Virus record (IMG/VR): IMGVR_UViG_3300025168_009799
Span: 1 to 64,000 of that record
DNA from: a virus
Length of the DNA: 64,000 nucleotides
Direction: 5' to 3' (one strand)
The notes beneath the pieces were generated by a model. The model ran no database searches and was not told the origin of the DNA. It was given only the letters and a program-made list of their open reading frames with translations. Positions 1-64,000 of the stretch are shown piece by piece. A program made the translations under genes and the position numbers. Numbering within the stretch: the stretch's first letter is position 1; the number at the start of each line of letters is the position of its first letter.

Positions 1-2
1 TA

Positions 3-68
3 TCCGGCTTTAGCCCAAGAGTTCAAAGCTTTTCTTTGTTCTTGCGTTTTGTTATTATCTGTCTTCAT
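3..68 (-). CDS. N-terminus of a probable superfamily 2 helicase (runs off the window edge)
   Basis: ATG at 68 gives MKTDNNKTQEQRKALNSWAKAG, which resembles the Q-motif (Q..Al..W) preceding Walker A in SF2 helicases; lies downstream of the DNA polymerase. Only 22 codons are visible. Confidence 0.4.
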   Translation of the reverse strand, partial: MKTDNNKTQEQRKALNSWAKAG

Positions 69-82
69 TATTTTTTGTGTTG

Positions 83-454
83 TTACCATGATCCTCTATC
101 TAAATTTCTATTCATTACTTTAATGACCTTACCTTTACATACTCCTAATTCTTCAGCCATTTTCTGCATAGTTTGATTAGGATTCCTATAAAAATAGTCG
201 ATAATCAAAGAGTCTTCTTTATTTACTACAGTATAAATGTGCTTATCTTTCACTTTCTGTGACAAATAGGCAAGTCTTAAGTCTCTTCGATGTGTTTCTC
301 CAATACCTACAGTAGGATCAACTTCGTCTATAGTTTTGGTACTTCGTTTAAAATAATTTTCAAATTCTATTGTATTCCTCTTAAATAATTCTTTCAAGAA
401 ATTACGCTGTTTTACTTCAGCTACGAAGTTTCTAATTAAATCTTTATCTGTCAT
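83..454 (-). CDS. Hypothetical protein with C-terminal helix-turn-helix
   Basis: 123 aa; NPNQTMQKMAEELGVCKGKVIKVM fits an HTH pattern. Confidence 0.6.
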   Translation of the reverse strand: MTDKDLIRNFVAEVKQRNFLKELFKRNTIEFENYFKRSTKTIDEVDPTVGIGETHRRDLRLAYLSQKVKDKHIYTVVNKEDSLIIDYFYRNPNQTMQKMAEELGVCKGKVIKVMNRNLDRGSW

Positions 455-488
455 AATATTCGTTTTAATTGGTTAATAAAAATGTAAG

Positions 489-2351
489 CTACTTTTCCCA
501 ACAGTTGCTTACGGTTACTTCAGCTTTTAACAAGCCGTTTGTTACAATCTCTAATGCAGCATCTTCCATTAGTTCTTTCATTTTAATTGTCCATGAACCT
601 ACATACTCATCTTTACATATAGTATCTATTTGATCATGAACAGTCATTACTAGTTGAACAGGAATATTAAACTCTTTAATGTAATCACGCATTAATATTA
701 AAGCGCGCTTAGTCATATCTGCACTAGCTCCTTGTATTGGTGTATTCTTTGAAGCTCGTTCAATTGTCCCAAGTTCTAACATTGAGGATTTGTTATGCCA
801 AATCTTAGGATACCAGTTACTAAACCATCTCTTTCTGTTATAAGGAGGAAATGTTTTAATGTACCCAAATTTCTTTCCATAATTACCTAGTTTATCTAAA
901 AACCCTTTAATTGCAGGAAACGCTTTGAAGTACTTATCTATTAATGTTGTAGCTTCATCCTTAGATATATCTAAAGTTGCAGCTAATTTATTTGGACCCA
1001 TACCATAAGCAAGGCCAAAATTAATAGTTTTAACATTTGTTCTCAATTTTTTATGTGAAGGGCAACTGCACTTAGTTTTACGACTAAAGTATGTGCAATT
1101 TTCCTCCCCACTATCCATCCACAGTCCACCATATACTAATTCAGCACAAGTTGAATGTAGGTCTTGACCTTCTTCTAAGGCATTCAGCCAAACTGGATCC
1201 TTAGATCCGAAAGCAATTACATTTAATTCTTGTGAACTATAGTCAGCACTAACAAAACTCCATCCCTTTGGAGCTGTAAAACAATTACGAAAAGCATTAT
1301 CTGCTGGTATTTGTTGCATATTAGGCTTGCTACTACTTACTCGTCCTGTATCTAGTATTTGGTGAAAACTGGTATGGATCTTATTATCTACTCTAACATT
1401 CTCTAAAAATTTCTCTCCATAAGAAGTCAATAGTTTCATTGCTTCTTTATAGTTTATGTAAGTATCAATTAATTCATTGTTCTTTCTAAAAGTGTATAAT
1501 TCTTTGCCATTTACATTAGTTAATGTAGGAATAGTAGTTTGAAAGACTTCTAATACTTGCTTTGGACTAGTCCATTTAATATTTACAGTTCTTAAATCTT
1601 CAAGTGGTGTAAACATATCTGCTTGTATATATTTATAAAGAAATTCTTTATATTTATCATCTTCTATCACTATATTATCTAAACATATTTCTAATGCTTT
1701 AGCTTTTAATCTACTCTTGTCTTCTAATTTTTTCCATTGCTCTTTGTCAATGTGTATTCCGTTATATTCTATGTCTGCAAAGGCTAAAACAGCCTCATTT
1801 TCTAATTTTACTGTATTTTCTAATTTATGATGTTTAATGCTATTCTCTTGCGATTTAAACAACTTTGATAGTAATTGAATGTCTTTAGCTCCATATGCTA
1901 TCTGATCGTCTGTAAATGCTCCTGTGTGATTTATGAATGATTTCTGTGTTTCTTTACTCAGTTCTATTTGTAATCTTCTCTTTACTGTCTCTTTTAAGGA
2001 TACTGATAATTTCTTACCACATGTTAGAATTCTTTCTGCTAACATTGTATCATATACATTCTCACAATTTATATTAAATTTCTTTATAAAATTAACATCA
2101 AACTTTGCGTTATGTAGTATTTTTACTATTTGTTTACTTTCTAATATATCTTTCAATGGTGTTACATCAATTTCTCTCACATCTATGATGTATTGTGTGT
2201 CTTGATCTCCAATTTGTAACATTATTATGTTATTATTGGTAAAACTTAGGCCTGTAGTTTCTGTATCTACTCCTATTTGCTGTTTATCCTTACAATACTC
2301 CACTACATTAAGTAGTGAAGTATCGGAAGCTTTATTTACTATTTTTATCAT
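489..2351 (-). CDS. polA: Family A DNA polymerase with 3'-5' exonuclease domain
   Basis: ExoI DTETTGL, ExoII HNAKFD, ExoIII YGAKD; TGRVSSSKPNMQQIP; motif A ADYSSQEL, motif B RTNVKTINFGLAYG, motif C TVHDQI. Confidence 0.97.
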   Translation of the reverse strand: MIKIVNKASDTSLLNVVEYCKDKQQIGVDTETTGLSFTNNNIIMLQIGDQDTQYIIDVREIDVTPLKDILESKQIVKILHNAKFDVNFIKKFNINCENVYDTMLAERILTCGKKLSVSLKETVKRRLQIELSKETQKSFINHTGAFTDDQIAYGAKDIQLLSKLFKSQENSIKHHKLENTVKLENEAVLAFADIEYNGIHIDKEQWKKLEDKSRLKAKALEICLDNIVIEDDKYKEFLYKYIQADMFTPLEDLRTVNIKWTSPKQVLEVFQTTIPTLTNVNGKELYTFRKNNELIDTYINYKEAMKLLTSYGEKFLENVRVDNKIHTSFHQILDTGRVSSSKPNMQQIPADNAFRNCFTAPKGWSFVSADYSSQELNVIAFGSKDPVWLNALEEGQDLHSTCAELVYGGLWMDSGEENCTYFSRKTKCSCPSHKKLRTNVKTINFGLAYGMGPNKLAATLDISKDEATTLIDKYFKAFPAIKGFLDKLGNYGKKFGYIKTFPPYNRKRWFSNWYPKIWHNKSSMLELGTIERASKNTPIQGASADMTKRALILMRDYIKEFNIPVQLVMTVHDQIDTICKDEYVGSWTIKMKELMEDAALEIVTNGLLKAEVTVSNCWEK

Positions 2352-2552
2352 TTATTTGATATCTAAAGTGTGTACTCTAATGCCACTATCAGTTTTCTTA
2401 GGTGTTCCTTTAGGTGAAGGCCATCCAAATTGCATTTCAAATCCTAAATCCTCTGTTATAATCTTAGGCATTACTATTTTATAATGTGTTCTAGTCTTTC
2501 TACCCTCTTTATCTAGGCCATAGACTGGTTTTAAACAAGTTTGTTTTGTCAT
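2352..2552 (-). CDS. Hypothetical protein
   Basis: 66-aa ORF whose stop abuts the polA ATG. Confidence 0.6.
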   Translation of the reverse strand: MTKQTCLKPVYGLDKEGRKTRTHYKIVMPKIITEDLGFEMQFGWPSPKGTPKKTDSGIRVHTLDIK

Positions 2553-2573
2553 AAATACTGTTTTTATAAAATG

Positions 2574-2598
2574 AAAAAGGGAAGATTTCTCTTCCCTT
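2574..2598 (-). terminator. Rho-independent terminator
   Basis: Minus strand AAGGGAAGA-GAAA-TCTTCCCTT (9-bp stem, GAAA loop) running into TTTTT, downstream of the 209-aa gene. Confidence 0.75.
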
Positions 2599-2758
2599 CA
2601 TCATTTCTGCGACATACCGTAGGTATTGTCATCGTCAATTATTTAGTTGAATTCCAAGGTATTAAGATAAAATTATGCAAGTTTCTTTTATACTTAAATA
2701 TAACTTGGAGCAAATATAAGTAATTTGTAGATACTATACAAGTATATACTAATTATTT

Positions 2759-3388
2759 TTATATGCCCATAGTTTGATCAGTTATCTCTCCTGTTTCAAC
2801 ATTAACTTTTTCACTCTCTTTACCTGGAGCAATTGCATCCTGTTCTAATGTTTCGTGTTGAACTATTTCTCCTTCATCAGCTAATACTACTGTTGGATTA
2901 CTAAAGATGTAAAAGCTTTTATGTGTAATAAATGCTCCTTCTGCACCTTTTCTTTTAGCTGCTTTTTCTACATTCTCTGCTTGCCATTCATTTGGATCAA
3001 CTGTTTCTTTGATCTGTACTCTGAACATTTTATCTAATTCAGGATGATAAGGATTAAGAATGTTTAAAGGTAAAATATCAACTTCTCTATTTCCTACTTG
3101 ACCTGTTGTCCAGTTAGGATTTTTATCTGATACGTCAACTCCAAATAATTCCATCATTCTTTTTGGTGATGCAGTAGTCCAAGCTCTTCTTGCTTTTAAT
3201 TGAAATCTAGGATCATCTGAATTTAATGTTGCTACAGCTGATAATGCTGATCTTGAAACACTGTTTTCAAATGACTCAGCAAATTCTAAGTACATTTTAT
3301 CTCCTTTACTAGTTGGTCTACAGTTTACTAGTAAACATTGCCCTGTTTTTAGAGTGTCTAAGGCCCCACTGTTGATTTTGTTTTGCAT
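2759..3388 (-). CDS. Hypothetical protein (possibly ssDNA-binding)
   Basis: 209 aa with an acidic, flexible-looking C-terminus, in the replication block; function is inference only. Confidence 0.7.
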   Translation of the reverse strand: MQNKINSGALDTLKTGQCLLVNCRPTSKGDKMYLEFAESFENSVSRSALSAVATLNSDDPRFQLKARRAWTTASPKRMMELFGVDVSDKNPNWTTGQVGNREVDILPLNILNPYHPELDKMFRVQIKETVDPNEWQAENVEKAAKRKGAEGAFITHKSFYIFSNPTVVLADEGEIVQHETLEQDAIAPGKESEKVNVETGEITDQTMGI

Positions 3389-3427
3389 GTTTTTAAATTT
3401 AAATGTTATAATTGGTGTTAGTTTTTA

Positions 3428-3595
3428 TTAGGATACTAACATCCTGTCTATTTTCTTCTTAAGCATAGTTATTACAAATTGTCCTACTTTAGGATGAACT
3501 GAAGTTGATGTTCGTATACATTTAATAAGTCTAGCTAATTGATCTACTGATTTATTTTTTGTAGATACTCGTCTTCCTTTAATAGTTATGACCAT
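3428..3595 (-). CDS. Hypothetical protein
   Basis: ORF track start is 3649; ATG at 3595 (MVITIKG) gives a short overlap with the upstream stop and is more plausible. Confidence 0.5.
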   Translation of the reverse strand: MVITIKGRRVSTKNKSVDQLARLIKCIRTSTSVHPKVGQFVITMLKKKIDRMLVS

Positions 3596-3804
3596 TGATA
3601 CATCATTAGTAGTGTTATACATAATACTAATGAAATGGATAAACTCCATATTCTAGTTGTGTCTAATTTCTTCTCTAAATACTCAACTTTCATATTTGAT
3701 ACTTTTAACTCTTGTATGTATCTAAGTTCTTGAGTTTTCTTCATAGTTAATTGTCTAGCTAACGATGGTCCTTTCTTTTTAGGTTTAACGGTTTTTTCTG
3801 TCAT
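3586..3804 (-). CDS. Small protein with C-terminal transmembrane helix
   Basis: 72 aa; coiled-coil-like region then IWSLSISLVLCITLLMMY. Confidence 0.65.
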   Translation of the reverse strand: MTEKTVKPKKKGPSLARQLTMKKTQELRYIQELKVSNMKVEYLEKKLDTTRIWSLSISLVLCITLLMMYQWS

Positions 3805-3814
3805 TTTTTGATCT

Positions 3815-4000
3815 TTAATGGTTAATAGTTTGGTTAATGTTAGATAATACTTCTGTTGTTTTCTTTGTTAATTCTGCATTCTTTCCTATAAGTTCTCTGT
3901 TAAGTCTAACTTCAGTTGCTAAAGTCTTAGCTATATTAGATAACTCTAATATTTGCTTGTTTAAGCTGTCGATTAGATCCATGATCTCTTTATTTGTCAT
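3815..4000 (-). CDS. Small coiled-coil protein
   Basis: 61 aa with heptad pattern and an A-rich leader. Confidence 0.65.
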   Translation of the reverse strand: MTNKEIMDLIDSLNKQILELSNIAKTLATEVRLNRELIGKNAELTKKTTEVLSNINQTINH

Positions 4001-4105
4001 TTTTAAATGGTTTAAGTAAAAGTTAGACTTAATAAATAGTTTATCTGTTAGCGTTAAGCTTAGTAAGAATGGATTGTCTTGCCCCTATTTATTAAAGTCT
4101 ACACT

Positions 4106-4495
4106 TTATGGTTTCTTATGTATATTAATTATTTTTGTACCTCTTCTATTTAACTCAAGGTAATCACCTATTTGTATTAGTGAATACTCACCAAATGTAG
4201 AATAGTATGTTGAGCCATCTTTTAATGCTATTAAATAATAATCATTTTTATCTTTAGCGATGACTTGTCTTGTATCTGTTGTTGTCCATCTAACACCATC
4301 TTCATCAATTACAGGTATTGTTCTAACAGTATTACAAGAAGAGCAAGTTATAAGTAACATAATAAATATGATTACTGGAGTTAATAAGATACACCAACTT
4401 AATGTTGTCTCAAATATGTTATATCTTTTATCTCTTTTTATTCTATCATAATTAGCTTTCATTACTTTAGGATCTGATTTGTAAGGTTCTTTCAT
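4106..4495 (-). CDS. Membrane-anchored or lipoprotein-like hypothetical protein
   Basis: 129 aa; hydrophobic WCILLTPVIIFIMLLIT followed by lipobox-like CSSC. Confidence 0.65.
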   Translation of the reverse strand: MKEPYKSDPKVMKANYDRIKRDKRYNIFETTLSWCILLTPVIIFIMLLITCSSCNTVRTIPVIDEDGVRWTTTDTRQVIAKDKNDYYLIALKDGSTYYSTFGEYSLIQIGDYLELNRRGTKIINIHKKP

Positions 4496-4680
4496 TTCTT
4501 ACTTGTTAATTTCCAGTCAAAGCCAATTGATAAGCCTAACATAGTTATTGCTAGTCCATCTCTTAATTTGAATCCTATCATTAGTAAATCTGCTTGACTA
4601 GAAGCAAATTCAATTTTAAAACAGATATTAAATCTATTCATTAGTGTTATGGAACACCACTCCTTAGCATAATTCTTCAT
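4492..4680 (-). CDS. Hypothetical protein
   Basis: 62 aa; ATGA overlap with the next gene. Confidence 0.6.
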   Translation of the reverse strand: MKNYAKEWCSITLMNRFNICFKIEFASSQADLLMIGFKLRDGLAITMLGLSIGFDWKLTSKK

Positions 4681-4687
4681 ATTTATT

Positions 4688-4720
4688 TGTTTAGTTAATG
4701 TTTAGTTAATGTTTAGTTAA
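4688..4720. repeat. Three perfect copies of the 11-bp tandem repeat TGTTTAGTTAA
   Basis: Units at 4688, 4699 and 4710, directly upstream of the minus-strand ATG at 4680. Confidence 0.95.
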
Positions 4721-4846
4721 TAATAACAGGTAAGCAGCGTTTATTAGCAATATCGCGGGTTATCCCATACTGACTACTTGTTCGACACCAAATCTAGATA
4801 GTTATCACTAACCTTTGGGCTTATTGTTACACCTGTTATTAAGTTG

Positions 4847-5098
4847 TTATTGCAGAAGAAAGCTAATGACTCTTCTTAAATCTCTTTTTATATCTTCATT
4901 AGCCTCTACACCATTAGCATCTTTATAATCATTAATTATAGCATGACATGTATTTAATGTGTTGATTACAAATGGTGCTTTCATTCTTTCTTTTAAATCA
5001 GCAAGTTGTGACAATAGTATTGTATTGTGATTTAATGCTTTAGTTATCTCTAAGTTTTTGTTTAGAATCTTAGTATCTAATTCAATATTCTTTTCCAT
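4847..5098 (-). CDS. Hypothetical protein
   Basis: 83-aa ORF preceded by the 11-mer repeat leader. Confidence 0.65.
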   Translation of the reverse strand: MEKNIELDTKILNKNLEITKALNHNTILLSQLADLKERMKAPFVINTLNTCHAIINDYKDANGVEANEDIKRDLRRVISFLLQ

Positions 5099-5105
5099 GA
5101 TTTAA

Positions 5106-5133
5106 TGTTTAGTTAAGGTTTAGTTAATGTTTA
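5106..5133. repeat. Second array of the 11-mer (TGTTTAGTTAA, GGTTTAGTTAA, partial)
   Basis: Same unit as 4688-4720, upstream of the ATG at 5098. Confidence 0.85.
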
Positions 5134-5305
5134 AAGTGTTACTATGTGTTATACTATACAATACGACTGTAATGTAAGTTATGTGAATGTAGTGTGAAAG
5201 CTGCGAATACACAGTCCTTCGTGCACTCACTCGTAACGTAACCCTTAGTTAATACTCAATCCGTTTGACGATGACATAGGTGGATTATTCCTACGGATGT
5301 GGTGG

Positions 5306-5554
5306 TTACTCAACTTCGCCACCTACTAACCATTTGAACTCAACAGTCTTCTCAGGATTATCTTCATCGATAACCGTTGATGTTTCAAACTTAGGATTAG
5401 TAATGACAACTGTATCTCCAACATTTAAAGAGAACTCACTACCTTTGTGAACAAAGATAGGCTCTCCCTTAGTGATGAACTGTCCGTTACCGAACTCCAT
5501 ACTACGAGTGAGTAAGATACAAGTGTCATACAACTTAGTAATTATGTATTTCAT
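5306..5554 (-). CDS. Hypothetical protein (first gene of the minus-strand block)
   Basis: ATG at 5554 (MKYIITKLYD..., 82 aa) preferred over the track's alternative start at 5635. Confidence 0.6.
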   Translation of the reverse strand: MKYIITKLYDTCILLTRSMEFGNGQFITKGEPIFVHKGSEFSLNVGDTVVITNPKFETSTVIDEDNPEKTVEFKWLVGGEVE

Positions 5555-5665
5555 AGTTAAAAAGTTTGATATAGGGGATACTCCCAAATATCGATTTAAC
5601 ACTGGGGTCGTTGACAAGGAGGTCCGCACGCTCACAAATAAAGGTTAAAAAAATTTTTTTTATTT

Positions 5666-5698
5666 TTTGTTGTTTATTAAATATTTTTAGTATTTTTG
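5666..5698 (+). promoter_or_regulatory. Bacteroidota primary-sigma promoter (-33 TTTG, -7 TAnnTTTG)
   Basis: TTTG at 5666-5669, 21-nt spacer, TATTTTTG at 5691-5698. Confidence 0.7.
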
Positions 5699-5700
5699 CA

Positions 5701-5947
5701 CCGCAACAATATCATCCCTCGGTAACCAAAAAAGGGATTAGACATCGGATTGGTAGTTCTAAATAAGAATGAGATTTTCTCCGGTAGTTGCAAAAGAGTA
5801 ATGTATAAAATCTAATTAGGATACATGGCACATAGGTAGGTGCGGTGAATTAACACCAGTTTTAGTATCCTTTGGTCTCCGATGAGGAAAGCACTATTAG
5901 AAAGAAATCATAACTTGAAAGAATCAAAAACCTAGGGGGAAAGTTAT
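5701..5947 (+). ncRNA. Candidate structured non-coding RNA (about 245 nt)
   Basis: No ORF of 60 aa or more, raised GC, eight mutually compatible helices found by eye, bracketed by two promoters. Confidence 0.6.
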
Positions 5948-5982
5948 ATACTTTTTAGAAATTTTAAAAAAAAATTTATTTT

Positions 5983-6015
5983 TTAGTATTTATATAAAAA
6001 ACTTTTATATTTTTG
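5983..6015 (+). promoter_or_regulatory. Second TAnnTTTG promoter, upstream of groES
   Basis: TATTTTTG at 6008-6015, TTAG at the -33 position, upstream A-tract/T-tract similar to the 5641-5698 promoter. Confidence 0.6.
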
Positions 6016-6038
6016 TCAAGAAATTAAATAATTAAAAT

Positions 6039-6317
6039 ATGAAAGTGACTAAACCTAACTTTAAACCCTTAAGGGATTGGATCTTATTACCAGATCCAAG
6101 AAAAACAAAAACAGAAAGCGGGATAATATTATCTGAAGAAGCTGCTGATAAAATGACAACTAATATACTAGAGATTCTGGATGTAGGTCCGGATGTTAAA
6201 TCTGTTAAAGCTGGAGATACTGTAATGGTAGATCCTAGCGTAGCAGGTAAAATTATAGTAGTAGATGATGTATCATTTGTATTAGTAAGTGAATTCCATG
6301 TATTAGGAGTACTGTAA
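6039..6317 (+). CDS. groES: Co-chaperonin GroES (Cpn10)
   Basis: FKPLRDWILL...KTESGIIL mobile loop...DVGPDVKSVKAGDTVM...HVLGVL. Confidence 0.9.
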   Translation: MKVTKPNFKPLRDWILLPDPRKTKTESGIILSEEAADKMTTNILEILDVGPDVKSVKAGDTVMVDPSVAGKIIVVDDVSFVLVSEFHVLGVL

Positions 6318-6661
6318 TGAAAGCTGAAGATCGTAGAAGAATAACTATTAAGGCTGATACTACCTTAAAGTATATCCAAGTATGGAACGGGATATTCAAT
6401 TTAACTAATAAAGAATTAGAGGTATTAGCATTATTTATAGATATCCATAAGACAGTGGATATTAAGAGTATATGCCATAATAAAATAAAACAAGTAGTTG
6501 CAGCTAAATTAGATATTAGAGATGCTAACACATTGAATAACTATATTAAGAAATTAAAAGATAAAGGCGCTTTAAGAAAAAATAAGAATCTTTATGTCTT
6601 AACACCTATTCTTAATCCAAATATTAAAAGAGTTGAGGTCAATATCAATAGCAACAAATAA
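6317..6661 (+). CDS. Winged-helix DNA-binding protein
   Basis: LTNKELEVLA...VAAKLDI...TLNNYIKKLKDKGAL. Confidence 0.7.
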   Translation: MKAEDRRRITIKADTTLKYIQVWNGIFNLTNKELEVLALFIDIHKTVDIKSICHNKIKQVVAAKLDIRDANTLNNYIKKLKDKGALRKNKNLYVLTPILNPNIKRVEVNINSNK

Positions 6662-6806
6662 TATATTCATTGAGGAATGGTTATTACTAGAAGGAGAATA
6701 CGTAGTGATAGTTATAATAGGATATGATTATGAAGGAAACTGTATTAAATTAAAAATAGAACATGAGCCAATCAAAGAAAAAACCGTTAACCACTTTATT
6801 GAGTAA
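6633..6806 (+). CDS. Small hypothetical protein (57 aa, TTG start; not in ORF track)
   Basis: Open frame LRSISIATNNIFIEEWLLLEGEYVVIVIIGYDYEGNCIKLKIEHEP...; fills the gap between neighbouring genes. Confidence 0.4.
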   Translation: MRSISIATNNIFIEEWLLLEGEYVVIVIIGYDYEGNCIKLKIEHEPIKEKTVNHFIE

Positions 6807-7029
6807 TTTTATTAAAGAAGGAACTAAGTATGTTCAGCATGGTATGCCGCAAGTATCACCTGAAGAGTATACAAAAAGATTAAAAATTTGTTATGAATGT
6901 GAACATTTACGAGAAGTGAGTACTTCTTGTGGATTATGTGGCTGTGGTATGGAGATGAAAGCTAAATGGGGAACATCTACGTGTCCAGATAATCCACCTA
7001 AATGGGAGGCTACGCATGGTAAAGGATAG
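6763..7029 (+). CDS. Cys-rich zinc-binding protein (DUF6171-like)
   Basis: RLKICYECEH...CGLCGCGMEMKAKW...CP...KW. Confidence 0.75.
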   Translation: MSQSKKKPLTTLLSNFIKEGTKYVQHGMPQVSPEEYTKRLKICYECEHLREVSTSCGLCGCGMEMKAKWGTSTCPDNPPKWEATHGKG

Positions 7030-7246
7030 AGAAGAGATTATTTATTATCTATCTAATAAATATGAGGTACCAATATATTTAGTTAGAGAGATTGTTAATT
7101 ATCAATTTAAATTTGTGTCAAAGCAAATAAAAGAGGGAGATTATGATGCGATACGTTTACCATATTTTGGTAACTTTTCTGTAAATAAAAATAGAGTTAA
7201 ATATATAACAAAATTAAAAAATGAAAAAATTATTAAAGACCTTTAA
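7016..7246 (+). CDS. HU/IHF-like DNA-binding protein
   Basis: Helical N-terminus and IRLPYFGNFSV signature; typical position upstream of terL in crAss-like phages. Confidence 0.75.
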   Translation: MVKDREEIIYYLSNKYEVPIYLVREIVNYQFKFVSKQIKEGDYDAIRLPYFGNFSVNKNRVKYITKLKNEKIIKDL

Positions 7247-7361
7247 ATTTTTACATTATATAGGGTTTCACAATAAAGATTGTAGAAGAAGGGATTTTAC
7301 AACAAAAAATAAGTATATTTGTCTTCGAACAGGTAACTTACATAAAAAATTTACATTATGA
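7221..7361 (+). CDS. Small basic protein (46 aa; not in ORF track)
   Basis: MKKLLKTFKFLHYIGFHNKDCRRRDFTTKNKYICLRTGNLHKKFTL; ATGA overlap with the next gene; H..C..C..H pattern. Confidence 0.55.
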   Translation: MKKLLKTFKFLHYIGFHNKDCRRRDFTTKNKYICLRTGNLHKKFTL

Positions 7362-7564
7362 GTTTAAGATTAGTATTAAAAAAACAAGGAACTGTAAGAG
7401 GACGTAGATGGATTATTAAAAGAGATAATAATGATAATATTATAGAGGTTAAGTGTATCTTTAAACCTGAAGAATATGTAAAACAAAAACGAGCTAAACC
7501 TATGCTTGGTGATAGACAATTCATCATAGAGTTAGATAAAGAATATGAAAAAGAAAATAAATGA
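7358..7564 (+). CDS. Hypothetical protein
   Basis: 68 aa; translationally coupled at both ends. Confidence 0.65.
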   Translation: MSLRLVLKKQGTVRGRRWIIKRDNNDNIIEVKCIFKPEEYVKQKRAKPMLGDRQFIIELDKEYEKENK

Positions 7565-8085
7565 CTGAGTTATTAAGTATAGCAGATTATAAAGCGGTAC
7601 CTTCTCCATACGCTCTTTCTATAGAAGAGTTTAGTGTTATTGCAAGTAGAAAAGTAGGTATGAAAGAATTAGCGTATGTTTATTATATGTGTAATCATAA
7701 TTCTCCCTTTTATGTTTATGATCACGCAGAAAGACATACACAAGTTAAAGATGCTTTGTTTAAAGATGTAAAGTGGAGTCCAGACCCAAAACTTAAAGGA
7801 TGTATGGATCTGTATAATAGGTTAACGGAAACCTCAGCAGTTAAGTTACTAAAAGCTGCAAAAACATCAATAGCAAAATTAGAAAAATATTTAAGGGTTA
7901 TTGATTTAACCTCATTAGATGATAATGGTAAACCTATCTACACAGCAAAAGATCTTATTTATAATTTAGAAAAGATGGGAAAAGTTGTAGAAGGATTATC
8001 TAAACTAGAAGAACTAGTTAGAAGAGAAGAAAAAGTAGGCAATAAAAACCGAGGAGGAGTAGAAGTAAATAAATATAGTATGTAA
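7561..8085 (+). CDS. Conserved crAss-like protein, putative terminase small subunit
   Basis: 174 aa helical protein just upstream of terL; assignment is positional. Confidence 0.55.
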   Translation: MTELLSIADYKAVPSPYALSIEEFSVIASRKVGMKELAYVYYMCNHNSPFYVYDHAERHTQVKDALFKDVKWSPDPKLKGCMDLYNRLTETSAVKLLKAAKTSIAKLEKYLRVIDLTSLDDNGKPIYTAKDLIYNLEKMGKVVEGLSKLEELVRREEKVGNKNRGGVEVNKYSM

Positions 8086-8086
8086 T

Positions 8087-8347
8087 ATGGATTTTTTAGA
8101 AGATTTAGAACTTTATAACCAAGCTATGGAGAATGCATATTTAGTTATTACTAATAAACTTGATGTAGATGAGATATTAGTAGATCTAAATAATGATGAT
8201 CTAGAAGAGTTTTCATTACCTTTTAATCCGTTCTTACACGATGATATCTCTAATGAAGAGATTGATGAAGTGATAGAACACTTTACAGGATTAGAAGAGT
8301 ATGAAAAATGTGCAGAATTGGTAAAATGTAAAGTAGAGTATGTTTAG
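8087..8347 (+). CDS. Acidic protein with UvrB/UvrC-like motif
   Basis: C-terminal FTGLEEYEKCAELVK. Confidence 0.6.
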   Translation: MDFLEDLELYNQAMENAYLVITNKLDVDEILVDLNNDDLEEFSLPFNPFLHDDISNEEIDEVIEHFTGLEEYEKCAELVKCKVEYV

Positions 8348-10304
8348 GGACATCAATCGTATTAGGCCATCAGCTGTAAGATTCTTAGAGCATGGTTATT
8401 ACACTGAGGCCATTCCTGGAACAAAAGAGTATTTTGACTTTTGGGACGAAGAACGGAAGAGATGTTTATATGGCTATACTATAGATGAACTTCATGTTAC
8501 GGGATTTCATTATTTTTATTTAAACTATTGTCCTATTGATAGAGCTGTAGACGAAGAGCTTCCAGACGGTTCTGTACAATCTAATCGTGAGCGTACATTT
8601 CCTGCTTTTTATGATGGGGATTGGGAATACTTCCAAGAAGTAGATAAAGCTAGGTCAGAGAATAGACATATGATTGTATTGAAAGCTAGACGTAAAGGGT
8701 ATTCTTATAAAGCAGGCTCTATGATCGCTAGAAATTATTTCTTTGTAAAGAACTCTAAAAACTTTGTATTTGCTGCACAAAAAGAATATTTAATTGGGGA
8801 TGGTTTACTTTCTAAAGCCTGGGATTTTTTATCTTTTATAGATGATAATACAGCATGGGCACAACCTAGATTAAGAGATAGAGAAATGAGTAAGATGTCT
8901 GGATATAAAAAGAAAATAAATGGTATTGAAATAGAGATGGGTATGAAGTCTCAAATAATGGGAGTTTCATTAAAAGATGCACCCGACAAGGTAAGGGGAA
9001 AAGCGGGAGAACTAGTTTTCTTTGAGGAAGCAGGTTCTTTCCCTGGCCTCCTGAAAGCGTGGGAGGTGACTATGCCTACCATGCGTCAGGGTAGCAAAAC
9101 ACTGGGACTGATGGTAGCGTTCGGAACGGGCGGTACGGAAGGAGCAGATTTTGAGGCCATGGAGGAGATATTTTATAATCCTGCAGCTTATGATTGTATG
9201 GCTTATGATAATATATGGGATGAAGGAGCATTAGGTACTCAGTGTGGATATTTTATTCCTATACAAAAAAACTTAGATGGATTTATAGATGAACAAGGTA
9301 ATTCTCAAGAAAAAATTGCTATAGAGTATGAGAAAGAAATGAGGGAAAAGAAAAAGGGTGCAGCCGATGCCAAATCACTAGACCAATACATTGCAGAGCA
9401 CCCTTATTCCCCTCAAGAGGCTACATTACAAGTGACGTCTAATTTATTTGATGTAGCATCTTTACAAGAACAATATAATCTAATAAAAGTTAAAGGATTA
9501 AATATTGTAGGTACTCCTGGACGCATGTATCAAGATACAGAGGGTAAACCAAATTTCAAACCTGATTATAGTAAAAAACCGGTTGATAGATACCCACATA
9601 GAAAAGAAAATGATAATAGTGGATGTGTTATTATTTACCAATCACCTTATAAGAATGTTGAAGAAGTTACACCTCATAATTTATATATAATTTGTCATGA
9701 CCCTTACGGACAAAATCAATCTGCAGATTCTACATCATTAGGCGCAGCTTATGTAATAAAAAGACCTAATAATTTATCACAACCAGATGATATGATTGTA
9801 GCATCTTATGTAGGTAGACCTGAAACTTCTGACGAGTTTAATCGTAATCTGTATTTATTAGCTGATTATTATAATGCTAAAATAGGATTTGAGAATGATC
9901 GAGGTGAAGTTATTGCGTATGGAAAAAGGCACAGAAAACTTCATAGATTACAACAAGAATTCGAGATGTTAGACAAAAAAGAATTGCAGTCTAGGAACGT
10001 AAAAAGGCAATATGGCATGCATATGACGGAAGCTAGGAAGCTCCAAGGTGAGATATATATAAGGGATTGGCTTAATTCAGTACGTACTATAGACGAGAAT
10101 GGAAAAAAATTACTAAATTTGCATAAAATCTATGACTCTGCTTTAATACAAGAGTTGATTAAATTCAATCATAAAGGTAACTTTGATAGAGTTATGGCCT
10201 TTATGATTGGTATGTATCATACTCGAGAATTATATAACGCAGAAGTTCAAGATATATACAGCGATCGATCAACGGATGATTGGTTTGATAATAATTATTA
10301 TTAA
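8340..10304 (+). CDS. terL: Terminase large subunit
   Basis: Walker A KARRKGYS, Walker B VFFEEAG, FGTGG coupling motif, nuclease HDPY...FEN...GNFDRVMA. Confidence 0.95.
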   Translation: MFRDINRIRPSAVRFLEHGYYTEAIPGTKEYFDFWDEERKRCLYGYTIDELHVTGFHYFYLNYCPIDRAVDEELPDGSVQSNRERTFPAFYDGDWEYFQEVDKARSENRHMIVLKARRKGYSYKAGSMIARNYFFVKNSKNFVFAAQKEYLIGDGLLSKAWDFLSFIDDNTAWAQPRLRDREMSKMSGYKKKINGIEIEMGMKSQIMGVSLKDAPDKVRGKAGELVFFEEAGSFPGLLKAWEVTMPTMRQGSKTLGLMVAFGTGGTEGADFEAMEEIFYNPAAYDCMAYDNIWDEGALGTQCGYFIPIQKNLDGFIDEQGNSQEKIAIEYEKEMREKKKGAADAKSLDQYIAEHPYSPQEATLQVTSNLFDVASLQEQYNLIKVKGLNIVGTPGRMYQDTEGKPNFKPDYSKKPVDRYPHRKENDNSGCVIIYQSPYKNVEEVTPHNLYIICHDPYGQNQSADSTSLGAAYVIKRPNNLSQPDDMIVASYVGRPETSDEFNRNLYLLADYYNAKIGFENDRGEVIAYGKRHRKLHRLQQEFEMLDKKELQSRNVKRQYGMHMTEARKLQGEIYIRDWLNSVRTIDENGKKLLNLHKIYDSALIQELIKFNHKGNFDRVMAFMIGMYHTRELYNAEVQDIYSDRSTDDWFDNNYY

Positions 10305-10306
10305 AT

Positions 10307-12586
10307 ATGGCACAAAACGAAACTACTAGTAGAATACCACAACAAAGATTACCAGCCTCCAAGAAGACAAAGAAATGGAGAGAAGCTTGTGTAGAAGGGT
10401 ATATAGCATTATCAGATATTCATAGTGTAAATGGAGACTCAGATGTAGAAAGATTTTATAGATATTATAACGGCGATATAGATGACTCTGATTATAAACA
10501 TGTATTAAAACCTTACGGAAAAACAAGAAAAAATTTCCCTTCTGAAATACGAAATTTTCCTATTATTAAACCTATTATAGATTTATTATTAGGGGAAAAA
10601 TCTAAGAGACCTTTAAATTATACTGTGACTGTACAAAATGCAGATGCTGTATCTATGAAGGAAGAAGCTAAAATGGAAGCTTTATATACAAACTTACAAC
10701 AACGTTTTATACAAGATGTAGGAGATGAGGCTATGTCAGAAGGTATACCTCCAGAAGAATTAGAACTGCCTGAGAATTTAATGAAAAAATTTGAAGATAG
10801 TTATGTAGATAATAGGGCTATAATGGGAGAGAAGGCAATGAACTATCTATTTCAAAAATGTGAAATGTATGATAATTTTCAAAAAGCTTGGTATCACTTC
10901 TTAGTAGCAGGAGAGTGTTATTCTCATAGAGGAGTAAGAAATGGGGAACCATTTTATGAAGTATTAAATCCTATGGATGTTGATTATGATAAAGACCCAG
11001 ATGTAGAATTTGTAGAAGATGGAGATTGGGCATTAGTTAAAAAAGCAATGCATGTCTCTTCAGTTATAGATCACTTTGGTACTCATTTAACAGATGATCA
11101 AATATTAAATCTAGAAGATCCTACAGGAACAAATGTTGATATTGCATTTTCATCTATATCTGATGGTAAAATAAATAAAAACGCATTGATTGAAGTAGTA
11201 ACTGTTTATTGGAAATCAAGAAAAAGAATTGGATTTATGCAATATGTAGATCCAGCTACAAACTCACTTGAAGAAATGACTGTAGAAGATGGATATCAAG
11301 TTACTCCTGAAATGAAAGAACAAGGAGCTAGAATTAAATGGGAATGGATTAATGAAGTATGGGAAGGTACAAGAATAGATGACAAACATTATGTAAATAT
11401 ACATCCCGTAGTAAATCAAAGAACATCAATTGATCATCCTTCAATATGTAAACTTCCAATTAATGGTAGAGTTTATTCAACAAATCCTTCTAGTAATATG
11501 TCTATTGTAGGTATAGGTGTGCCATATCAACTTACATATAATATTTATAAGTATAGATTAGAACTTGCAATAGCTAGAAGTAAAGATATTATTGCTCAGT
11601 TTGATATTAATATGATCCCTAAAAAATGGGATATGGATAAATTTATGTATTATGTCGAAGGTACAGGTATTGCTTGGGTAGATTATAATAAAGAAGGAAT
11701 ACAATTAAATCCACAACATCAATCTGTTATGGACATGTCTATTAAAACTATTCAACAATATATTACTTTATTAGAAAGTATAGTAATAGAATGGGAAAGA
11801 GTATCAGGAGTAAATAGACAACGTCAAGGACAAGTAGGCGCGTATGAAGGAAAGGCTACTTCACAACAAGCTATTATGCAATCGTCACATATAACTGAAG
11901 ATTTATTTAGACGATTTGCAAGATTTGAACAAAGAGATATGCAAGCTTTATTAGATTATTCAAAAGAGGCTTGGTTAACTGGAAAGAAAACTACATATGT
12001 TATGCCCGATGGTACAACAGAATTTTTAAATGTAGATAGTATGAGTCATATGGAATCTGAATATGGTATTTTTGTATCAGACTCTGGAAGAGATCAAGAT
12101 AAATTAGAGCAAATTAGACAACTTGGATTAAGTATGATCCAAAATGGTATGCCAATGTCAACAGTTGTAGATGTAATGGAATCTGAATCATTTATAGGAA
12201 TTAAATCTAAAATGAAATCAGCTGAAAAAGCTCAACAAGAATTACAAGAAGCTCAACAACAACAAGCAATGCAAGAGAAACAAATGGCTATTCAAAGTGC
12301 TGAACAAATTGCTCAAGCTCAAATTGAGAATGAGAATTTAAATAATGAGAAGGATCGCCAAACTAAAATTGATGTTGCTTTAATTAATGCAGGATCTAGA
12401 GCAGATGGAGATGTAGTGAAGCATGCTACTCAAGAAGGGAAAGATAGAAAAGATCAGGAATTAAGAGAAAGAGAGATAGAATTAAAAGAAAGAGGACAGA
12501 GAGAATCAGAACGAGCAAATATCTCTAAAGAAAATATAACTAAAGAAAAGAATAAGAACGATGCCAAAAAACAAAACGACAAATAA
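10307..12586 (+). CDS. Portal protein (crAss-type)
   Basis: 759 aa after terL; RNFPIIKPIIDLLLGE, WINEVWEG, KLPING, SGVNRQRQG, C-terminal coiled coil. Confidence 0.92.
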   Translation: MAQNETTSRIPQQRLPASKKTKKWREACVEGYIALSDIHSVNGDSDVERFYRYYNGDIDDSDYKHVLKPYGKTRKNFPSEIRNFPIIKPIIDLLLGEKSKRPLNYTVTVQNADAVSMKEEAKMEALYTNLQQRFIQDVGDEAMSEGIPPEELELPENLMKKFEDSYVDNRAIMGEKAMNYLFQKCEMYDNFQKAWYHFLVAGECYSHRGVRNGEPFYEVLNPMDVDYDKDPDVEFVEDGDWALVKKAMHVSSVIDHFGTHLTDDQILNLEDPTGTNVDIAFSSISDGKINKNALIEVVTVYWKSRKRIGFMQYVDPATNSLEEMTVEDGYQVTPEMKEQGARIKWEWINEVWEGTRIDDKHYVNIHPVVNQRTSIDHPSICKLPINGRVYSTNPSSNMSIVGIGVPYQLTYNIYKYRLELAIARSKDIIAQFDINMIPKKWDMDKFMYYVEGTGIAWVDYNKEGIQLNPQHQSVMDMSIKTIQQYITLLESIVIEWERVSGVNRQRQGQVGAYEGKATSQQAIMQSSHITEDLFRRFARFEQRDMQALLDYSKEAWLTGKKTTYVMPDGTTEFLNVDSMSHMESEYGIFVSDSGRDQDKLEQIRQLGLSMIQNGMPMSTVVDVMESESFIGIKSKMKSAEKAQQELQEAQQQQAMQEKQMAIQSAEQIAQAQIENENLNNEKDRQTKIDVALINAGSRADGDVVKHATQEGKDRKDQELREREIELKERGQRESERANISKENITKEKNKNDAKKQNDK

Positions 12587-14198
12587 TTTAGACAACCTTT
12601 CTTTTAATCAAGCTTTTAGCCAGAGTAGAAATGCTCTTGGTGCTGGTAAAGTTTTTAAATGGAAAGGTAGAAGATTTACAACTAATTATAAAGAGGAAGA
12701 AAATAGAGCTAAAACTGTACAAGATGAAGTAGTTAAAGCTTCTAATGAAAAATCTGAAATTGAGAGTCCTGACCAGAGACAAAAAGTTAATACTGCATTA
12801 GATTTACAGGAGCAGATTGTTAATACTGACGATAAAACATCTAGTATTACAAGAAGTAATGACATTACTACTCAAGTTAAGGACGCTCAAGATGACCCGC
12901 AGACTTCTTTTTTTAAAGGACAAGAAGGTCTTATTCCAGATGAGGTTGAAAATTTCTTTAAAAAAACTACAGGTATCGGTCAAGACTTAATTAATAAAGC
13001 TGGAGAATTAATTAATTTTGATAATGATTTAATTAGCCAAACGGTTGAAAGTGGTAAAAAAGGATATAATAAAGCAAAAAATATTTTAACAGAAGTTGCT
13101 GATGATTTACACGATGTAGCAGATGATACTATAGAAGCTCAAAAAATTAGAGCAAGAAATATTAAAAATAAAGTAACTGACTTAACAGAAACTGTACAAG
13201 AGTCAGCAGAGAGTGAGTTAAATAAATTTAAGAATAAACTTAATGATGGTTTTTTAAATGAAACTTTATTACCATTTATTCAAAAAAATATTCCTTGGGG
13301 AGATGTAGATGAGAATACTAGAAAAGTTATTGAAGATCCTAATTCTACAACAGAAACCTTAACTGATAACGATAAGACAAATTTATATGATATATTTACA
13401 AATAAAGTGTTGCCTCAAGTTACTAAGATGAGTGATGATGTTCAAAATTATGTAGGTGATATGGTAGAAAACGTTAAAGATAAAATTCCAAATTCCAGCA
13501 GAGAATTTTTAAATGACGATCTATATCCATTTGTTAGAGATAAAATGTTTAGAGGTTTACCACGTCCTATTCGTCAAATGCTAGTTCAAAGAGCTAATGT
13601 TAGTAATGAAGGTATGACAGATGATGAGAAGTTAGGATTATACATGGCATATAAAGAAGCAGTAAAAAGAGGAGATAATATGGTTAAGTATAAAGATTAT
13701 GGTAGTGATAGAGATTTATGGGAACAATTTCAAGGAGGGGAAGAATCTATAATAGATGCTGGTAAACATTATTTTGCTTCGTCTGATGTAGATAAAGGTG
13801 CTTATAATATGATGATGACTATTGGTGGAGAACATTTTAGAGAAGAAGATGGTAATGTTATATTTGATCAAGGCTATTATGACTTTAATAAACCTGGCGG
13901 CCCATATGATCCTGATAAAGAATTAAGTTCTTATGGTAAATTAAGAAATTATATGAGTGAAGTAGGCGTTACAGAAGACGATCCTAACAGAGCTAACATT
14001 AATATCTCATTAAATCAACAAGAAATGGAAGATCAATTAGCGCAGCATAATCAATCTAAAGCACAAGCACATGATAATGCTCCTTTTATATATCAAAATA
14101 TTCCTCAAAATATAATACCTTTGTTAACAAAAGGACGACAATTTATGGGAATGAGAAACGGAGGACCAAGAAGAAAATTTCCAACTAAAAATATATAG
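12561..14198 (+). CDS. Hypothetical virion/cargo-like protein
   Basis: 545 aa, no Cys; N-terminal SFNQAFSQSR...GKVFKWKGRRFTT module; C-terminal MRNGG. Confidence 0.7.
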   Translation: MPKNKTTNNLDNLSFNQAFSQSRNALGAGKVFKWKGRRFTTNYKEEENRAKTVQDEVVKASNEKSEIESPDQRQKVNTALDLQEQIVNTDDKTSSITRSNDITTQVKDAQDDPQTSFFKGQEGLIPDEVENFFKKTTGIGQDLINKAGELINFDNDLISQTVESGKKGYNKAKNILTEVADDLHDVADDTIEAQKIRARNIKNKVTDLTETVQESAESELNKFKNKLNDGFLNETLLPFIQKNIPWGDVDENTRKVIEDPNSTTETLTDNDKTNLYDIFTNKVLPQVTKMSDDVQNYVGDMVENVKDKIPNSSREFLNDDLYPFVRDKMFRGLPRPIRQMLVQRANVSNEGMTDDEKLGLYMAYKEAVKRGDNMVKYKDYGSDRDLWEQFQGGEESIIDAGKHYFASSDVDKGAYNMMMTIGGEHFREEDGNVIFDQGYYDFNKPGGPYDPDKELSSYGKLRNYMSEVGVTEDDPNRANINISLNQQEMEDQLAQHNQSKAQAHDNAPFIYQNIPQNIIPLLTKGRQFMGMRNGGPRRKFPTKNI

Positions 14199-15817
14199 TG
14201 AGGAATAAAAAATCATATAAACAACCAGTTGTTATTCGTGAACAGGCCACTTTAGATTTGCCAGATTTTACGAATTTAACAAATTCTTATAAATTTAAAA
14301 ATGGAGGAGTCAAACAATATAATCTTGGAGGGGCTGATGAGAATGAAGGTACTGGAACTGATCCAACATCAATTGATCAGCAGTGGGCTGATTTTCTAGA
14401 TAACAATCCAGATTACGTTATGGGAGGTGGAGGTAAATTTGTATTAGGTGCTAGTGGACAATGGATAAAGAATCCAACTTTTGTAAGAGATATTCCTATT
14501 AGAATAGATCCAGATACTGGTAAGCAGATAGATTATGATATAGATGCTTATATTGCAGAACAAGATGAGACATTACAGAATCAATTAAAAGAAATAAATT
14601 CTCATGATGCGTTTTGGAGATCAGAACAAAGAAGAATGCTAGCTGCTTCAAAAGGCCATCCTACAAGTCCAGGGTGGAATCCAGGATTGAGAGTAGGTCC
14701 GTATCAGGTTACTCAAGGAATGGAGCAAGACAGATTAAATTCTATGCCTACTTTTCACCCCCAATATGATGCAGGAAAGACTGAAAGTTATAATCAATAT
14801 TATTCAGATTTATTAGATAAAAAAGACAAGCAACAAGCAATAGGTCGTAAATCTATGGCTGAATCATCTACATTTGCAAGTAATCTAATTAAGAGTATTA
14901 TAGATCCTTTTTGGAATGCACCAGCAAGACTCGTTACTTATGGACTAAATGAAGCGTTTGGAGATGGTACACAAACAGTTGACTGGAGATCACCAATGTT
15001 TAGAAACAACAGTTATGATGAGCATGGAAATATGATAGATAAAAATCCAAGTACAGCTCAAGTTATTCCGGGATACGAAAATAGAAATAGCTTTGCAAAC
15101 TTTCTATTAAATGCAGCATCAGATCCTTTGTCATTTTTAGGAGGACGTGGGGTTTATAAAAATCTACCGAAAGCATTTCAAACAACTATTAAAAACGCTC
15201 CTAGAACTTTAACAACGAAAACGTATAACCTGGGTAAGAATACTCTAAAAAGTAATAAAGATGGGTTTGTTAAAGGCACAAATCAGATATTGAATAGACA
15301 GCAAGCGAAAGGATCTTATTTTAATCCTTGGTCTCGTACTGCTGCAGGGCTTGGAAATACAGCGTATTATGGTGCTAAAACATCAGCTGTGCCATCGGCT
15401 TTTATATCAACTGCAGATTTTATAAATCGAGGAATGTTCAGTAAAGATGGAGTAACTGGAGATGATGCTTTAAATACTACATTTGATGTACTAGACGCAG
15501 GAATGCCATTTAGTAGTAGTATACGAGATATGTGGAAAGGATCTGTAAGAGATTATCAATCAGGTTCATTATTATCATCTGAGGCTACTCCCTATTATAT
15601 AAGTGGTCTAACAAAACATAGACTTATTAACCCTCTGGCTAAAGGATATAGAACTGTTTCTGGTTATCTAGGAAATCCATTTGCGGATGACGGAAGTATA
15701 CGATACTATAATGGTTCAGAAGACGAAGAATTCGAGATACCAGCTGATAATACACTTATAAATGGTACGGATGGAGGTGAAATACCTCTATCTAACACAC
15801 AAATACCTACCCTCTAA
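14198..15817 (+). CDS. Hypothetical virion/cargo-like protein
   Basis: 539 aa, GTG start, no Cys; FKNGG and YNLGG motifs; AASDPLSFLGG segment. Confidence 0.7.
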   Translation: MRNKKSYKQPVVIREQATLDLPDFTNLTNSYKFKNGGVKQYNLGGADENEGTGTDPTSIDQQWADFLDNNPDYVMGGGGKFVLGASGQWIKNPTFVRDIPIRIDPDTGKQIDYDIDAYIAEQDETLQNQLKEINSHDAFWRSEQRRMLAASKGHPTSPGWNPGLRVGPYQVTQGMEQDRLNSMPTFHPQYDAGKTESYNQYYSDLLDKKDKQQAIGRKSMAESSTFASNLIKSIIDPFWNAPARLVTYGLNEAFGDGTQTVDWRSPMFRNNSYDEHGNMIDKNPSTAQVIPGYENRNSFANFLLNAASDPLSFLGGRGVYKNLPKAFQTTIKNAPRTLTTKTYNLGKNTLKSNKDGFVKGTNQILNRQQAKGSYFNPWSRTAAGLGNTAYYGAKTSAVPSAFISTADFINRGMFSKDGVTGDDALNTTFDVLDAGMPFSSSIRDMWKGSVRDYQSGSLLSSEATPYYISGLTKHRLINPLAKGYRTVSGYLGNPFADDGSIRYYNGSEDEEFEIPADNTLINGTDGGEIPLSNTQIPTL

Positions 15818-15880
15818 GTGTTATATAATAAAGGAAATATAAAAATAGAAACTAAACATAAAACTAACTAAATAATTAAT

Positions 15881-15888
15881 TAAATTTG
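15881..15888 (+). promoter_or_regulatory. Possible -7 element (TAAATTTG) before the scaffold/capsid operon
   Basis: TAnnTTTG 5 nt before the ATG in an A-rich gap; no clear -33 element. Confidence 0.45.
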
Positions 15889-15893
15889 CAACT

Positions 15894-17006
15894 ATGGAAA
15901 ACCCAAATGAGAAACTAAATTTAGACGATATCACCTTTGATGATTTTATTGGTGAAGGCGTCAACGTAACTCCTGAAGAACAGGAAATTAAAGAAGAGCC
16001 TAAAGATGAACTTCAAGAAGTAGAAAAAGAAGACACTTTAGAAGAGATAATACCAGAATCTAAATTAAAAGATAATGATTTAGATGAGGACGCTAAACTG
16101 AAAGAAGATGGGGTAGAAGAATCTACTACAGATGTTATTAATGAAGATACTGAAGTATCAGATGATGGTACAGTTGTTGAAGAAGTTTTATCAAAACTTG
16201 GATACGAATTTGATCAAAACTTTGAAGACACACCTGAAGGATTAACAAAAATGACACAAGCTGTATCAGAAAAAATGGCTGAAGATAAAATGAATGAAAT
16301 GTTTGAATCATTTCCTTTAATTAAACAACATTTAGAATATGTATTAAGTGGAGGAGACTCTCAACAATTTATGACAGCATATTCTCCAACACAAGATTAT
16401 GGTAAATTAATCTTAAATGAAAAAGATGTTGCAATGCAGAAAGCTGTATTAGTAGAATACTTTAGACAAAAAGGACATGAAGATACTTTTATCTCTGAAA
16501 TTTTAAGTGATTATAACGACGGTGAAAAACTATATGGTAAAGCTAAACAAGCTAAAGAAGCTTTATCTAAACTACAAAATACGGAACGTAGTCAAATGCT
16601 GGAAGAACAAAAGAAAGTTCAAGAAGAACAAATGCAAGAACAAAAACAAATGTGGGATGAGGTTTATACTAAAGTTGATACCGCAGAAAAATTTGCAGGC
16701 CTTGATGTTCCAAGCAGAGAAAAGAAAAAATTCTTTAAGTATATATCTAACCCTGTATCAAAGGAAGGATATACACAAAGAGATCTAGATCATATGAATG
16801 CAGATATGGATGTTAAATTAGCTATAGACTGGATGATGTATAATGGTTTTGATCTTAGTAAAGTAATAGATAAAAAAGCAAAGACTAAAAGTGTACAAAC
16901 TTTGAAAAATAGAATTAAAAATCATGAAGATAAAGTTAAATCTACAAGAAGTAGAGCATCTTCAAGTCGAAGCTTCGATATAGACTCTTTGGATCTGAGT
17001 CTTTAA
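15894..17006 (+). CDS. Putative capsid scaffolding protein
   Basis: 370 aa; very acidic N-terminus and coiled coil; immediately upstream of the major capsid gene. Confidence 0.75.
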   Translation: MENPNEKLNLDDITFDDFIGEGVNVTPEEQEIKEEPKDELQEVEKEDTLEEIIPESKLKDNDLDEDAKLKEDGVEESTTDVINEDTEVSDDGTVVEEVLSKLGYEFDQNFEDTPEGLTKMTQAVSEKMAEDKMNEMFESFPLIKQHLEYVLSGGDSQQFMTAYSPTQDYGKLILNEKDVAMQKAVLVEYFRQKGHEDTFISEILSDYNDGEKLYGKAKQAKEALSKLQNTERSQMLEEQKKVQEEQMQEQKQMWDEVYTKVDTAEKFAGLDVPSREKKKFFKYISNPVSKEGYTQRDLDHMNADMDVKLAIDWMMYNGFDLSKVIDKKAKTKSVQTLKNRIKNHEDKVKSTRSRASSSRSFDIDSLDLSL

Positions 17007-17041
17007 TAAAGGATCCACTAACTTTTTAAAATAAATAAATT

Positions 17042-18460
17042 ATGCAAGTATTAAAAACGTTTTATAACGATCAGCAAATGACAGACTCGAACAGTCTGGC
17101 AAATGCGTTGATGGAAAAGCCAACTGAGCTTTCCCCAGTTATTACGCACTTAGCAGGTAAAGAAGACAGGAGGTTTCCTTTAACTATGCTTACTGAGGGT
17201 GTTGGTAACTCAAAATCGATTGACAGATACGAATACGAGTATAGAGTGAAGACTCACGAAGTTAATATCCGTCCAGTTGTTTCGAGTACGGGATTAGGTC
17301 TTGGTGGGGCTCCTTTTAAACTTGTATTTCCTGACAAATGGTTTATTTTCCCTTACACATTAATTTCTGAACAAGGTACTCAGGCAAGAATTATGTCTGC
17401 TCCTGTACAGAATGGAAGTAATTGGGAATACACTTTACAATTAATTGATCCAGATGCTACAGCTTCTTTAGTTTCTACTGAAACAGCAGCAGGTGCTATG
17501 TGGGCTCAATTATATGCTAATGTAGGATTAGACTTCTCTAGAGGTAATGCTTCTAACTGGTCAACTCCAGGATTAGTTCGTAACAAAATTGGTACAATTA
17601 GAAAATCTTACCACTTTGCTGGTAATGCTAAAGATTATGTAGCTGAATTCTCTCTTCCAACGAAAGGAGGAAAATCTACTAAACTTTGGATGGATTACGA
17701 AGAGTATCAACATATGTTAAGATTTAAAGAAGAATGTGAATTACTTTATTGGTATGGTGAGAAAACTTACGATAACAATGGTGTAACTTCTATGAAAGAT
17801 GAGAATGGTCAGCCAGTAATTACTGGTCCTGGTATTCTTCAGCAAATCATTAATAAAGATACATATTCAACTATGACTGAAGCAAAGTTGAAAAATGTAA
17901 TCGGTGATTTATTCTATGGAATGACTGATGCTACTACAAAGCAAATTACGCTTTATACAGGTATTGGTGGTGCTAGAGAATTTGATGAAGCATTGAAAGC
18001 ACATACAGGAGGTTTTGCACAATCAAACTGGACTGTTAATGCGGACAGTAAATTCATTACTGGATCTGGTAGATCATTAGGTATGAGTGGCTACTTTACT
18101 TCTTATGACCATATTGATGGGCATGTAGTAAATGTTGTTAAAGTACCAATGTTTGACCATGGACCAGTTGCACAAGCTAGAGCTAAACACCCTGTTACTG
18201 GATACTCTATGGAGTCTTACAGAATGGTGTTTTTAGACCAATCAAATTATGATGGTCAATCTAATGTGCAAATGATTAACAAAAAAGGTCGTGAGTATTT
18301 AAGATGGGCAGTTTCAGGATCTGTTGCTCCTAAAGGATTTGATCAATCAGATTCTAGAGCGTCAGATATTGATGGTGCATCTGTACATATGCTTAAGACT
18401 GCAGGTATAGTGTTGAGACGTTTCGACACTAGTTTGGATCTAAGTTGCGTTGCAGTTTAG
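17042..18460 (+). CDS. Major capsid protein (crAss-type, HK97 fold)
   Basis: 472 aa; TDSNSLANAL, GPGILQQI, LYTGIGGAREFDEAL, G.FTSY.HIDGH.V, HPVTGYSMESYRMVFLD; followed by a terminator. Confidence 0.92.
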   Translation: MQVLKTFYNDQQMTDSNSLANALMEKPTELSPVITHLAGKEDRRFPLTMLTEGVGNSKSIDRYEYEYRVKTHEVNIRPVVSSTGLGLGGAPFKLVFPDKWFIFPYTLISEQGTQARIMSAPVQNGSNWEYTLQLIDPDATASLVSTETAAGAMWAQLYANVGLDFSRGNASNWSTPGLVRNKIGTIRKSYHFAGNAKDYVAEFSLPTKGGKSTKLWMDYEEYQHMLRFKEECELLYWYGEKTYDNNGVTSMKDENGQPVITGPGILQQIINKDTYSTMTEAKLKNVIGDLFYGMTDATTKQITLYTGIGGAREFDEALKAHTGGFAQSNWTVNADSKFITGSGRSLGMSGYFTSYDHIDGHVVNVVKVPMFDHGPVAQARAKHPVTGYSMESYRMVFLDQSNYDGQSNVQMINKKGREYLRWAVSGSVAPKGFDQSDSRASDIDGASVHMLKTAGIVLRRFDTSLDLSCVAV

Positions 18461-18479
18461 TCTATTATTTAGTTTCCTT

Positions 18480-18523
18480 GGTATTGGGGTTGGAGCTTTG
18501 GCTCCGCCCCTAAATACCTTTTT
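18480..18523 (+). terminator. Rho-independent terminator after the major capsid gene
   Basis: GGTATT-GGGGTTGGAGC-TTTG-GCTCCGCCCC-TA-AATACC followed by TTTTT. Confidence 0.8.
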
Positions 18524-18580
18524 ACACCCGGGGAGTTATTCTTTACACCCACCTAATTTAAACTTTAAAAGAACGATATT

Positions 18581-19390
18581 ATGAAAAAAACAATAACATT
18601 AAGAAGAAAAGAACTTATGAATCATTTACCTAAAGAAGTAAGAGTAACAGCTAAATCTCGTTTAGGTAGTGTATACGTAGGTAGACAACCTTTAAAAGGT
18701 GTCAAAGGTGATGCAGAAAAAGCATTACTTAATGGAGTATTAGATGTTGAACCAACACATAGTGATTGGCCAAAACATTCTAAAAAATTCTGGTCAGAGA
18801 TGAATATTAACGTACCCTTTGAAGGGGTTATATTAGATGTGTCGTTAGATGCAGATAATAACCCTGTACAATTAGATGATTATATTAAGTATACATTTAT
18901 TAAAAATCATCCACACGTAGCTAAGAGTAAAGAAGAAATGACTGCGGCACAGCGTTTTTATATTTTTGATCAAAATAGAGAAACCCTTAAAAAACATTTA
19001 AGTATCCAAAAAAGAAAGGATGCGGATAAAGAATTTATTAAGGTTACATCGGATGTATCTAAGTTGAGGAATGTATTAAGAGTACTTAGTCCTAATGATG
19101 GTGCTAATCCAGATAAATTAAACAACATACAAGCAGAGAATGCTTTATATGAATTGAAAGAAAAAGATCCTGTTAAATTTATTAAAGTAGCAACGGATAA
19201 AAATCTAAATGTAAGAGCAGAAATTGAAGAATTAATATCTGCAGAAGTACTTAGAAAAATTGGAAATCAAATTATATATATAGATGATGTCATTGGTGAA
19301 GATATGGCTGACGCTATAGTATATTTGAAAAATAAAAAGAACTCTGGTGTATTAACTACATTAAGAGCTAAACTTAAAGAATTAGTATAA
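18581..19390 (+). CDS. Conserved crAss-like protein following the major capsid gene
   Basis: 269 aa; FIKNHPHVA, C-terminal IGEDMADAIVYLKNKKN; gene order. Confidence 0.75.
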   Translation: MKKTITLRRKELMNHLPKEVRVTAKSRLGSVYVGRQPLKGVKGDAEKALLNGVLDVEPTHSDWPKHSKKFWSEMNINVPFEGVILDVSLDADNNPVQLDDYIKYTFIKNHPHVAKSKEEMTAAQRFYIFDQNRETLKKHLSIQKRKDADKEFIKVTSDVSKLRNVLRVLSPNDGANPDKLNNIQAENALYELKEKDPVKFIKVATDKNLNVRAEIEELISAEVLRKIGNQIIYIDDVIGEDMADAIVYLKNKKNSGVLTTLRAKLKELV

Positions 19391-19391
19391 T

Positions 19392-20300
19392 ATGACAATT
19401 GCAGAAATGCATACAGCAATTAACTTGGGGGTGCAAAAAATTGCATCTTTCCAAGTTGATTTATTTTTATCTACTGAGATAGATCTAGAAATTAATAAAA
19501 ATATTGATAGATTTACTAAGCAGAGGTATAATTCATTGGGTAATAAATATACTCAAGGGTTTGAAGAATCTCAAAAAAGAATAGATGATTTACGAACTTT
19601 AATTATAGAAGAATCAGTAAGCACTACCTTTAAGGGACAAATCGATGATAATATATACATTGATTCAGCAGCTATTCCTGTAGGAACTGAAGCTGCTAAA
19701 AAATATATGTTTTTATTAAATGTAAGAGCCTTAGTGTCATATAAGAATTGTCAAACTATTGATTATGCAATTGAACATGAACCAGCTTTTTGTGTGTGTT
19801 CAGACCCACAATTTTCAACAGAATTCGATTGTGTAGATAATGCAGAAACTTGGAATTGTGCTTATGTTAGTTTAGGTAACAGAATTGTAGGAAATTATCA
19901 AGTAGATGCTAATGGAAGTTTTGTTACAGATGCTAACGGAGAGTTAATTCTATTAGCTGATATACACAAGAACACAAGTTCACAATGTAAATTTGTTCAA
20001 TTAGACGATGTCTATGCATTACTAGACGATCCATTTAATAAAACAACATATAATAAACCACTTTATACAGTGGTCGACGAGAATTTAGACTTTTATACGG
20101 ATGACACATTTTTAATAAGTAAAGTTAAAATGACTTATTTGGCTCATCCTACAGAAGTTAGCTTAGCGAATAGCACGGCTTGCGACCTGCCTTTTCATAC
20201 TCATCAAGAAATTGTAGATATGACGGTAAATAGCATCCTCGAGGGGATTTCAGATCCTCGGTACCAAACTAGTCAAATTGAGGTACACAAATCTGAATAA
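19392..20300 (+). CDS. Ring / head-tail adaptor protein
   Basis: MTIAEMH, GFEESQKRIDDLRTL, CDLPFHTHQEIVDMTV; gene order. Confidence 0.75.
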   Translation: MTIAEMHTAINLGVQKIASFQVDLFLSTEIDLEINKNIDRFTKQRYNSLGNKYTQGFEESQKRIDDLRTLIIEESVSTTFKGQIDDNIYIDSAAIPVGTEAAKKYMFLLNVRALVSYKNCQTIDYAIEHEPAFCVCSDPQFSTEFDCVDNAETWNCAYVSLGNRIVGNYQVDANGSFVTDANGELILLADIHKNTSSQCKFVQLDDVYALLDDPFNKTTYNKPLYTVVDENLDFYTDDTFLISKVKMTYLAHPTEVSLANSTACDLPFHTHQEIVDMTVNSILEGISDPRYQTSQIEVHKSE

Positions 20301-20326
20301 ATTATTAATTGATAAAAAATAAAATT

Positions 20327-21259
20327 ATGTCAAAATTAACATTCATTTCAAACACAGAAGCTCATATTGCATCAGGTGCTATTACGGCAGCAGCGGCAGG
20401 AACAACTGGGATTTGGGATCTAGGTGCATCAGACTGGCAAGGTGCAGCAGCTTTATTAGCAACAGATACGGTACAAGTAGTACAAGGAAGAGGAGCAGCC
20501 GCTTATCCAATTTTTAGTCAGATATTTACATTGTCAGGTGTAGTTGCTACATACACACCTTACGTTAGAGCGGTAAAACAAATTAACACTGTCACAGTAG
20601 TAGCTGTTGGTGGAGCAGGAACTATTCACTCTTTTAAATTAGTTAGACGTGCTACAGATATTGGGTACGACAAAGTGGTTAATGGAGGGTCTAGCGATTT
20701 TTCTTATATCGATAAAATTGTAACTGTTGAGTACGTAGAAGTAACTGGTGATACTATTGCTACAGTATGTGATGCTTTAGAGGTAGCTGCAAACAAACTA
20801 GGAGCTGCTTATGGGTTTAGTGCTACTTCAACTGCTACAACTGTTATAATTACAGCTGCAGAATTTGGTCACGACTTTGATTGCGTAAACTTTGCAGGAA
20901 CTACAGCTAATACATTAGCAGTTACTGCTAGAGTAGAAGGATCAGGTAATTATCACCAAGTTCTTGCTGCAGAGAAAGAAACTCAAGCTATGCATGGATA
21001 TCACGGAAGAGCAGGATCATTCCTAAATACTCCAGACACTTACACGAGCGCTGCTATTGCACCAGTTGCAACTTCAGCTACACTTGGGTATGATGCTATA
21101 ACTTTAGTAATTCCAAATAGTACTTCTGGAAATGCTGCTGGCGATGCTAGCGCTTCTACATCGTTAACGATTTACTTTGATGGTGTAAATGCAAACATGG
21201 ACAACTTTAAAGATATGTTTGGTCTTACAGCTGGAACAGCTAAAACAATCATATACTAG
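20327..21259 (+). CDS. Virion structural protein (auxiliary capsid-like)
   Basis: Ala/Thr-rich; ATG at 20327 preferred to the TTG at 20309; followed by a terminator. Confidence 0.7.
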   Translation: MSKLTFISNTEAHIASGAITAAAAGTTGIWDLGASDWQGAAALLATDTVQVVQGRGAAAYPIFSQIFTLSGVVATYTPYVRAVKQINTVTVVAVGGAGTIHSFKLVRRATDIGYDKVVNGGSSDFSYIDKIVTVEYVEVTGDTIATVCDALEVAANKLGAAYGFSATSTATTVIITAAEFGHDFDCVNFAGTTANTLAVTARVEGSGNYHQVLAAEKETQAMHGYHGRAGSFLNTPDTYTSAAIAPVATSATLGYDAITLVIPNSTSGNAAGDASASTSLTIYFDGVNANMDNFKDMFGLTAGTAKTIIY

Positions 21260-21273
21260 ATTAACATTGAAAG

Positions 21274-21303
21274 AAGGGGGTGTAAAATCCCCCTACTTTT
21301 TTT
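21274..21303 (+). terminator. Rho-independent terminator
   Basis: AGGGGG-TGTAAAA-TCCCCT hairpin then ACTTTTTTT. Confidence 0.75.
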
Positions 21304-21325
21304 AACTTTTAAAAAAATATAAAAA

Positions 21326-21880
21326 ATGGCGTTAGAACTTTCTTTATCATCAGATTGTAAAACCCTTACTATAAGCGGAGGGACTGCAAACTCAGATGTA
21401 GAATTACATATAAATAATATATTATGTCCAATGATAGTTCCTCCAGGAACTATTAATCCTGTAACGGGATTAGTCAATTCTTCAGGAGTAAATGAAGATA
21501 TTGAGATATTGGATGCAACGGGGGGATTAATATTAACTAATATTAATATACCTTGTTCGTCTACAGAACAACTGAATGGAGTAATTAAAGTATTAGTTTC
21601 AGAACCTACTGGTAATGAAACACTAGGCGTTATAGGATTATGCGCTTTAGAATGTTGCTTATCAAAAAAAGTAAAAGAACTTTTAGAGTGTAAATGTAAA
21701 GATTGTATTGAATGTACATCATTATTAAATGATGTTACTTTAATATATTTATTTATGCAAGGAATGCAAGTAAATATTGCTGGCTGTGTACAAACAACAG
21801 CTTTATATACTAAAACCGCAGATGAATACGCTAAAGCTATTGAACTTTGTGGATTAGAAAATTGTAATTGTAATTGTTAA
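21326..21880 (+). CDS. Cys-rich structural protein
   Basis: 184 aa; CALECC...CKCKDCIEC...CGLENCNCNC. Confidence 0.7.
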   Translation: MALELSLSSDCKTLTISGGTANSDVELHINNILCPMIVPPGTINPVTGLVNSSGVNEDIEILDATGGLILTNINIPCSSTEQLNGVIKVLVSEPTGNETLGVIGLCALECCLSKKVKELLECKCKDCIECTSLLNDVTLIYLFMQGMQVNIAGCVQTTALYTKTADEYAKAIELCGLENCNCNC

Positions 21881-21890
21881 TATTTAATAT

Positions 21891-24800
21891 ATGCCAACAA
21901 CTCAACCAAATGGAGGTATAAGCGCTGCTTCTAAACAACATACACCAGAACAGACTGGATATAGTTATACAATTAACTTAGTAAACTGTGTATCAGGGAG
22001 GGGATCTGGACCCAATGCAGGCTCTTATAGAATTTTTAACACTAGTTGTGATTTTTTTGAAAGTTATTATGACGCTGCTAATACTATGAATGATCCTAGT
22101 TTAATTGGCGATGGAGATGTAAGACCTCAATTTGTTGTTATTTCAATATATAATGATGATAAGAATAGTTGGCTTGAAGGTCAATTAAACTCGGGAAATC
22201 TTAGATTTAAATTAAAAACTCAGGGTTCAAATCATCCGTTTAATGTTAATAATATGACCCTCGCATATTCAGAAATAGCTGATGGTATATGTTTACCTAT
22301 TACTAATAGTTACTTTCAGACGGCAGCATCTAATCCATATAATGATAAGATGTTTGTTGATAATGTAAATTCTACAAATCGTAGTGCAGATGATTTGCTA
22401 GCTACTCAAATGCATCCAGGACAAAAATCCAGTTGGAATAGTACTAATAGAACATGGGCAAAGAGACGAACCTTTGTTTCTAAAACTCCTGCACTTGGGG
22501 CAGTAGTGGATCCTACAAATGGGACTGGGACCGGGATTGAAGAAGTAAGATATTTACAACTTAAACTTCAATACTACGATGCCTTCCTTACACAGTGGTC
22601 AGACTTAGGTCCTTACCAAGAGCATGCAGTTCTTATTAATAATTTTGTTAATAGTACTAAACAACTGGCGTTAGGAGGCGATAATTATGACTCTCCAATT
22701 GAGCGAGGAGCTTATCTAGCAAAACATATAGATTCTAATCAAGGATGGTTGCCTGGTGGTAATAATGGTACTTGGGGAGAAACTTTATTTAATAATATAT
22801 CAAATTTTGAAAATGTACAAGTCTTTGCTTATAATGGTGTAAAGAGTGAAAGTAGTCCTGGCTCATCGGCGCATATAGATGAGATTAGACAGCATACGAT
22901 GGAGGGATGGAATGCTGGTTATGGCACAAGCTGTTTACAATGGGGTATAGGCGGTAGTGCAATTGGAGGATATTTAGACAAAATGCATGGCTCGCAAGGA
23001 CAAGCTAGTAATTCAATATATACGGTAACTTCAGGTGATGTATCGGTGGCTTCTAGTATGTTTTCTGCTGAAGGTATTTATAACCAATTTGGTAGTTGTA
23101 CACAAGGAACAAATTTTAAAAGTAATGAAACTGGAACTAATAAACACAATCTTATATCGCTTGATGATTTTTATATGTGTACAGAGCTTATACTAAATGT
23201 AATAGATGATACTCAGTTTGGTGGAGGAGTAGGAGCAGGAAATACTCAGTTTGGTAGTAATCCAATAATTTATAATTCGCCTAAGTGTCCACATCAAAAT
23301 CAGTGGTCTCAATATGTAGATTTAGCTATAATACCTGCACCAACAAATAATTTTGCTGCCCCAAAATCAGAGCTTTGGTTTATGACAAAAGTTGGTAATC
23401 CAGGGGGCTGGGATAAAATGTTTATTTATAATAATGGTAGCGCAACTCCAGCTCTGAGTATGGCAGGTAATGCCTATTTTTATAACGGAAATTTAATGCA
23501 TGTAGGTACCAATTCAAATTGGGAATTTGTAGAACCAAGAGCTTTATGTGTTCAGCAGATAAAAAACCACAAATCACTTTATGGAGTTGATATAACTCAA
23601 TGGCAGCTTAATGGAACACATGCAACTTGTAATAGTGATGGTACATTAAAAGTAGAAATAGTTTATAATTATGATCCGAACTGGGCAGCTTTAGGACCTA
23701 CTACTTGGTCGATTCCTATTGAGTGTGAAATCTGGGATGTCACTAACGCTACGTGGTATACATCAATATTTATAACATTAACAGAGGGTCAAGGCGGTGG
23801 ACCACAAAGTGCAACTATAACTGGAGTACCTCCAGGAACATATACTTTTGGTGGTGCAAGCGCTGGTCCTGTAACATCTACTGAATATTTTAATGAGACT
23901 GGAGATGTGTTTGACGGAGAAGGTCAAATACAAGCTATTCTTACTCCTTCTACTTACTCATTTACAGTAAATAGTGGAGCTACAACTTTTACACCTTCAA
24001 TAACATCTACGAATGTTACATGTAATGGCGGTCAGGATGGAACAATTACAGTAAATACTAATGGTGCAGGATTTACTAATCCTGTAACAGTAACATGTAC
24101 TCCGGGATCTCTTGGAGTTGGGTCTACTGTAATAGGACCGTCGAATGGATTTAATTTCTTATTTACTGGACTAAATGCTGGAACTCATGCATTATCTTTT
24201 CTTGATGGTGCTGGCTGTACACATACAGATAGTATAACTATAACACAACCTTCATCTTTATGGAGTGTTACAGATGCAGCTACTGCTCCTACAACATGTA
24301 TAGAATTAAATGGATCAATAACACTTACTCCTAGTAATGGTACAGCTCCTTATTCGGTTACTTGGACTGATCCTCTTGGAGTTGTATATGGGCCTACTTC
24401 TTCTCTTACAAAAACGTTTCCATGTAGAGATGGATTATGGACATATACTATAACTGATAGTGGTGGATGCCCAGGTATAACTCAAACTGTTACGGTTCCT
24501 GCAGCAGCTACTTCAGGAATAGGAAATGTACTTAGTTGGACAGATCCTACTTCAGTTGGAGGAACAGATGGAACTCTAGATATATTTACTGCTGGTCAGA
24601 ATCAGGTTATATGTAATATTGGTACAAATAACCCAAGTGTTACTTGGACTACAACATCTGCAGCAGGTAATCAAGGAGCAAGTGATACTAGTTGTAATCC
24701 GTGGAGTCCAACAAATACACTATTACAGTATACTGGATTAGCGGCAGGTACAATAACAGTCACTTCTTGTTTTAATGGGTGTTGTGAGACAAGAGATATA

Positions 24801-27800
24801 GATATAGTAAACCCTATAGCTTTAACATGCACCGCTACTGCATCTATAATTGCTTGTGGTACTACCACAGGTACAGTAACAGCAGATACTCCTACAGGAG
24901 GATCTACTGTTAATTTTGATCATTATGAATATTATTTGTGCACAAATTCAGCTATGACAACTGGGTGTATTGGACCTCAAGTAAGTAATGTGTTTAGCGG
25001 ATTAGCTGCTGGTACGTATTATTTAACTGTTACAGATTGGTTTGGACCTGGTGGAACTATTATAGGACAAACGTCAGCTCCTGCTACTGCTACAATAACA
25101 ACTCAACAAAGTCCAGCTGCAGTATTCTCAGCGACAAATGCTTTATGTAGCACATTAGACGGTAAAATAACATTAGACAGTGTAGGTGCAGGAACACCTC
25201 CATATCAATATTATACTACACCTGCTAGTACAGGATTTCAAAGTGGTCCTATACCATGGATAGTAGGAACTTTTATAAATCTACCTGTAGATTCATATAC
25301 TATTATAACAGAAGATGCAAATGGATGTATAGATACGGATGTTGTTGCTATTACAGCTCCAGCTACAATAGTTATTGGGACATTAACTCCTACAGATGCA
25401 ACTTGTGGATTAAATAATAATGGAACACTCGCATTTACTGCAGCATCAGGAGGTACAGGAACATTAACTTATAAAGTAATAAACGCTGGAGGTTCAGCTA
25501 TAGCTACCCAAACAACTACTACTACAATTACAGGATTAGCTTCAGGTACTTATACATTTGAGGTTTCAGACGCTAGTGGGTGCTCAGAGTCGATTTCATT
25601 TATTATCGGAATAACATCATTAACACTTACTACAAGTAAAAGCGATCAGTCTTGTAATCACCCTCCAAGTAATGATGGGTCTATTAATCTTACAGTTGCT
25701 GGTGGGGCTCCAACATATACATATGCTTGGACAGGTCCTAGTGGGTATACAGCGTCTACAGAAGATATTACAGGATTAGCGGTTGGAACATATAATGTAA
25801 CTGTCACGGATTCTAATGGATGTGTAGGAACAACAACTGTAGATATTTTATTAAGTAATGATACATTAGAAAATTTAACTCTAACTGAAATTCTTTCCGC
25901 ATGCCCAGGAGGATGTGCGGGAGTTGTTGTAGATGTAAATGGAGGAGACTTTCCTTTATATTTAGAAATTTCTGAAAATTCAGGAGCAACATGGACACGA
26001 GTTTCAACTGTAGCAAATACAGGGGCAGCACAGTTTAATGAGAATACTCCAGCACCATTTTTTGGAGCAGGTATAACTATCAATAGTGCAAATTATTTTA
26101 AAGAAAATACTCCAAATAGATTTTGTTTTACTAATGGTACTACATATCAATTTAGAACTCTTAGTGTAGTTAATGGATGTCCTTCATATGTTTCAAACTT
26201 TAGCCCAAGCGCTTCTAATTATATTCCTCAAACATTAACTGAAACTTTAACTCAAGCTACTTGCTGTGCTTGTAATAACTCTTCATGTAATGGAGCTATT
26301 AATGTTGTTATTACTAATGGAGTTCCAATTGCTCAAGGAGCTGGAGGTTCTCCAGGAACATTATCATTTGATTGGATACTAAAGAAAGATGGAATTGATA
26401 TAACGTCAATAGTTACTTATGCAGTTTCTTGTAATGGCGGATGTACTAATACAGAATATAATGAAATAGACTTTACAGATTTATATCCTGGGGATTATGA
26501 ATTTATATCTACAGATGATTGTGGAGAAGTTATGACAGAGACTTGGACAATGATAGATCCTAGAGTTTATATTACAAATATTGTAAGTTCAGATCAATTA
26601 TGTGCTAATGGATGTGCAGACGGAACAATAACTATAACTGCTACGGGAGGTACAAGCGGTATACTAGAATATTCTATTGATGATGGAATAACGTGGTCTT
26701 CATCTAATGTATTTACTGGTGTTGGACAGGGAGTTTGGAGAGTATGGGCTAGAGATCCTATGTGCGCAACACAAATACTATTTGATCCAACTGATAATGT
26801 GTTAACTAACGCTAATGGCTGTTATAGTGATTACATCGCTGGTATATGGCCAGCAGGAACTTCAATAAGTGTATCGTCTGTATCTGCTTTAGATTTACAA
26901 CATATTTCAACAACTCATAATTCTTTACCAGGTTCAACAGATGGAGAGATAGTAGTAAACATTACAGCAGGTACTGCTCCTTATGAAATTTCTGTAGTTA
27001 CTGCAGCAACATCTACACCTTTTGATGCTTGTACTGCTCAAACTTCCGGTGTACTTACACCAGGATTATCACAATATATAAATATAAATGGGGGACCTGT
27101 AGATGTTAGTGGTATAACTGTTTTGTCTGCGGGTGGAACTGTTACATTAGATAACTTATCTGTTGCTCAAAATTGGAATAGCGCTGCTTTAGAAGCTTGG
27201 TATAGAATAACTGTAAAAGATTCAACTGGATGTATTTCTTCTATTGAGTCAATGGTTGATAATGGAACTTTAGGAATCATAGGAATTTATTCAGCTACAG
27301 ATTGTGATTGTAATTGTCCAGAAGGATACTCTTTAATTACACCTGCACCAACTCCTCCAGCATTACCTTGTGCAGGGTTAATAGATGTAGCTCCGATAGA
27401 TCATGGACTAATGGACGCTCCGGGAAGTATACAACAATTTGGAGGTGCTAATGGATGGACAGCACAATACGGAAATCCTAACGGAGGAGTTTTATATGTT
27501 GATAGTGTATCTAATAACGCTACAACTTTTATATCTACAGCTGATACTTTTTATAAAAGTGTAGGAGCAGGAACGGCTCCATATAATATGCAATTTGCTG
27601 GAACTTCTACTGTTTTAATACCAGCACTTGATTCTAACTCAAATGTAGTACAATACGGTTCAATATTTAGCACAAGATTATTTGATATAGGAATTTGGTT
27701 AAACCAAGGCCAAACAGTTCCTGCCTTACCTATTAATGAGTGGATAGGAATACCTATAGAAATAAACTTCGCTAGTCAAGCTAAAGTAATTTTAGGAATA

Positions 27801-28583
27801 GCAGCTCATGGAAACTATAGAGTTAGTTTAGATTGTGCTTTACTTTTTACATCAGAAACGTTAGGAGGAACTCAGTCACCAGCAGTTGATGCTAATAACT
27901 ACTCAGAGTATTCTATGTTTCCTATAGCTATGTCAGCTGGAAAACATACTCTTTTAATTGAAGTTAAAAACTCTACGGTTAATAATGCAAATTATGCTGG
28001 CGGAATAGCGTTTGATTTATTCCAAGGTGAACTATCAAATGGTTTATCTGTAACAAGTGTATTTTCTACTGCTACTGTACAAGCTACTTTAGATCCTTAT
28101 CTTTTAGCAGATATAAATGGTAACCCAATTACTAGTAGAGATATTAATGGGGCAATGCATCATCCGTTTCAGTTTGGAATTACTGACGGTTATGAATGTG
28201 CGAGCGGATGTGCTAGAATAAATGGAGGAATTATTACTTGTCAAAGTGATGATACTGCTACTTGTGATTTACCAATCAATTGTCCAGAGTATTTGATTGA
28301 CTTAGTAGAATGTGTGGGTACTTTATCAAATGAAGTACACGCAAAAATGATCTCTGGATTATTAGGTAATAATCTATCAGTTAAAGAAGTGTGGCTGGTT
28401 ATGATTATAAAATATTTAATTAATCATCTAAACCCTTGCATATCTATGCAGGACTTACTATCTTGGACAAAATTTTTAGAAGACATCTGTCCGGACTGTG
28501 AATCTAGTACAAACATAACTGAAATACCTGAAGATCAGGGAACTCCGTATGGTGGAGGCAACTTAACAGAATTCGATTTTTAA
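21891..28583 (+). CDS. Giant fibre/adhesin with SprB-type repeats
   Basis: 2230 aa; repeated C...dGsI.lt..GG..pY.Y.W....l.aGtY.vtVtD.nGC units, e.g. GSINLTVAGGAPTYTYAWTGPSG...GLAVGTYNVTVTDSNGC. Confidence 0.8.
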   Translation: MPTTQPNGGISAASKQHTPEQTGYSYTINLVNCVSGRGSGPNAGSYRIFNTSCDFFESYYDAANTMNDPSLIGDGDVRPQFVVISIYNDDKNSWLEGQLNSGNLRFKLKTQGSNHPFNVNNMTLAYSEIADGICLPITNSYFQTAASNPYNDKMFVDNVNSTNRSADDLLATQMHPGQKSSWNSTNRTWAKRRTFVSKTPALGAVVDPTNGTGTGIEEVRYLQLKLQYYDAFLTQWSDLGPYQEHAVLINNFVNSTKQLALGGDNYDSPIERGAYLAKHIDSNQGWLPGGNNGTWGETLFNNISNFENVQVFAYNGVKSESSPGSSAHIDEIRQHTMEGWNAGYGTSCLQWGIGGSAIGGYLDKMHGSQGQASNSIYTVTSGDVSVASSMFSAEGIYNQFGSCTQGTNFKSNETGTNKHNLISLDDFYMCTELILNVIDDTQFGGGVGAGNTQFGSNPIIYNSPKCPHQNQWSQYVDLAIIPAPTNNFAAPKSELWFMTKVGNPGGWDKMFIYNNGSATPALSMAGNAYFYNGNLMHVGTNSNWEFVEPRALCVQQIKNHKSLYGVDITQWQLNGTHATCNSDGTLKVEIVYNYDPNWAALGPTTWSIPIECEIWDVTNATWYTSIFITLTEGQGGGPQSATITGVPPGTYTFGGASAGPVTSTEYFNETGDVFDGEGQIQAILTPSTYSFTVNSGATTFTPSITSTNVTCNGGQDGTITVNTNGAGFTNPVTVTCTPGSLGVGSTVIGPSNGFNFLFTGLNAGTHALSFLDGAGCTHTDSITITQPSSLWSVTDAATAPTTCIELNGSITLTPSNGTAPYSVTWTDPLGVVYGPTSSLTKTFPCRDGLWTYTITDSGGCPGITQTVTVPAAATSGIGNVLSWTDPTSVGGTDGTLDIFTAGQNQVICNIGTNNPSVTWTTTSAAGNQGASDTSCNPWSPTNTLLQYTGLAAGTITVTSCFNGCCETRDIDIVNPIALTCTATASIIACGTTTGTVTADTPTGGSTVNFDHYEYYLCTNSAMTTGCIGPQVSNVFSGLAAGTYYLTVTDWFGPGGTIIGQTSAPATATITTQQSPAAVFSATNALCSTLDGKITLDSVGAGTPPYQYYTTPASTGFQSGPIPWIVGTFINLPVDSYTIITEDANGCIDTDVVAITAPATIVIGTLTPTDATCGLNNNGTLAFTAASGGTGTLTYKVINAGGSAIATQTTTTTITGLASGTYTFEVSDASGCSESISFIIGITSLTLTTSKSDQSCNHPPSNDGSINLTVAGGAPTYTYAWTGPSGYTASTEDITGLAVGTYNVTVTDSNGCVGTTTVDILLSNDTLENLTLTEILSACPGGCAGVVVDVNGGDFPLYLEISENSGATWTRVSTVANTGAAQFNENTPAPFFGAGITINSANYFKENTPNRFCFTNGTTYQFRTLSVVNGCPSYVSNFSPSASNYIPQTLTETLTQATCCACNNSSCNGAINVVITNGVPIAQGAGGSPGTLSFDWILKKDGIDITSIVTYAVSCNGGCTNTEYNEIDFTDLYPGDYEFISTDDCGEVMTETWTMIDPRVYITNIVSSDQLCANGCADGTITITATGGTSGILEYSIDDGITWSSSNVFTGVGQGVWRVWARDPMCATQILFDPTDNVLTNANGCYSDYIAGIWPAGTSISVSSVSALDLQHISTTHNSLPGSTDGEIVVNITAGTAPYEISVVTAATSTPFDACTAQTSGVLTPGLSQYININGGPVDVSGITVLSAGGTVTLDNLSVAQNWNSAALEAWYRITVKDSTGCISSIESMVDNGTLGIIGIYSATDCDCNCPEGYSLITPAPTPPALPCAGLIDVAPIDHGLMDAPGSIQQFGGANGWTAQYGNPNGGVLYVDSVSNNATTFISTADTFYKSVGAGTAPYNMQFAGTSTVLIPALDSNSNVVQYGSIFSTRLFDIGIWLNQGQTVPALPINEWIGIPIEINFASQAKVILGIAAHGNYRVSLDCALLFTSETLGGTQSPAVDANNYSEYSMFPIAMSAGKHTLLIEVKNSTVNNANYAGGIAFDLFQGELSNGLSVTSVFSTATVQATLDPYLLADINGNPITSRDINGAMHHPFQFGITDGYECASGCARINGGIITCQSDDTATCDLPINCPEYLIDLVECVGTLSNEVHAKMISGLLGNNLSVKEVWLVMIIKYLINHLNPCISMQDLLSWTKFLEDICPDCESSTNITEIPEDQGTPYGGGNLTEFDF

Positions 28584-28594
28584 AATTATAAACA

Positions 28595-29932
28595 ATGGCA
28601 AACATAAGAAAATTAACAAGTAAAAAATTATCAGAATTATCCCTATCGAATAATTTTTTATATTTACAGAATACAGCTACAGGGATTGAAAACAAACTCT
28701 CACTTAGTGAGCTAGTAAATAAAGCTTTATCGGTAGGAGTTGGAGTACCTGTTTATACCGGACTTTCTGGGAGTACTCTTAATTTTAGAAGTTTATCAGC
28801 ATCTTTACCATTAACGGTTGAATCTAGCTCAACTAGTAATGAAATAAATATTGAATTTCTTACCTCTAGTTTAGATTTAGGAGTTTGTGATAATACGTCA
28901 TCTTTATTTTTATCTACTGTTAATTTAACAACAAATGTTGGTGCAACTATTTTACCTGTAGCTAATGGTGGAACAGGGGCTGCAACTTTAACTGATGGAG
29001 GTATATTGTTAGGGAGTGGTACAGGCGCTATTACAGCAATGGCAGCTCTTGCAGCTGGGACTATTATACAAGGAGATGGAACTACGGATCCTACAACTTT
29101 AGCGATAGGAACGGCTGGGCACGTATTAACTGTTAATTCAGGAGCAACAGCAGTAGAATGGACAGCAGCTGGGGTAGCAGATAATTTAGGGAATCATACA
29201 GCTACTACTACCCTAAACATGGCTAGTAATAATATTGACTTAGGAACAGGTGTAATAAACTATACAGGTGCAGATGTTTTAGGGTTATCCTTTGACTCAA
29301 ATAATAGAGGACATTTTATTCCAACTGGAGCTACAGCTACGGGCGGAACAGGAGCTTTAAACTTATCTGGAAGTATGCATTTAAAAGGAGATGTTGCTAG
29401 ATCAATATCTATGTTAGCACCAGCTTCTGGTACTGGACAAACTTTAGGTATTTATGGAGCTACCGCAGGAACAACGTCATCTGACGGAGGTGCGATTGTA
29501 CTTAAAGCAGGAAATACTACAACTGGTACAGGAGGAGATTTGAAATTATATGGAGGAGACTCAACCGAAGGAAGTAATGGAGATGTTACACTATATACTG
29601 GGACTACTGCTGATACTACGTTCCCAATATTAAGAGTGACTCCAACTAAGAGAGTTTCTATACAAAATAGCGCAGCAGAAGTTGCTCCTACATCATTATT
29701 AGATGTAAGACAATTAGAAGCAGCTGGCGCGATTACAACATTAAGACTGCAACAAGCTGATCAAGATGTGGCATTTGCGCACTTTGAAGGAACATCAGCA
29801 GCAGATAGTACAACAAATATTTCTACATCTACAGCTGTAGCGGCTGCTAAGAGTGGAGCTTTAAAAATAACTTTCAATAATGGAGGTGAAGTAGTAGAGG
29901 CATGGTTAAGGACCTATGCATCTGCAGTATAA
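28595..29932 (+). CDS. Tail fibre/spike-like protein
   Basis: 445 aa Gly/Thr/Ala-rich; LNFRSL, LPVANGGTGA, DNLGNHTAT fibre-type segments. Confidence 0.7.
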   Translation: MANIRKLTSKKLSELSLSNNFLYLQNTATGIENKLSLSELVNKALSVGVGVPVYTGLSGSTLNFRSLSASLPLTVESSSTSNEINIEFLTSSLDLGVCDNTSSLFLSTVNLTTNVGATILPVANGGTGAATLTDGGILLGSGTGAITAMAALAAGTIIQGDGTTDPTTLAIGTAGHVLTVNSGATAVEWTAAGVADNLGNHTATTTLNMASNNIDLGTGVINYTGADVLGLSFDSNNRGHFIPTGATATGGTGALNLSGSMHLKGDVARSISMLAPASGTGQTLGIYGATAGTTSSDGGAIVLKAGNTTTGTGGDLKLYGGDSTEGSNGDVTLYTGTTADTTFPILRVTPTKRVSIQNSAAEVAPTSLLDVRQLEAAGAITTLRLQQADQDVAFAHFEGTSAADSTTNISTSTAVAAAKSGALKITFNNGGEVVEAWLRTYASAV

Positions 29933-29967
29933 AAGGAAAACTAAATTTTAATTAAATAATAACAAAC

Positions 29968-30426
29968 ATGACAACAACAATTTTAGAAACACCAAACACA
30001 ATGAACAAAACGTCTTATACATACACTGATTTAGCAAACTTGTTAACAGGTTTATCAGAAGTAGAAAATTTAAAAGGAGTTAAATTTGCTTTAAAAGTAT
30101 CTAAGAATATTAGATTAATTAGAGCTGAGTTAGTTGAATTAGAAGAAGCAGCTAAACCTTCAGCTGAATTCTTAACGTTAGCGGAGAAGGTTCAAGCAAT
30201 TGAAGCAGACCCTTCAAAATCTGACGAAGTAAAGAAGTTAGATGTAGGAAAATTAGAAAAAGATAATAAAGAATTGGTTACAGAAAGAAAAGATCAAATT
30301 GCAGAATTTCAAAAAATGATGCAAGATACAACAGATATATCTTTATTTAAACTTTCAGAAAACCATTTACCTTTAGAAATTACAGCTAAACAATTAAATG
30401 ATATTAGTTTAATAATAAAAGAATAA
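29968..30426 (+). CDS. Helical hypothetical protein (possible fibre chaperone)
   Basis: 152-aa coiled coil following a fibre gene. Confidence 0.6.
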   Translation: MTTTILETPNTMNKTSYTYTDLANLLTGLSEVENLKGVKFALKVSKNIRLIRAELVELEEAAKPSAEFLTLAEKVQAIEADPSKSDEVKKLDVGKLEKDNKELVTERKDQIAEFQKMMQDTTDISLFKLSENHLPLEITAKQLNDISLIIKE

Positions 30427-30430
30427 TAAT

Positions 30431-30844
30431 ATGAGTGCAAAAGGAAATAAATTTCCAGATAATTTGGTAAAAAAACCAGATGATATACGAACTAACGAAG
30501 AACAGTTATTAAACGCTCCTTATGGACAACAAGGAGCAGTTATTCTTTGTGAAACTTCTAATGTTTGTGATGGGTTGCAGTCTCAAGTAGTAGGAGATTT
30601 TTATTGTATTATAGCAATAAAAGATGATGTAATGTTATATGCTTGTCAAACTGAAGTTAATTGGGATCAGAATGAAGATGGAATAGTAATGGGTCAACAA
30701 CCACAACAGCAACCGAATGGATGGGAGAAAGATTTTATGATGCCTGTAGGATTACCATTTTATGGGAATTTTACAAAGGTAGGATTAAAAACAGTTGTAG
30801 GAGAAGTTGCAGGAGATCCAAAATTAATAGCATATTATAAATAA
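30431..30844 (+). CDS. Hypothetical structural protein
   Basis: 137 aa; PVGLPFYGNFTKV...LIAYYK. Confidence 0.6.
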   Translation: MSAKGNKFPDNLVKKPDDIRTNEEQLLNAPYGQQGAVILCETSNVCDGLQSQVVGDFYCIIAIKDDVMLYACQTEVNWDQNEDGIVMGQQPQQQPNGWEKDFMMPVGLPFYGNFTKVGLKTVVGEVAGDPKLIAYYK

Positions 30845-31113
30845 TGGGAATAACACAAAATGCATTAGGAATAAGTCTTGTAAGGTTGCGCGCACATGTT
30901 GTCGCAGCTTTAGGGACATTTCCTCATTATCCTGATTGCTTTTTTGAGCATACATTATTAGCAGATGAATTAATGCCTCAATTAACAATTGTAGATTTTT
31001 GTGATACTTTTGATTTAGATAGTAATGGAGATATAATGCCAGAAGTTAATCCATATCCGTCCGGACATTTTGATACAGATGCTAATGATGATATACAACC
31101 AGAACCATATTAA
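30844..31113 (+). CDS. Small acidic hypothetical protein
   Basis: 89 aa; repeated FDLDSNGDIMP / FDTDANDDIQP. Confidence 0.6.
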   Translation: MGITQNALGISLVRLRAHVVAALGTFPHYPDCFFEHTLLADELMPQLTIVDFCDTFDLDSNGDIMPEVNPYPSGHFDTDANDDIQPEPY

Positions 31114-31124
31114 AATAATAAGAT

Positions 31125-33146
31125 ATGCCAACAAAAAAATTAGTACCAAGAGATAATAATGAAGGAGGTTTAGGAACTGCCGCTAAAACGTGGGGAGCTT
31201 CATGGCTACAAAATCTAGTTATAACTAATCTTCAAACTACTACTTCATTAAGTGTGCTTGTAGAAACGGCAGGTAATGTAGAAAAAAGAAGTGCCGGCAG
31301 TTTATGTACTAATGTTACAGATACAGAGAGTGCTACAACTTGGGTAGGGTTATATGAAGCAGCTACTGGGTGTTTAATGCCATTTACAGACGAACAATTT
31401 CGTTTTGATGCCTCTACAGGTAAACTATATCTTGGGGGAACAGGAGCTCTTGACTCTTTAATAGTATGGAGTCAGAATATATATTCTCATGCAGACTTTG
31501 TAATTGAATCAGGAAATACATCAAGTATTACACTTTCTGCAACTGAGGGTACTACATTCTTTACCGGTATTGGAGGAGCTGCAACAATGAAGATAAACGG
31601 TAACGGTTTATTTATTAATAATATCCCAACTGAAGCTACGCCAACACATATGTTAGTAGATAATACTACTACTGCTGGATTAGTAAGTAAAGCAGCAGTT
31701 GGTTCTTTAGGGATTAATGTAGCAGACACGGAAGATACAACTTGTTTTGTAGGACTTTGGGAGGCTGCTACAGGTACGTTATTACCTAAAACTGATGAGC
31801 AATTTCGTTTTGACGCACAAAAAGGAATTCTTTACATAGGAGGAACGGCACCTGCTGACTCTTTACTGATACAAAAGCAGCTTATAAAAGCGTATGCAGA
31901 TACAATTATCGAAGCATCTAACGGATCTTCTATAACTATTGATTCTACATTTGGGGAGACGTATTTCTACGGAGGTGTTTTCGGACTACTAGGAAGTATA
32001 TCAAATACAGGATTATCTATTAGTAACATACCAGTTGAATCTAGCCCAGTTAATATATTAGTAGATAACGTTGCAGCTCCAGGATTAGTTAGTAAAATGC
32101 CATTATCGACATTACCTACAACATTAATAAAAGTTTTAGACACAGAAGTTACTACATGTTTTGTAGGACTATGGGAAAGCGCTACTGGAAATTTAGCACC
32201 TAAAACTGATGAAGGATTAACATATAATGCTCAGACAGGATCTGAAGTTCTTAGTATTGCAGGAGATATACTAATGGGAGATGGGACACATAATGATCTG
32301 GCTACTATCGATGTAAAAGTTGGTAATGCTGGTATTGGTGGTAATCGACTTGTGTTAAATGCAGGAGATTCTGGAGCCGGTACAAACCTAACTTGTGGAA
32401 ATGTACAACTTACTACTGGTTTAGGTACAGGTACAGGTAATAATCCAATTATTGATTTCGTTGGGACAAAACAAGTAGCTTCTGGAACAGGTCAACAGGC
32501 TACTCAAACTATGGCATATTTTCAACATTTTGGAGATGGAGGCGCTTCGTCTTATAATCATTTACGAATTGTTAGTCCTCAAGATGGAAACGATTTATTT
32601 GATGTTGCTACTTATGCAGACGGAGCTACTGTAATTAAAACACAGGATAATGCTGCAGCTGCGGCTCATTTAGTTTTAGATTCAGATGGAGATACAAGTT
32701 TTAAGAAAACAGGTACTACATTAGCAACAGTTGAATCTTTAAGAACAGAGTCATTCTTATTAGCAGCTTCTGATGAAAGTACACTTTTAGTTGCAGGACT
32801 TAGAAAAGTTAGATTTAGAATACCTTATGCATTTACATTAACAAATGTAAGATTAAGTTGTAATGAAGCTCCTACAGGATCGGATATCCTAACAGTAGAT
32901 ATAACTAAGGACGGAGTAAGTATTTTTGATGATGGTACAAATAATGGTGTTAGACCTACAATAGCTGCTTCTGCATTGACTTCTGTTGGAGGTACTGCAC
33001 ATGTTTTTGCAACAGGTGGTGGAGCAGTTACATCTACAGTTGCTATTGCAGACGACTCTATTATAGGAGTAGATCTAGATGTAATAGGAAGCACACTTGC
33101 AGGAAGAGGATTAAAAGTTACATTAATAGGACATAAAACAGTATAA
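31125..33146 (+). CDS. Tail fibre-like protein with three internal repeats
   Basis: 673 aa; three DTE.tt.fVGLwE.ATG.L.PkTDE units; C-terminal FRIPYAFTLTNVRLS...GRGLKVTLIG domain. Confidence 0.75.
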   Translation: MPTKKLVPRDNNEGGLGTAAKTWGASWLQNLVITNLQTTTSLSVLVETAGNVEKRSAGSLCTNVTDTESATTWVGLYEAATGCLMPFTDEQFRFDASTGKLYLGGTGALDSLIVWSQNIYSHADFVIESGNTSSITLSATEGTTFFTGIGGAATMKINGNGLFINNIPTEATPTHMLVDNTTTAGLVSKAAVGSLGINVADTEDTTCFVGLWEAATGTLLPKTDEQFRFDAQKGILYIGGTAPADSLLIQKQLIKAYADTIIEASNGSSITIDSTFGETYFYGGVFGLLGSISNTGLSISNIPVESSPVNILVDNVAAPGLVSKMPLSTLPTTLIKVLDTEVTTCFVGLWESATGNLAPKTDEGLTYNAQTGSEVLSIAGDILMGDGTHNDLATIDVKVGNAGIGGNRLVLNAGDSGAGTNLTCGNVQLTTGLGTGTGNNPIIDFVGTKQVASGTGQQATQTMAYFQHFGDGGASSYNHLRIVSPQDGNDLFDVATYADGATVIKTQDNAAAAAHLVLDSDGDTSFKKTGTTLATVESLRTESFLLAASDESTLLVAGLRKVRFRIPYAFTLTNVRLSCNEAPTGSDILTVDITKDGVSIFDDGTNNGVRPTIAASALTSVGGTAHVFATGGGAVTSTVAIADDSIIGVDLDVIGSTLAGRGLKVTLIGHKTV

Positions 33147-33148
33147 AT

Positions 33149-33841
33149 ATGATAAATTCTCATCTACCATATTACGCTCCATTTTTAGAAGGTTCTGATT
33201 TAGTGCTTTGGTTAAATTTAGATCCTGATTATAGAACTACAGCTACTACTGTAAACGATTGGAAGAATTATAAGAAAGTCTCTGATGTATTTTCTCAATC
33301 AAATGCTTCAAGACGTCCTACAGATAACGGTACACATATAACATTTGATGGAGGCGATAATTTAGCATGTAATGTAGATAGAGTTTTAGATGTTAGTGCT
33401 ACAGGATGGACTGTATGTTCGAGATACACAGAAACTGATTGGACATCAAATTCTACGCTAGCCTCTGATAACGATACTAATAACTCATTTATAAAAAATG
33501 TAGGTAATAGTATTTCAGTAAAAGCAACTGGTACTAGTGGAACACAAACAAAGGTTATAAATTTTGATGCTCCTACAAATTTAGTAGATAGTCAAATTTA
33601 TAATATAGCAGTAACATGTACTACTGCAGGACTGTTAACAGTTTATATAGACGGAGTAGCACAAGCAGATACTGCTACTTTTGGTGATGATACTTATGAT
33701 ATAACAATGTCAGAAGTAGGAGGAAAAAACGGAAATAGCTGGATGATGGTAGGAGATATACAAGAAATAATAGTGTATCATCGGCCTTTGTCTCAAGCAA
33801 ATATTACAGATCTTAACACATATTTAAATAATAAATTTTAA
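33149..33841 (+). CDS. Concanavalin A / LamG-like domain protein
   Basis: LVLWL, ITFDG, LTVYIDGV, GDIQEIIVYHRPLS...YLNNKF. Confidence 0.8.
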   Translation: MINSHLPYYAPFLEGSDLVLWLNLDPDYRTTATTVNDWKNYKKVSDVFSQSNASRRPTDNGTHITFDGGDNLACNVDRVLDVSATGWTVCSRYTETDWTSNSTLASDNDTNNSFIKNVGNSISVKATGTSGTQTKVINFDAPTNLVDSQIYNIAVTCTTAGLLTVYIDGVAQADTATFGDDTYDITMSEVGGKNGNSWMMVGDIQEIIVYHRPLSQANITDLNTYLNNKF

Positions 33842-33860
33842 TAACAATAAATAAAAAACA

Positions 33861-34301
33861 ATGGCAAATTTAACAGTAAAAACAGTTTTATCTAGTGCAG
33901 ACCTTCTGGGAATTCCTTTAGATATACACTCTAAAATATCTCTTTCAGGTAATGGAAAAGGTAAATCGTTTAGTAAATTTACTACACAGACTGCTACGGG
34001 CACACCTGTTGCATTACCAGCTAGTGCTTTTTCAAGTACTGATAAAAGAGTATTTATCTATATAAAAAATAGCGGTGTAGATGCTACCCATTATGTTAAT
34101 CTTTGGGTTAAAAATACATTATCAGCTGCAACATTAAATGCTACTGATTGTACTAGTTGTGGAGATTACACTCAGTATATACAGATAGCAGAAATTCCAG
34201 CAGGAGGAGTAATTTTATTACCTTTTGCAGGGCATGATTATATATATATAGATGCAGCTGCAGGAACTCCAGAAGTAGAATACTTAATAATGGAAGAATA
34301 A
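33861..34301 (+). CDS. Hypothetical structural protein
   Basis: 146 aa beta-rich; FIYIKN...PEVEY. Confidence 0.6.
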   Translation: MANLTVKTVLSSADLLGIPLDIHSKISLSGNGKGKSFSKFTTQTATGTPVALPASAFSSTDKRVFIYIKNSGVDATHYVNLWVKNTLSAATLNATDCTSCGDYTQYIQIAEIPAGGVILLPFAGHDYIYIDAAAGTPEVEYLIMEE

Positions 34302-34304
34302 TAT

Positions 34305-35390
34305 ATGAAGAATTTCTTAATATTTTTATTACTAGTATGTTCAACTAGTTTATATTCTCAAGATGTAGATTTTAAAGAGCTTATTAAAAAGCAATTGAAA
34401 TTCTCTACGGTTTATGGGGCTGTAAATGGAGGAACTTCTGTATCAGATGTTAATAGATTTTCTGTTTTAGATGGGCTACAAACATCTATTATAGAGACTC
34501 CTTATGATTACTCTGTTACTTTTGGATTAAGAAAAATAGCAAGATTTGGTTATGAGAATAAAGCACAAACATTTTATGATGGTACAGAGTCTAATTATAG
34601 TGATGCTGCTACAGTAGGAAAAGTAAGAGGATTTGAATATTTATTTGAGATAGATTACGCTAGACAACAAGGGGTAGATTATATAGATCAGCATCATTTT
34701 ATTAGATATAGCTCTGATGATGATTGTGAGGGTCCTTATTGTATAGATCATTTTGCAGCTAAAGCAGAGTATTTAAAAGACGGATTTGCTGATATAGAAT
34801 ATTTTGAATTATCAGAAAGGTATAGAATAAAAAGAAATAGAGATTTAGCAATTAGTATAGGTGTAACACATAGATTAGCAGAACCATATGGGTACAACCC
34901 TTTAGATGAATGGATGTTAAGTAATGGTAATTTACACTATACATATTTAGCTATAGAAGAAGGATATACAATAGATGTACGTGCAAATGAATATAAAGAC
35001 CCTGATGGGAATGTAGTTGCTAATAGCGCAGAAGTATGGAAGGAAGTAGTAGTTCCACAAATACTATCTGACTATACTGAAAAGAAAAGAAATGAGTTAA
35101 AAAATATTATACAACATTCTCTTGTGATAGGATTTGATTATTATAAATATAATAAAAAAACATGGTTACATGCTTGGGGTAATTTAATGCCTTGGCATTA
35201 TAATGACGGTAACGAATTTTCATACCATAATTATATAACTGACGACCAATGGTATGATTATTCTGCTGGACTTATATATGGTATAAAGCATAGTAAAAAC
35301 TTAGGGTATTTTATTGAAGGAAAATATAATAAGTATTGGAATAGAGAATGGTATGATTTTAAATTAGGAATTAATTACGTAATATTTTAA
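34305..35390 (+). CDS. Secreted, putative outer-membrane beta-barrel protein
   Basis: Signal peptide MKNFLIFLLLVCSTSLYS-Q; Tyr-rich amphipathic strands; C-terminal FKLGINYVIF. Confidence 0.65.
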   Translation: MKNFLIFLLLVCSTSLYSQDVDFKELIKKQLKFSTVYGAVNGGTSVSDVNRFSVLDGLQTSIIETPYDYSVTFGLRKIARFGYENKAQTFYDGTESNYSDAATVGKVRGFEYLFEIDYARQQGVDYIDQHHFIRYSSDDDCEGPYCIDHFAAKAEYLKDGFADIEYFELSERYRIKRNRDLAISIGVTHRLAEPYGYNPLDEWMLSNGNLHYTYLAIEEGYTIDVRANEYKDPDGNVVANSAEVWKEVVVPQILSDYTEKKRNELKNIIQHSLVIGFDYYKYNKKTWLHAWGNLMPWHYNDGNEFSYHNYITDDQWYDYSAGLIYGIKHSKNLGYFIEGKYNKYWNREWYDFKLGINYVIF

Positions 35391-35401
35391 AAATAAAAAA
35401 A

Positions 35402-35506
35402 ATGAAAAAGAAAATTTGTAAATGGGTTCAAGCTATAACATTTGGATTAATATGTTTTGGTTGGTGTGTATGTGAGTGTGGTAAAGATAATTGTTGTCAA
35501 GCGTAA
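35402..35506 (+). CDS. 34-aa Cys-rich peptide (not in ORF track)
   Basis: MKKKICKWVQAITFGLICFGWCVCECGKDNCCQA; A-rich leader; TAATG overlap with the next gene. Confidence 0.6.
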   Translation: MKKKICKWVQAITFGLICFGWCVCECGKDNCCQA

Positions 35507-35748
35507 TGAAAACTAGTGTGAAAGACGAAATAATATTAATGGAACATAGAATGAATTCAATGGAAGATAAAATGGATAAAATAGATTCTAAGTTGGATAT
35601 GCTAACTGAAAAATTATTAGACCCAGATTATGGTGTAACAGCTAGAGTAAACAGAAATACTACTCATCGTAAATTAATGAGTAAGGCTTTATGGGTTATC
35701 TATGCTGTAGTAATAGGTGTAGTTATTAAATTGGTATGGAATGGCTAA
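35506..35748 (+). CDS. Coiled-coil protein with C-terminal transmembrane helix (holin/hemolysin-like)
   Basis: ATG at 35506; MNSMEDKMDKIDSKLDML then ALWVIYAVVIGVVIKLVW. Confidence 0.65.
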   Translation: MKTSVKDEIILMEHRMNSMEDKMDKIDSKLDMLTEKLLDPDYGVTARVNRNTTHRKLMSKALWVIYAVVIGVVIKLVWNG

Positions 35749-36052
35749 AGAATTAAACGAAAATACAACATTTAATATGAGTGTGAAAACAATGCTAGCT
35801 TTAGGGTTTGGCATTGCTACTTTAATAGCTGGGTGGTATTCATTAATGGCTGAGATACAAGAAGCTAAAGAAACTCCAACTCCAATTACTATTGAAGAAA
35901 TAATTAAGGAGATACCAGAGGCTGAAATAACTAGAATGGAGTTTGATATGAAAGATCAGATGATTAGACAAACTATTATGACAACTCAATCTGATGTCGA
36001 AGAAATGAAAAAAACTCTTGAAAAGATAGAGGATAAACTTTATAATAGATGA
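35741..36052 (+). CDS. N-terminal transmembrane helix plus coiled-coil protein
   Basis: MLALGFGIATLIAGWYSL followed by a coiled coil. Confidence 0.65.
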   Translation: MAKELNENTTFNMSVKTMLALGFGIATLIAGWYSLMAEIQEAKETPTPITIEEIIKEIPEAEITRMEFDMKDQMIRQTIMTTQSDVEEMKKTLEKIEDKLYNR

Positions 36053-36408
36053 AAGACAAGATTACATGGAAGATGTTTACTCTGTATATGTTAATTATTG
36101 CTTTCATGTTAGTATGTAGCGGAGCGTTTGCTCAAGTTCAAGTAGCATATTTTAATGCTAGTTGGAATAACGCTAATGATGTTAAATGGGTAAATAAGTT
36201 AACTGATGTAAAAACTTTTAACTTTATAGATATAAGTAACGATACAGAACTACAGAAGAAGCATAAAATAGCAGTTGTACCTACTATTATAGTATTTAAA
36301 GATAATGTAGAAGTTGTTAGGTTTCAAGCTGATTTAAGTTTTAAAATGGTAGCAACAAGAGAAGAAGTACAAGAAGAAATAGATAACCAATTAATGAGTG
36401 ATTTTTAA
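36049..36408 (+). CDS. Secreted thioredoxin-fold protein lacking CXXC
   Basis: Signal/TM segment; VAYFNASWN in place of F.a.WC..C; IAVVPTIIVFKD...VVRF cis-Pro loop. Confidence 0.75.
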   Translation: MKDKITWKMFTLYMLIIAFMLVCSGAFAQVQVAYFNASWNNANDVKWVNKLTDVKTFNFIDISNDTELQKKHKIAVVPTIIVFKDNVEVVRFQADLSFKMVATREEVQEEIDNQLMSDF

Positions 36409-38769
36409 ATGAGAAAAATATTATTATTATTATTATTACCTATAATAACTTTTGCACAAAAAGAAGTTGTTATACATGTAACAACAGATAATTATCCATC
36501 TGAAACAAGGTGGGTATTACATGCTGATAGTTTTCAAGGTCCTATACTAGATGAAGTAGCTTATGGATATTATGATTCTTCTAGTACTACTTATACGGAT
36601 ACAGTTTATATCCCAGATAGTATAACTAATATTTCTTGGGTTATATACGATCAATATGGCGATGGTATGCCAGGAGGGAGTTATTATGTTTCTATATGTG
36701 GAGATACTATAGTTAATTATCCTGTACCTACATTTACAAATGGGTTAATACACAATAGAGTAGTTCCTCAATGTATGCCTAATCCACCACCGTGTGTACC
36801 AGCTAAGGTTATAATTAACTTAGATCAATATCAAAGTGAGACATCTTGGGACATAAAAGACACAAATGGGATAATTTATGCAGAATCAGTTACATACGCA
36901 GGAAATCCTGACTATGCTACTATTATAATACCTGTATGTGTACCTAAAGGAGACTTAATTTTTACTATATATGATAGCTATGGTGATGGGTTAAATGGTT
37001 CTTTATGGCAAGGGCAAGACGGTTCTTATTATTTAACACAATGTAATGACACATTAATATATGGTACAGATCCAGCATTTGGTTCTGATACAACGCATGT
37101 ATTTGCATCTGATTCATGCCCTCCTATATTAGGATGTACTGATCCAGCTTATACAGAGTTTAATCCATTTGCTAATTTAGATGATGGGTCTTGTTCTATA
37201 TTAAAGATATTTGGATGTATTGATATATCAATGTACAATTTTGATCCTACTGCTAATACAATGGATATGATTGATAGTTGTGATTACACATTAGTATTAC
37301 ACGATTTAATGGGTAATGGATGGGTTGGTTCTTCTTTAAAGATATATGCTGATGACACAACAGAATATTACAATGCTGGTGGATTTGATGATATTTACAG
37401 CGTTAGTTTAAGGGCTCCGGAATTAATAAGTATACAATTTTTTATTAGTTCTCAAGCAGCTTTAACAACAATAGAATGTGGTTTTACTTTAATTAATCCA
37501 GAAGGTGATACATTAATAAGTGTTCTACCTCCATTCATACAACCTTTATTTGTTTATAATGTAATAACAGATTGTGGTAATACTTGTATCGAAAAGATAT
37601 ATGGGTGTACAATCTTAACAGCAGTAAATTATGATCCACTTGCAAATACAGACGATGTAAGTTGTTATTATGATCCTGGATGTACTAGCCCTGCATTTTT
37701 AGAATATTATACTCAAGGGTTTGTAGCTGATTACGACGATGGTTCCTGTGCTACACAAGCTGTTTGGGGTTGTATTGACAGTACAGCATTTAACTACGAC
37801 CCATTAGCTAATATAAGTAATGGAGGATGTGTACCTGTTATTATAGGGTGCATGCAACCTTTAGCATTTAATTATAATCCTAATGCTAATACTTCTGGGC
37901 CTTGTACTCCTATTATATATGGATGTATGAGCCAATTAGCTATTAATTACGACTCATTAGCTAATACAGATGATGGAAGTTGTATAGGAATAGTGTATGG
38001 ATGTACAGATACTTTAGCTTTTAATTGGGACCCTAATGCTAATGTAGATGATAGCTCATGTGTGCCTGTTATATATGGGTGTATAAATCCAACTATGTTT
38101 AACTATTGTGATAGTTGTAATACTAACGATGGAAGTTGTATAGAAATATTATATGGGTGCACTGATAGTACAATGTTTAATTATAATTCTTTAGCTAATG
38201 TTGATAACAGTTCTTGCATACCTTATATTTACGGTTGTACTGATCCTAGCATGCTTAACTATGAACCAACTGCTAATACAGAAGACTTTAATTGTATTCC
38301 TTTTGTTTATGGGTGTATGGATAATACTGCTATTAACTATGATACGTTAGCTAATACTGACAATGGTTCTTGTATTGAAGCGATTGCAGGATGTAGAGAT
38401 CCAAATGCGTACAATTATAATCCTCTAGCAAATATATTAGCACATGACTCTTTAGGGTGTTTATATGCCGCGGATTGGTGCATAAATGGATCTGGTAACC
38501 CTTTCTTTTTAAACGACGAGTGTTATGCTTGGGTAATATCAGTAGATGATTATTGTTGTGAAAATGAATGGGATAGTATCTGTCAATTAACTTATAATCA
38601 TTGTGATGATAATTGGACAGGGTCTATACCTTCTAGATTAATGGTTACAAGTAAACGTACTTTAATAACTATTGTAGATGTTTTAGGTAGAGAAATAAAA
38701 GAAGAAACTAATCAGCTTCTATTCTATATATATGATGATGGAAGTGTAGATAAAATAATAAAAGAATGA
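36409..38769 (+). CDS. Secreted Cys/Asp-repeat protein with T9SS-like C-terminal tail
   Basis: Signal peptide; two D.Y.SET.W...D.YGDG domains; about 13 GC.d..a.Ny...An.ddgsC repeats; C-terminal IVDVLGRE...LFYIYDDGSVDK. Confidence 0.8.
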   Translation: MRKILLLLLLPIITFAQKEVVIHVTTDNYPSETRWVLHADSFQGPILDEVAYGYYDSSSTTYTDTVYIPDSITNISWVIYDQYGDGMPGGSYYVSICGDTIVNYPVPTFTNGLIHNRVVPQCMPNPPPCVPAKVIINLDQYQSETSWDIKDTNGIIYAESVTYAGNPDYATIIIPVCVPKGDLIFTIYDSYGDGLNGSLWQGQDGSYYLTQCNDTLIYGTDPAFGSDTTHVFASDSCPPILGCTDPAYTEFNPFANLDDGSCSILKIFGCIDISMYNFDPTANTMDMIDSCDYTLVLHDLMGNGWVGSSLKIYADDTTEYYNAGGFDDIYSVSLRAPELISIQFFISSQAALTTIECGFTLINPEGDTLISVLPPFIQPLFVYNVITDCGNTCIEKIYGCTILTAVNYDPLANTDDVSCYYDPGCTSPAFLEYYTQGFVADYDDGSCATQAVWGCIDSTAFNYDPLANISNGGCVPVIIGCMQPLAFNYNPNANTSGPCTPIIYGCMSQLAINYDSLANTDDGSCIGIVYGCTDTLAFNWDPNANVDDSSCVPVIYGCINPTMFNYCDSCNTNDGSCIEILYGCTDSTMFNYNSLANVDNSSCIPYIYGCTDPSMLNYEPTANTEDFNCIPFVYGCMDNTAINYDTLANTDNGSCIEAIAGCRDPNAYNYNPLANILAHDSLGCLYAADWCINGSGNPFFLNDECYAWVISVDDYCCENEWDSICQLTYNHCDDNWTGSIPSRLMVTSKRTLITIVDVLGREIKEETNQLLFYIYDDGSVDKIIKE

Positions 38770-39377
38770 AATATTATAGAGAACAGATTCAAAAAGTAAT
38801 GTTAGAGAAAGGATACAAATATTTTACAAATGATAACTATGATGTAAATATTATAGGTATTAGGAATTCTGATACCCACGGTAAAGTTACAAATGCATTT
38901 GATGATATAATAACTATAACATTTAAAGATGAAGAGGGTAAATGGCATTATAATGAATATGAGTGTACTACAGATCCTGGTACCTCTTATATGGATAATC
39001 CAATATTAGAAAATACAGGATGTGCAATATTAAAACCGGGGCAATATAGAGGATCTCATAAATTAAGATTGCATGCAGGTAAATATTTAGCATTAGGTCA
39101 AAAGAAAAATGTTACAGTGTATAGAGATAATGATAGAGACGATAAGTATGATCTAAATGAATCTAATACTGACACAGGATTATTTGGCATAAACATACAC
39201 AGAGCAACTGGCAGATCTGGCAAGACCTCTACTTATGTAAACAAGTGGAGTGCAGGGTGTCAAGTAATAGCAAGTAATGATGATTGGCATGAATTCTTAG
39301 ATATATGCCAAACAGCTAGAGAAGTGTGGGGAAATAGTTTCTCTTATACATTATTAGAAAGTAAAGACATTATATAA
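38766..39377 (+). CDS. Putative endolysin, L,D-transpeptidase (YkuD)-like cysteine peptidase
   Basis: GINIHRA-x13-WSAGCQV matches the H...S.GC catalytic motif; adjacent to a holin. Confidence 0.75.
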   Translation: MKYYREQIQKVMLEKGYKYFTNDNYDVNIIGIRNSDTHGKVTNAFDDIITITFKDEEGKWHYNEYECTTDPGTSYMDNPILENTGCAILKPGQYRGSHKLRLHAGKYLALGQKKNVTVYRDNDRDDKYDLNESNTDTGLFGINIHRATGRSGKTSTYVNKWSAGCQVIASNDDWHEFLDICQTAREVWGNSFSYTLLESKDII

Positions 39378-39392
39378 ATTAAAAATAAAATT

Positions 39393-39785
39393 ATGAGTAT
39401 ATTAACAAAAATATTTAGTGGTGGTGCAACAGAACTAGTAAAAGGTGTAGGCGGTGTAATAGATAATTTACATACATCTAAAGAAGAGAAGCTTGCTGCT
39501 ACACAAAAAATACAAGAGCTTGTAGCTAGCTATGAGACTCAGATGGAAAAAGAAATCTCATCAAGGTGGAGCGCAGACATGAAGTCTGACTCTTGGTTGA
39601 GTAAGAATGTTAGACCTTTAGTTTTAGTATTCTTAGTTGTATGTACAGTATTAATGATATTTATTGATGCTGGATCTATTAAATTTGTAGTAGAGCCTAA
39701 ATGGACTGACCTATTACAATTAGTATTAATAACTGTGATCGGTGCCTATTTTGGAGGTAGATCGCTAGAGAAGACAAAAAAATAA
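39393..39785 (+). CDS. Holin (GTA 3TM-holin family)
   Basis: RWSADMKSDSWLSKNVRP, two hydrophobic helices, YFGGRSLEK. Confidence 0.85.
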   Translation: MSILTKIFSGGATELVKGVGGVIDNLHTSKEEKLAATQKIQELVASYETQMEKEISSRWSADMKSDSWLSKNVRPLVLVFLVVCTVLMIFIDAGSIKFVVEPKWTDLLQLVLITVIGAYFGGRSLEKTKK

Positions 39786-39791
39786 AAAACT

Positions 39792-40106
39792 ATGGGATTA
39801 ACAGGGACAATAACACCAGAAATGGGTATAGCTATTGATGGCGCATTCGTACAATTACGAGATATATATGTAAACAAAGCACTAACGGCTTCTTGTACAG
39901 CAGATATTTTTAAAGATTCTGAAACGGCAGCAACTCCATCGAGATTAATAGAAACAATAAAATTTTCTTTTACATATAATAAAGCAGGAGAAACTAATTT
40001 AATTGCACAAGCACAAACTGCTTTAAAAGCGTTGACTTCAGTAACACTAGTAGATGGTACTGTAAGAAGTTATAATCTTACTGGATTTGAAGAGAGTGCA
40101 GCTTAA
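39792..40106 (+). CDS. Hypothetical tail-associated protein
   Basis: 104 aa; FSFTY...NLIAQAQTALK. Confidence 0.6.
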   Translation: MGLTGTITPEMGIAIDGAFVQLRDIYVNKALTASCTADIFKDSETAATPSRLIETIKFSFTYNKAGETNLIAQAQTALKALTSVTLVDGTVRSYNLTGFEESAA

Positions 40107-40124
40107 CTATTAAAATATTAAACT

Positions 40125-40814
40125 ATGACACTTAATGAAATAGCGTATAACTTACTAAATTTAATCCGAGGGGGTAAATCTCATCATCATGAGGATATCT
40201 CTTTAGAACAAATAAAATTTAATATACGTTATTATAGAGCTATGTTAATCAGAAGAGATTATGCTAAAAATGGAAATATTACTAGGCATTTAGAACAAGA
40301 TCTTGGATGTCTTAATTTAGAGATAGTTAACGGGTCTAAATGTTGTGGGTTAGAGATTGATTGTGAAGTAGCTAGAACGGTTCTAACAATACCAAAAACA
40401 GTTAGGTTCAATTTTGAAGACGCAATTACTTTTGTAGGAGCAGGAGATGGATTAACTAGAATTCCTTTAATCAGTCCTCAAATAGCTAAATTTGCTCAAT
40501 ATGAAAAGTATACATCACAAAATCAGAAAGCATATATGATCGAGGATTATTTATATATTATGAATCCAAAAGGTCTTGAGTTTGTAAATGTGCGAGGGGT
40601 CTTTGAAAATCCTGAAGATGTTGCTAAATACGAGTGCCCGTCTGGAATATGTTATGATTCAAATTCAGAATATCCTATCCCTATGGATATGGTAGAAGCT
40701 TTAACAAAAGGTGTATTAGGCGGAGAGTTACAATTGCTAGTACAAACAATTAATGATTCAGAGAACAATGCAGTGCAAGACGAACAAGCAGCTCCAAGAC
40801 AGTCAAGAGAATAA
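40125..40814 (+). CDS. Tail ring / structural protein (crAss-type)
   Basis: MTLNEIAYNL, YLYI, VNVRGVFENP, YPIPMDM. Confidence 0.75.
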   Translation: MTLNEIAYNLLNLIRGGKSHHHEDISLEQIKFNIRYYRAMLIRRDYAKNGNITRHLEQDLGCLNLEIVNGSKCCGLEIDCEVARTVLTIPKTVRFNFEDAITFVGAGDGLTRIPLISPQIAKFAQYEKYTSQNQKAYMIEDYLYIMNPKGLEFVNVRGVFENPEDVAKYECPSGICYDSNSEYPIPMDMVEALTKGVLGGELQLLVQTINDSENNAVQDEQAAPRQSRE

Positions 40815-41287
40815 TGGAATATACGATAACAAATATATATAACGACTATATAAATAATCATGAGAATATTGATAAGAAACTATTTATTGATATTTGCTCT
40901 GATTTTAATATACTAGTTGTAGAACATTTACTTGAAGGTAGAAAACTTAAATTAGGAAATAACTTATCCTATATACAAATTGTACGAATGGACAGAGATC
41001 CTAGATCCCCTAGAGTAGATTGGGTAGAAAGTAACAATTATAAAAAAGAACTTATAGATAAATCTATTAAGTTATATGATAAAGAAACAGGAGAGGGCCA
41101 GAAATGGCAAATTTATTATACAGATGAGTATTATTTTAAATATTATTGGAACAAAGGAAGTTGTAGAGTACCTAATAAATCTGTATATAAATTTACAGCT
41201 ACTAGGGGATTAAAAGGGAATAAAGAAAAGTTAACTAATCTTTTGAAGTCTGATGATTTAGCATATTTAAAATTTAAAAAATTATAG
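40814..41287 (+). CDS. IHF-like protein of the crAss tail module
   Basis: LKLGNNLSYIQI, VDWVES, YYFKYYWNK, YKFTATR; position before the tail tubular gene. Confidence 0.65.
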   Translation: MEYTITNIYNDYINNHENIDKKLFIDICSDFNILVVEHLLEGRKLKLGNNLSYIQIVRMDRDPRSPRVDWVESNNYKKELIDKSIKLYDKETGEGQKWQIYYTDEYYFKYYWNKGSCRVPNKSVYKFTATRGLKGNKEKLTNLLKSDDLAYLKFKKL

Positions 41288-41291
41288 AAAT

Positions 41292-42161
41292 ATGGCAATA
41301 TATAAACACGTATCAAGTAAAACAATAATAAGAAAAATCTTTAGAGATTTAAATGTATCTGGTGATAATTGGATAGAGGATTCTATTGAATGGATGGGAG
41401 AAGCTTTAGAACATATTGGAGCTAGTCCTCAGTTATGTCAGAAAGGTACTACAATATCTATAGCAGATTATACTGGAGCATTGCCATCTGACTTATACTA
41501 TATAAACCAAGTGGCTGTAAATAATACTGTAGGGTCTGCTACGAAGTCTGAACTAACAGATGTATTAGCTAAGATTAAAGTTATAGAAAATAAACTATCG
41601 GCAGATCCTAATCAAAATTTTTCTACAGATTTAAGAAAATTAAATGAAAGAATGTTAGTACTGCAAAATATTTATCTAACTGGCAGTCAAGGAAGTTTAG
41701 TACCTATGGCTTATTCAACAGATACATTTCCTACAGCATTACATTGTGACGATTGTGTAAATGAAAAAGCTATAAGTGATGATACATATTTTATTAACTC
41801 TGGGCATATAAAAACGTCTTTTGAAAAAGGAACAGTTTGTTTAAGTTATACAGCTTTTCCAATAGATGATGATTGCTATCCTATGGTTCCAGATGACATT
41901 AGTTTTAAAGAAGCTTTATTTTGGTATATAGTTAAAAAATTAGTATTGAGAGGTACGAGACTACCAACCCAATTAGGGTATGAAATGGCAGAAGGGCAGT
42001 GGAAGTATTACTGTTCTCAAGCAAGGAATGCAGCTAACTATCCAGATATAGATAGAATGGAATCATTTATGAATCAATGGGTTAGATTAATCCCAGAAAT
42101 TAGTCGTGCAGATAATGGATTTAAACATTTAAATGTACGAGAAAGTTTAGATAGAAGCTAA
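41292..42161 (+). CDS. Tail tubular / ring protein
   Basis: IEWMGEALEHIG, IKTSFEKGTVCLSY.AFPIDDD.YPMVPDD, W.YY..QA. Confidence 0.8.
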   Translation: MAIYKHVSSKTIIRKIFRDLNVSGDNWIEDSIEWMGEALEHIGASPQLCQKGTTISIADYTGALPSDLYYINQVAVNNTVGSATKSELTDVLAKIKVIENKLSADPNQNFSTDLRKLNERMLVLQNIYLTGSQGSLVPMAYSTDTFPTALHCDDCVNEKAISDDTYFINSGHIKTSFEKGTVCLSYTAFPIDDDCYPMVPDDISFKEALFWYIVKKLVLRGTRLPTQLGYEMAEGQWKYYCSQARNAANYPDIDRMESFMNQWVRLIPEISRADNGFKHLNVRESLDRS

Positions 42162-45100
42162 TGAAATATCTTAAGGGAATAAATAGAGACGTAGGACCTA
42201 CAGCCCAACCAGAGGGAACTTATAGATTTGCTAATAATGCAGTTCTTAAAAAAGATTATGGCGCTATAGCTAATGAAAGTGGTACAAATGAATTTCCTTC
42301 GACAGTTTATATTATTGGAGAATGTAGTTTAGATAATGGAGATTTTATATTATTTGAAGCAGACCAAGATCCTACTGGAGATCATTATATAAATAGATAT
42401 GATAAAAATGGAGTTTTTTTAAATACAGTACTGCATAGGAATGATTTAAACTTTTCTACTCTGTTTCCTATTAAAGCTGTTTCTAAAAGAGTTGCAGATG
42501 AGTATATTGTTTATTGGACAGATAATAATAATAAACCTGCAGTTTTAAATATAGCTAGGCAAGAGACTGCAAATACTACAGTTCCTTTTAATGATTCATT
42601 AATATACGGAAGTATTATTAAGGATATTAATAATTTATCTTTAATGAGCTATTCAGGTTCGGTTCCAGTTATTACAAGCGCAACTGTGGAAGAAGGAGGT
42701 AATTTACAAACAGGTACATATTATTTAGCATTAGCTTATATGGGATTAGACCGGGTTACTACAAATTATGTAACTATTTCTAATGCTGTATATGTACCAG
42801 GATCAAAAGATACTTATGCATGGACAAATATAGTAGGATCCCCAAGTGGTATTCCTTCTAACAAACAGATAGTTTTTCATGTGGGTAATTTAAATACAAC
42901 CTTTGAGTTTCTACAACCGGTCATATTAAGACGAGCAGGGGGTGGATATGATGCGTTTAAACTAACAGTACAAACAATTGAGGCAGCCGTAGATATAGTT
43001 ACTTTTTCAGGATCTGAAAATTACTCTACAGCATCTCCAGCAGAAGTCATTATAGATTATCCAGTATATGATAAAGCAAAAGCGTTAGAGATTGTTGACA
43101 GTGTTTTATATCTAGGAAATTTAGAAGGCTCTTTAGACGTTGGGTATCAACCATATGCAAACGCAATTGAATTAGAAGCTACAACTAAGATTATTCACAA
43201 TTACGAGGACATAGATTTTGTTGAATCTACCTTAGAAGATAATGTAGTTAAACCTTTAAATAAAAATTCTTATCGTCACGCTCATATGAGTTATATGTAT
43301 AAAGGTTATACTAGAGAGGAGGTATATGCTTTTTATATTGTATGGGTTTTAAAAGACGGAAGAGAGACCTATGGGTATCATATACCTGGTAGAACATCAT
43401 CAAATAATGATAATGAGTTAGACTTAGTAACCAACCCTACAACTGTATTAGAAAAACAAGTTCCTAATGTTTTTAATTTCCATATGAATTCTTGGATAGA
43501 TAATAGTAATTATGTTAATAATATGGGATATTGGGAAAATCAAGATGAACGGTATCCTATTTCTGATAATTATGAAACTTTGGATGTAAGTGTTGTTGGT
43601 AATCCAATTGCTTCATCTAAACCAGATTTAGCAGGAGAGGCAGTTAGACATCATCATTTTCCAAGTAATAATACGTGTGACGATAATACAAATGATTTAA
43701 ATCCTATTATATCTAATAGTGTTTCTAGTTCATTCACAACAGGTGTAGATATTGTAGATGAAGTAGCGCCTGTAAATTGGAATTATGCAGCAGACCCAAC
43801 AAATATAGACGTAAGAGATTCATTTGGACAAACTCCTCCAATGGGTAATAGAATAGAAATATCTACACTTGATGGATTAATATTTTTTGAGCCCAGAAAT
43901 ATTGCAGACGATGCTACAGGAGCAACGCCTTATTATAGCGGTCCACAACTTCCTCCAGGATCTTCAACTGATTGGGGTACCAGATTAGCTGGACAAGATT
44001 GGATAGAATTTTTTGATTGGCAAACGGGTAATGCAAGTCCTACAGCAGATGAAACAAATTTTTTGAATGCAATGAATGCAGTTGGCCCTTTTCATTACGG
44101 AGGATTAAGTGGGAGCACTCCTCCTGGAAGTGGTCCTTTGCAATGTAATTCTTTTGTACATGGGTGGACTGATCCTTATGGATTTATGTATTCAGCACCA
44201 GGTACAACACCAGCTCAAATTGTAGCTAATCCACAGCCTCACCACTGGGCATTGAATGCATTGGGATCTGCTTCTTGGTGTGCTCCTGGTGCTTGGGGTG
44301 TTCATACTCAAGGGTTTGCGTATAAACCAGGAGTAAATGATCATAATACTTGTAGTTGGGGAGGTGGAACTATGAATGGCCTTTGGCCCTATGGTGTCCC
44401 TAGTTGCCCAGTTGTTTCAGCTCCGCCGTGTGCTTGTGGGTCTCCTACTAGTGGTACTCCATACCATGGAAGAAAAGAAAAAGCAATATATTATAAACAG
44501 TGGTATAATGGACCAATGCCTAATTATCTACAATATGATATTTCATTTAAAATTAGATGGGTAGGGTCTGGGGTAGCGCAAACATCTACTACTTACACTA
44601 GTCCTGGACCAGCTCCTTCGGATTTAAATATCTTAGGATTTCATTTGAATAACGTTAAAGTGCCTTCAGATATTGCAGATACTGTTCAAGGGTTTAGAGT
44701 TTATAGAGCAGAAAGAGATTGGAAAAACAAACGAGTATGGGGACAAAGCCCTGCTATTTCGATGAGAGCAGTAGGAGGGTATGACCCTAATCAAGGTGGT
44801 GGTAGTAATGTAGGAGTAGTATCACCCTGGCCAAAAGATGAAACGCAGACAGATTTCATTCCTAGCGCTGCTGGAGGAAATACGATGTTGCCATATAAGA
44901 CTTCAGGTTCACCGCCTAAAGGAGCCGAGTATGGAGATATGAGAACAGTTTGGGTTAGAACAGCTAATCCTGAAAGTCTTGAACAAACGTATCAATCAGA
45001 TAAAGGGAATCCTACATTCTTTGGTGACCCTGCACAGTATGATATAAAATATCCTAACGCTGGATTTGCATTATATGATTTTACATTATTAAGACAATTA

Positions 45101-47524
45101 AAAAATATTAGACCTGTAAGTTATTTAAGTCTTGTACATTATACCAGGAACCAAGTATTTTCTACTATGCATAATTTAGGGGTTGTACATAATACTGCCC
45201 ACTGTGCTATGGAATTTATTCCATCTGAAGAAAATAGAATGATTAGAAATAGGGCTATTACTTATCAGGGAGCCGCTGATTTAATAGGAGCTAAAGGACT
45301 AGGATTTACACAAGAAGATATTATAGGTAGTGGATTTGATAATGAAGCTATGGGTAAAACAAATGCTGGTTATACTTCTATAACTTGTCAAATTTCTCCG
45401 AATGGTACAGAAAATTCTGGGTCCGAAATTTATTTTACACATCCTTCTACGGGCCAGTGTAAAGGTTGGGAAGAACATCCAAGTTATAATCAGGATTGGT
45501 TAGCTTACAATACATGGAGTTTTGATCCTTATACTAGAAATTATCCAATGATGTTTTCACAAACGCTTCAAGCAAATGGTGCTGAATCTATGACTCCAAT
45601 AGTTAATCTATCTAGTTTAAAATATAATGTTTATTCAAGATGGAATACGCAAAAATTAATTCAGACTGGATATTATTGCCCTATAGATAATTTTGATCCT
45701 AGAAATCCTACAGCTACATTTAGTACGAAAGATATTTATCCAGACGGTATATTTGGAGGAGACACATTTATATGTAGAGTTGGGTATAGAGCAGGACATA
45801 TGGATAATTATGGAGAGGCATACGCAAGAACTACCGGTTCTAATGTTATTAGAACTAACATCTACTCTTCTTTTTCTGCTTCACATAAGAGAGATAATCC
45901 ACCTCCTTTACAATATAAGGCATTATACTGTACTATGGCTGAAAGTACGGATAATATCAATTTTAGATATGAGCATTATGATAACTCTAATAACTTATAT
46001 AAAGCTTGGCCTGCAAGTTCTGCCCAAGCGGTAGTGAATCAGCCTTTAACTTTTGATTTAAATAATCAAGTAGGACATGCTTATGATGAAGTTTATTCAG
46101 CAGATAATGATGTAAGGTATGCGATAGCGTTTCCATTTATAGATGATACAATGGATAAGTTCCCAAACAGAATTATCAAATCAAATGTTGATGCTCAAAC
46201 TAAAATAGACGCTAATAGAGTATTCTTAGCGAATGATTATAAAGATATTAGTACTAGTAAAGGTCCTATTAATGAGCTTTTAAATTTATCTAATTTGTTA
46301 TATATACATTGTGATAGAAGTTTATTTGCAACTAAAGGTAAACAGACGGTTCAGCTTACTGATACTTCAGAAGCATTTATTGGAAGTGGTGATATTTTTC
46401 AACAAGAGCCTCAAGAAGTAATATCTGTTGATCATGGATATGGAGGAAGACAATCTATTTTTGGAGGAGTCTCTACACGTTATGGATATTTCTTTATGGA
46501 TAAAGAAGCTGGAAAAGTATTTCAGTTTGATGGAGAGTTAAATGAGATTAGTAAATTAGGATTAGAAAAAACATTTAAGGAATTAGCAGGAAGTCCTTTA
46601 TCTGTTTATGGAGTTCCAGCAGATAGTCCTCTTAGGGGCTTTGGAGTTTCTTTAGGATGGGATCCTAAATATGATAGACTTTTAGTTACTATAAATACCG
46701 TGTCTCCTACTGCAACATTTCTTACTGGCATATCATATAATGGACCTCTTGGTCCTAATAATGGAGACGGCGCTATAGCCTATTATCCTCCCACTGGGTA
46801 CTTTCGTGTATTTAGGAATGATGGTGGAGTTCCTAATTGGATTACTTTAGAATATTCTAATACTGGATATTTTAATCAAGATCATATAACAATCTCTTAT
46901 TATCCAGAATTTAAAATGTGGGGATCTTTTCATGATTACCATCCTTTTATGTATTTTAATAACTACACAAAATTCTTTAGTCATCCTGGAGTATCTGGAT
47001 CGTTCTTTGATCATTTAGCTGATACTATCCCTGGAAACTTTTATGCAGGACAAACACCTGCTGTTCAAGGAATATTTGAGTTTGAATATGTAGTTAATCC
47101 ACAACCAGAACAGAGTAAATTATTTTATAATGTGCATTATGATGTACAAGTAAAAAATTCAGCAAATAATCCTGAACATGATTCTGGATTTGACAGTTAT
47201 TATGTTTATAATTCTAAACAAATCTGTCAGGAGACACAAATTTTACACTTAGTAAATGCTAGAGTTGTAGACACTTCTGTTATATTAAATCAGTTGAGAG
47301 ATGATACTGATTTTACTACTGGAAATCTACCAAATTTTACCATGTTTACTAATAATTTAACTGGAGCTATAAACAATTCTTATATAGATGCAGCCAAAAC
47401 AGATCTTAATCGTAGTCGTTTTGTAGATAAATATTTAATTATACGATTAAAATATAGTAATTCTACAAATAATTTATTAAATTTGTACTCTGCAAATGCA
47501 GGGTATCGTCAAAATCACAGATAA
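42161..47524 (+). CDS. Tail stabilisation / muzzle protein
   Basis: 1787 aa; KGINRD...YRFANNA...NESGT, YWTDNNN.P, YTREEVYAFYI, GGDTFI, WGSFHDYHP. Confidence 0.8.
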   Translation: MKYLKGINRDVGPTAQPEGTYRFANNAVLKKDYGAIANESGTNEFPSTVYIIGECSLDNGDFILFEADQDPTGDHYINRYDKNGVFLNTVLHRNDLNFSTLFPIKAVSKRVADEYIVYWTDNNNKPAVLNIARQETANTTVPFNDSLIYGSIIKDINNLSLMSYSGSVPVITSATVEEGGNLQTGTYYLALAYMGLDRVTTNYVTISNAVYVPGSKDTYAWTNIVGSPSGIPSNKQIVFHVGNLNTTFEFLQPVILRRAGGGYDAFKLTVQTIEAAVDIVTFSGSENYSTASPAEVIIDYPVYDKAKALEIVDSVLYLGNLEGSLDVGYQPYANAIELEATTKIIHNYEDIDFVESTLEDNVVKPLNKNSYRHAHMSYMYKGYTREEVYAFYIVWVLKDGRETYGYHIPGRTSSNNDNELDLVTNPTTVLEKQVPNVFNFHMNSWIDNSNYVNNMGYWENQDERYPISDNYETLDVSVVGNPIASSKPDLAGEAVRHHHFPSNNTCDDNTNDLNPIISNSVSSSFTTGVDIVDEVAPVNWNYAADPTNIDVRDSFGQTPPMGNRIEISTLDGLIFFEPRNIADDATGATPYYSGPQLPPGSSTDWGTRLAGQDWIEFFDWQTGNASPTADETNFLNAMNAVGPFHYGGLSGSTPPGSGPLQCNSFVHGWTDPYGFMYSAPGTTPAQIVANPQPHHWALNALGSASWCAPGAWGVHTQGFAYKPGVNDHNTCSWGGGTMNGLWPYGVPSCPVVSAPPCACGSPTSGTPYHGRKEKAIYYKQWYNGPMPNYLQYDISFKIRWVGSGVAQTSTTYTSPGPAPSDLNILGFHLNNVKVPSDIADTVQGFRVYRAERDWKNKRVWGQSPAISMRAVGGYDPNQGGGSNVGVVSPWPKDETQTDFIPSAAGGNTMLPYKTSGSPPKGAEYGDMRTVWVRTANPESLEQTYQSDKGNPTFFGDPAQYDIKYPNAGFALYDFTLLRQLKNIRPVSYLSLVHYTRNQVFSTMHNLGVVHNTAHCAMEFIPSEENRMIRNRAITYQGAADLIGAKGLGFTQEDIIGSGFDNEAMGKTNAGYTSITCQISPNGTENSGSEIYFTHPSTGQCKGWEEHPSYNQDWLAYNTWSFDPYTRNYPMMFSQTLQANGAESMTPIVNLSSLKYNVYSRWNTQKLIQTGYYCPIDNFDPRNPTATFSTKDIYPDGIFGGDTFICRVGYRAGHMDNYGEAYARTTGSNVIRTNIYSSFSASHKRDNPPPLQYKALYCTMAESTDNINFRYEHYDNSNNLYKAWPASSAQAVVNQPLTFDLNNQVGHAYDEVYSADNDVRYAIAFPFIDDTMDKFPNRIIKSNVDAQTKIDANRVFLANDYKDISTSKGPINELLNLSNLLYIHCDRSLFATKGKQTVQLTDTSEAFIGSGDIFQQEPQEVISVDHGYGGRQSIFGGVSTRYGYFFMDKEAGKVFQFDGELNEISKLGLEKTFKELAGSPLSVYGVPADSPLRGFGVSLGWDPKYDRLLVTINTVSPTATFLTGISYNGPLGPNNGDGAIAYYPPTGYFRVFRNDGGVPNWITLEYSNTGYFNQDHITISYYPEFKMWGSFHDYHPFMYFNNYTKFFSHPGVSGSFFDHLADTIPGNFYAGQTPAVQGIFEFEYVVNPQPEQSKLFYNVHYDVQVKNSANNPEHDSGFDSYYVYNSKQICQETQILHLVNARVVDTSVILNQLRDDTDFTTGNLPNFTMFTNNLTGAINNSYIDAAKTDLNRSRFVDKYLIIRLKYSNSTNNLLNLYSANAGYRQNHR

Positions 47525-47525
47525 T

Positions 47526-48902
47526 ATGAAAACAAAAAACTTTAAATATGAAAAAGGAGGCGCAGGTGCAAGCATGTCTAGATATAAGAAACCTAAAAAA
47601 TATCAGACTGCTGGAGTATATGGCCAATCTCAACTAAATCTAAACCCTAATAACGCTGGTACTCAACAGTTTAGGTATACTTCTCAAGATCCCAATGCTA
47701 TGGCTCTTGCACAACAAGGAGCCGATCAAGCAGGTCAAGACTATGATCAAGGTATCCAAGAGCATGATATGCAAATGGAGCTAGACGCAAAGAAATCTCA
47801 GATGGCTAATACAGCTGTTGGTACTGGATTAACCTTGGCAAATAAAGGAAATATGACAGCTAATTTTGCTGCTCAGAAGGCTTTTAAACAGCAAGTTTCT
47901 GATCAAATGGCTACAGGAATGTCAAAAAAGATGGCAACTGACGCTGTACTACAAAGCGGTGCAACAAAACCAATGGCTCAAGGACTATTAGGTACAGGAA
48001 CAGCTACAGTAGGTATGTCTAATGCTATTAATGTAGGTTCTTTAATTGGATCTGTAGGAGGAAACTACTTAGAAGGAGCTTGGTCAGATGATGATGCTAC
48101 TACTTATACTACAAAAGAAGGTATAGCAGGAGCTATAAAGACTGGATCTACTTGGGCTGGATACGGTAATATGATATTACCAGGAGTAGGAGGACTAGTT
48201 GGAGGTGTAGCAGGAGTTGTGTCTAGTATCTTTACTGGTAAAAGTAAAGCAAGAAAAGCTAAAAAAGAGCGTAAAAGACTAGAACGAGAGTTTAAAGATA
48301 GACAAGGGCAATTTACGCAGAGGATAGGACAACTTAGATCTCAGGGTCAGCAGCAAGTTGGAGCTATGATGGGTAATAAATTAGGAGGTCCTAGACAATA
48401 CGCTCATGGAGGACGTAGATTATATGGAAATGGAGGACCACCAATGGTATATGGAAAGGGAGGAATGCAAATGGTATATGGAGATGGAGGACCCCCAATT
48501 GATCCACCACCAATGGAGCAAGATACCACTCGTGTTGAATTAACAGCACAGCAAGAATATCAGCGATGGTTAGAAATGCAAAGACAGTTAGAGATGCAAA
48601 AATATATGGAATCAACAATGAGGCAGACTGCTGATAACGAAAGGCTAATGCCAATGCCAATGCCTCCTCCTGCTGCCGCAGATAATACTTATGTACCACC
48701 ATCAGCTGAGGAGTTAATGGAGCTGCAAAAGTTGTATCAGATGCAAAAGACGACGGGTCAGTCAGGTAAGATGCAACTTGGAGGAATTCAAGCTATACCT
48801 GAAGAACAAATGGTTACAATGCAGCAATATCAACAACCTATGCAAGGTATGCAACCAATGAATACTATGCCTTTTCTTAGAGGAGGATTTAAAAGATATT
48901 AA
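47526..48902 (+). CDS. Gly/Gln/Met-rich cargo (ejection/pilot-like) protein
   Basis: ATG at 47526 preferred; glycine-zipper ILPGVGGLVGGVAGVVS followed by a basic coiled coil; many xxGG motifs; no Cys. Confidence 0.7.
   Translation: MKTKNFKYEKGGAGASMSRYKKPKKYQTAGVYGQSQLNLNPNNAGTQQFRYTSQDPNAMALAQQGADQAGQDYDQGIQEHDMQMELDAKKSQMANTAVGTGLTLANKGNMTANFAAQKAFKQQVSDQMATGMSKKMATDAVLQSGATKPMAQGLLGTGTATVGMSNAINVGSLIGSVGGNYLEGAWSDDDATTYTTKEGIAGAIKTGSTWAGYGNMILPGVGGLVGGVAGVVSSIFTGKSKARKAKKERKRLEREFKDRQGQFTQRIGQLRSQGQQQVGAMMGNKLGGPRQYAHGGRRLYGNGGPPMVYGKGGMQMVYGDGGPPIDPPPMEQDTTRVELTAQQEYQRWLEMQRQLEMQKYMESTMRQTADNERLMPMPMPPPAAADNTYVPPSAEELMELQKLYQMQKTTGQSGKMQLGGIQAIPEEQMVTMQQYQQPMQGMQPMNTMPFLRGGFKRY
48421..48501 (+). 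repeat. Three 27-bp in-frame tandem repeats encoding Y-G-x-G-G units
   Basis: TATATGGAAATGGAGGACCACCAATGG / TATATGGAAAGGGAGGAATGCAAATGG / TATATGGAGATGGAGGACCCCCAATTG. Confidence 0.9.
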
Positions 48903-48903
48903 T

Positions 48904-51528
48904 ATGAATACTAAAGCATTACTAAAAATACTAGAGAAAAGACTTAAAGAGAAAGAAGTTACTAAACTTCCTGGAGGAGAAATGAAAACGATTCCTGGTT
49001 CAGACGCTGTAGAGTTTAAAGGACAATCACATGAGCAGGGGGGTATTAAATTAGACAAACTTACTGAAGTAGAAGGAGGAGAAACTATGGATAAAGTAGT
49101 TTTAAAAGATGGTGTTCCTAATGACTATTTCTTTTCAAAACATTTAAAACATAACGGTAAGAGCTTTGCTCAATTACATAAAGAGATTTTAAAGTTTGGA
49201 GGTGCAAAATCACAGCAAAAGATTCAAAATTTAGCTAGGCTTCAAGAGCAGAGAGCGGGCCGAGATGTGAATATAGTTTTAGGTGATAAAGTTATGTATG
49301 GTAATGATGCAGGAAAGTATATGAGTAATTATGTAGCACGAAAAGGAGGAGTAAGAAAATACCATATGGGAGGTAAAAAAGAACATGGGGTGAATACACC
49401 TATGCCTCTACTTCAACACACGCATACAAGTTATAATAAGAATCAGACAGACACAGAATGGGAAGAAGGGTCATCTCTTTATAATGGAGAATCAGCAACA
49501 GAATCTATTATTCTTTCTAGACCGGTATCTATAGATGATTTACAAAAGTTTTCAGAGGCAGAACTAAATGAATTTATAGAAAAGGAAGGTAAGTGGGTTC
49601 CAAAAAGATTTGAAGCAAAGTACCCAGAACTTACTCAAAAAATATTAGACGGAAAAAGAAAAGCTCGACAGGATGCAATAGACTATAATTTTAATCAGGA
49701 TATGCAAAGAACTCAAGCAATGAGTGTAGCGCAAACAGATAATACTACAGTGGTTAATAATCAACTTTATCCGGATGGTCAGGGTGGTTATACTAGCATG
49801 AATGACGACTATGAGGAGCCGTCTTATAATCATATAGAAATTCCTCATCAAAATGTAGATCTAGATTACAATCCACTGCAAAATGCTACTCTTGTACTAA
49901 AGAATGCTCAAATTAGAAATAATAATATTAATAATAAGAATAATACTACAAAAAAGAAAAATTCTGGAAGTGGAAGTGGGAGCGGAAGTGGAAGTGGAAG
50001 TGGAAGTAATAATAACTCTACTAAGAAACAGGATTATAAATATACAGGATTTGAGAATAGAGCTGATGGTAATAGATTTAGAAACTGGTTAAATTTAAAT
50101 TATCCAGAATTTGCTTCAGAAATTGATTTAGATAAAAAAGGAAGTCATACTAATAAGTATATTAAAAAGGGTTTAGAAAAATATGGAGATGAGTATACTG
50201 CATATTTATCTAACGAAGATAATTATGGAGGAGATACTTTTGATGTAGATGAAAATAGAGACGGAGATGATCTTAAGGTTAATCAGTTTGGATATACTCA
50301 AGACGAGTGGTATAACTTACCTATGGCAGAAAAAAATGCATACTTCGCTGGAATAGATAATGAAAGGGTTGCAGAAGATGAAAACTATATAGAAGATGCT
50401 AATAAAGCTTACCACTTAGATAAGTTTGATCAACAATCTAATTTATCTAATGATTGGGTAGACGTTGTAATGAAAGACGGTAGAAAAGTTAGAGTCCCTC
50501 GAGATAAGAAAGATGCTTATGTAGGTAATGATAATTATGATGAGGCTGCTTCACATTGGACTGATAACTTATCACAAAGAGAATCGGTCACTGGATTAGG
50601 TGAAGGGAGTTACACAGATGACGAAGGAAACTTGTGGGAGAAAGACAAAGCAGGTAGATGGAGAGTGAAGTATTCAAAACCAGGTACTGAGTTTGGAGAC
50701 GATGAAAAAGTTTTAGATGATGACTGGACAACACTGGAAGCTAGAAATTATCCAGGAGAAATGAATTTAACTCCTATGGGAGATCAAACTGATGGTACAA
50801 ATGATAAAAAGGGTAAAAATAGTATGTGGCAAAAAACTAAAAACTTTGTTGGTAATACAGATATAAAAGGTTTATTAGTTGATTTAGCACAATTCTTACC
50901 AGTACATATGGCAATGAAAGATAAGCCAGGGCATATGAAACAATATGCTCCAATGCCTGAAGTAAGACTAAATAGAGTTAAATTTAATGAAGCTAGATCT
51001 AAGAACTCTGCAGATTTTAATGCATTAAATTTAGGTATAGATAATGCAGGACATGATCCTAGTTCTTTTGCTAAAAAGATGGCCTTATATGGTAAATCAC
51101 AACAAGCTGATTTAGCTATTGATGGGACAGAAGCTAGAGAGAATGCAAAAATAGACGCAGCTGAAGCAGGAACAAACGTCGGTATTAGATCAGAAAATCT
51201 TAAAAATAGATTATATGTAGACGAGTTTAACTTGGCTTCTGACTCTGCTACATTTGATAGAAAGTTAAATGCTATGAGCTCAGCAGTTCAGAATTTAGGA
51301 TTGCTAAGAGAAAGAGCGTTACAATATAAAGGACAAAAATTAATGGCGGATGCTGTTGGTAGAGACGGTATTAATACAAGACAAAACTTACGTGGAGACA
51401 TGTTAACTAAATATTCACATAGAACTATTAATGGTATGAAATTCTCTGAGATGAATGACGCTGATCAAAGTTCTTTTATTGCTAATGTAACTAACAATAA
51501 TCTGAATGTAATGGATTTGTTCGATTGA
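48904..51528 (+). CDS. Cargo protein with HExGG/EVEGGE module and possible peptidoglycan-binding-like segment
   Basis: 874 aa, no Cys; GQSHEQGGI...EVEGGET; (SG)n linker; GNRFRNWLNLNYP...LDKKG. Confidence 0.7.
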   Translation: MNTKALLKILEKRLKEKEVTKLPGGEMKTIPGSDAVEFKGQSHEQGGIKLDKLTEVEGGETMDKVVLKDGVPNDYFFSKHLKHNGKSFAQLHKEILKFGGAKSQQKIQNLARLQEQRAGRDVNIVLGDKVMYGNDAGKYMSNYVARKGGVRKYHMGGKKEHGVNTPMPLLQHTHTSYNKNQTDTEWEEGSSLYNGESATESIILSRPVSIDDLQKFSEAELNEFIEKEGKWVPKRFEAKYPELTQKILDGKRKARQDAIDYNFNQDMQRTQAMSVAQTDNTTVVNNQLYPDGQGGYTSMNDDYEEPSYNHIEIPHQNVDLDYNPLQNATLVLKNAQIRNNNINNKNNTTKKKNSGSGSGSGSGSGSGSNNNSTKKQDYKYTGFENRADGNRFRNWLNLNYPEFASEIDLDKKGSHTNKYIKKGLEKYGDEYTAYLSNEDNYGGDTFDVDENRDGDDLKVNQFGYTQDEWYNLPMAEKNAYFAGIDNERVAEDENYIEDANKAYHLDKFDQQSNLSNDWVDVVMKDGRKVRVPRDKKDAYVGNDNYDEAASHWTDNLSQRESVTGLGEGSYTDDEGNLWEKDKAGRWRVKYSKPGTEFGDDEKVLDDDWTTLEARNYPGEMNLTPMGDQTDGTNDKKGKNSMWQKTKNFVGNTDIKGLLVDLAQFLPVHMAMKDKPGHMKQYAPMPEVRLNRVKFNEARSKNSADFNALNLGIDNAGHDPSSFAKKMALYGKSQQADLAIDGTEARENAKIDAAEAGTNVGIRSENLKNRLYVDEFNLASDSATFDRKLNAMSSAVQNLGLLRERALQYKGQKLMADAVGRDGINTRQNLRGDMLTKYSHRTINGMKFSEMNDADQSSFIANVTNNNLNVMDLFD
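49963..50007 (+). repeat. GGAAGT hexamer run encoding an (SG)n linker
   Basis: tctggaagtggaagtgggagcggaagtggaagtggaagtggaagt. Confidence 0.9.
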
Positions 51529-51542
51529 TAAAATAATTAAAT

Positions 51543-54125
51543 ATGGCAACTAAATATAGTAAAATAGGTATAGTAAAACCTTATGTTCCTCGATTTGTAG
51601 ATGACGGGTCTGTAAAGATAAACACGTTATTATCAGAAAGATATGACAATGCAATTGCAAATGAAAGTCTTTTAGAAGACGCTTATAATCAAATGCAAGT
51701 GGCAGACTTTGAGGGCGATCAAGAACTAGCAGGAGAACTAAGAACTAGAGTAGATAAAGAATTAAATTCATATAAAAGCCGAGGTGATTATGAAAATTTA
51801 GGTAGAGCAGTAAACAGGTCTGTTCAAAATTTTAAAACAGATTATAAACCTTTAATGGATAATTATAGTGCTTGGTCTGGATATAAACAAGAGTTACAAG
51901 GAAGAGAAGATTTAACTCCAGCTCAGAAAAGTAAACGAGTACAAGCTGCTAAAGACGTGTATAGTAAAACTGATGGTTTAAAAAAAGATAAAGACACTGG
52001 TTTATGGGAAGGATTCTTTAGTGGTAGACAATGGGCTAAAGGGTTAGAGCTTACAGAAATGGCTGGTGATATTGCTAAAGATTTAAAAACAGAGTTAGTA
52101 GCTAGCGAAGGTTTTACAGAAGACCCTGCTACAGGCATTCTTATGAAAGTAGGTACTAGTAATGAATACTTAACTCCTCAGATGATTTATGATAGAGCTA
52201 TGATTATGTTATCTGGTAGAGAAGATGTTAAAGCATTCTTACAAGATGAAGCATATATAACTTCTTCAGAATATACTCCAGATATGAAAGATGCTTTTGA
52301 AGGAGAGTCTTTAACAGACTTTAATAGCACAGTAGCACAATTAATGGAGAATGGAACATTTGAAGATCAGACTGAAGCAGAGGCAGCTGTATACGGACAA
52401 TTAGCTTCACAAGGAATGTTAGACACAGCACTAAGAGCTGCAGGTGAGGTATACCAAGTTAAGAAGTTTAAACAAAGTATAGACGCACTTCCAGAATATA
52501 TGCAATATGCTCATAATAGTAAATACGCTCAAAGTAGAAATGTTATCTCAGCTACTACAATATCTCAAGATGAATTTGTAGATTTAGGATTAATACAAGC
52601 TGCTAATAGTGAGTCTATGGATTTAGCGGAGAATACAGGAAATATTTTAAATTTAGCATTAGAGGAGTTTGGAAAAGATACAGGCTTAGATGCAGGTACT
52701 GCTAGATTAGTTTTAGAGAATTATAATCAACTAATGATGAGTAATCCTGAGTATACTACAGCGCCTCCAGAGGAGATAGCTGGAGTTATAGGAGTTACAC
52801 CTCAACAAGTGTATCGTATACAAGAGTATGCTCCAGACATAAATAGATTGATTAATGATCACGCAACGTATCAAAAAAATGCATCTCAAGGTAGTAACTA
52901 TCAAAATGAGTTATTTACTTTAGCTAAAGAGAATGGATTTGATATAGACGGTTACATACAAGAAATGTGGGACAGTACACCATCTACTTGGACATCAAAT
53001 GTGTTTGGAGAATCGAACAGTAGTGGTTTTGATATGCGTAAAGCAGAAGGAGCTGATATAGGGTGGTTAGGTACATCTATGCCTTGGAACTGGGACGAGT
53101 TAGAAAAGATGGAGTATGAAGATTTTAGAGAAATAGTTCTAACTGGAAAGTTACAAGATGGTCATGATTTAGGAGATGGAGGGTGGAATGAAGGAGACTT
53201 AGGTATGCTTAATCAGAAACTAACTACAGGTGAGGGAGTTGCTAGAGATATTAGATATAGATTAATGAATAAAGTTAATGAGATAGTACAAGCTAATCCA
53301 GACGCTTTATCAGGATCTGTGATTACTAATGCAGATAAGAAATCTCCTCTTAATAAACTTAATGTAGATATAACTACAGCTTTTAATGCTAATAAAAATG
53401 GATATACAGTTAAAGATATATACGGTAAAGATATTACTTTTGCAGATCACTTAGTAGAGAATGGAGTATTAAACGATTATGGAGATATTAATAAGTGGGA
53501 TATGGAAGAAGCATGGCCTGCTACTGGAGGATTTGTAAGTGATAATCCTTTAATGATGGTAAAGCTGAAAAATAATGAGAATGGAGAAACCATGACTACT
53601 ACTATGCCTATGCAGCAATTACAAACTGAAACTTATAAAAGTGCAATGATTACAGCATTAGATCATGAGAGTAATCCTGTAAGCAGACAACGTATGTTAC
53701 AATCTTATGGACATAACATGGTTAATGTAGGAGGACAAAATGATTTTAATAATAGTAATAAATTAAATATTAGTACTTTCTTTAATAGCGCTTTTCAACC
53801 AGATGTAGGAATTCAAAATGAAGTGGGCGTAACTTCTGAGCGAGCTTTAAAAATTGATTTACCTATATTTAATGGTGGAGCAAGTTTAAGAGTAGGTAAA
53901 AGGAAAATGCAATCAGGTCAGATGTATTATGATATTAAGGTAGCAGATCATAATACGGGAGAGTTTTATGATCTAGGAGATCAAAGTGCTTTAGGCCCGG
54001 AAATAGTACAGTCATTACAGATGTTAGATAATAGACTATTAAGTAAGTCGTATAACAATGAAGCAATGTTATATGAGTTAGTTGGAGCATTAAATTATAT
54101 TTCTGATAAAGGAATAATTAGATAA
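51543..54125 (+). CDS. Cargo / ejection protein
   Basis: 860 aa, no Cys; N-terminal PYVPRFV then a helical region; precedes the giant cargo genes. Confidence 0.7.
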   Translation: MATKYSKIGIVKPYVPRFVDDGSVKINTLLSERYDNAIANESLLEDAYNQMQVADFEGDQELAGELRTRVDKELNSYKSRGDYENLGRAVNRSVQNFKTDYKPLMDNYSAWSGYKQELQGREDLTPAQKSKRVQAAKDVYSKTDGLKKDKDTGLWEGFFSGRQWAKGLELTEMAGDIAKDLKTELVASEGFTEDPATGILMKVGTSNEYLTPQMIYDRAMIMLSGREDVKAFLQDEAYITSSEYTPDMKDAFEGESLTDFNSTVAQLMENGTFEDQTEAEAAVYGQLASQGMLDTALRAAGEVYQVKKFKQSIDALPEYMQYAHNSKYAQSRNVISATTISQDEFVDLGLIQAANSESMDLAENTGNILNLALEEFGKDTGLDAGTARLVLENYNQLMMSNPEYTTAPPEEIAGVIGVTPQQVYRIQEYAPDINRLINDHATYQKNASQGSNYQNELFTLAKENGFDIDGYIQEMWDSTPSTWTSNVFGESNSSGFDMRKAEGADIGWLGTSMPWNWDELEKMEYEDFREIVLTGKLQDGHDLGDGGWNEGDLGMLNQKLTTGEGVARDIRYRLMNKVNEIVQANPDALSGSVITNADKKSPLNKLNVDITTAFNANKNGYTVKDIYGKDITFADHLVENGVLNDYGDINKWDMEEAWPATGGFVSDNPLMMVKLKNNENGETMTTTMPMQQLQTETYKSAMITALDHESNPVSRQRMLQSYGHNMVNVGGQNDFNNSNKLNISTFFNSAFQPDVGIQNEVGVTSERALKIDLPIFNGGASLRVGKRKMQSGQMYYDIKVADHNTGEFYDLGDQSALGPEIVQSLQMLDNRLLSKSYNNEAMLYELVGALNYISDKGIIR

Positions 54126-54130
54126 TAGAT

Positions 54131-57100
54131 ATGAGTAAAATAGATTTACTAGGAAATGTAGATAATACTGCTGAGTTAGTATCATCTGCTACTAAGAATA
54201 ATTCAACAACCCCTAAAGGACCTAAGATGGACTTATTTGGGGGCGTTAAATCTGCATCTAAAGCAGCTGAGTTAGGAGAGCTTCCTACTTGGGATGCTTC
54301 TGGAGATTTATTTAAACGATATAATAATTTAGATTTAGATAATTACAAAAAATATTTTACAGTTGATGGGCAAGTAGAAATTCCTGCAGTTAATTTAGAC
54401 GCTTTAAATGAAGGACGAGCTCGACATCAAAGTACGTTGGCTCAAATTGGTAATGGTCTAGGTAAAGCAGGGGTTACTTTTGTATCTGCTGTAGGAGAAA
54501 ATACAGTAGGATTAGTTAATGGTACTTTATCAGCTCTGTATAACTGGGATATAAGTAAACTTTATGATAATAATGTAAGTAATGTATTTCAGGGTATGCA
54601 AGACTGGGCTCAAGAATCAATGCCTAATTATAATACTCGAGAAATGGAACATGCTAATTTCTTTGAGCAGATGTATAATCCAGGTAAAGGAGTTGCTAAC
54701 TTTTGGGCAGATAAGTTTGCTAATGGATTTGCCTATACATTAGCTTCTGTAGCTACTATTATAGCTACTGGAGGATATGGGTCTATAGGAGTTGCAGGAA
54801 GTTTAGGTAGAATGGGATTACAAGCAGCAGCTCAAGGAGGTAAAAAATTATTATTTCAAGCCGCTAAAGATGCTACTAAGAAGACTGTTAAAAAAGGTAT
54901 AAGAACTATGTTTAAAGAAGGTATGAAACGTAGTGGATCTAGTATTAATAGTGTTAGGCAGGGAGTACAAAATATAGCTAAAGGTAATGTAAATGCACAA
55001 GCTTTAAAAACTTTAGACGCTGGAATGTCAATGGCTTGGGCAGAATCTTCGATTGAGGCTAGAGATACTTATGACACAGCTTACGGTTCATTAGTTCAGC
55101 AGTATATGGATGAGAATGGATTTGTTGATGAAAGGCAAGTACCAGAACAAATTAAAGAAAAACTTAGCGGAGAAGCTCAGGCAGCTTCGAATGTAAATTT
55201 TGCTGCGAATTTAGCTATTGTAGGTACTACTGATGTTTTAATGTTTGGTAGAATGATTAATGGTTATAAACCTAAAATTAAATTCAATCCTCTTTCTGGG
55301 ACAGGTAAAGCTGCTGTAGATGCTACTCTAATAGAAGGTAGTAAATTATCTAAAATGAGAAGGATATGGAGAAATACTAAAGCTTATTCAGCAGCTGCGG
55401 GTACTGAAATGACCCAAGAGGGTCTGCAATATGTATCTAATAACTTTGTAACAGATTATTATTTAGATAAGAATTCTGATTCTGGACAAGCTGATATGGT
55501 AAATTCATTAGGAAATGCTTTCACTGATTTATTTGGCACTAAAGAGGGTAAGGAATCTATGTTACTTGGATTTTTAACAGGAGGAGTATCTACTATTAAA
55601 GGTACGAGTAAAGCATTGGCAGAGCAAGATGCTAATACTGAAAGTTTAATAAACAGAGTTCATACAGGATTTTTAAGTGAAACAAGAGCAAAATTGGAGA
55701 AGAAAGAAGCTAGTGGTAGATATACATATTTAATGCAGCAAGCAGAACAAGAAGGAGATTTAGAAGCTTTTGAAGAAGCTCATCAGGCTTTAATACAAAA
55801 TGAAGTAATGGCTTCAATTCAAGAAGGTACTCTAGAGGAGTTTAAAGAAAGAGTCGCAGACGCAGCAGAAATGTCAGATGAAGAATTTTCTGAAACGTTT
55901 GGAATTGATTTAGATGCTGTAAAAATAGATAAATCTAGCTATATAACTAAGCTTCTTAAAAAGGCTGAAAGAATAGAAGCTGTATATCAAGAAGCTTCCC
56001 AAGCATTTCAAGTTCAAGAACGTAAAGGTTTATATAGATGGGCAACTGAGAAAATGGCACCTGAAGAGTTAAAGACGATGGAGGTAAGAAATGAGAATAT
56101 GAATATTTTCAGATCTCAGTATTTTAACTCTGTTATGCAAATGGATAATCTTGATGCTAAAGAAAAAGAGAATGCAGATTTATTGTCAGACTTAACTAAT
56201 GGAGAAGTTAACTATACAGGTATGAGAGACCTTATAGAAACTACTGAACAAGAAGAAGCACTTGATGATCGTCAAATGGACCTTAAGAGACGTATAAACG
56301 AAAATTTAGATGATACTGGACAACCTAAAGATCCAGCATTACATGGACAGCTTGTAATGGAATCAGAGCAGTTAAACATACAACGTGCAAACTTACTAGA
56401 TAAATTGTCTGAGCAGCATGAAAAAACATTAAAAGGAGAATTTGATAAACAATTCTCAGCGTGGTCAACTAAAGTTCAAAAACAAAAAGGTAGAGTAGAT
56501 CTTATCGACAAAGCTTCTAAAGCTAAGATAGAACTTGATTATGCTAGGGGCCTTAGAAACCAAGCTGTTCAAGCATTTAATGCGTTAAAAACAGAAGATG
56601 GAAGAACGGCACTACTTGAAGATATAGGTAGAATAGAAAAGCTTAGAAGAAACGATAGGCATAGTGGTGTTCTTATGAGAGAGGCACAAGAGATGGGTAT
56701 GTCAGAATATACTTATGCAAAGCTTTATGCAATGTCTCAAATGCCAGGGTTAAACGACAAAGCACGTAAAGCTATACGTAAGAAACAAGCTGATTTAATG
56801 AAGATGGAAAAGAGATATAGAACTATGTTCCGTAATATGTCTGATGAACAATTAGCAGAAGCATTAATAAAATATAATAATAATTTTATTGTAGGGCTTG
56901 TAGGGGAGGAGCTTCTGACCAGATCTGAACAAAAAAGAGTGGATCTAGATGAGGAACGTCAACGTATAGAAGAAGAGCAAGAGAAACAAAAAGAACAGGA
57001 TGAGAAAGTTAAAAGGGACGAAGAGGAAAGGCAAAATGATATATTAGATAAAGAGAAACAGTTAAGGGATAAGCCTGAAACTGAAGAGAATATAGATGAT

Positions 57101-59533
57101 ATACAAGTTATAAACCACACTGACTCTAAGTTAATAAAGATTGACCAGAAGATAGCAGAATTAGAAAGGGAAATTGCAGCTCAAAAACTAATTGTAACTC
57201 CTGAAGTTGATAGAATAACAGCTTTAGATAAAACTCTAGATGAGTCAGGTAGGGCTTTTGTAGATCTCATGAGAGAGAAAGGCAAGGATCAGGGTATGAT
57301 TGACGCTAAGATAAAAACTGAAGCTAGAAAAACTGCAGCAGGGAATCAATTACTAACAAAATATAAAGCTGAAGATACATTACAAAATCCAGAAGGAAAG
57401 AAATTAGCTAAACTAGTTGCTGCATATAGTTTATTATACACAGATAGATATATACCAGAAACTACAGTTAATAATACTTTATATTCATCTCCTGATTTAA
57501 GAACTCAAAATTTAGGCAATACTGCTTCAAATTACGGAGTTCAACAAGCTCTCCTTGGTTATGAGGCGTGGGCGGAAAGAGGTGAGACTCTCTCTAATCT
57601 TAAAGGGCAAAGAATAGGAATCATAGCTCAAAACAAAAGTAAGACAGAGGCTGTACCTAAGAATCCTAGTAATGAAACAGGTAGGAAACAAGGACAAGTT
57701 ATTAGTAGAAATGGACAATATATAAACGAAGATCCTCAAGATAGGTCTCCAAAGTTTGATGAAAATTTTAATCCAACTAACCATAGATCTAGTGTTACTG
57801 TTAACGGGCAAGAGATTAAAATACATAGAGAGCTGTTAACTGATCCTGATCTAGCTTCAATGGATACAGAGGTTACGTTAAGAGTGTTACCTACAGATGA
57901 GTGGGTTAAATTAGCAGCTGATCCTGGAGCTCCAGAAAAAAAATACCCAGACTATTCAACTATTCCAGTAGGAATATTTTTGGAGATAGAGAATTATGAC
58001 GTTCTTGTAGGAACTTTAGGATATCATCAAGGTAATGCAGAATTTACTGTTGAAAGACAACGTATCTATAATAATTGGAAGAAGGGAAAAGATACTAGAG
58101 CTGTTATTAAAAGATATGAAACTGATAATATAGGAATTGATTCTGCTCCAGGATACAGCAGTAGTAAACTTACTAGTAATGGAGATATTCAAAATTATAG
58201 AGATAAGGACGGACTAGGAGTACAGAAATCTGTTTCAGAGATTTTTGCGTTATCGGAACAAGGCTATGGGCAGCCCGTTATTGCGGTAGTTGCAGGTAGT
58301 CAATTTTCTCCGGAAGGTCTTAATATTACTCTTGGATTAAATGCTCCTGAATTAGACTTAGATAATATACCTGTTCCAAAGTCTCAGATAGCAGGGTCAG
58401 TAGGTATGATTGTTCAGGACCCAAATGGTTATGATTTGTTCATACCTTTACAAACTAGATTCTTAGGAGAGAACGCTATTAATACAATAATAACGAATGC
58501 TGTAGCTAATAACGTAAAAGATATTGAACAGACTACTTATGCTGATTATTCGTTACAGGATTTAGAAGATTGGGGATATAGAGGAAGTAGTGTACCTGTA
58601 GATTCTAGCTCAGGGTTAGCAAATAATTTTTATAAAATTTTAGCTAAAAAAGATTCAGAGGATAACTTCTTAGACAGTACACATCTTTTTTACACTCCTT
58701 ATAAAGATAGTATGGTTCTAGTAGGAGCATCTAACAAGGCTCTTAAAAATCAAGGACCAGTTAAAATGTATGAAATAACTGAACAGGGTCTGAAAGTTGT
58801 ACCGCAAGATAAACAACCGTCTGGATTACCAGATGCTGAGACAGCGATGAGAGACATGCTATCTAGAAAAAGATATCAAGTAGATGCTAGTAAATTTAAT
58901 AATACTAATCTTCAATATAAAAGTCCTGTAACTGGTATAACGCACCGTAATTACCAAGAATATTTGATGTCTGAGCAAGAGGCTAAGACTGAAGGAGGGG
59001 AGGTTCAAGAAAGACGTAATGGTGCTCCAGGAAGTAGCTCTGCTATTATCGCTTCAGATGTATATGTAAGAAGAATGGAGAGACCTCTCGCGGGCCCTCA
59101 TCGTAGTATACATGCGAATGTAAATATTGCTATGAGAATTCCTGAGTTAGATAATTTTAAAGGTCAGGAGTCTAACACAGATTTAGCTGATCCTATTACT
59201 CATAGCGAGGTAATTATAGAGCAACAAGAAAAATTATTAGAACAACAGGTTGCAGATATGTTAAATATTCCTAACTTTGACCCCTCTCAAATAGACTTCA
59301 CTGGCGGAGTGATCCCAGGTGCTAGTGATTTAAATAAAATTGAGGAAGATATAGTTAATAAAGAGGCTAAAAGATTTAAGAATGAACAAGAAAATAAGGA
59401 GGTAGATCCTATAAAAACTAATGAAACAAAGTCTGAAACTTCCACAGAGGAATTATTAGATAATAGTGACGAGGATATTCCTGATACAGATGCAGAAGAT
59501 GATGGTATTGTTGGTAACGAAAAAGAATGTTAA
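54131..59533 (+). CDS. Large cargo protein (membrane-channel-like N-terminus, coiled coils)
   Basis: 1800 aa; Gly/Ala-rich hydrophobic helices, AESSIEA, TEMTQEGLQ; the only Cys is the last residue. Confidence 0.75.
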   Translation: MSKIDLLGNVDNTAELVSSATKNNSTTPKGPKMDLFGGVKSASKAAELGELPTWDASGDLFKRYNNLDLDNYKKYFTVDGQVEIPAVNLDALNEGRARHQSTLAQIGNGLGKAGVTFVSAVGENTVGLVNGTLSALYNWDISKLYDNNVSNVFQGMQDWAQESMPNYNTREMEHANFFEQMYNPGKGVANFWADKFANGFAYTLASVATIIATGGYGSIGVAGSLGRMGLQAAAQGGKKLLFQAAKDATKKTVKKGIRTMFKEGMKRSGSSINSVRQGVQNIAKGNVNAQALKTLDAGMSMAWAESSIEARDTYDTAYGSLVQQYMDENGFVDERQVPEQIKEKLSGEAQAASNVNFAANLAIVGTTDVLMFGRMINGYKPKIKFNPLSGTGKAAVDATLIEGSKLSKMRRIWRNTKAYSAAAGTEMTQEGLQYVSNNFVTDYYLDKNSDSGQADMVNSLGNAFTDLFGTKEGKESMLLGFLTGGVSTIKGTSKALAEQDANTESLINRVHTGFLSETRAKLEKKEASGRYTYLMQQAEQEGDLEAFEEAHQALIQNEVMASIQEGTLEEFKERVADAAEMSDEEFSETFGIDLDAVKIDKSSYITKLLKKAERIEAVYQEASQAFQVQERKGLYRWATEKMAPEELKTMEVRNENMNIFRSQYFNSVMQMDNLDAKEKENADLLSDLTNGEVNYTGMRDLIETTEQEEALDDRQMDLKRRINENLDDTGQPKDPALHGQLVMESEQLNIQRANLLDKLSEQHEKTLKGEFDKQFSAWSTKVQKQKGRVDLIDKASKAKIELDYARGLRNQAVQAFNALKTEDGRTALLEDIGRIEKLRRNDRHSGVLMREAQEMGMSEYTYAKLYAMSQMPGLNDKARKAIRKKQADLMKMEKRYRTMFRNMSDEQLAEALIKYNNNFIVGLVGEELLTRSEQKRVDLDEERQRIEEEQEKQKEQDEKVKRDEEERQNDILDKEKQLRDKPETEENIDDIQVINHTDSKLIKIDQKIAELEREIAAQKLIVTPEVDRITALDKTLDESGRAFVDLMREKGKDQGMIDAKIKTEARKTAAGNQLLTKYKAEDTLQNPEGKKLAKLVAAYSLLYTDRYIPETTVNNTLYSSPDLRTQNLGNTASNYGVQQALLGYEAWAERGETLSNLKGQRIGIIAQNKSKTEAVPKNPSNETGRKQGQVISRNGQYINEDPQDRSPKFDENFNPTNHRSSVTVNGQEIKIHRELLTDPDLASMDTEVTLRVLPTDEWVKLAADPGAPEKKYPDYSTIPVGIFLEIENYDVLVGTLGYHQGNAEFTVERQRIYNNWKKGKDTRAVIKRYETDNIGIDSAPGYSSSKLTSNGDIQNYRDKDGLGVQKSVSEIFALSEQGYGQPVIAVVAGSQFSPEGLNITLGLNAPELDLDNIPVPKSQIAGSVGMIVQDPNGYDLFIPLQTRFLGENAINTIITNAVANNVKDIEQTTYADYSLQDLEDWGYRGSSVPVDSSSGLANNFYKILAKKDSEDNFLDSTHLFYTPYKDSMVLVGASNKALKNQGPVKMYEITEQGLKVVPQDKQPSGLPDAETAMRDMLSRKRYQVDASKFNNTNLQYKSPVTGITHRNYQEYLMSEQEAKTEGGEVQERRNGAPGSSSAIIASDVYVRRMERPLAGPHRSIHANVNIAMRIPELDNFKGQESNTDLADPITHSEVIIEQQEKLLEQQVADMLNIPNFDPSQIDFTGGVIPGASDLNKIEEDIVNKEAKRFKNEQENKEVDPIKTNETKSETSTEELLDNSDEDIPDTDAEDDGIVGNEKEC

Positions 59534-62500
59534 ATGGCGAATTGTATAAATAGTATAGATAGTTTAGTTGAAAGAAGGGTACAAATGTTATCCTATATTC
59601 AAAACAGATTTGGTAAAGATGTTTCTGTTACTATCAATAATTATGTTAAAAGGGTGGGTAATGAGAATGTACATGGTATGTTTAAAAACATGGCATTTAC
59701 TTTATCTACTTTAGGTGAACCAGGTGTAGAGTATCATGAAGCTTTTCATGGATTCTTTACTATGTATTTAACAGATGGACAGCGCGCGTCTTTATTAAAA
59801 CAGGCAGCACAAAGATATGGAGAGCCTAGCCAAGTAGAGCTAGACGCTGTAAATGGAGTAAGAGAATTAGCTCTAGAAGAAAAAATGTCAAATGCATTTC
59901 AAGAGTATTCATTAACTGAAGACCCTAAAGGTATACCTGCTAAGATAGCTAAGTTTTTTAAAGACTTATGGAATTTAATTAAGAGTATGATTTCTGATTC
60001 TATAGGAATTAATCAAGCATTTTCTATATTAGAATCAAATAATATTCCTATGAAGTTCAAACGGAATATGCACATGTTTAGAGGAGGGAAGCCTGCTATG
60101 TACTTAAAGAAACGTGTGGATTATACAACACAAGAAACTAAGGATACAACTTTATTTATTAGATCTAGATTTATGAATTTCTGGAGGTCATACCAACAAC
60201 AGGCTAAGCAGGATCCATTTAAGGTAGCTATTAATAGACAAATGGATAAAGTTAGAACAGCATTTCCTGCTATGACTAGATCAGAATCTTTAGTTAAAGT
60301 TTTAACGTCTCATACTAAGAATACGTTTTTAAGAAACGCTTGGTCATATACTGAGAAAGCTGAAGGAAAAGATGCTGGAACTAAAATTGATTTAAAGCAA
60401 GCAAGAGAATTACACGGACTAAGAAGAGAAGGAAAGACGGATGAGTATATGAATAAACTTTCAGAATATGGAATTCAAGAGCGTGCAGCATTTGGGTGGT
60501 CTCCTAACCCAGGTAATAGAGTTAGAATGGATAAGACTACTACTAATTTTCAACACTTTATTGATATATATGAAAATTGGGGAGATACTATTCAGACCGC
60601 TGAAATTACAGATGATAACGGAAAGAAGAAAGAAGTTAAGATTAATACTATAGACCAAGGATGGTGGACTGGGGTAGAAGAACTCTTACCAGATGTAGGA
60701 TTAAAGATTAGACATAGAGAAGTAACTGAGGGATTAGAAGAACTACCATTGGACCCAACTGAGACAGACTCTCCTAGTCCTGAAGGAGGAGAAAGGATTT
60801 ATGAATTAAGCCATTATGAACAAGATAGTTGGAAAGGTATGTCAAAAGAGTTACGTATGTACTTTGAAGATATATTAGATTACTCATCAGAGATTCCAAA
60901 CCATTTACAAGTACATAGACCTCATGGAGGTAAACATGTATATGAAGTATTAAAATTAGCTTTATCAAATACTACAAGTTTTACACAAATGAAAGACGTG
61001 CTAAAAGAGAAAGCTACATTACATGGTCCTAATAGTATTTATGGTATAATGTTTTCTCGTGTTACTGGCATAGGATTAGAAGGACGAGTAGAGAATATTA
61101 CTATGCAGCTTCCTGCTACATTAGTATCAGATTTTCATGGATTATTTAGAAATACTACTAAAGAATTTAAATCGGTAAAGGTAAATAGAAGTAAGCGTAA
61201 AGACGCGCAAGGCATGTTGCCTGCACCTGAAGTAGTAGTTTATAACCCAGATCAGAATTCAATTATTAATAATTTAGTTAATAATCAATATAGAAAAAAT
61301 ATTATTGATGTAACTGGAGTTAAAACTGAAAGAGCTTTATACAATAAGGCTGTTACTGTAGAGCCTGGAACCAAAGATCAGAGTATAGAATATATACCTA
61401 TTAGAGAGAATCTACAAGACTTTCAAGCCCACGTTAAAGATTTAAATTCTTTAACTTCAATGCGAGGAGAGCTTAATGAGTCCGAGCTGGTTGAGGCTAC
61501 AAGAGCCTTTAGAAAAATAGTAACTTATTTAGGAGTTGATTTACCAGGTATATCTCCACAAGACCAAGATACTGTTCTTTACGATATAGTAAATCAAGGG
61601 GTATCTATACCAAATAGATTTGGTAAGTATACTACATATCAAGGCAAAAACTTTTTTAGATATTTTTTAAAAGGAAGCAAGACAAAATCAAAATCTAATT
61701 TATTAACTGTAAGTGCGCAGATTATAGATCAAAAAGGCGAACCTAAGAAGCCTACGTTTGAGCCATTTTCTAAAGGAGCCTCAAGAGGACTCTTAATGAA
61801 TTTAGCAGCTTTTCAAAAAGCTTTAGGTATAAATGGAGAACCTAATTATGTTAATGAGTTTGGTAAATCTATTTATAAAATTAACATGCCTACTGCTTTT
61901 GATAATACTGTGAATAGAATTAAGAGTGGTAAAATATTTGATGCAGACCCTAACAATATAGAATATGGTAATTTAGACAAAGATCCTTTGTTCGTACCAG
62001 TGCAAAAACCGGTTGACGGTACAAGCTCTTGGGCTAATTATGTAAGCCCTTTATATATGTCTATGATTAATAACACTGACGGTTTAAGAGAGAAGTTAAG
62101 TCTAGAAAATATTAGTGCTTTTACTTTAGATTCAAATAGAGGATATAGTGATTTTGGCCAGATGAGTGAGAGCGATGAATATTTATTACGTTTATTTCTA
62201 TTTCAAAAAGGTACTCATTCGGATAACTTAACTAATATGATGATCGATACTCAAGGGGATAGAGGAGTATCTAGTACTATGGGATTACCTAGAGTAATAT
62301 TAGAAGGGGAAGGGACTAGAAGCCTTGATAATTCTATGTACGGCTCTAATGGATTTAAAACTCTAACAGATTTTAGTAATGCTTATATTATTCAGGATAT
62401 CGTTAAGATGCAACAAGCTGACTCGCATGTAGAACTTGCGGAAGATGGCGAATCTTTATTTGATACTTATCATTATACTAACCCTAGTGATAAAAAAGCT

Positions 62501-64000
62501 AAAGATGGTAAAGCATTTAAATTTACGCAATTGCCTTTTGCACAAGACATGCTAGAGCGTGGGGACTTAGACTTATCTCCAGGTATAAACTTAACACAAA
62601 TTAATGTAGAAGATTTTGTTAACGGTGAACAGAGTATTAGAACTAATAACTATATAGAAACTGAACAAGAAACTGTTAGCAGAGATAAAGTTATAGCATT
62701 GCTAGATAAAATATCAATGGAGTTTGGAAAAAACATAGATAGGTATACAGATCAATGGGTGTCTGATATGAAAAAGATGAAAGTCTGGGATAATAATATA
62801 TGGGTAGATACTGATTTTCTAAAAAAGATACACGGAGGAAATGCAGCGATCAATGACATAACAAAGAAATATCTAATTAAAAATTATATCGTTAATGATG
62901 TAATTAATAGATTAGAAATGAAAAAGATATTACGTATTACAGATGATTTCACAAACAATACGGAGATAGCAGCTAAGAGATTTGGACTTGGATCTACTCC
63001 AGGACTACAATTATTAATGAAAGGTCAAAATTTAGCGGACCCTTCTTGGGGAATGACTCCTACATTTAGTGAATTAATAATTGAAGATTTATATAATATA
63101 CAAGCAGATAGTGGAAGACATGAAAGGTTTGCAGAATCTCTTAATACGTTAGGGGTACCTTTAAAGTTAATTAATCAATTTGCTTCTCAATATAGACCAG
63201 GACAATCTAATAAGACAGACGCTTCTGGATGGATGTCAGTACATGCTTGGCGTAACAGATTACAAGGCCAACCTAATGGATGGACTAATGCACATGAGAA
63301 AGCATATAACAATTATAAGCAGTCTGGCGTATGGGGATTTTATAAAAATATTTATAATTTTAAAGAAGGTAAAACAGAACAAATTCTAGTACGTCCTCCT
63401 GTATTACCTATTAAAGAGTATTATGAATCACATGAATTGTATCAAGGTAATACTTTAGCAGTTAATAATACTAAGAACTCTTATTTACCTTTATTAAAAG
63501 AGACAACAGACATAGCTGGTCAAGGCCTAGAGCTTATTAGATTAAGATTAGAAGGGAAGGAATTAAACGCTGCGGATAAAGCGGCAGGGAAAACTCAATT
63601 TGCTACACATACTCCTATAGATGTAGCTAATACAGTAAGCGCTAAAAAACTTGCTAGACTTAACGTTATAAAATTTCAAAATAATGATGGTACTTTTAAT
63701 ATATCAGGATTAGTTACTGCTAAACCTGTTGTTTTAAATTCTAATGGAATAAAGATTCCACAAATTAAACCTTCTACAGCAACTAAGAAATTTACTATTT
63801 GGGGCACACAAGTGAAGAGAAATGCAATTGCTAATGTACAAGATGATACTCAATATACTCTTCCTCAAGGTAATAAATTATCTGGAAGTATGGTAAAATC
63901 TTTATATCATAAAGCTGCTCAAGCGAATATGGATACTAGTATTGAGAAGTTAGAGAAAGCTTTTGGATTTTCAAGATTGAAAGGTTTAAAACTTGGAGAC
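59534..64000 (+). CDS. Virion RNA polymerase polyprotein with N-terminal zincin domain (partial, at least 1489 aa; not in ORF track)
   Basis: Manual translation is open from ATG 59534 to the window end; HEAFH (59735-59749) plus LEEKMSNAF; crAss RNAP-like motifs KRFGLGSTPG (~62975), NKTDASGW (~63210), LPIKEYY, KNSYLPL, SAKK, GTQVKR. The catalytic DxDxD motif is not visible and is presumably beyond the window. Confidence 0.85.
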   Translation, partial: MANCINSIDSLVERRVQMLSYIQNRFGKDVSVTINNYVKRVGNENVHGMFKNMAFTLSTLGEPGVEYHEAFHGFFTMYLTDGQRASLLKQAAQRYGEPSQVELDAVNGVRELALEEKMSNAFQEYSLTEDPKGIPAKIAKFFKDLWNLIKSMISDSIGINQAFSILESNNIPMKFKRNMHMFRGGKPAMYLKKRVDYTTQETKDTTLFIRSRFMNFWRSYQQQAKQDPFKVAINRQMDKVRTAFPAMTRSESLVKVLTSHTKNTFLRNAWSYTEKAEGKDAGTKIDLKQARELHGLRREGKTDEYMNKLSEYGIQERAAFGWSPNPGNRVRMDKTTTNFQHFIDIYENWGDTIQTAEITDDNGKKKEVKINTIDQGWWTGVEELLPDVGLKIRHREVTEGLEELPLDPTETDSPSPEGGERIYELSHYEQDSWKGMSKELRMYFEDILDYSSEIPNHLQVHRPHGGKHVYEVLKLALSNTTSFTQMKDVLKEKATLHGPNSIYGIMFSRVTGIGLEGRVENITMQLPATLVSDFHGLFRNTTKEFKSVKVNRSKRKDAQGMLPAPEVVVYNPDQNSIINNLVNNQYRKNIIDVTGVKTERALYNKAVTVEPGTKDQSIEYIPIRENLQDFQAHVKDLNSLTSMRGELNESELVEATRAFRKIVTYLGVDLPGISPQDQDTVLYDIVNQGVSIPNRFGKYTTYQGKNFFRYFLKGSKTKSKSNLLTVSAQIIDQKGEPKKPTFEPFSKGASRGLLMNLAAFQKALGINGEPNYVNEFGKSIYKINMPTAFDNTVNRIKSGKIFDADPNNIEYGNLDKDPLFVPVQKPVDGTSSWANYVSPLYMSMINNTDGLREKLSLENISAFTLDSNRGYSDFGQMSESDEYLLRLFLFQKGTHSDNLTNMMIDTQGDRGVSSTMGLPRVILEGEGTRSLDNSMYGSNGFKTLTDFSNAYIIQDIVKMQQADSHVELAEDGESLFDTYHYTNPSDKKAKDGKAFKFTQLPFAQDMLERGDLDLSPGINLTQINVEDFVNGEQSIRTNNYIETEQETVSRDKVIALLDKISMEFGKNIDRYTDQWVSDMKKMKVWDNNIWVDTDFLKKIHGGNAAINDITKKYLIKNYIVNDVINRLEMKKILRITDDFTNNTEIAAKRFGLGSTPGLQLLMKGQNLADPSWGMTPTFSELIIEDLYNIQADSGRHERFAESLNTLGVPLKLINQFASQYRPGQSNKTDASGWMSVHAWRNRLQGQPNGWTNAHEKAYNNYKQSGVWGFYKNIYNFKEGKTEQILVRPPVLPIKEYYESHELYQGNTLAVNNTKNSYLPLLKETTDIAGQGLELIRLRLEGKELNAADKAAGKTQFATHTPIDVANTVSAKKLARLNVIKFQNNDGTFNISGLVTAKPVVLNSNGIKIPQIKPSTATKKFTIWGTQVKRNAIANVQDDTQYTLPQGNKLSGSMVKSLYHKAAQANMDTSIEKLEKAFGFSRLKGLKLGD

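Follow-up and report, generated by a model that had tools for sequence, protein, structure and literature searches.

Few known phages are as abundant as the Crassvirales, but the control of their very long late operons remains poorly understood in their Bacteroidota hosts, which have unusual promoters and make little use of Shine-Dalgarno sequences. The present locus raises the question of what stands at the head of such an operon. In the window, i.e., the whole stretch of 64,000 nucleotides that was analysed, an earlier note had proposed positions 5701-5947 as a candidate stand-alone RNA of no known class, with several stems and possible pseudoknots, and had listed a ribozyme, a packaging RNA similar to that of phi29, and a decoy or antitermination RNA as its possible roles. 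A covarying RNA with which the virion arm begins in over 100 marine phage genomes gives a concrete handle on late-operon control. The features of the locus are the following.

489-2351: DNA polymerase of the replication arm, putatively of family A as read from its sequence
5666-5698, + strand: Bacteroidota-type promoter of the RNA, with a -33 element TTTG at 5666-5669 and a -7 box TATTTTTG at 5691-5698
5703-5956, + strand: structured RNA, with a predicted 5' end and an approximate 3' end
6008-6015, + strand: second -7 box TATTTTTG, before the groES-like gene, as read from the sequence
6039-6317, + strand: groES-like gene, the first of the rightward arm, a putative label read from the sequence
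8340-10304, + strand: TerL, 654 aa, whose relatives are annotated as terminase large subunit
10307-12586, + strand: putative portal, as read from the sequence

The RNA and its relatives

The segment 5701-5947 contains no credible ORF and forms, as had been noticed, a GC-enriched island, with a GC content of 0.34-0.39 across 5700-5950 versus 0.11-0.18 at 5900-6050 and 0.27-0.30 just upstream. Both the promoter and the second -7 box that had been proposed to flank it can indeed be read in the sequence. A search with a 32-nt motif showed that at least 119 IMG/VR contigs carry this RNA, in 103 distinct sequences, and a pairing model of 42 pairs was evaluated on a covariation alignment of 76 homologues. 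In this alignment, 94.6% of the cells are paired, versus 36-54% for slid controls, and two-sided compensatory changes are found in 26 of the 42 pairs (377 cells), a level that none of 500 shuffles matches. RNAalifold independently finds nine of these elements (P1, P2, P2a, P3, P4, P4a, P4b, P5 and the 3' hairpin, see below), with compensatory changes in 23 of its 46 pairs. When the same homologues are read on the - strand, the proportion of paired cells is 86.1%, and G.U pairs account for 319 of 3189 cells on the + strand. The strand is thus fixed as + by the G.U pairs and the promoter, and the compensatory changes, together with about 10% of G.U, indicate that selection acts on an RNA and not on duplex DNA.

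The promoter-led, multi-stem RNA proposed on the + strand is therefore borne out by covariation in more than 100 distinct homologues, and we estimate at about 95% the probability that the structured RNA at approximately 5703-5956 (+) and its fold are real. The covariance model built for it spans 5696-5962 in the window (270.6 bits) and finds a single copy in the 89.7-kb genome. The earlier note had also suggested comparing its folding energy with that of shuffled sequences. Taken alone, the RNA of the window folds at chance level, with z-scores of -0.52 (+) and -1.10 (-), which by the measure of that note counts against an RNA. The single-sequence z-score is uninformative here, and the covariation overrides it and reverses this reading.

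No known class could be assigned to the RNA, in agreement with what had been anticipated. With the 4227 models of Rfam 15, the whole window gives no match at the gathering score, and only chance-level matches are obtained at E <=10 over 5400-6200, none of them above 15.3 bits inside the RNA. Likewise, nothing overlaps the RNA at E <=0.5 in two island loci and two other phage loci, and the island loci (see below) give no match at the gathering threshold. The RNA is thus a member of an uncatalogued structured-RNA family, about 250 nt in length. In the literature on crAss-like phages and Crassvirales, on phage structured RNAs and on Bacteroidota satellites, we found no description of it. More than ten thousand candidate structured RNAs have been reported from viral sequence collections including IMG/VR (PMC10690425); the available part of that report mentions neither crAss, GroES nor Flavobacteria, and its supplementary tables may list the motif anonymously. 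Two preprints of 2026 on the mining of non-coding elements do not mention crAss or Flavobacteria either. A reading of the element as a MITE was set aside, as it is single-copy and syntenic in phages and as PMC11602168, in its available part, is not relevant to it.

In 40 of 80 TerL-related loci the identity of the 483-nt intergenic region amounts to 73-87%, and the adjoining groES-like protein is just 41-55% identical in most of these loci. Judged from such sequence comparisons, the RNA is more conserved than the proteins beside it. The RNA region has no match by blastn and megablast in 50,697 deposited phage records, and the TerL protein matches 159 deposited phage records, all below 60% identity (38.0-42.6% among the 25 matches listed of the 159). 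No cultured close relative is therefore found among them. When 185,579 species genomes were scanned for the pattern, 13 matches came up, none of which scores with the covariance model, and they were treated as due to chance. In the clade whose TerL is 58-68% identical (L068-L075 and L079), the covariance model finds nothing; in seven examined loci of this clade, the stretch upstream of the groES-like gene looks protein-coding on the same strand, as judged by eye in the alignment.

With regard to transcripts, seven marine metatranscriptome runs contain about 5% of the sampled words. In four of these seven runs, which consist of contigs, coverage is seen at 5302-5577, and one run contains a lone 164-nt contig over 5703-5795, in which unlike sequence precedes this part and adapter follows it.

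Helices and invariant positions

The RNA is composed of two domains, a 5' domain in which P0 closes P1 and P2/P2a, and a 3' domain in which P3 closes P4/P4a/P4b and P5. They are followed by a conserved tail, which comprises GAAAUC, UUGAAA, AAGGGGGA and a small hairpin. All the elements lie on the + strand.

5703-5707 / 5787-5791, + strand: P0, long-range helix GCAAC/GUUGC, which closes the 5' domain
5714-5738, + strand: P1, hairpin AUCCCU/AGGGAU, with G-GUAA-C in its loop, a GNRA-type tetraloop
5744-5748 / 5781-5785, + strand: P2, AUCGG/CCGGU, which encloses P2a and an invariant UUUUCU
5756-5770, + strand: P2a, hairpin GUUCU/AGAAU, with an invariant loop AAAUA
5811-5816 / 5896-5901, + strand: P3, long-range helix UCUAAU/AUUAGA, which closes P4, P4a, P4b and P5
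5818-5871, + strand: P4, AGGAUAC/GUAUCCU, which encloses P4a and P4b
5828-5831 / 5840-5843, + strand: P4a, GCAC/GUGC
5844-5847 / 5854-5857, + strand: P4b, GGUG/CACC, with an invariant loop AAUUAA
5878-5888, + strand: P5, short variable hairpin, UCC/GGA in the window, in a register set by eye
5935-5956, + strand: invariant G-run AAGGGGGA and small 3' hairpin, AAAGU 5940-5944 / ACUUU 5950-5954 in the window

The complementary segments that the earlier note had listed all exist, and five of its eight helices are kept, with many two-sided changes. These are P1 (92.6% of cells paired in the 76 homologues, with two-sided change in 3 of 5 core pairs), P2a (95.8% paired, with two-sided change in 4 of 5 pairs), P4 (100% paired), P4a (98.4%) and P4b (100%). 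The rest of the proposed architecture does not hold. CATCGGA/TCCGATG, which was thought to close a multiloop, is paired in 29% and 60% of cells in its two parts, and the 3' stem ATAACTT/AAGTTAT in 49%. AGATTTT/AAAATCT is paired in 80%, with changes that are nearly all one-sided or wobble, and it overlaps P3. As for the two suggested pseudoknots, two columns of TAGGT/ACCTA are paired in just 3 and 13 of 76 sequences, and GGTAGTTGC/GCACTATT, paired in 47 to 76 of 76 sequences depending on the column, conflicts with the far better supported P0, P2 and P3.

The long-range helices that covary are instead P0, P2 and P3. The five pairs of P0 are all canonical in the 58 type-A sequences, with swaps from GC to CG, CG to UA and AU to GC. 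Among the 18 non-type-A sequences, 12 contain perfectly complementary 5-mers at this place (GAGGC/GCCUC, GAAGC/GCUUC or GAGAC/GUCUC), the remaining six being clipped at their 5' end by extraction. P2 is paired in 100% of cells, covaries to GUUGG/CCAAU(C) and to GUGGGA/UCCCAC, and gains the pair 5749-5780 in RNAalifold. In type B, a P2 first read as GUUGUG/CACAGC proved wrong, the homologous helix being GUGGGA/UCCCAC, seen further upstream. P3 is paired in 97.4% of cells, with two-sided change in 5 of 6 pairs, and is among the helices recovered independently by RNAalifold.

Variation between relatives is found at several places. In other types of the family, P1 is extended by a hairpin capped with GAAA or GAGA, and P2a is a variable site, with an insertion of about 100 nt in types B and L157. 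P5 is CCG/CGG, CCU/AGG or UCU/AGA in relatives; RNAalifold pairs its columns 219-221 with 234-236, and the pair 219-236 is CG in 49, UA in 26 and UG in 1 of the sequences. The junctions and loops, by comparison, contain the invariant nucleotides UUUUCUCC, GUAUAA, AAUUAA and GAGCACUG. A further helix, P2b, cannot form together with the outer pairs of P3, and each of the two shows some covariation. GNRA caps and invariant junctions are features that ribozymes, riboswitches and RNAs bound by proteins show just as typically.

In the tail, the small 3' hairpin is GGAUA/UAUCC in most relatives, and columns 5938-5940 pair with 5949-5951 in 69-73 of the 76 homologues, where all changes are one-sided. 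With G.U pairs included, the invariant G-run AAGGGGGA could pair either with the small hairpin, on its 3' strand, or with UUUUCUCC, which is likewise invariant; these candidate pairings fall in invariant columns. In some relatives, a second copy of UUUUCUCC is present in the tail and can pair locally with GGGGGAGA. A pairing of CUCC with the G-run, proposed by RNAalifold on 32 sequences, lies in invariant columns and clashes with P2; it was left as a candidate outside the model. Two other readings, a GAAAUC/GGGGGAU helix and an 11-nt tetraloop-receptor formed by CCUAAG/UAUGG, were inconsistent across the family, by eye or by counts.

Promoter, downstream genes and islands

TAnnTTTG, which we take to be the Bacteroidota -7 box with transcription starting about 5 nt after it, is found within 70 nt upstream of the RNA in 84 of 96 family members. 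It is at a fixed place in 59 of the 96, with its G at model position 3 (57 members) or one base off (2). In the window, 5 nt separate the end of the -7 box from P0, and this promoter geometry predicts a start at about G5703, the first base of P0, where host RNA polymerase would begin.

The RNA sits where the two gene arms of the phage diverge and points into the groES-like/TerL/portal arm. A groES-like homologue and TerL are found downstream, on the strand of the RNA, in 144 of 147 loci. Marine crAss-like phages keep the RNA at the start of their virion-gene arm. The gene that follows immediately is variable. A second TAnnTTTG is present between the RNA and the first ORF in 61 of 102 distinct loci, the window included, so that the virion arm need not depend on the polymerases that transcribe the RNA. 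In 41 of these 102 phage loci, the G-run is separated from the start of an ORF by 5-65 nt, and no exact TAnnTTTG lies in between. These ORFs are diverse (62-64-aa Cys-rich, 71-73-aa basic, or of 95, 117, 151 and 260-290 aa) and would most simply depend on the promoter of the RNA. The claim of a stand-alone RNA of no known class is upheld with regard to class, but in these 41 loci the RNA is physically a 5' leader.

In the window, a T-run follows the 3' hairpin at 5952-5956, and a scan for consensus terminators calls none. A T-run of at least 4 follows the 3' hairpin in 38 of 101 distinct loci and is absent from the other 63, so that, with no terminator called, read-through is likely. T-runs are more common in loci with a second promoter (29/61 versus 9/40; Fisher p 0.0125, uncorrected for relatedness), which would fit a separate, terminated RNA gene in those genomes.

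A shorter homologue of the RNA is present in integrase-bearing islands of one marine Flavobacteriaceae genus, in 6 of 33 genomes. It scores 42.7-48.3 bits in one variant and 32.9-41.2 bits in a second one, and lacks the P4 domain, with 18 nt in place of 66. In one variant, the island RNA heads co-oriented small genes encoding a 64-aa protein and HTH_17, and in the other a 73-aa protein and an AAA_25 fragment. No exact TAnnTTTG is found within 70 nt upstream of any of the 7 island copies. As the island proteins have no match in the phage by tblastn, the RNA is the sole part common to the phage and the islands. The RNA thus goes with the start of a mobile-element operon and not with a particular protein.

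Possible roles of the RNA

Among the roles that had been suggested, our leading guess is an antitermination-like one. The reading that we prefer is a cis-acting leader which conditions downstream transcription, and we hold it tentatively, at somewhat less than even odds. The RNA would fold while it is transcribed and act in cis on its own transcription unit. The mechanism that we prefer is an effect on the transcript or on the polymerase during elongation, in the manner of the HK022 put RNA, be it processive antitermination, anti-pausing or protection of the transcript. Weak terminators and AT-rich spacers would then not prevent expression of the downstream cargo, which is the virion-gene arm together with inserted accessory genes in the case of phages, and the small regulator genes in that of islands. 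We favour such a leader because the RNA precedes the groES-like/TerL arm in the same orientation (144/147 loci), because ORFs abut it in 41 of 102 loci with read-through likely, and because the island homologue again heads co-oriented small genes. The points against it are the second promoter of 61 of 102 loci, the enrichment of T-runs in those loci, the far more elaborate build of the RNA compared with put, the fact that its GNRA caps and invariant junctions would suit other kinds of RNA equally, and the lack of an exact TAnnTTTG near the 7 island copies. If an antitermination or expression-enabling leader is indeed involved, it would be a new RNA class for this job and a portable part for Bacteroidota genetics.

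The put RNA of HK022 is a close comparison. From a position directly behind its promoter it acts in cis with a reach of at least 10 kb, and it is about 70 nt long with two stem-loops (PMC9378689). putL and putR resemble the present RNA in several ways: they are phage RNAs that host RNA polymerase transcribes right after leaving the promoter of a long operon, they need no dedicated neighbouring protein gene, and it is structure and not coding that they conserve. put contacts the elongating RNA polymerase at its beta' zinc-binding domain and in this way suppresses, in cis, both pausing and termination, whereas an action of the phage RNA on the polymerase is a candidate only. The two RNAs also differ in that no sequence or structure resemblance is recognised between them, the phage RNA being 3-4 times longer (about 250 nt, 42-46 supported pairs and at least nine helices in two multi-helix domains), belonging to a Bacteroidota host and not to E. 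coli, and often having a second promoter behind it. In lambda, the arrangement PR'-qut-6S RNA-tR' similarly places a short leader behind a constitutive late promoter. It is Q-dependent and has no covariation-supported fold. Termination or read-through at the end of the leader could gate late genes in both cases, although no Q-like factor was identified for the phage RNA.

A stronger form of the cis-acting leader, which we consider doubtful, is that in this large nascent RNA the mobile elements of Bacteroidota would have a module that opens operons with RNA only, self-sufficiently, the first of its kind, and that makes host polymerase termination-resistant. Lytic marine crAss-like phages would keep it at the start of their ~65-kb virion arm, and small integrative islands of the same Flavobacteriaceae hosts, possibly phage satellites, would have captured it. 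If this were true, the islands would plug into the same control as the crAss-like phages.

The main rival of the cis-acting leader, to which we give a lower but still appreciable chance, is a stand-alone, stable and trans-acting RNA, which would be made in abundance from a promoter of its own and would have no tie to the divergence point beyond its location there. It could serve as scaffold in a ribonucleoprotein, act on a host factor or a defence as decoy or sponge, or bind polymerase or ribosome. If it acts in trans, it would be a ribonucleoprotein RNA or decoy new to phages. The consensus promoter of the RNA, with a predicted start at the first base of the terminal helix, would suit such a gene, as would the second promoter for the next gene in 61 of 102 loci, where T-runs are enriched. 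The very high sequence conservation, the GNRA-capped helices and invariant junctions, and the presence of the RNA in islands that share no protein with the phage also agree with it. On the other hand, there is no strong terminator (T-run in 38/101 loci, stem of 3-5 pairs), ORFs abut the RNA in 41 of 102 loci without the exact promoter motif, and its orientation is always into the downstream arm. GOLLD, ROOL and HEARO are large structured ncRNAs found by comparative genomics, often phage-carried and with no assigned function. They are similarly carried by mobile elements and have an ornate, covarying multi-junction fold with invariant loops and junctions, but the phage RNA is smaller, has no Rfam match, and occupies a fixed syntenic place behind a promoter at an operon head.

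A precedent for this rival could be found in phi14:2, a crAss-like phage of the marine flavobacterium Cellulophaga. According to the available part of 10.1101/2020.03.07.982082, it produces two intergenic lncRNAs of unassigned function at its g004-g006 junctions, which exceed most mRNAs in abundance and persist through infection. The phi14:2 study also reports that the sigma70 holoenzyme of E. coli can use promoters of this kind. These lie, however, at another genome position, and a conserved fold is not reported for them in that part of the source. The phi14:2 genome also contains no homologue of our RNA, the covariance model giving no match in the whole record NC_021806 at E <=1 and, with filters off over bases 1-9000, a best score of 11.7 bits, which is noise.

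A riboswitch-like or factor-sensing attenuator seems improbable. In it, the conserved core would recognise a metabolite, or else a protein of the phage or of the host, and would gate read-through by opposing the 3' hairpin and T-run to an alternative pairing of the G-run. The 5' leader position, the invariant junction nucleotides and the mutually exclusive P2b and outer P3 are in line with it. So is the potential of the G-run to pair with UUUUCUCC or with the 3' strand of the small hairpin, and that of the second UUUUCUCC copy of some tails to pair locally with GGGGGAGA. Nevertheless, the T-run is absent from 63 of 101 loci, two C residues of UUUUCUCC are already engaged in the well-supported P2, the candidate G-run pairings lie in invariant columns, and no known riboswitch class matches in Rfam. 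The first downstream ORFs, moreover, are so diverse that they are ill suited to a metabolite sensor.

Slightly less probable again is an origin-associated transcript, i.e., a primer or R-loop former for the family-A DNA polymerase of the phage, which the islands would copy for replication. ColE1 RNA II is such a primer and R-loop-forming origin transcript. The RNA is located at the minimum of the cumulative GC skew of the 89.7-kb genome, which is also the strand-divergence point, next to the replication arm, and its invariant G-run is followed by AT-rich DNA. In the prototypic crAssphage, origins are likewise predicted at the strand switch (PMC10983915). Gene orientation nevertheless confounds the skew minimum, the RNA is transcribed away from the replication genes, and the examined island flanks hold, as sole replication candidate, the fragmentary AAA_25.

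That the RNA is a ribozyme which, by self-cleavage or other catalysis, processes the start of the long transcript is quite improbable: its multi-junction fold, its GNRA loops and the invariance of unpaired nucleotides agree with this, but no known ribozyme family matches in Rfam and there is no sign of a conserved cleavage-site context. Last, a packaging RNA similar to phi29 pRNA, or a DNA-level pac/cos site imitated by satellites, has very little chance of being correct. The RNA lies upstream of the packaging module, has a size similar to that of pRNA, which is also a phage-encoded structured RNA, and is common to small islands, which could be phage satellites; yet Rfam gives no pRNA match, a canonical large terminase (TerL-type motor) is present, and the examined island flanks include no capsid or packaging genes. 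The island copies, finally, point to a likely host genus for this uncultured phage clade.

Distribution of the RNA family in phages and genomic islands

The + strand of the window carries, at ~5703-5956, a member of a new, widely conserved family of structured RNAs belonging to mobile elements of marine Flavobacteriaceae, mostly crAss-like phages. No family of Rfam 15 matches the members tested, in agreement with the earlier note, which could assign the element to no known class, and a search of the window sequence for tRNA and tmRNA gave none. No description of the RNA was found in the available part of the literature, and the catalogue of PMC10690425 may list the motif anonymously in its supplements. 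The source record (89,749 bp, CheckV-complete, classed as linear), whose first 64 kb form the window, has the following features around the RNA:

489-2351, - strand, putative family-A polymerase, read from the sequence
5556-6038, divergent intergenic region of 483 nt containing the RNA, flanked by a - strand gene (ATG placed at 5554) and by the groES-like gene, which starts with the ATG at 6039
6039-6317, + strand, groES-like gene, 92 aa (putative; label taken from the earlier note)
8340-10304, + strand, large terminase (TerL) ORF, 654 aa
10307-12586, + strand, putative portal gene, our own reading of the ORF

Between ~6 and 72 kb the long ORFs are on the + strand, elsewhere in the genome on the - strand; cumulative GC skew is lowest at 4-5 kb and highest near 72 kb. 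The closest deposited phages are Crassvirales, with a TerL identity of 38.0-42.6% for the best 25 of 159 matching records and below 60% in all 159, which places the phage in an uncultured marine crAss-like clade.

Homologues were collected in two ways. Among 80 IMG/VR loci related by TerL, the intergenic region is found by blastn in 40, at 70-87% nucleotide identity; the groES-like protein beside it is only 41-55% identical in most of the same loci. A 32-nt degenerate motif, taken from the most conserved part of the RNA, matched at least 119 viral contigs, and both sets combined give 143 full-length copies (103 distinct sequences). A groES-like gene lies downstream on the same strand in 144 of 147 motif-bearing loci; two of the other three have too little sequence and the last, L157, is devoid of the gene. 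In L157 the RNA scores 155.9 bits with R1, the covariance model of the family, though the best terminase match of this locus is at 29% identity. R1 finds one copy in the source phage genome, none in phi14:2 and none in the fetched loci of a sister clade with 58-68% TerL identity (L068-L075, L079). In the seven loci of this clade that were viewed, a conserved stretch, coding-looking by eye, stands immediately before the groES-like gene and in its orientation. Thirteen pattern matches in bacterial genomes are regarded as chance matches, as none scored with R1.

The - strand gene adjoining the RNA (82 aa from ATG 5554, within 5150-5555) was detected in just three of the 80 TerL-related loci. The stretch in which it lies has a GC of 0.39-0.45, against roughly 0.3 for the genome as judged from profiled stretches, and the gene is covered by contigs of four marine metatranscriptome runs at ~90-97% identity. 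Between its start and the RNA promoter lies a GC-rich segment, CACTGGGGTCGTTGACAAGGAGGTCCGCACGCTCAC (5600-5636), kept only in the closest relatives (L002-L004).

When R1 was run against 151 Flavobacteriaceae genomes, two matched: G138, which bears a full-length copy (42.7 bits), and a second whose 24.2-bit match covers the tail only and is not counted as a copy. A homologue is present in 6 of 33 genomes of the genus of G138, twice in two of them, and was not found in 150 other genomes of the same order. The contexts of these bacterial copies are mobile. In G138, two tRNA-Pro genes are followed by an integrase, a ParB_N-methylase, more genes, TRL, HTH_17, a 64-aa ORF and finally the RNA, which stands at the far end of the island and reads inward, with chromosomal genes beyond; in a second genome the order is integrase, RNA, 73-aa ORF and AAA_25 fragment. 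By tblastn, none of the island proteins is matched in the phage genome or the phage loci. What islands and phages have in common is the RNA alone.

The islands (L210, at G138:C1:494000-513999, and L218-L224) are small and integrase-bearing, and their hosts all belong to a single genus of marine Flavobacteriaceae with small genomes (1.5-2.2 Mb); the methylase of the island next to the two tRNA-Pro genes is a ParB_N-N6/N4 methylase, and its HTH_17 protein is excisionase/AlpA-like. They could be phage satellites. Their RNA copies fall into two variants, and those of variant I look, on reading, nearly identical in five genomes, which suggests that they may have been mobile recently.

Secondary structure

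All the promoter elements and complementary segments listed in the earlier note are present in the sequence, and the GC enrichment is real (0.34-0.39 over the element, against 0.11-0.18 directly downstream). The folding energy of 5701-5947 is no better than that of dinucleotide shuffles (+ strand, z = -0.52; - strand, z = -1.10), and the single sequence is by itself no evidence of structure. Pairs were counted on A1, an alignment of 76 homologues, for the structure of the earlier note and for our own, which comprises 42 pairs derived from compensatory changes seen in alignments. Its helices, all on the + strand and based on covariation, are:

P0, 5703-07/5787-91
P1, 5714-19/5733-38
P2, 5744-48/5781-85
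P2a, 5756-60/5766-70
P3, 5811-16/5896-5901
P4, 5818-24/5865-71
P4a, 5828-31/5840-43
P4b, 5844-47/5854-57

Of the cells of A1, 94.6% pair in this structure, and 26 of the 42 pairs show two-sided change (377 cells). None of 500 shuffles matches the observed cells paired, pairs changed, cells changed or covariation score; the number of further pair types does not set the structure apart, since 105 of 500 shuffles reach it. When the 3' partners are slid by 1-3 columns, pairing falls to 36-54%. RNAalifold, blind to our structure, recovers every listed helix but P0 and finds two more hairpins, the short and variable P5 and a small one at the 3' end. P0 shows poorly in A1, since its 5' strand falls in different columns in two family types: within type A alone, 58 of 58 sequences form canonical pairs at all five positions, and 12 of the 18 non-type-A sequences have perfectly complementary 5-mers (GAGGC/GCCUC, GAAGC/GCUUC, GAGAC/GUCUC), the remaining six having their 5' end truncated in extraction. 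G.U makes up ~10% of paired cells and reading the opposite strand lowers pairing to 86.1%, which, together with the promoter, establishes the + strand as the RNA strand.

The observation of the earlier note is partly confirmed and its interpretation partly supported. A structured RNA was correctly proposed there, and so were five local hairpins, paired in 92.6-100% of cells with abundant two-sided changes. Other stems did not survive: CATCGGA/TCCGATG pairs in 29% and 60% of cells for its two parts and ATAACTT/AAGTTAT in 49%, while both pseudoknots fail or clash with better-supported helices. AGATTTT/AAAATCT pairs in 80% of cells, with changes mostly one-sided or wobble.

A GNRA-type loop caps P1; in types B and C and in the islands its place is taken by an extra hairpin with a GAAA or GAGA cap. 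P2a varies within the family: type B and L157 carry an insertion of ~100 nt at this site. Both island variants keep P0, P1 with its GAAA-capped hairpin, P2, P2a with an AAAUA loop, GGUUUC(A/U)CCG(G/A)UAG, the UAUAA box, the P3 helix and the AAGGGG tail; both lack the entire P4 domain, and in variant II the insertion at P2a is larger. A hairpin P2b, around an invariant GUAUAA, is an alternative to the outer pairs of P3, and each of the two shows some covariation. Some sequences speak against a candidate contact of 3-4 bp that would join the P4a loop to CACUG.

The phage insertion at P2a (type-B loci L169, L163, L194, L131, L016, L064 and L188, and L157) is structured and holds a covarying stem, e.g., CCUUCU/AGAAGG vs CAUUCUAA/UUAGAAUG. 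Some type-B loci have a coding region, and no promoter, directly upstream of the RNA. In five loci (L165, L167, L170, L183, L087) the 3' tail reads GGGGGAGAG...AUUUUCUCC, a second copy of the invariant UUUUCUCC able to pair locally with the invariant G-run, which hints at a possible interaction between G-run and UUUUCUCC, or at a switch.

Transcription and possible function

TAnnTTTG occurs at most 70 nt upstream of the RNA in 84 of 96 family members, in 59 of them at the same position, give or take one base. Given the geometry of Bacteroidota promoters, i.e., the distance from motif to start, transcription is predicted to start at ~G5703, the first base of P0; in type C the same geometry is seen by eye, though P0 lies further upstream.

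Downstream of the RNA, 102 distinct loci were divided by the presence of an exact TAnnTTTG between the G-run and the first ORF. This second motif exists in 61 loci, including the window, and in most of those listed it lies at ~+58 to +71 and the first ORF is a groES-like gene of ~87-92 aa. The other 41 have no exact motif, and their ORFs, very diverse, start 5-65 nt past the G-run; several are read as inserted accessory genes that would use the promoter of the RNA. The 3' hairpin is weak and is followed by a T-run of at least four in 38 of 101 loci, more commonly with a second promoter (29/61 vs 9/40, p = 0.0125, uncorrected for relatedness), and a consensus scan called no terminator in the window. 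From these classes, T-runs and scan, some genomes seem to have the RNA as a unit of its own that is partly terminated, and others as a true 5' leader.

The family is shown to be real; how it acts is inferred. We favor, at a probability of roughly 0.4, a leader that would act in cis, conditioning the transcription or the transcript of whatever lies downstream, because two unrelated kinds of element keep its orientation and operon-head position without exception, genes lacking a promoter are inserted directly behind the RNA, and termination at its end is weak. The HK022 put RNA gives a precedent (PMC9378689). The size and intricacy of the phage RNA are, however, far beyond those of put, and this, like the second promoter of 61 of the 102 loci and the T-runs enriched where it exists, counts against a cis leader and would fit equally well an RNA acting in trans, which we consider only somewhat less probable. 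Riboswitch-like attenuation, an origin transcript and the ribozyme or packaging role suggested in the earlier note are less likely.

The gap between RNA and groES-like gene (5947-6038 in the window; also in L162, L176, L047, L048, L082, L091, L094, L150, L158 and others) is an insertion hot spot, and the genes inserted there lack an exact promoter motif. Most common among them is a gene for a protein of 62-64 aa that contains two CxCG pairs; others encode a 71-73-aa basic protein, a 95-aa protein, proteins of 260-290 aa and, as judged by eye, SET-domain-like (117 aa) and peptidase-like (151 aa) proteins. Where L048 has the ATG of the small gene, the window has, by eye, ATT, and this gene appears to have been lost from it.

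What the first reader, a model, noticed from the sequence alone, without database searches (positions are those of the whole stretch)
47526..49380. Recurrent Phi-x-x-G-G motif in cargo proteins: possible processing or capsid-targeting signal
Seen: KYEKGG, KYQTAG, NKLGG, QYAHGG, LYGNGG, VYGKGG, VYGDGG, KMQLGG and FLRGG in 47526-48902; LKFGG, ARKGG and KYHMGG in 48904-51528; MRNGG (14151-65), KFKNGG and QYNLGG (14291-14332) in the two genes beside the portal; and MFRGG (~60074) right after the zincin domain of the RNAP polyprotein. Motifs cluster at termini and apparent domain boundaries, often with basic neighbours, and one has been amplified by a 27-bp tandem duplication. Established: adenovirus protease cleaves (M/I/L)xGG-x, and ASFV and ubiquitin/SUMO proteases cleave after GG. 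Inference: a di-glycine-directed maturation or packaging-signal system for internal virion proteins. No canonical prohead protease is visible in this window.
Basis: partly seen in the sequence, partly recalled or inferred. Interest (0 to 1): 0.75.

Follow-up and report, generated by a model that had tools for sequence, protein, structure and literature searches.

The report
Gly-Gly joint tags in crAss cargo
A short peptide (bulky residue, two residues, Gly-Gly, then basic residues) recurs at the ends and module borders of proteins that this marine crAss-like phage probably packs and injects, and it looks more like an uncut docking joint than a protease site.

Summary
The strings are all present at the stated coordinates. 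The enrichment is real but narrower than claimed. It holds for the 468-aa protein P1, at 47496-48902 (7 copies against 1.07 in shuffles), and for the two portal-adjacent proteins. It does not hold for P2, P3 or the RNA-polymerase proteins. MFRGG after the zincin-like domain is not conserved in 3 of 3 relatives.

P1 plus P2 is a split counterpart of crAss001 cargo protein C1 (gp45). In 37 family representatives the tag lies near the N-terminus in 20, and a GG lies in the last 25 residues in 25. It brackets the portal-bound-type domain in six lineages. AlphaFold2 puts it in coil below pLDDT 50.

I found no peptidase. Proline follows GG in 4 of 13 copies, and copies repeat every 7-10 residues.

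My reading is an uncut docking or hinge tag (0.5). Cleavage is unlikely (0.1) but untested.

This scan has already noted the same motif on at least 37 other genomes. I found no published description.

The parts
47496..48902 (+). P1, 468 aa. This is the N-terminal (tail and membrane) part of a split C1/gp45-like cargo protein and holds nine motif copies. An alternative start is at 47526.
   Evidence: The ORF is and the sequence. The family profile against crAss001 gp45 gives hhalign probability 67.5%, E 5e-5. The gene follows the muzzle-like gene.
47544..47621 (+). N-terminal tags KYEKGG (residues 17-22) and KKYQTAGVY (residues 34-42), each after basic residues.
   Evidence: Invariant Y18, G21, G22, K34-Q37, A39-Y42 in 4 of 4 close relatives. 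Distant relatives carry [KR][KR]Y..GG(M)Y at the same place. The segment is coil, with residues 20-22 and 35-39 listed below pLDDT 50.
48366..48497 (+). Central tag array, residues 291-334: MMGNKLGGPR, then QYAHGG, LYGNGG, VYGKGG and VYGDGG with Pro-rich spacers.
   Evidence: The relatives have one or two copies here. Most of 297-329 is listed below pLDDT 50 and the stretch is coil.
48421..48499 (+). 27-bp tandem repeat (2.9 copies, 78% matches) that multiplied the Y-G-x-G-G unit.
   Evidence: Tandem Repeats Finder.
48771..48785 (+). MQLGG tag, residues 426-430.
   Evidence: The GG is kept in P0002 and P0003.
48873..48899 (+). C-terminal tag FLRGGFKRY, followed by the stop codon. It corresponds to the tag that precedes the portal-bound-type domain in fused relatives.
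   Evidence: P[FY]..GG.K(L)RY* in 4 of 4 relatives that reach the end. Fused forms read SFYAETGGLRVPGG and similar before the domain.
48904..51528 (+). P2, 874 aa. This is the C-terminal part of the split C1-like cargo protein.
   Evidence: P2 residues 13-191 match the middle of five fused relatives, E 1e-23 to 6e-29 against a 12-sequence database.
48961..49287 (+). Portal-bound-type domain of P2 (about residues 20-128). It contains LPGG, HEQGG, VEGG and LKFGG as parts of the fold.
   Evidence: hhalign of the domain profile against crAss001 gp45 440-545 gives probability 51%, E 1.6e-4. Against crAss002 gp30 95-183 it gives 70.6%, E 3.9e-5. Pfam crAss_CARG1 does not hit.
49333..49380 (+). Post-domain tags VARKGGVRKYHMGGKK (P2 residues 144-159).
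   Evidence: The same place in relatives reads IA[RK]YGG[VI][RK]. Short-form relatives end in VARKGGMRMGMPRYGYAA*. It scores 14.8 with a matrix trained only on distant relatives.
14151..14180 (+). C-terminal tag MRNGGPRRKF of the 545-aa protein encoded after the portal gene.
   Evidence: [MFL]R.GG[PV]R.K is kept in 4 of 4 close sequences.
14291..14332 (+). N-terminal double tag KFKNGGVKQYNLGG of the next, 539-aa protein.
   Evidence: It is kept in 4 of 4 full-length relatives. Residues 1-73 fall below pLDDT 50 in a poor model.
53895..53936 (+). Possible degenerate copy GKRKMQSGQMYYDI in P3 (51543-54125).
   Evidence: Score 13.0 with the matrix from distant relatives. Its conservation was not tested.
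60074..60088 (+). MFRGG after the HEAFH (zincin-like) segment. I judge this a chance match, not part of the feature.
   Evidence: Not kept in 3 of 3 relatives: QKFVGP in two and no GG in the third.

Best explanation
The motif is an uncut joint and docking tag. It is a short disordered peptide made of an aromatic residue or Met, two variable residues, a Gly-Gly kink, and then basic and often aromatic residues. It marks every module border of cargo protein C1.

Here C1 is encoded in two genes, P1 and P2. The tags sit at these places:
- the N-terminus, after a basic leader;
- after the glycine-zipper membrane hairpin and its basic helix;
- on both sides of the portal-bound-type domain;
- the extreme C-terminus.

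The same kind of tag caps the facing ends of the two proteins encoded next to the portal gene.

In crAss001, C1 runs as one thread from the tail barrel through the portal to a domain bound on the portal inside the head. I infer that the tags act as flexible anchors or hinges. They would let each module dock on the symmetric inner surfaces of tail, portal or head, or on DNA through the basic flanks, and then slip out in order at ejection. Because each module keeps its own tag, genes can be split or fused at a tag without loss.

Shown here: the motif, its positions, its conservation, its predicted disorder, and the split and fused forms. Inferred: binding, the partner, and the absence of cutting.
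For: Positions and conservation:
- The close P1 family keeps the N-terminal, central and C-terminal copies.
- Of 37 representatives from a search of 1.84 billion proteins, 20 have [YF]xx[GA]G in the first 70 residues and 25 have GG in the last 25. In the other 78 ORFs of this genome the figures are 3 and 8.
- Y at -3 of GG occurs in 39 of 232 GG sites in 35 family proteins, a 4.7-fold enrichment.
- A matrix trained only on 43 copies from 31 distant relatives finds 5 hits of 10 bits or more in this genome, against 1.0 expected. All five lie in P1, P2 or P3.

Tags on both sides of the portal-bound-type domain:
- They are present in crAss001 gp45, crAss002 gp30, Fpv1 gp31, the window, G004 and five fused marine forms.
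- The crAss001 model of that domain starts at residue 425 (PMC10172136, section 10). In the gp45 sequence this is A-F-G-G-W.

Disorder:
- The tag stretches are coil in the AlphaFold2 model of P1. Most of their residues are listed below pLDDT 50: 20-22, 35-39, most of 297-329, and 421-468.

Unrelated carriers:
- The two portal-adjacent proteins keep their tags in all close relatives.
- In G004 a non-homologous 680-aa portal-adjacent protein carries KRNGGLKYEEGGLKYDEGGPKKK just before a PG_binding_1 domain (Pfam E 3.7e-7). It ends in EEGGLRKKKK*.

Split and fused forms:
- The genes break at tags.

Against cutting:
- No peptidase was found.
- Pro follows GG in 4 of 13 window copies and in 7 of 64 family copies.
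- 12 of 33 neighbouring copies lie 7-10 residues apart.
Against: - No binding was tested and no partner is identified.
- Within the three close full-length P1 sequences, tag residues are no better conserved than other disordered residues (16 of 42 against 45 of 144, p=0.46).
- The matrix from distant C1 relatives scores the portal-adjacent copies low (3.7 and 2.4 bits). Their membership of the same class therefore rests on resemblance and on their own conservation.
- In crAss001 the aromatic residue often sits directly before the GG (AYGG, AFGG) rather than at -3, so the motif is loose.
- The large RNA-polymerase cargo has no tag, so it cannot be a general loading signal.
- Homology of P1 and P2 to gp45 is moderate only (hhalign probabilities 51-71%), and Pfam crAss_CARG1 does not hit.
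Confidence: 0.5

Rival explanations
1. The tags act after ejection, not in the particle. C1 and the portal-adjacent proteins leave first. The tags then bind a repeating target in the host envelope (peptidoglycan, membrane surface or a periplasmic protein), or stick to one another to build the trans-envelope channel.
For: P1 has a glycine-zipper hairpin typical of membrane insertion. Bayfield et al. expect gp45 to help form the channel (PMC10172136, section 11). In G004 a tag cluster sits directly before a peptidoglycan-binding domain. Tandem copies with variable number suit avidity binding to a repeating target.
Against: The tags also bracket the domain that, in crAss001, is bound to the portal inside the head. 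N4 ejection proteins, which do the analogous job, have few GG (1, 3 and 5 in gp51, gp52 and gp53, and 6 in gp50) and no terminal copy. No host partner is known.
Confidence: 0.2
2. The tags are passive hinges. They are Gly-Gly kinks with a nearby bulky residue, kept only because the thread must bend and pass the narrow portal and tail channel. They have no specific partner.
For: The tags lie in predicted coil. Their wording is loose, with the aromatic at -3 in marine forms and at -1 in crAss001. Copy number varies among close relatives. The conservation test in close relatives is not significant.
Against: A plain hinge would not need a conserved Tyr or basic flanks, and would not need a fixed place at the extreme ends of proteins, where no bending is required. 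The N-terminal wording K-x-K-Y-x-x-GG-M-Y persists at about 20% overall identity.
Confidence: 0.15
3. The tags are cleavage sites of a Gly-Gly-directed maturation protease, phage or host. Leaders and tails would be trimmed and modules released.
For: The positions resemble propeptide and polyprotein junctions. Adenovirus protein VI, a membrane-lytic internal protein, is trimmed at both ends at xGG-x sites (recalled, not from a call). Nothing examined here excludes cutting at the N-terminal copy alone.
Against: No peptidase family appeared in 46 ORFs by Pfam. PF00770 and PF02902 gave no six-frame hit in the complete genome. The bulky residue is at P5, not P4. Pro is at P1' in 4 of 13 copies, and proteases of this kind are known not to cut before Pro (recalled). 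Spacings of 7-10 residues would give tiny peptides. The text searches of the two crAss001 papers found no mention of cleavage or a protease. The virion gel methods list bands of about 150, 270 and over 300 kDa, which would fit uncut giant cargo, but I could not see the band assignments. The HExxH of the zincin-like segment is HEAFE in one relative.
Confidence: 0.1

Closest known systems
Cargo protein 1 (C1, gp45) of Bacteroides phage crAss001 (PDB 7QOG and four further entries; Bayfield et al. 2023, PMC10172136)
   Same: The gene sits directly after the muzzle gene. It has a basic leader, a glycine-rich membrane hairpin, a basic helix, a long linker and a portal-bound-type domain. Aromatic-GG peptides occur at the N-terminus (IFDTGG), before and after the portal-bound domain (AFGGW, FAYGGD) and at the C-terminus (EYTGGTKK...).
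   Different: Here the protein is split into two genes right after a tag. The aromatic residue is mostly at -3 rather than -1. The sequence match is weak (hhalign probabilities 51-68%) and Pfam crAss_CARG1 does not hit. My text searches of the paper for cleavage and protease terms, and the two sections I read, gave no mention of the motif.
Terminal targeting peptides of packaged proteins: the T4 capsid targeting sequence and the encapsulin cargo-loading peptide (recalled, not from a call)
   Same: These are short terminal peptides on flexible linkers that address proteins to the inside of an HK97-fold shell. Encapsulin peptides are also Gly-containing, with a hydrophobic anchor and basic residues.
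   Different: The tags here are also internal and tandem. They are absent from the largest cargo, the RNA-polymerase proteins. No shell binding is shown. The T4 sequence is removed by a prohead protease, and none is found here.
Adenovirus protease (adenain) sites (M/I/L)xGG-x, and ASFV, SUMO and ubiquitin-type GG cleavage
   Same: Gly-Gly with an upstream bulky residue, in internal virion proteins and near their ends.
   Different: The bulky residue lies one place further out. Pro is frequent after GG. No clan CE peptidase is present in the genome.
Ejection proteins of other podoviruses (N4 gp51 and gp52; P22 gp7, gp16 and gp20)
   Same: Proteins packed in the particle and expelled first to build a channel. 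P22 ejection proteins are recruited by the scaffolding protein (PMC8402733, Fig. 3 legend).
   Different: N4 gp51, gp52, gp53 and gp50 have few GG (1, 3, 5 and 6) and no terminal tag. The P22 proteins were not examined.

Membership tests
crAss001 gp45-type cargo protein C1 (for P1 plus P2) | The gene lies directly downstream of the muzzle gene, after ring proteins R2 and R1. | tested here: met
   R2 (PF25702, 2.7e-36) is at 40125-40814 and R1 (PF24228, 8.2e-59) at 41292-42161. The muzzle-like protein is at 42161-47524 (phrog_15100 1e-39; crAss_MUZ_C weak). P1 and P2 follow.
crAss001 gp45-type cargo protein C1 (for P1 plus P2) | Sequence relation to gp45. | tested here: inconclusive
   The P1 family profile against gp45 114-178 gives hhalign probability 67.5%, E 5e-5. 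The P2 domain profile against gp45 440-545 gives 51%, E 1.6e-4, and against crAss002 gp30 gives 70.6%. phmmer of P2 and the A1 profile against PDB chains found no gp45. Pfam PF25725 crAss_CARG1 gave no hit at E<=1 in the genome.
crAss001 gp45-type cargo protein C1 (for P1 plus P2) | An N-terminal membrane helix followed by a basic helix, and a portal-bound domain further on in one chain. | tested here: met
   The glycine-zipper hairpin and the KARKAKKERKR helix are in P1. Five relatives carry the P1-like and P2-like parts in one chain. In the window the chain is split.
crAss001 gp45-type cargo protein C1 (for P1 plus P2) | Presence inside the virion, in tail and head. | not testable with these tools
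   No particle data exist for this uncultured phage.
Gly-Gly-directed maturation system (adenain or Ulp type) | A clan CE or other maturation protease encoded by the virus. | tested here: not met
   PF00770 and PF02902 six-frame searches gave 0 hits at E<=1 in a genome rated 100% complete. No peptidase family appeared in 46 ORFs by Pfam. ORFs under about 100 aa, five ORFs of 103-119 aa and the last 1308 residues of ORF 59534-67924 were not scanned.
Gly-Gly-directed maturation system (adenain or Ulp type) | The consensus has the hydrophobic residue at P4 and a cuttable P1' residue. | tested here: not met
   The enriched residue is Y at -3 from the first G, which is P5 (39 of 232). Pro follows GG in 4 of 13 window copies and 7 of 64 family copies.
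Gly-Gly-directed maturation system (adenain or Ulp type) | Cleaved products in virions. | not testable with these tools
   My text searches found no mention of cleavage in the crAss001 papers. Figures and supplements were not visible.
Terminal cargo-targeting peptide (T4 CTS or encapsulin CLP type) | A short peptide at a terminus of packaged proteins, on a disordered linker. | tested here: met
   Both ends of P1, the C-terminus of ORF 12561 and the N-terminus of ORF 14198. Family counts are 20 of 37 and 25 of 37.
Terminal cargo-targeting peptide (T4 CTS or encapsulin CLP type) | Carried by the packaged cargo as a class. | tested here: not met
   No enrichment in P3 or the three RNA-polymerase-associated giants. 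crAss001 gp46, gp47, gp49 and gp50 show no terminal copy.
Terminal cargo-targeting peptide (T4 CTS or encapsulin CLP type) | Binds a pocket on the inner shell, scaffold or portal. | not testable with these tools
   Only single-chain folding was available.

The most novel reading that the evidence does not exclude
The tag is a portable connector code of the crassvirus ejectosome. It would be a weakly self-adhesive, aromatic-Gly, kinked peptide with basic flanks, resembling the low-complexity aromatic-rich kinked segments of phase-separating proteins (recalled). Every first-wave ejected module would carry it. Through it, separately encoded modules would be held head to tail as a train and parked on the portal and tail wall. 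Genes could then be cut or joined at tags freely, and ejection order would be written in the chain. Together with the cysteine-tipped junctions noted for the giant cargo of this same genome, that would make the whole cargo one ordered string.
Probability: 0.2. Interest if true: 0.8.

Novelty: new variant of a known kind. Interest (0 to 1): 0.55.

Why it matters
It is not known how crassviruses load, park and expel their internal proteins in order. A 2026 paper on N4 still calls for structures of crassvirus ejection proteins (PMC13434306, Discussion).

A conserved, easily mutated peptide at every module border of the first-ejected protein gives a concrete handle on three questions:
- What holds the thread to portal and tail?
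- What decides ejection order?
- Why are these genes so often split, fused and shuffled?

The tag also offers a practical signature for finding ejected proteins in uncultured Bacteroidota phages. One example is the portal-adjacent protein with a peptidoglycan-binding domain in G004.

Tried and rejected
Searches that found nothing:
- megablast of 47000-52000 and tblastn of P1 and P2 against 50,697 phage records.
- IMG/VR scan with the close-family alignment A1: 140 pattern matches, none confirmed.
- PHROGs and Pfam for P1, P2, P3 and the two portal-adjacent proteins. The only result was a low-complexity Serglycin hit in P2.
- PDB sequence searches with P2 and A1: linker-type low-complexity hits and ribosomal S3 at E 0.2.
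- The A4 profile in three IMG/VR records that hold relatives of the zincin-like segment.
- The A2 and A3 profiles in G004.
- PF25725 in the window's own genome.

Tests that did not support my reading:
- The conservation test in three close sequences was not significant: 16 of 42 against 45 of 144, p=0.46.
- The matrix from distant relatives scored the portal-adjacent copies only 3.7 and 2.4 bits.

Structure and look-alikes:
- The atlas search for ORF 14198 gave scores of 0.86-0.87, below the level of a lead.
- The AlphaFold2 model of ORF 14198 was too poor (mean pLDDT 49.2), so I ran no fold search.
- The P1 model (mean pLDDT 59) was used only for order against disorder.
- Both fold jobs were then spent, so the P2 domain was not folded.

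Readings I rejected:
- A bacteriocin-type double-glycine leader and a BAM beta-signal at the C-terminal Tyr were considered by eye. I dropped both because the spacing of hydrophobic residues does not fit. No tool test was run.
- The TerL hit FGTGGTEG is shared by the window and G004. I take it to be an ATPase motif, unrelated to the tag.

Not visible or not opened:
- Supplements were closed and I did not ask for them. Extended Data Fig. 3 and Table 3 of PMC10172136 and Fig. 3a of PMC6235969 could bear on cleavage. Only their legends or methods text were visible.
- Papers read as passages found by term search: PMC10172136 (plus sections 10 and 11), PMC8402733, PMC6235969 and PMC13434306 (plus its outline and abstract).
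- The claim that the motif is not in print rests on searches 51, 79 and 80 alone.

Full report
CONTEXT

The window is the first 64 kb of an 89,749-base IMG/VR virus record rated 100% complete. It is a crAss-like phage.
- The major capsid protein at 17042-18460 matches Pfam Crass_capsid at 2e-83.
- Tail ring proteins R2 and R1 lie at 40125-40814 and 41292-42161.
- A muzzle-like 1787-aa protein lies at 42161-47524.
- The capsid protein is about 30% identical to those of gut crassviruses and 25% to Flavobacterium phage Fpv1.
- Relatives of the proteins studied come mostly from marine metagenomes.
- A 2230-aa fibre-like protein carries SprB repeats, which points to a Flavobacteriia-type host. That is an inference.

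After the muzzle gene come P1 (47496-48902, 468 aa), P2 (48904-51528, 874 aa) and P3 (51543-54125, 860 aa). Three giant proteins follow: 54131-59533, 59534-67924 and 67941-72317.

The 27-bp tandem repeat is at 48421-48499.

I scored [YFM]xxGG against 20,000 shuffles of each protein.
- P1: 7 copies against 1.07 expected (p=0.00015).
- The 539-aa protein at 14198-15817: 4 against 0.51 (p=0.0017). Two of these overlap in YVMGGGG.
- The 545-aa protein at 12561-14198: 2 against 0.21 (p=0.018).
- P2 (1 against 0.62), P3 (0) and the three giants (1, 1 and 0 against 0.78, 1.30 and 0.40) show nothing.

Of all GG dipeptides, 16 of 49 in these eight proteins have Y, F or M at -3. In the other 71 ORFs the figure is 9 of 100 (p=0.0007). 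The pattern is therefore real. It belongs to P1, one spot in P2 and the two portal-adjacent proteins, not to cargo in general.

The copy after the zincin-like HEAFH segment (MFRGG) reads QKFVGP in two relatives and is absent in a third. I treat it as chance. In that third relative the HExxH itself reads HEAFE.

WHAT ARE P1 AND P2?

A word-index search found three relatives of P1 besides its own record. A profile search of 1.84 billion representatives found 36 proteins at E<=0.001, of 79 to 1233 residues.

Five long relatives (825-1233 aa) match P1 over their first 310-370 residues. They match the first 120-190 residues of P2 directly after that, at E 1e-23 to 6e-29 in a 12-sequence database. 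P1 and P2 are therefore one protein in other lineages.

In another marine crAss-like record, G004, the same split is seen. The order there is R1, muzzle, a 307-aa P1-like protein, an 869-aa protein with the P2-type domain, a 759-aa protein, then a giant.

The link to crAss001 cargo protein 1 (gp45) rests on three things:
- Gene position.
- Architecture.
- Profile comparison. The P1 family against gp45 114-178 gives probability 67.5%, E 5e-5. The P2 domain profile against gp45 440-545 gives 51%, E 1.6e-4, and against crAss002 gp30 95-183 gives 70.6%, E 3.9e-5.

The Pfam model of that domain (PF25725, crAss_CARG1) does not hit this genome, and PDB sequence searches did not reach gp45. The relation is likely but not secure.

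In crAss001, residues 425-552 of gp45 fold into a domain bound to the portal inside the head. Residues 214-245 line the tail barrel. The chain is thought to bridge the two through the portal and to leave N-terminus first (PMC10172136, sections 10 and 11).

WHERE DO THE TAGS SIT?

AlphaFold2 with a 29-row alignment gives long helices for P1 at 66-139, 178-296, 351-384 and 404-419. All tag-bearing stretches (1-60, 297-350, 420-468) are coil. Within them, 20-22, 35-39, most of 297-329, and 421-468 are listed below pLDDT 50.

In the close family the N-terminal K-Y-x-x-GG and KKYQxAGVY are kept, as are at least one central Y-x-x-GG and the C-terminal P[FY]xxGGxK(L)RY*. The number of central copies varies: four or five in the window, one or two in relatives.

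Relatives about 20% identical overall keep the wording [KR][KR]Y..GG(T)MY after a basic leader. Their ends read VARKGGMRMGMPRYGYAA*, ARYGGLKRYI* and similar.

Family-wide counts:
- [YF]xx[GA]G in the first 70 residues: 20 of 37 representatives. GG in the last 25 residues: 25 of 37.
- In the other 78 ORFs of this genome the figures are 3 and 8, and those include the two portal-adjacent proteins.
- Y fills position -3 at 39 of 232 GG sites in 35 proteins, a 4.7-fold enrichment, with K or R enriched at -5, -4, -2 and +3.
- A scoring matrix built only from 43 copies in 31 distant relatives finds five sites of 10 bits or more in this genome, against 1.0 per shuffled proteome. Three are in P1, one in P2 (KYHMGG) and one, degenerate, in P3.

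TAGS BRACKET THE PORTAL-BOUND-TYPE DOMAIN

This holds in every lineage I could read.

| Lineage | Before the domain | After the domain |
|---|---|---|
| Fused marine forms | SFYAETGGLRVPGG | IAAYGGIHKY |
| Window | P1 ends PFLRGGFKRY*; P2 starts 22 residues before LPGG | VARKGGVRKYHMGGKK |
| G004 | KQYMQGGMQQLPGG | AAYGGMRKY |
| Fpv1 gp31 | QFLATGG | VRKYGGG |
| crAss002 gp30 | LMRNGG | KKKLGGLSRKK, about 20 residues beyond the aligned region; C-terminus LFRCGGKKKIA* |
| crAss001 gp45 | NAFGGW | MFAYGGD; C-terminus EYTGGTKKAKGGKVRTKKKK... |

The modelled crAss001 domain begins at residue 425. In the gp45 sequence this is the A of AFGGW. At least one tag therefore lies at the ordered edge of a docked module.

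LKFGG, HEQGG, VEGG and LPGG of P2 are conserved parts of the fold itself. They should not be counted as tags.

THE PORTAL-ADJACENT PROTEINS

The 545-aa protein ends in MRNGGPRRKF..., kept as [MFL]R.GG[PV]R.K in all four close sequences. The next gene starts with ...KFKNGGVKQYNLGG, kept in four of four full-length relatives. The facing ends of two neighbouring genes thus both carry tags, as at the P1/P2 junction.

In G004 a single 680-aa protein occupies the slot between the portal gene and the conserved protein upstream of the capsid gene. That upstream protein is 48% identical to the window's 15894-17006. The 680-aa protein is not detectably related to the window's two proteins. It contains:
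- STYKHGG;
- an internal cluster KRNGGLKYEEGGLKYDEGGPKKK, directly before a PG_binding_1 domain (E 3.7e-7, above the curated cut-off);
- the ending EEGGLRKKKK*.

A peptidoglycan-binding domain in a virion-module protein suggests a protein that works in the periplasm after ejection. This is inference.

The matrix from C1 relatives scores the window's portal-adjacent copies low (3.7 and 2.4 bits). Whether they are the same class of tag is therefore suggested, not shown.

CUT OR UNCUT?

I found no protease.
- 46 ORFs across the whole genome gave no peptidase family in Pfam.
- Six-frame searches with the adenain (PF00770) and Ulp1 (PF02902) models gave no candidate.
- Not scanned: ORFs under about 100 aa, five ORFs of 103-119 aa, and the last 1308 residues of the 2796-aa protein.

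Four further points weigh against cutting.
- The bulky residue is at P5 rather than the P4 of the adenain rule.
- The residue after the Gly run is Pro in 4 of 13 window copies and in 7 of 64 family copies. Met is commonest, at 13 of 64. From recall, proteases that cut after GG do not cut before Pro.
- Neighbouring copies are 7-10 residues apart in 12 of 33 cases. Cutting would therefore give very small peptides.
- My term searches of the two crAss001 papers found no cleavage or protease. The 2018 gel methods list bands near 150, 270 and over 300 kDa, sizes that would fit uncut gp49, gp47 and gp50. I could not see the band assignments.

None of this excludes trimming of, say, the N-terminal leader. 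Only virion proteomics can settle it.

READING

I take the motif to be an uncut joint or docking tag on a disordered thread. It has an aromatic or Met anchor, a Gly-Gly kink and basic flanks, and it sits at each border of a dockable module and at free ends.

The reasons are:
- its positions;
- its disorder;
- its persistence at low overall identity;
- its tandem, copy-variable arrays;
- its presence on unrelated neighbouring proteins;
- the fact that genes split and fuse exactly at tags.

The partner is unknown. It could be the portal, tail rings, muzzle, scaffold, capsid interior or DNA.

Rivals are a role after ejection in the host envelope (0.2), a passive hinge (0.15) and protease sites (0.1).

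One weakness should be stated plainly. In the three close P1 sequences, tag residues are not better conserved than the rest of the disordered parts.

COMPARISON AND NOVELTY

N4 ejection proteins lack the tag. My three literature searches found no description of it.

The scan itself has met the same motif on at least 37 other genomes, and earlier agents also leaned towards uncut joints. Those are notes of the same kind as this one, not independent evidence.

What this window adds:
- the bracket around the portal-bound-type domain across six lineages;
- the split of C1 exactly at a tag;
- the tags on portal-adjacent proteins, one with a peptidoglycan-binding domain;
- the recurrent 'GG plus polybasic tail' at extreme C-termini.

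I did not test it. Together the two would suggest that the cargo is ordered as a chain.

Noticed in passing
window 48900-48906: C1 is split here. P1 stops at 48902 and P2 starts at 48904 in another frame, right after a tag. Five relatives have the two parts fused, and G004 has a similar split at another tag.
   Followed up: yes
L010:17155-19197 (G004): The 680-aa protein encoded after the portal gene of another marine crAss-like phage has a PG_binding_1 domain (residues 432-479, E 3.7e-7). A tag cluster precedes the domain and the protein ends in a GG-polybasic tail.
   Followed up: partly
window 59534-60100; L007: The zincin-like HEAFH of the 2796-aa protein has no Pfam hit. It reads HEAFE in one of three relatives. 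In all three relatives the reading frame continues upstream of this segment with no stop in the stretch examined, so the segment is probably internal to a longer protein there.
   Followed up: partly
window 49917-50007: P2 has an Asn-rich run and a (Gly-Ser)8 linker, seen as tandem repeats of period 3, 6 and 18. This causes a spurious Serglycin hit and PDB linker hits.
   Followed up: no
window 12585-12720: The N-terminus of the 545-aa protein holds a conserved module of about 35 residues (LDNLSF.QAF..SR..LG.G..F.W.G..YTTNY.EEE). The module occurs twice in the distant relative P0047. Its function is unknown.
   Followed up: no
window 53895-53936: P3 carries GKRKMQSGQMYYDI, a possible decayed tag (GG changed to GQ) that scores 13.0 bits.
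   Followed up: no
window 21891-28583: A 2230-aa fibre-like protein has five SprB repeats, a hint of a gliding Flavobacteriia host.
   Followed up: no
window 15894-17006: The 370-aa protein directly upstream of the capsid gene is 48% identical to its G004 counterpart. It weakly matches a 'putative structural protein' of a Bacteroides phage. It is a candidate scaffolding protein, judged by position only.
   Followed up: no

What the first reader, a model, noticed from the sequence alone, without database searches (positions are those of the whole stretch)
59500..59560. The only two cysteines in about 5,500 aa of cargo proteins face each other across an in-frame TAA-ATG junction
Seen: the five consecutive ORFs from 47526 to 64000 (458, 874, 860, 1800 and at least 1489 aa) contain, by my reading, just two Cys. 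One is the very last residue of the 1800-aa protein (...NEKEC*) and the other is residue 4 of the RNAP polyprotein (MANC...). The genes abut in the same frame (GAA TGT TAA ATG GCG AAT TGT). External virion proteins of this phage are very Cys-rich by contrast. Established: crAss-like cargo proteins, including the RNAP, are packaged in the head and ejected into the host. Inference: Cys is purged to allow unfolded passage through the oxidising periplasm, and the retained pair forms a head-to-tail disulfide tether. This would thread the proteins out in order and release the RNAP in the reducing cytoplasm. Stop-codon readthrough into a single polyprotein is an alternative.
Basis: partly seen in the sequence, partly recalled or inferred. 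Interest (0 to 1): 0.8.

Follow-up and report, generated by a model that had tools for sequence, protein, structure and literature searches.

The report
Terminal cysteines chain crAss cargo proteins
Three giant proteins of this marine crAss-like phage, with its particle-borne RNA polymerase in the middle, have no cysteine except one at each end that faces the next protein; relatives keep this rule wherever the genes are split and lack it where they are fused, which points to untested end-to-end disulfide links.

Summary
In the window, 5,491 aa of five consecutive ORFs hold two Cys: the last residue of the 1800-aa protein (A) and residue 4 of the next (B). The whole record (89,749 bp) shows that B (2796 aa, DFDID RNA-polymerase motif) has one more Cys, five residues from its end, and that the next protein C (1458 aa, HEFGH) has one Cys, residue 3.

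Relatives follow the same rule.
- 62 of 64 gene junctions in 45 IMG/VR loci have a Cys on both facing ends, and both misses look like gene-call or insertion artefacts.
- 98 of 100 full-length stand-alone C-type representatives start with a Cys in residues 2-7.
- None of 14 fused A+B+C proteins has a terminal Cys.
- phi14:2 and crAss001 obey the rule, even though the crAss001 A-type gene lies on the other strand.

Cryo-EM of the unrelated cyanophage A4 shows such a bond, gp27 Cys1715 to gp26 Cys5.

The best reading is head-to-tail disulfides that re-join a split polyprotein. The bond and its role in ejection are untested in crassviruses, and I found no paper describing the rule. This scan noted the same pattern before in at least 15 other genomes.

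The parts
54131..59533 (+). Protein A, 1800 aa, gp47/g067-like virion protein. Its only Cys is the last residue.
   Evidence: blastp to crAss001 gp47 gives E 8e-17 and to phi14:2 g067 gives E 7e-4. PHROG 32390, function unknown. All 4 cluster representatives of 66-100% identity, one being the phage's own protein, end in their only Cys.
59528..59530 (+). TGT codon of Cys1800 of A, the proposed donor of the A-B disulfide
59531..59536 (+). TAA stop of A directly followed, in frame, by the ATG of B
59543..59545 (+). TGT codon of Cys4 of B, the proposed partner of A Cys1800
59534..64000 (+). Protein B, virion RNA polymerase-like. The window cuts it; in the whole record it runs to 67924 (2796 aa). 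Cys occur only at 4 and 2792. HEAFH lies at residue 76 and DFDID at 1683. Protein C follows at 67941-72317 in the record (1458 aa, outside the window), with Cys only at residue 3 and HEFGH at 180.
   Evidence: blastp to phi14:2 g066 'catalytic RNA polymerase subunit' gives E 5e-26 and to crAss001 gp50 gives E 3e-25. C matches g065 at E 2e-29 and gp49 at E 1e-32.
47496..54125 (+). Three Cys-free ORFs upstream (468/458, 874 and 860 aa). They are presumed cargo proteins and are not part of the Cys-linked chain.
   Evidence: No PHROG hit. No blastp hit at E<=1e-3 to crAss001 gp45 or gp46 or to phi14:2 g068-g070. 'Cargo' is inferred from their position between the muzzle-like gene and A.
42161..47524 (+). 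Muzzle-like virion structural protein (1787 aa, 16 Cys). It marks the start of the cargo block.
   Evidence: PHROG 15100 'virion structural protein', E 1e-39. Weak blastp to crAss001 gp44, E 1.6e-6. Cys count.

Best explanation
A (1800 aa), B (2796 aa, the virion RNA polymerase) and C (1458 aa, with a zincin-like motif) are the pieces of what other crassviruses encode as one polyprotein of 4,500-6,000 aa. Once the finished virion is outside the reducing cytoplasm, the single Cys near the C-terminus of each upstream piece bonds by a disulfide to the single Cys at residues 2-7 of the next piece. A Cys1800 pairs with B Cys4, and B Cys2792 pairs with C Cys3. The three proteins thereby become one nearly linear covalent chain.

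Every other Cys has been purged, so no wrong cross-link, loop or branch can form in proteins that must partly unfold to pass the tail channel. The stubs beyond each bond are at most about 8 residues, so the chain has the topology of a single polypeptide.

The likely uses are 1:1:1 delivery of the three proteins as one translocation substrate and separation by reduction in the host cytoplasm.

Shown here: the Cys pattern, its statistics, and its co-variation with gene splits and fusions.

From the literature: homologues are virion proteins, and a bond of this geometry exists in phage A4.

Inferred: the bond in crassviruses, when it forms, and its role in ejection.
For: 1. Own genome: 4 Cys in 8,256 aa, each within 5 residues of an end, forming two facing pairs at two consecutive junctions. 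Positional chance is about 1e-11.

2. IMG/VR loci: 45 loci were fetched with a profile of 7 C-type proteins.
- Both facing ends carry a Cys within 8 residues at 62 of 64 junctions, which lie in 39 loci.
- The two misses: L047, where the second Met gives M-V-C; and L043, where a 253-aa ORF is inserted between B (ends ..ECN) and C (starts MAIHC).
- Of 138 Cys in 168,807 residues, 129 are terminal.

3. Architecture tracks Cys.
- Fused A+B+C: 0 of 14 have a terminal Cys, and 12 of 14 have no Cys at all.
- Full-length fused A+B: 6 of 6 have only a C-terminal Cys.
- B alone: P0007, P0009, P0011, P0013 and P0020 have Cys at residue 3 or 4 and at 1-4 residues from the end.
- B+C fusions: 11 have an N-terminal Cys; 0 of 26 have a C-terminal Cys.

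4. Exhaustive HMMER search with C gave 841 hits, of which the top 150 were examined.
- 98 of 100 stand-alone C-type proteins (M start, at least 1000 aa) have a Cys in the first 8 residues, and in 80 of them it is the only Cys.
- 0 of 117 C-type proteins have a C-terminal Cys.

5. Tree of 135 C domains: at least 10 changes between split and fused. In 10 independent pairs the Cys state changes the same way in 7.3 on average and the opposite way in 0.4 (median sign-test p 0.016).

6. New pairs appear at new split points.
- L026 has an extra 585-aa piece with Cys at residue 3 and at 2 residues from its end.
- The crAss001 gp47 C-terminal region (2100-2206) aligns with own B 13-128, so its A|B split lies elsewhere yet still has a pair.
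- Mapping onto the fused protein P0060 suggests at least 3 A|B split positions.

7. Cultured phages.
- phi14:2: g067 has its only Cys at 1797 of 1797; g066 has Cys 3 and 2179 of 2180; g065 has Cys 3.
- crAss001: gp47 has its only Cys at 2339 of 2341; gp50 has Cys 5, 1334 and 2404 of 2412; gp49 has Cys 5.
- These proteins are virion components by mass spectrometry (record notes; Bayfield 2023 passages).

8. Selection acts on the protein. Both TGT and TGC occur (101 and 11) and the positions vary.

9. Precedent: the A4 cryo-EM disulfide gp27 Cys1715 to gp26 Cys5 lies inside the capsid. In the A-4L record, gp27 (1717 aa) and gp26 (1114 aa) each have exactly that one Cys.

10. crAss001 virions carry other disulfides in the tail and at the portal vertex.
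Against: No experiment shows the bond in any crassvirus.
- In the passages I searched, Bayfield 2023 and the Drobysheva 2020 preprint do not mention these Cys.

Exceptions to the rule:
- P0078 and P0085 are stand-alone C-type proteins of about 1,500 aa with no Cys.
- P0156 is a 2,146-aa protein holding the C domain and the end of B, scored as split in the tree, with no Cys.
- Some members have internal Cys: crAss001 gp50 Cys1334; P0013; P0030; L042; P0094 with 5.

Other weaknesses:
- The cytoplasm where virions assemble is reducing, and gut crassviruses live without oxygen. The bond would therefore have to form late or during handling.
- With four Cys, the pairing A-B and B-C is inferred from the two-piece systems and cannot be read from the sequence.
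- The tree is a FastTree tree, and 29 of 135 rows were left out of the trait count as truncated or short at the N-terminus.
Confidence: 0.75

Rival explanations
1. The same facing Cys pair joins the pieces, but not by a disulfide. It could be a shared metal ion (a zinc-hook-like bridge) or another thiol chemistry.
For: The comparative data show pairing but not chemistry. B and C each carry an HExxH motif, so metal could be nearby.
Against: Each end offers one Cys, and I saw no conserved second ligand (His or Cys) in the variable terminal sequences. The one solved analogue, A4, shows a disulfide.
Confidence: 0.07
2. The terminal Cys do not bond to each other. Each bonds to something else: the same Cys of a second copy (homodimers), or a capsid, portal or tail protein that anchors the cargo.
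For: Several copies of each protein were estimated per crAss001 virion (for example six of each; Bayfield 2023), so homotypic contacts are possible. crAss001 has many structural disulfides.
Against: This does not explain three observations. The Cys appear strictly in facing pairs at each split. The outer ends almost never carry one: 0 of 117 C-type proteins have a C-terminal Cys, and the N-terminus of A-type and fused proteins is Cys-free. Fusion removes both at once. In A4 the bond is heterotypic, upstream C-terminus to downstream N-terminus.
Confidence: 0.08
3. Readthrough of the in-frame TAA, or another recoding event, makes a real A-B polyprotein, and the Cys are incidental.
For: In this phage and in L007, L028 and L032 the A|B junction is in frame.
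Against: L007 has two in-frame stops. 49 of 64 junctions in relatives are out of frame and 21 overlap. The own B|C junction is out of frame. crAss001 gp47 lies on the opposite strand. Readthrough would not explain why the Cys are conserved.
Confidence: 0.02
4. Chance or composition: low Cys content in an AT-rich phage, with the terminal positions a coincidence.
For: The genome has 33% G+C, and Cys is rare in many phage structural proteins.
Against: Other ORFs of the genome have 1.47% Cys, and the probabilities are about 6e-47 for the depletion and about 1e-11 for the positions. The rule recurs in hundreds of representatives that share less than 50% identity.
Confidence: 0.01

Closest known systems
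Cyanopodophage A4 (Anabaena phage A-4L) pre-ejectosome proteins gp27 and gp26 (PNAS 2025, PMC12002296; passages read)
   Same: The upstream ejection protein has its only Cys 2 residues from the C-terminus (1715 of 1717). The downstream protein has its only Cys at residue 5. Cryo-EM shows these two joined by a disulfide inside the capsid. The gene order and the direction (upstream C-terminus to downstream N-terminus) match.
   Different: There is no detectable sequence similarity to A, B or C (best blastp E 0.1 or worse). A4 belongs to a different family (Saffermanviridae), has two proteins rather than three or four, and has no RNA polymerase. In the passages I read, the paper treats the bond as a local stabiliser. 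It does not mention Cys depletion, a rule across relatives, or gene splits.
Crassvirales RNAP-associated cargo block: phi14:2 gp67-gp66-gp65 and crAss001 gp47-gp50-gp49
   Same: Homologous proteins with the same order A-B-C, the same DFDxD and HExxH motifs, and the same terminal-Cys pattern. They are virion proteins by MS. The gp66 preprint says the three are fused into one polyprotein in some phages.
   Different: Neither paper mentions the cysteines. The Drobysheva preprint has 0 occurrences of cysteine or disulfide, and Bayfield 2023 has disulfides only in the tail and at the portal vertex. The preprint assumes that fused forms are cleaved. The Cys rule suggests the opposite logic: split forms are re-joined.
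Ejected internal proteins of N4 (vRNAP gp50, gp51, gp52) and T7 (gp14, gp15, gp16)
   Same: Large proteins stored in the head and ejected through a short tail, and almost Cys-free. N4 gp50 (3500 aa), gp51 and gp52 have 0 Cys. T7 gp15 and gp16 have 0 Cys, and gp14 has one Cys at residue 2.
   Different: I saw no facing terminal pairs. The N4 2026 paper has 0 occurrences of cysteine or disulfide.
Split inteins (protein trans-splicing)
   Same: Products of a split gene are covalently re-joined, and Cys at the junction is the reactive residue.
   Different: The Cys here lie at most 8 residues from the ends, so there is no room for intein halves. The result would be a reversible disulfide, not a peptide bond. 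This comparison rests on my general knowledge of inteins; no intein search was run.

Membership tests
Crassvirales virion RNAP / cargo block (A = gp47/g067-like, B = gp50/g066 RNAP, C = gp49/g065) | Sequence homology of the three proteins to the characterised members | tested here: met
   blastp: B to g066 E 5e-26 and to gp50 E 3e-25; C to g065 E 2e-29 and to gp49 E 1e-32; A to gp47 E 8e-17 and to g067 E 7e-4.
Crassvirales virion RNAP / cargo block (A = gp47/g067-like, B = gp50/g066 RNAP, C = gp49/g065) | DFDxD catalytic motif in the RNAP and a zincin-like HExxH in the C-type protein, as named in the gp66 preprint | tested here: met
   DFDID at B 1683 and HEFGH at C 180. H180, E181, F182 and H184 are invariant in A2.
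Crassvirales virion RNAP / cargo block (A = gp47/g067-like, B = gp50/g066 RNAP, C = gp49/g065) | The proteins are packaged in the virion and ejected | not testable with these tools
   Known by MS only for the phi14:2 and crAss001 homologues. Inferred here by homology and by the gene's place after terminase, portal, major capsid and muzzle-like genes.
Head-to-tail disulfide-linked ejection proteins (type case: phage A4 gp27-gp26) | A single Cys within a few residues of the C-terminus of the upstream protein and of the N-terminus of the downstream protein, in otherwise Cys-free proteins | tested here: met
   for this phage; for A4.
Head-to-tail disulfide-linked ejection proteins (type case: phage A4 gp27-gp26) | The disulfide is physically observed in the virion | not testable with these tools
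   Seen for A4 only. No structure or non-reducing MS result for the crassvirus proteins was found.
Head-to-tail disulfide-linked ejection proteins (type case: phage A4 gp27-gp26) | Common descent with A4 gp27 and gp26 | tested here: not met
   blastp of A4 gp24-gp35 against A, B, C and the three upstream ORFs gave nothing better than E 0.1. The likeness is one of mechanism; the proteins do not form one protein family.
Split intein | Intein N- and C-halves flanking the split | tested here: not met
   The Cys lie 0-8 residues from the ends, which leaves no room for intein halves. No intein profile search was run.

The most novel reading that the evidence does not exclude
Podophage ejected proteins follow a general 'cysteine grammar'. 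They are purged of Cys so that the only disulfides able to form in the extracellular virion are programmed head-to-tail links. These links turn separately encoded giant proteins into one thread. In crassviruses that thread is A-RNAP-C, which would be pulled through the tail and envelope as a single substrate and released and activated by reduction in the cytoplasm: a redox-gated delivery switch for the first transcription of the infection. Because a Cys pair can replace a peptide bond, these giant genes can split and fuse freely. That would explain at least 10 split/fusion changes at one junction and several different split sites.
Probability: 0.35. Interest if true: 0.85.

Novelty: new variant of a known kind. 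Interest (0 to 1): 0.75.

Why it matters
Crassvirales include the most abundant viruses of the human gut. [quoted passage not shown]

A covalent, reversible end-to-end tether would have several consequences.
- It would give a concrete mechanism for stoichiometric, ordered delivery.
- It would explain why these genes can be split, fused or moved to the other strand without loss of function.
- It would contradict the assumption that fused polyproteins must be cleaved.
- It would turn a single structural remark on cyanophage A4 into a rule that recurs in an unrelated phage order.

The idea can be tested at once with cultured phages (phi14:2, crAss001). It may also be testable by re-searching existing reduced and non-reduced virion MS data.

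Tried and rejected
- Single-protein scan of viral contigs with the first 600 aa of B: no locus.
- A homologue search wasted on a 655-aa piece of B, which restricted candidate lengths. It gave one 377-aa hit, P0005, with no Cys.
- PHROGs on the cargo ORFs and on the Cys-free and Cys-rich ORFs. Only terminase, portal, major head protein, a 'virion structural protein' and one family of unknown function were named.
- Sequence searches of the PDB with A, with B and with the C profile: 0 matches each. For B this is odd, because the phi14:2 gp66 structure is published and blastp of B against g066 gives E 5e-26. I cannot say whether the entry is missing or the match was filtered out.
- Complex prediction on A 1600-1800 with B 1-350, using shallow alignments of 8 and 5 rows: no verdict (score 0.14, mark 0.32). 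This counts neither for nor against binding.
- Exception P0021 (B-type, no N-terminal Cys). Its 91%-identical relative in L054 starts 40 residues earlier with MRYC and has the full A/B/C pattern, so the exception is most likely a start-codon call.
- Exceptions P0078, P0085 and P0156 could not be resolved.
- Readthrough, chance, homodimer or anchor Cys, a metal bridge and split inteins were considered. See the rival explanations and the membership test.
- Literature searches for prior description:
  - crAss + disulfide + RNA polymerase + virion: 23 papers; only Bayfield 2023 was relevant.
  - Crassvirales + cysteine + cargo proteins: 0 papers.
  - Crassvirales + disulfide: 4 papers, none on cargo.
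  - ejection proteins + intermolecular disulfide + phage + capsid: 0 papers.
  - crAss + cysteine-free: 48 papers; the 10 listed were all unrelated 'crass*' words.
- What I saw of each paper:
  - Bayfield 2023: found passages and the MS methods section.
  - Drobysheva 2020 preprint: found passages only, and not the published 2021 version.
  - A4 PNAS 2025: found passages.
  - N4 2026: term counts only.
  - Supplementary files were not opened. Extended Data tables of Bayfield 2023 (peptide coverage, disulfide list) could bear on the claim.


Full report
**What is in the sequence**

At 59516-59551 the + strand reads GAA TGT TAA ATG GCG AAT TGT. An 1800-aa ORF (54131-59533, here called A) therefore ends in Cys, and the next ORF (from 59534, here B) starts M-A-N-C in the same frame.

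The five consecutive ORFs from 47496 to the window's end hold 5,491 aa and two Cys, A-1800 and B-4.

The window is bases 1-64000 of an 89,749-bp IMG/VR virus record that CheckV rates as complete.
- B is 2796 aa, and its only other Cys is residue 2792, five from the end (..EDDCNSPL).
- The next gene (67941-72317, here C, 1458 aa) has a single Cys at residue 3 (MACRIN..).
- The six proteins thus hold 4 Cys in 8,256 aa, arranged as two facing pairs at two consecutive junctions.
- The second junction has a 16-nt spacer and a different frame.

The remaining 54 ORFs of the genome have 1.47% Cys, so about 122 Cys would be expected (P about 6e-47). If four Cys were placed at random, the chance of one in each of the four 5-residue facing ends is about 1e-11.

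**What the proteins are**

- B matches phi14:2 g066, annotated 'catalytic RNA polymerase subunit' (E 5e-26), and crAss001 gp50 (E 3e-25). It carries DFDID at residue 1683.
- C matches g065 and gp49 (E 2e-29 and 1e-32) and carries HEFGH at residue 180.
- A matches gp47 (E 8e-17) and, weakly, g067.
- Upstream lie terminase, portal, major head protein and a muzzle-like protein.

The phage is therefore a crAss-like phage. One close homologue comes from a Tara source, which suggests a marine origin. The homologues of A, B and C are virion proteins by mass spectrometry in phi14:2 (record notes) and in crAss001, where they are called RNA-polymerase-associated cargo proteins.

**Conservation in close relatives**

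The four cluster representatives of A at 66-100% identity, one of them the phage's own protein, each have one Cys, and it is the last residue.

**Conservation in distant relatives, and the fusion test**

A word-index search with all of B gave 26 proteins. I mapped them onto A, B and C by blastp and listed their Cys. After adding the hits of the later HMMER search, the classes are as follows.
- Fused A+B+C (4,378-6,012 aa): 0 of 14 have a terminal Cys and 12 of 14 have no Cys at all. P0057 has one internal Cys and P0094 has five.
- Full-length fused A+B: 6 of 6 have exactly one Cys, at the last or next-to-last residue.
- B alone (P0007, P0009, P0011, P0013, P0020): Cys at residue 3 or 4 and at 1-4 residues from the end. 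P0013 has one extra internal Cys.
- B+C fusions: 11 carry a Cys at residues 3-5, and none of the 26 has a C-terminal Cys. The 15 without an N-terminal Cys either have more than 1,300 residues ahead of B (a divergent A region) or look cut at the 5' end.

An exhaustive HMMER search with residues 1-1200 of C found 841 proteins at E<=1e-3 among cluster representatives at 50% identity. The best 150 were listed.
- 117 proteins of my whole set (together) contain only the C domain.
- 100 of these start with M and are at least 1000 aa long.
- 98 of those 100 have a Cys within the first 8 residues (position 3 in 62 of all N-Cys cases), and in 80 it is the only Cys.
- 0 of the 117 has a C-terminal Cys.
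- Over all 174 proteins examined there are 179 Cys in 386,126 residues, and 135 of them are terminal.

**Both sides of the junction**

A profile of seven C-type proteins fetched 45 IMG/VR loci with up to 10 kb on each side.
- In 39 loci at least one junction is visible.
- Of 64 junctions between consecutive ORFs of the block, 62 have a Cys within 8 residues of both facing ends.
- One miss is L047, where the called start overlaps the upstream gene and the second Met gives M-V-C.
- The other miss is L043, where a 253-aa ORF sits between B (ending ..ECN) and C (starting MAIHC).
- After removing near-duplicate loci, 57 junctions remain. The upstream Cys lies 0-6 residues from the end and the downstream Cys at positions 3-7. 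Both TGT and TGC are used.
- Of 138 Cys in 168,807 residues of these loci, 129 are terminal.

**Pairs move with the split**

- L026 has a fourth piece of 585 aa, with Cys at residue 3 and at 2 residues from its end.
- In crAss001 the domain that opens our B (residues 13-128, holding an HEAFH motif) lies inside gp47 (2100-2206; E 9e-9). Its A|B split is therefore further downstream, and it still has a pair: gp47 Cys2339 of 2341 and gp50 Cys5.
- Extrapolating termini onto the fused protein P0060 suggests at least three A|B split positions. This mapping is rough because the linkers vary in length.
- On a FastTree tree of the last 680 aa of 135 C domains, the split/fused state at the B|C junction changes at least 10 times.
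- In 10 independent pairs the Cys state changes the same way in 7.3 on average, the other way in 0.4, and not at all in 2.3 (median sign-test p 0.016).
- 29 of the 135 rows were left out of that count as truncated or shorter at the N-terminus than my cut-off. Many of these do carry the N-terminal Cys.
- The 'unchanged' pairs come largely from three Cys-less rows that my rule scored as split (P0078, P0085, P0156). Whether they are complete proteins I could not check.

**Rivals**

Readthrough of the in-frame TAA is not a general answer.
- 49 of 64 junctions are out of frame and 21 overlap.
- L007 has two in-frame stops.
- The own B|C junction is out of frame.
- crAss001 gp47 is on the opposite strand from gp50 and gp49.

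A constraint at the nucleotide level is unlikely for the same reason, and because the codons and positions vary.

Independent roles for each Cys (homodimers, or anchoring to the shell) do not explain the strict pairing, the Cys-free outer ends, or the joint loss on fusion.

A metal bridge cannot be excluded by sequence, but I saw no conserved second ligand.

**Precedent**

A look-up of this scan's earlier notes showed the same pattern reported on at least 15 other genomes. It also named a paper, which I then checked myself.
- In the A-4L record, gp27 (1717 aa) has exactly one Cys (1715) and gp26 (1114 aa) exactly one (5).
- gp27 is the upstream gene.
- There is no sequence similarity to A, B or C.

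So a bond of the proposed geometry does form inside a capsid. The crassvirus case would be an independent and larger instance, with three or four proteins including the RNA polymerase.

Cys-free ejected proteins seem to be general. N4 vRNAP (3500 aa), gp51 and gp52 have none. T7 gp15 and gp16 have none, and gp14 has one at residue 2.

**Mechanism proposed**

Shown: the pattern and its evolutionary behaviour.

From the literature:
- The proteins are in virions.
- Crassvirus cargo must partly unfold to pass constrictions under 50 A.
- crAss001 virions contain other disulfides.

Inferred:
- After release from the reducing cytoplasm, the facing Cys oxidise and link A-B-C into one chain whose side stubs are at most about 8 residues.
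- The purge of all other Cys prevents loops and branches.
- The chain travels as one substrate and is cut by reduction in the new host.

I put about 0.75 on the covalent head-to-tail link and less on the functional story.

**Novelty**

I found no paper that describes the terminal Cys of crassvirus cargo proteins. Supplements were closed, and only the preprint of the gp66 paper was seen.

Because A4 supplies a solved example of the bond, I class this as a new variant of a known kind. What is new is the rule across an order, its tie to gene fission and fusion, and the inclusion of the virion RNA polymerase.

Noticed in passing
L043:8880-9638 (IMG/VR locus): A 253-aa ORF sits exactly between B and C. 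It starts MQLKSGIYKITN..YIGSS, which I recall as GIY-YIG-like; no profile search was run. Its own C-terminus (..IKRIKNCN) resembles the end of B (..QTRIKECN). It may be a homing endonuclease inserted at the junction with a copy of the tail.
   Followed up: no
window 59735-59800 (B residues about 68-88) and L004 crAss001 gp47 residues 2100-2206: B opens with a domain that holds a second HExxH motif (HEAFH at residue 76). In crAss001 the same domain is the C-terminal part of the A-type protein gp47.
   Followed up: partly
window 12561-14198, 14420-15817, 15894-17006, 18581-19390: Four more ORFs (545, 465, 370 and 269 aa), the first three between portal and major head protein and the fourth just after it, have no Cys and no PHROG hit. 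They could be further internal or ejected proteins.
   Followed up: no
window 21326-21880, 21891-28583, 36409-38769: Very Cys-rich ORFs: 15 Cys in 184 aa, 62 in 2230 aa and 43 in 786 aa. None has a PHROG hit.
   Followed up: no
L052 (phage N4) and L053 (phage T7): N4 vRNAP gp50 (3500 aa), gp51 and gp52 have 0 Cys. T7 gp15 and gp16 have 0 Cys, and the single Cys of gp14 is residue 2. Depletion of Cys in ejected proteins looks general among podophages. The N4 2026 paper does not mention cysteine.
   Followed up: partly
window 59531-59536; L007:1204-1212; L028:1111-1116; L032:1117-1119: In this phage and three relatives with a B of about 2,790 aa, the A|B junction is in frame with a spacer of 0-6 nt. 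L007 has two stops (TAA GAA TAA). This fits a fission by a stop codon within a once-continuous frame.
   Followed up: partly
L010:8907-9538 and L033:9392-9856: Unusually long gaps (629 and 462 nt) lie between the upstream protein and C. In L010, B is also about 240 aa shorter than in its near relatives. These may be a frameshift, an insertion or an assembly fault.
   Followed up: no
own B (L002:1-8388): phmmer of B against all PDB chain sequences found nothing, although a crystal structure of the homologous phi14:2 gp66 is published (preprint) and blastp of B against g066 gives E 5e-26.
   Followed up: no
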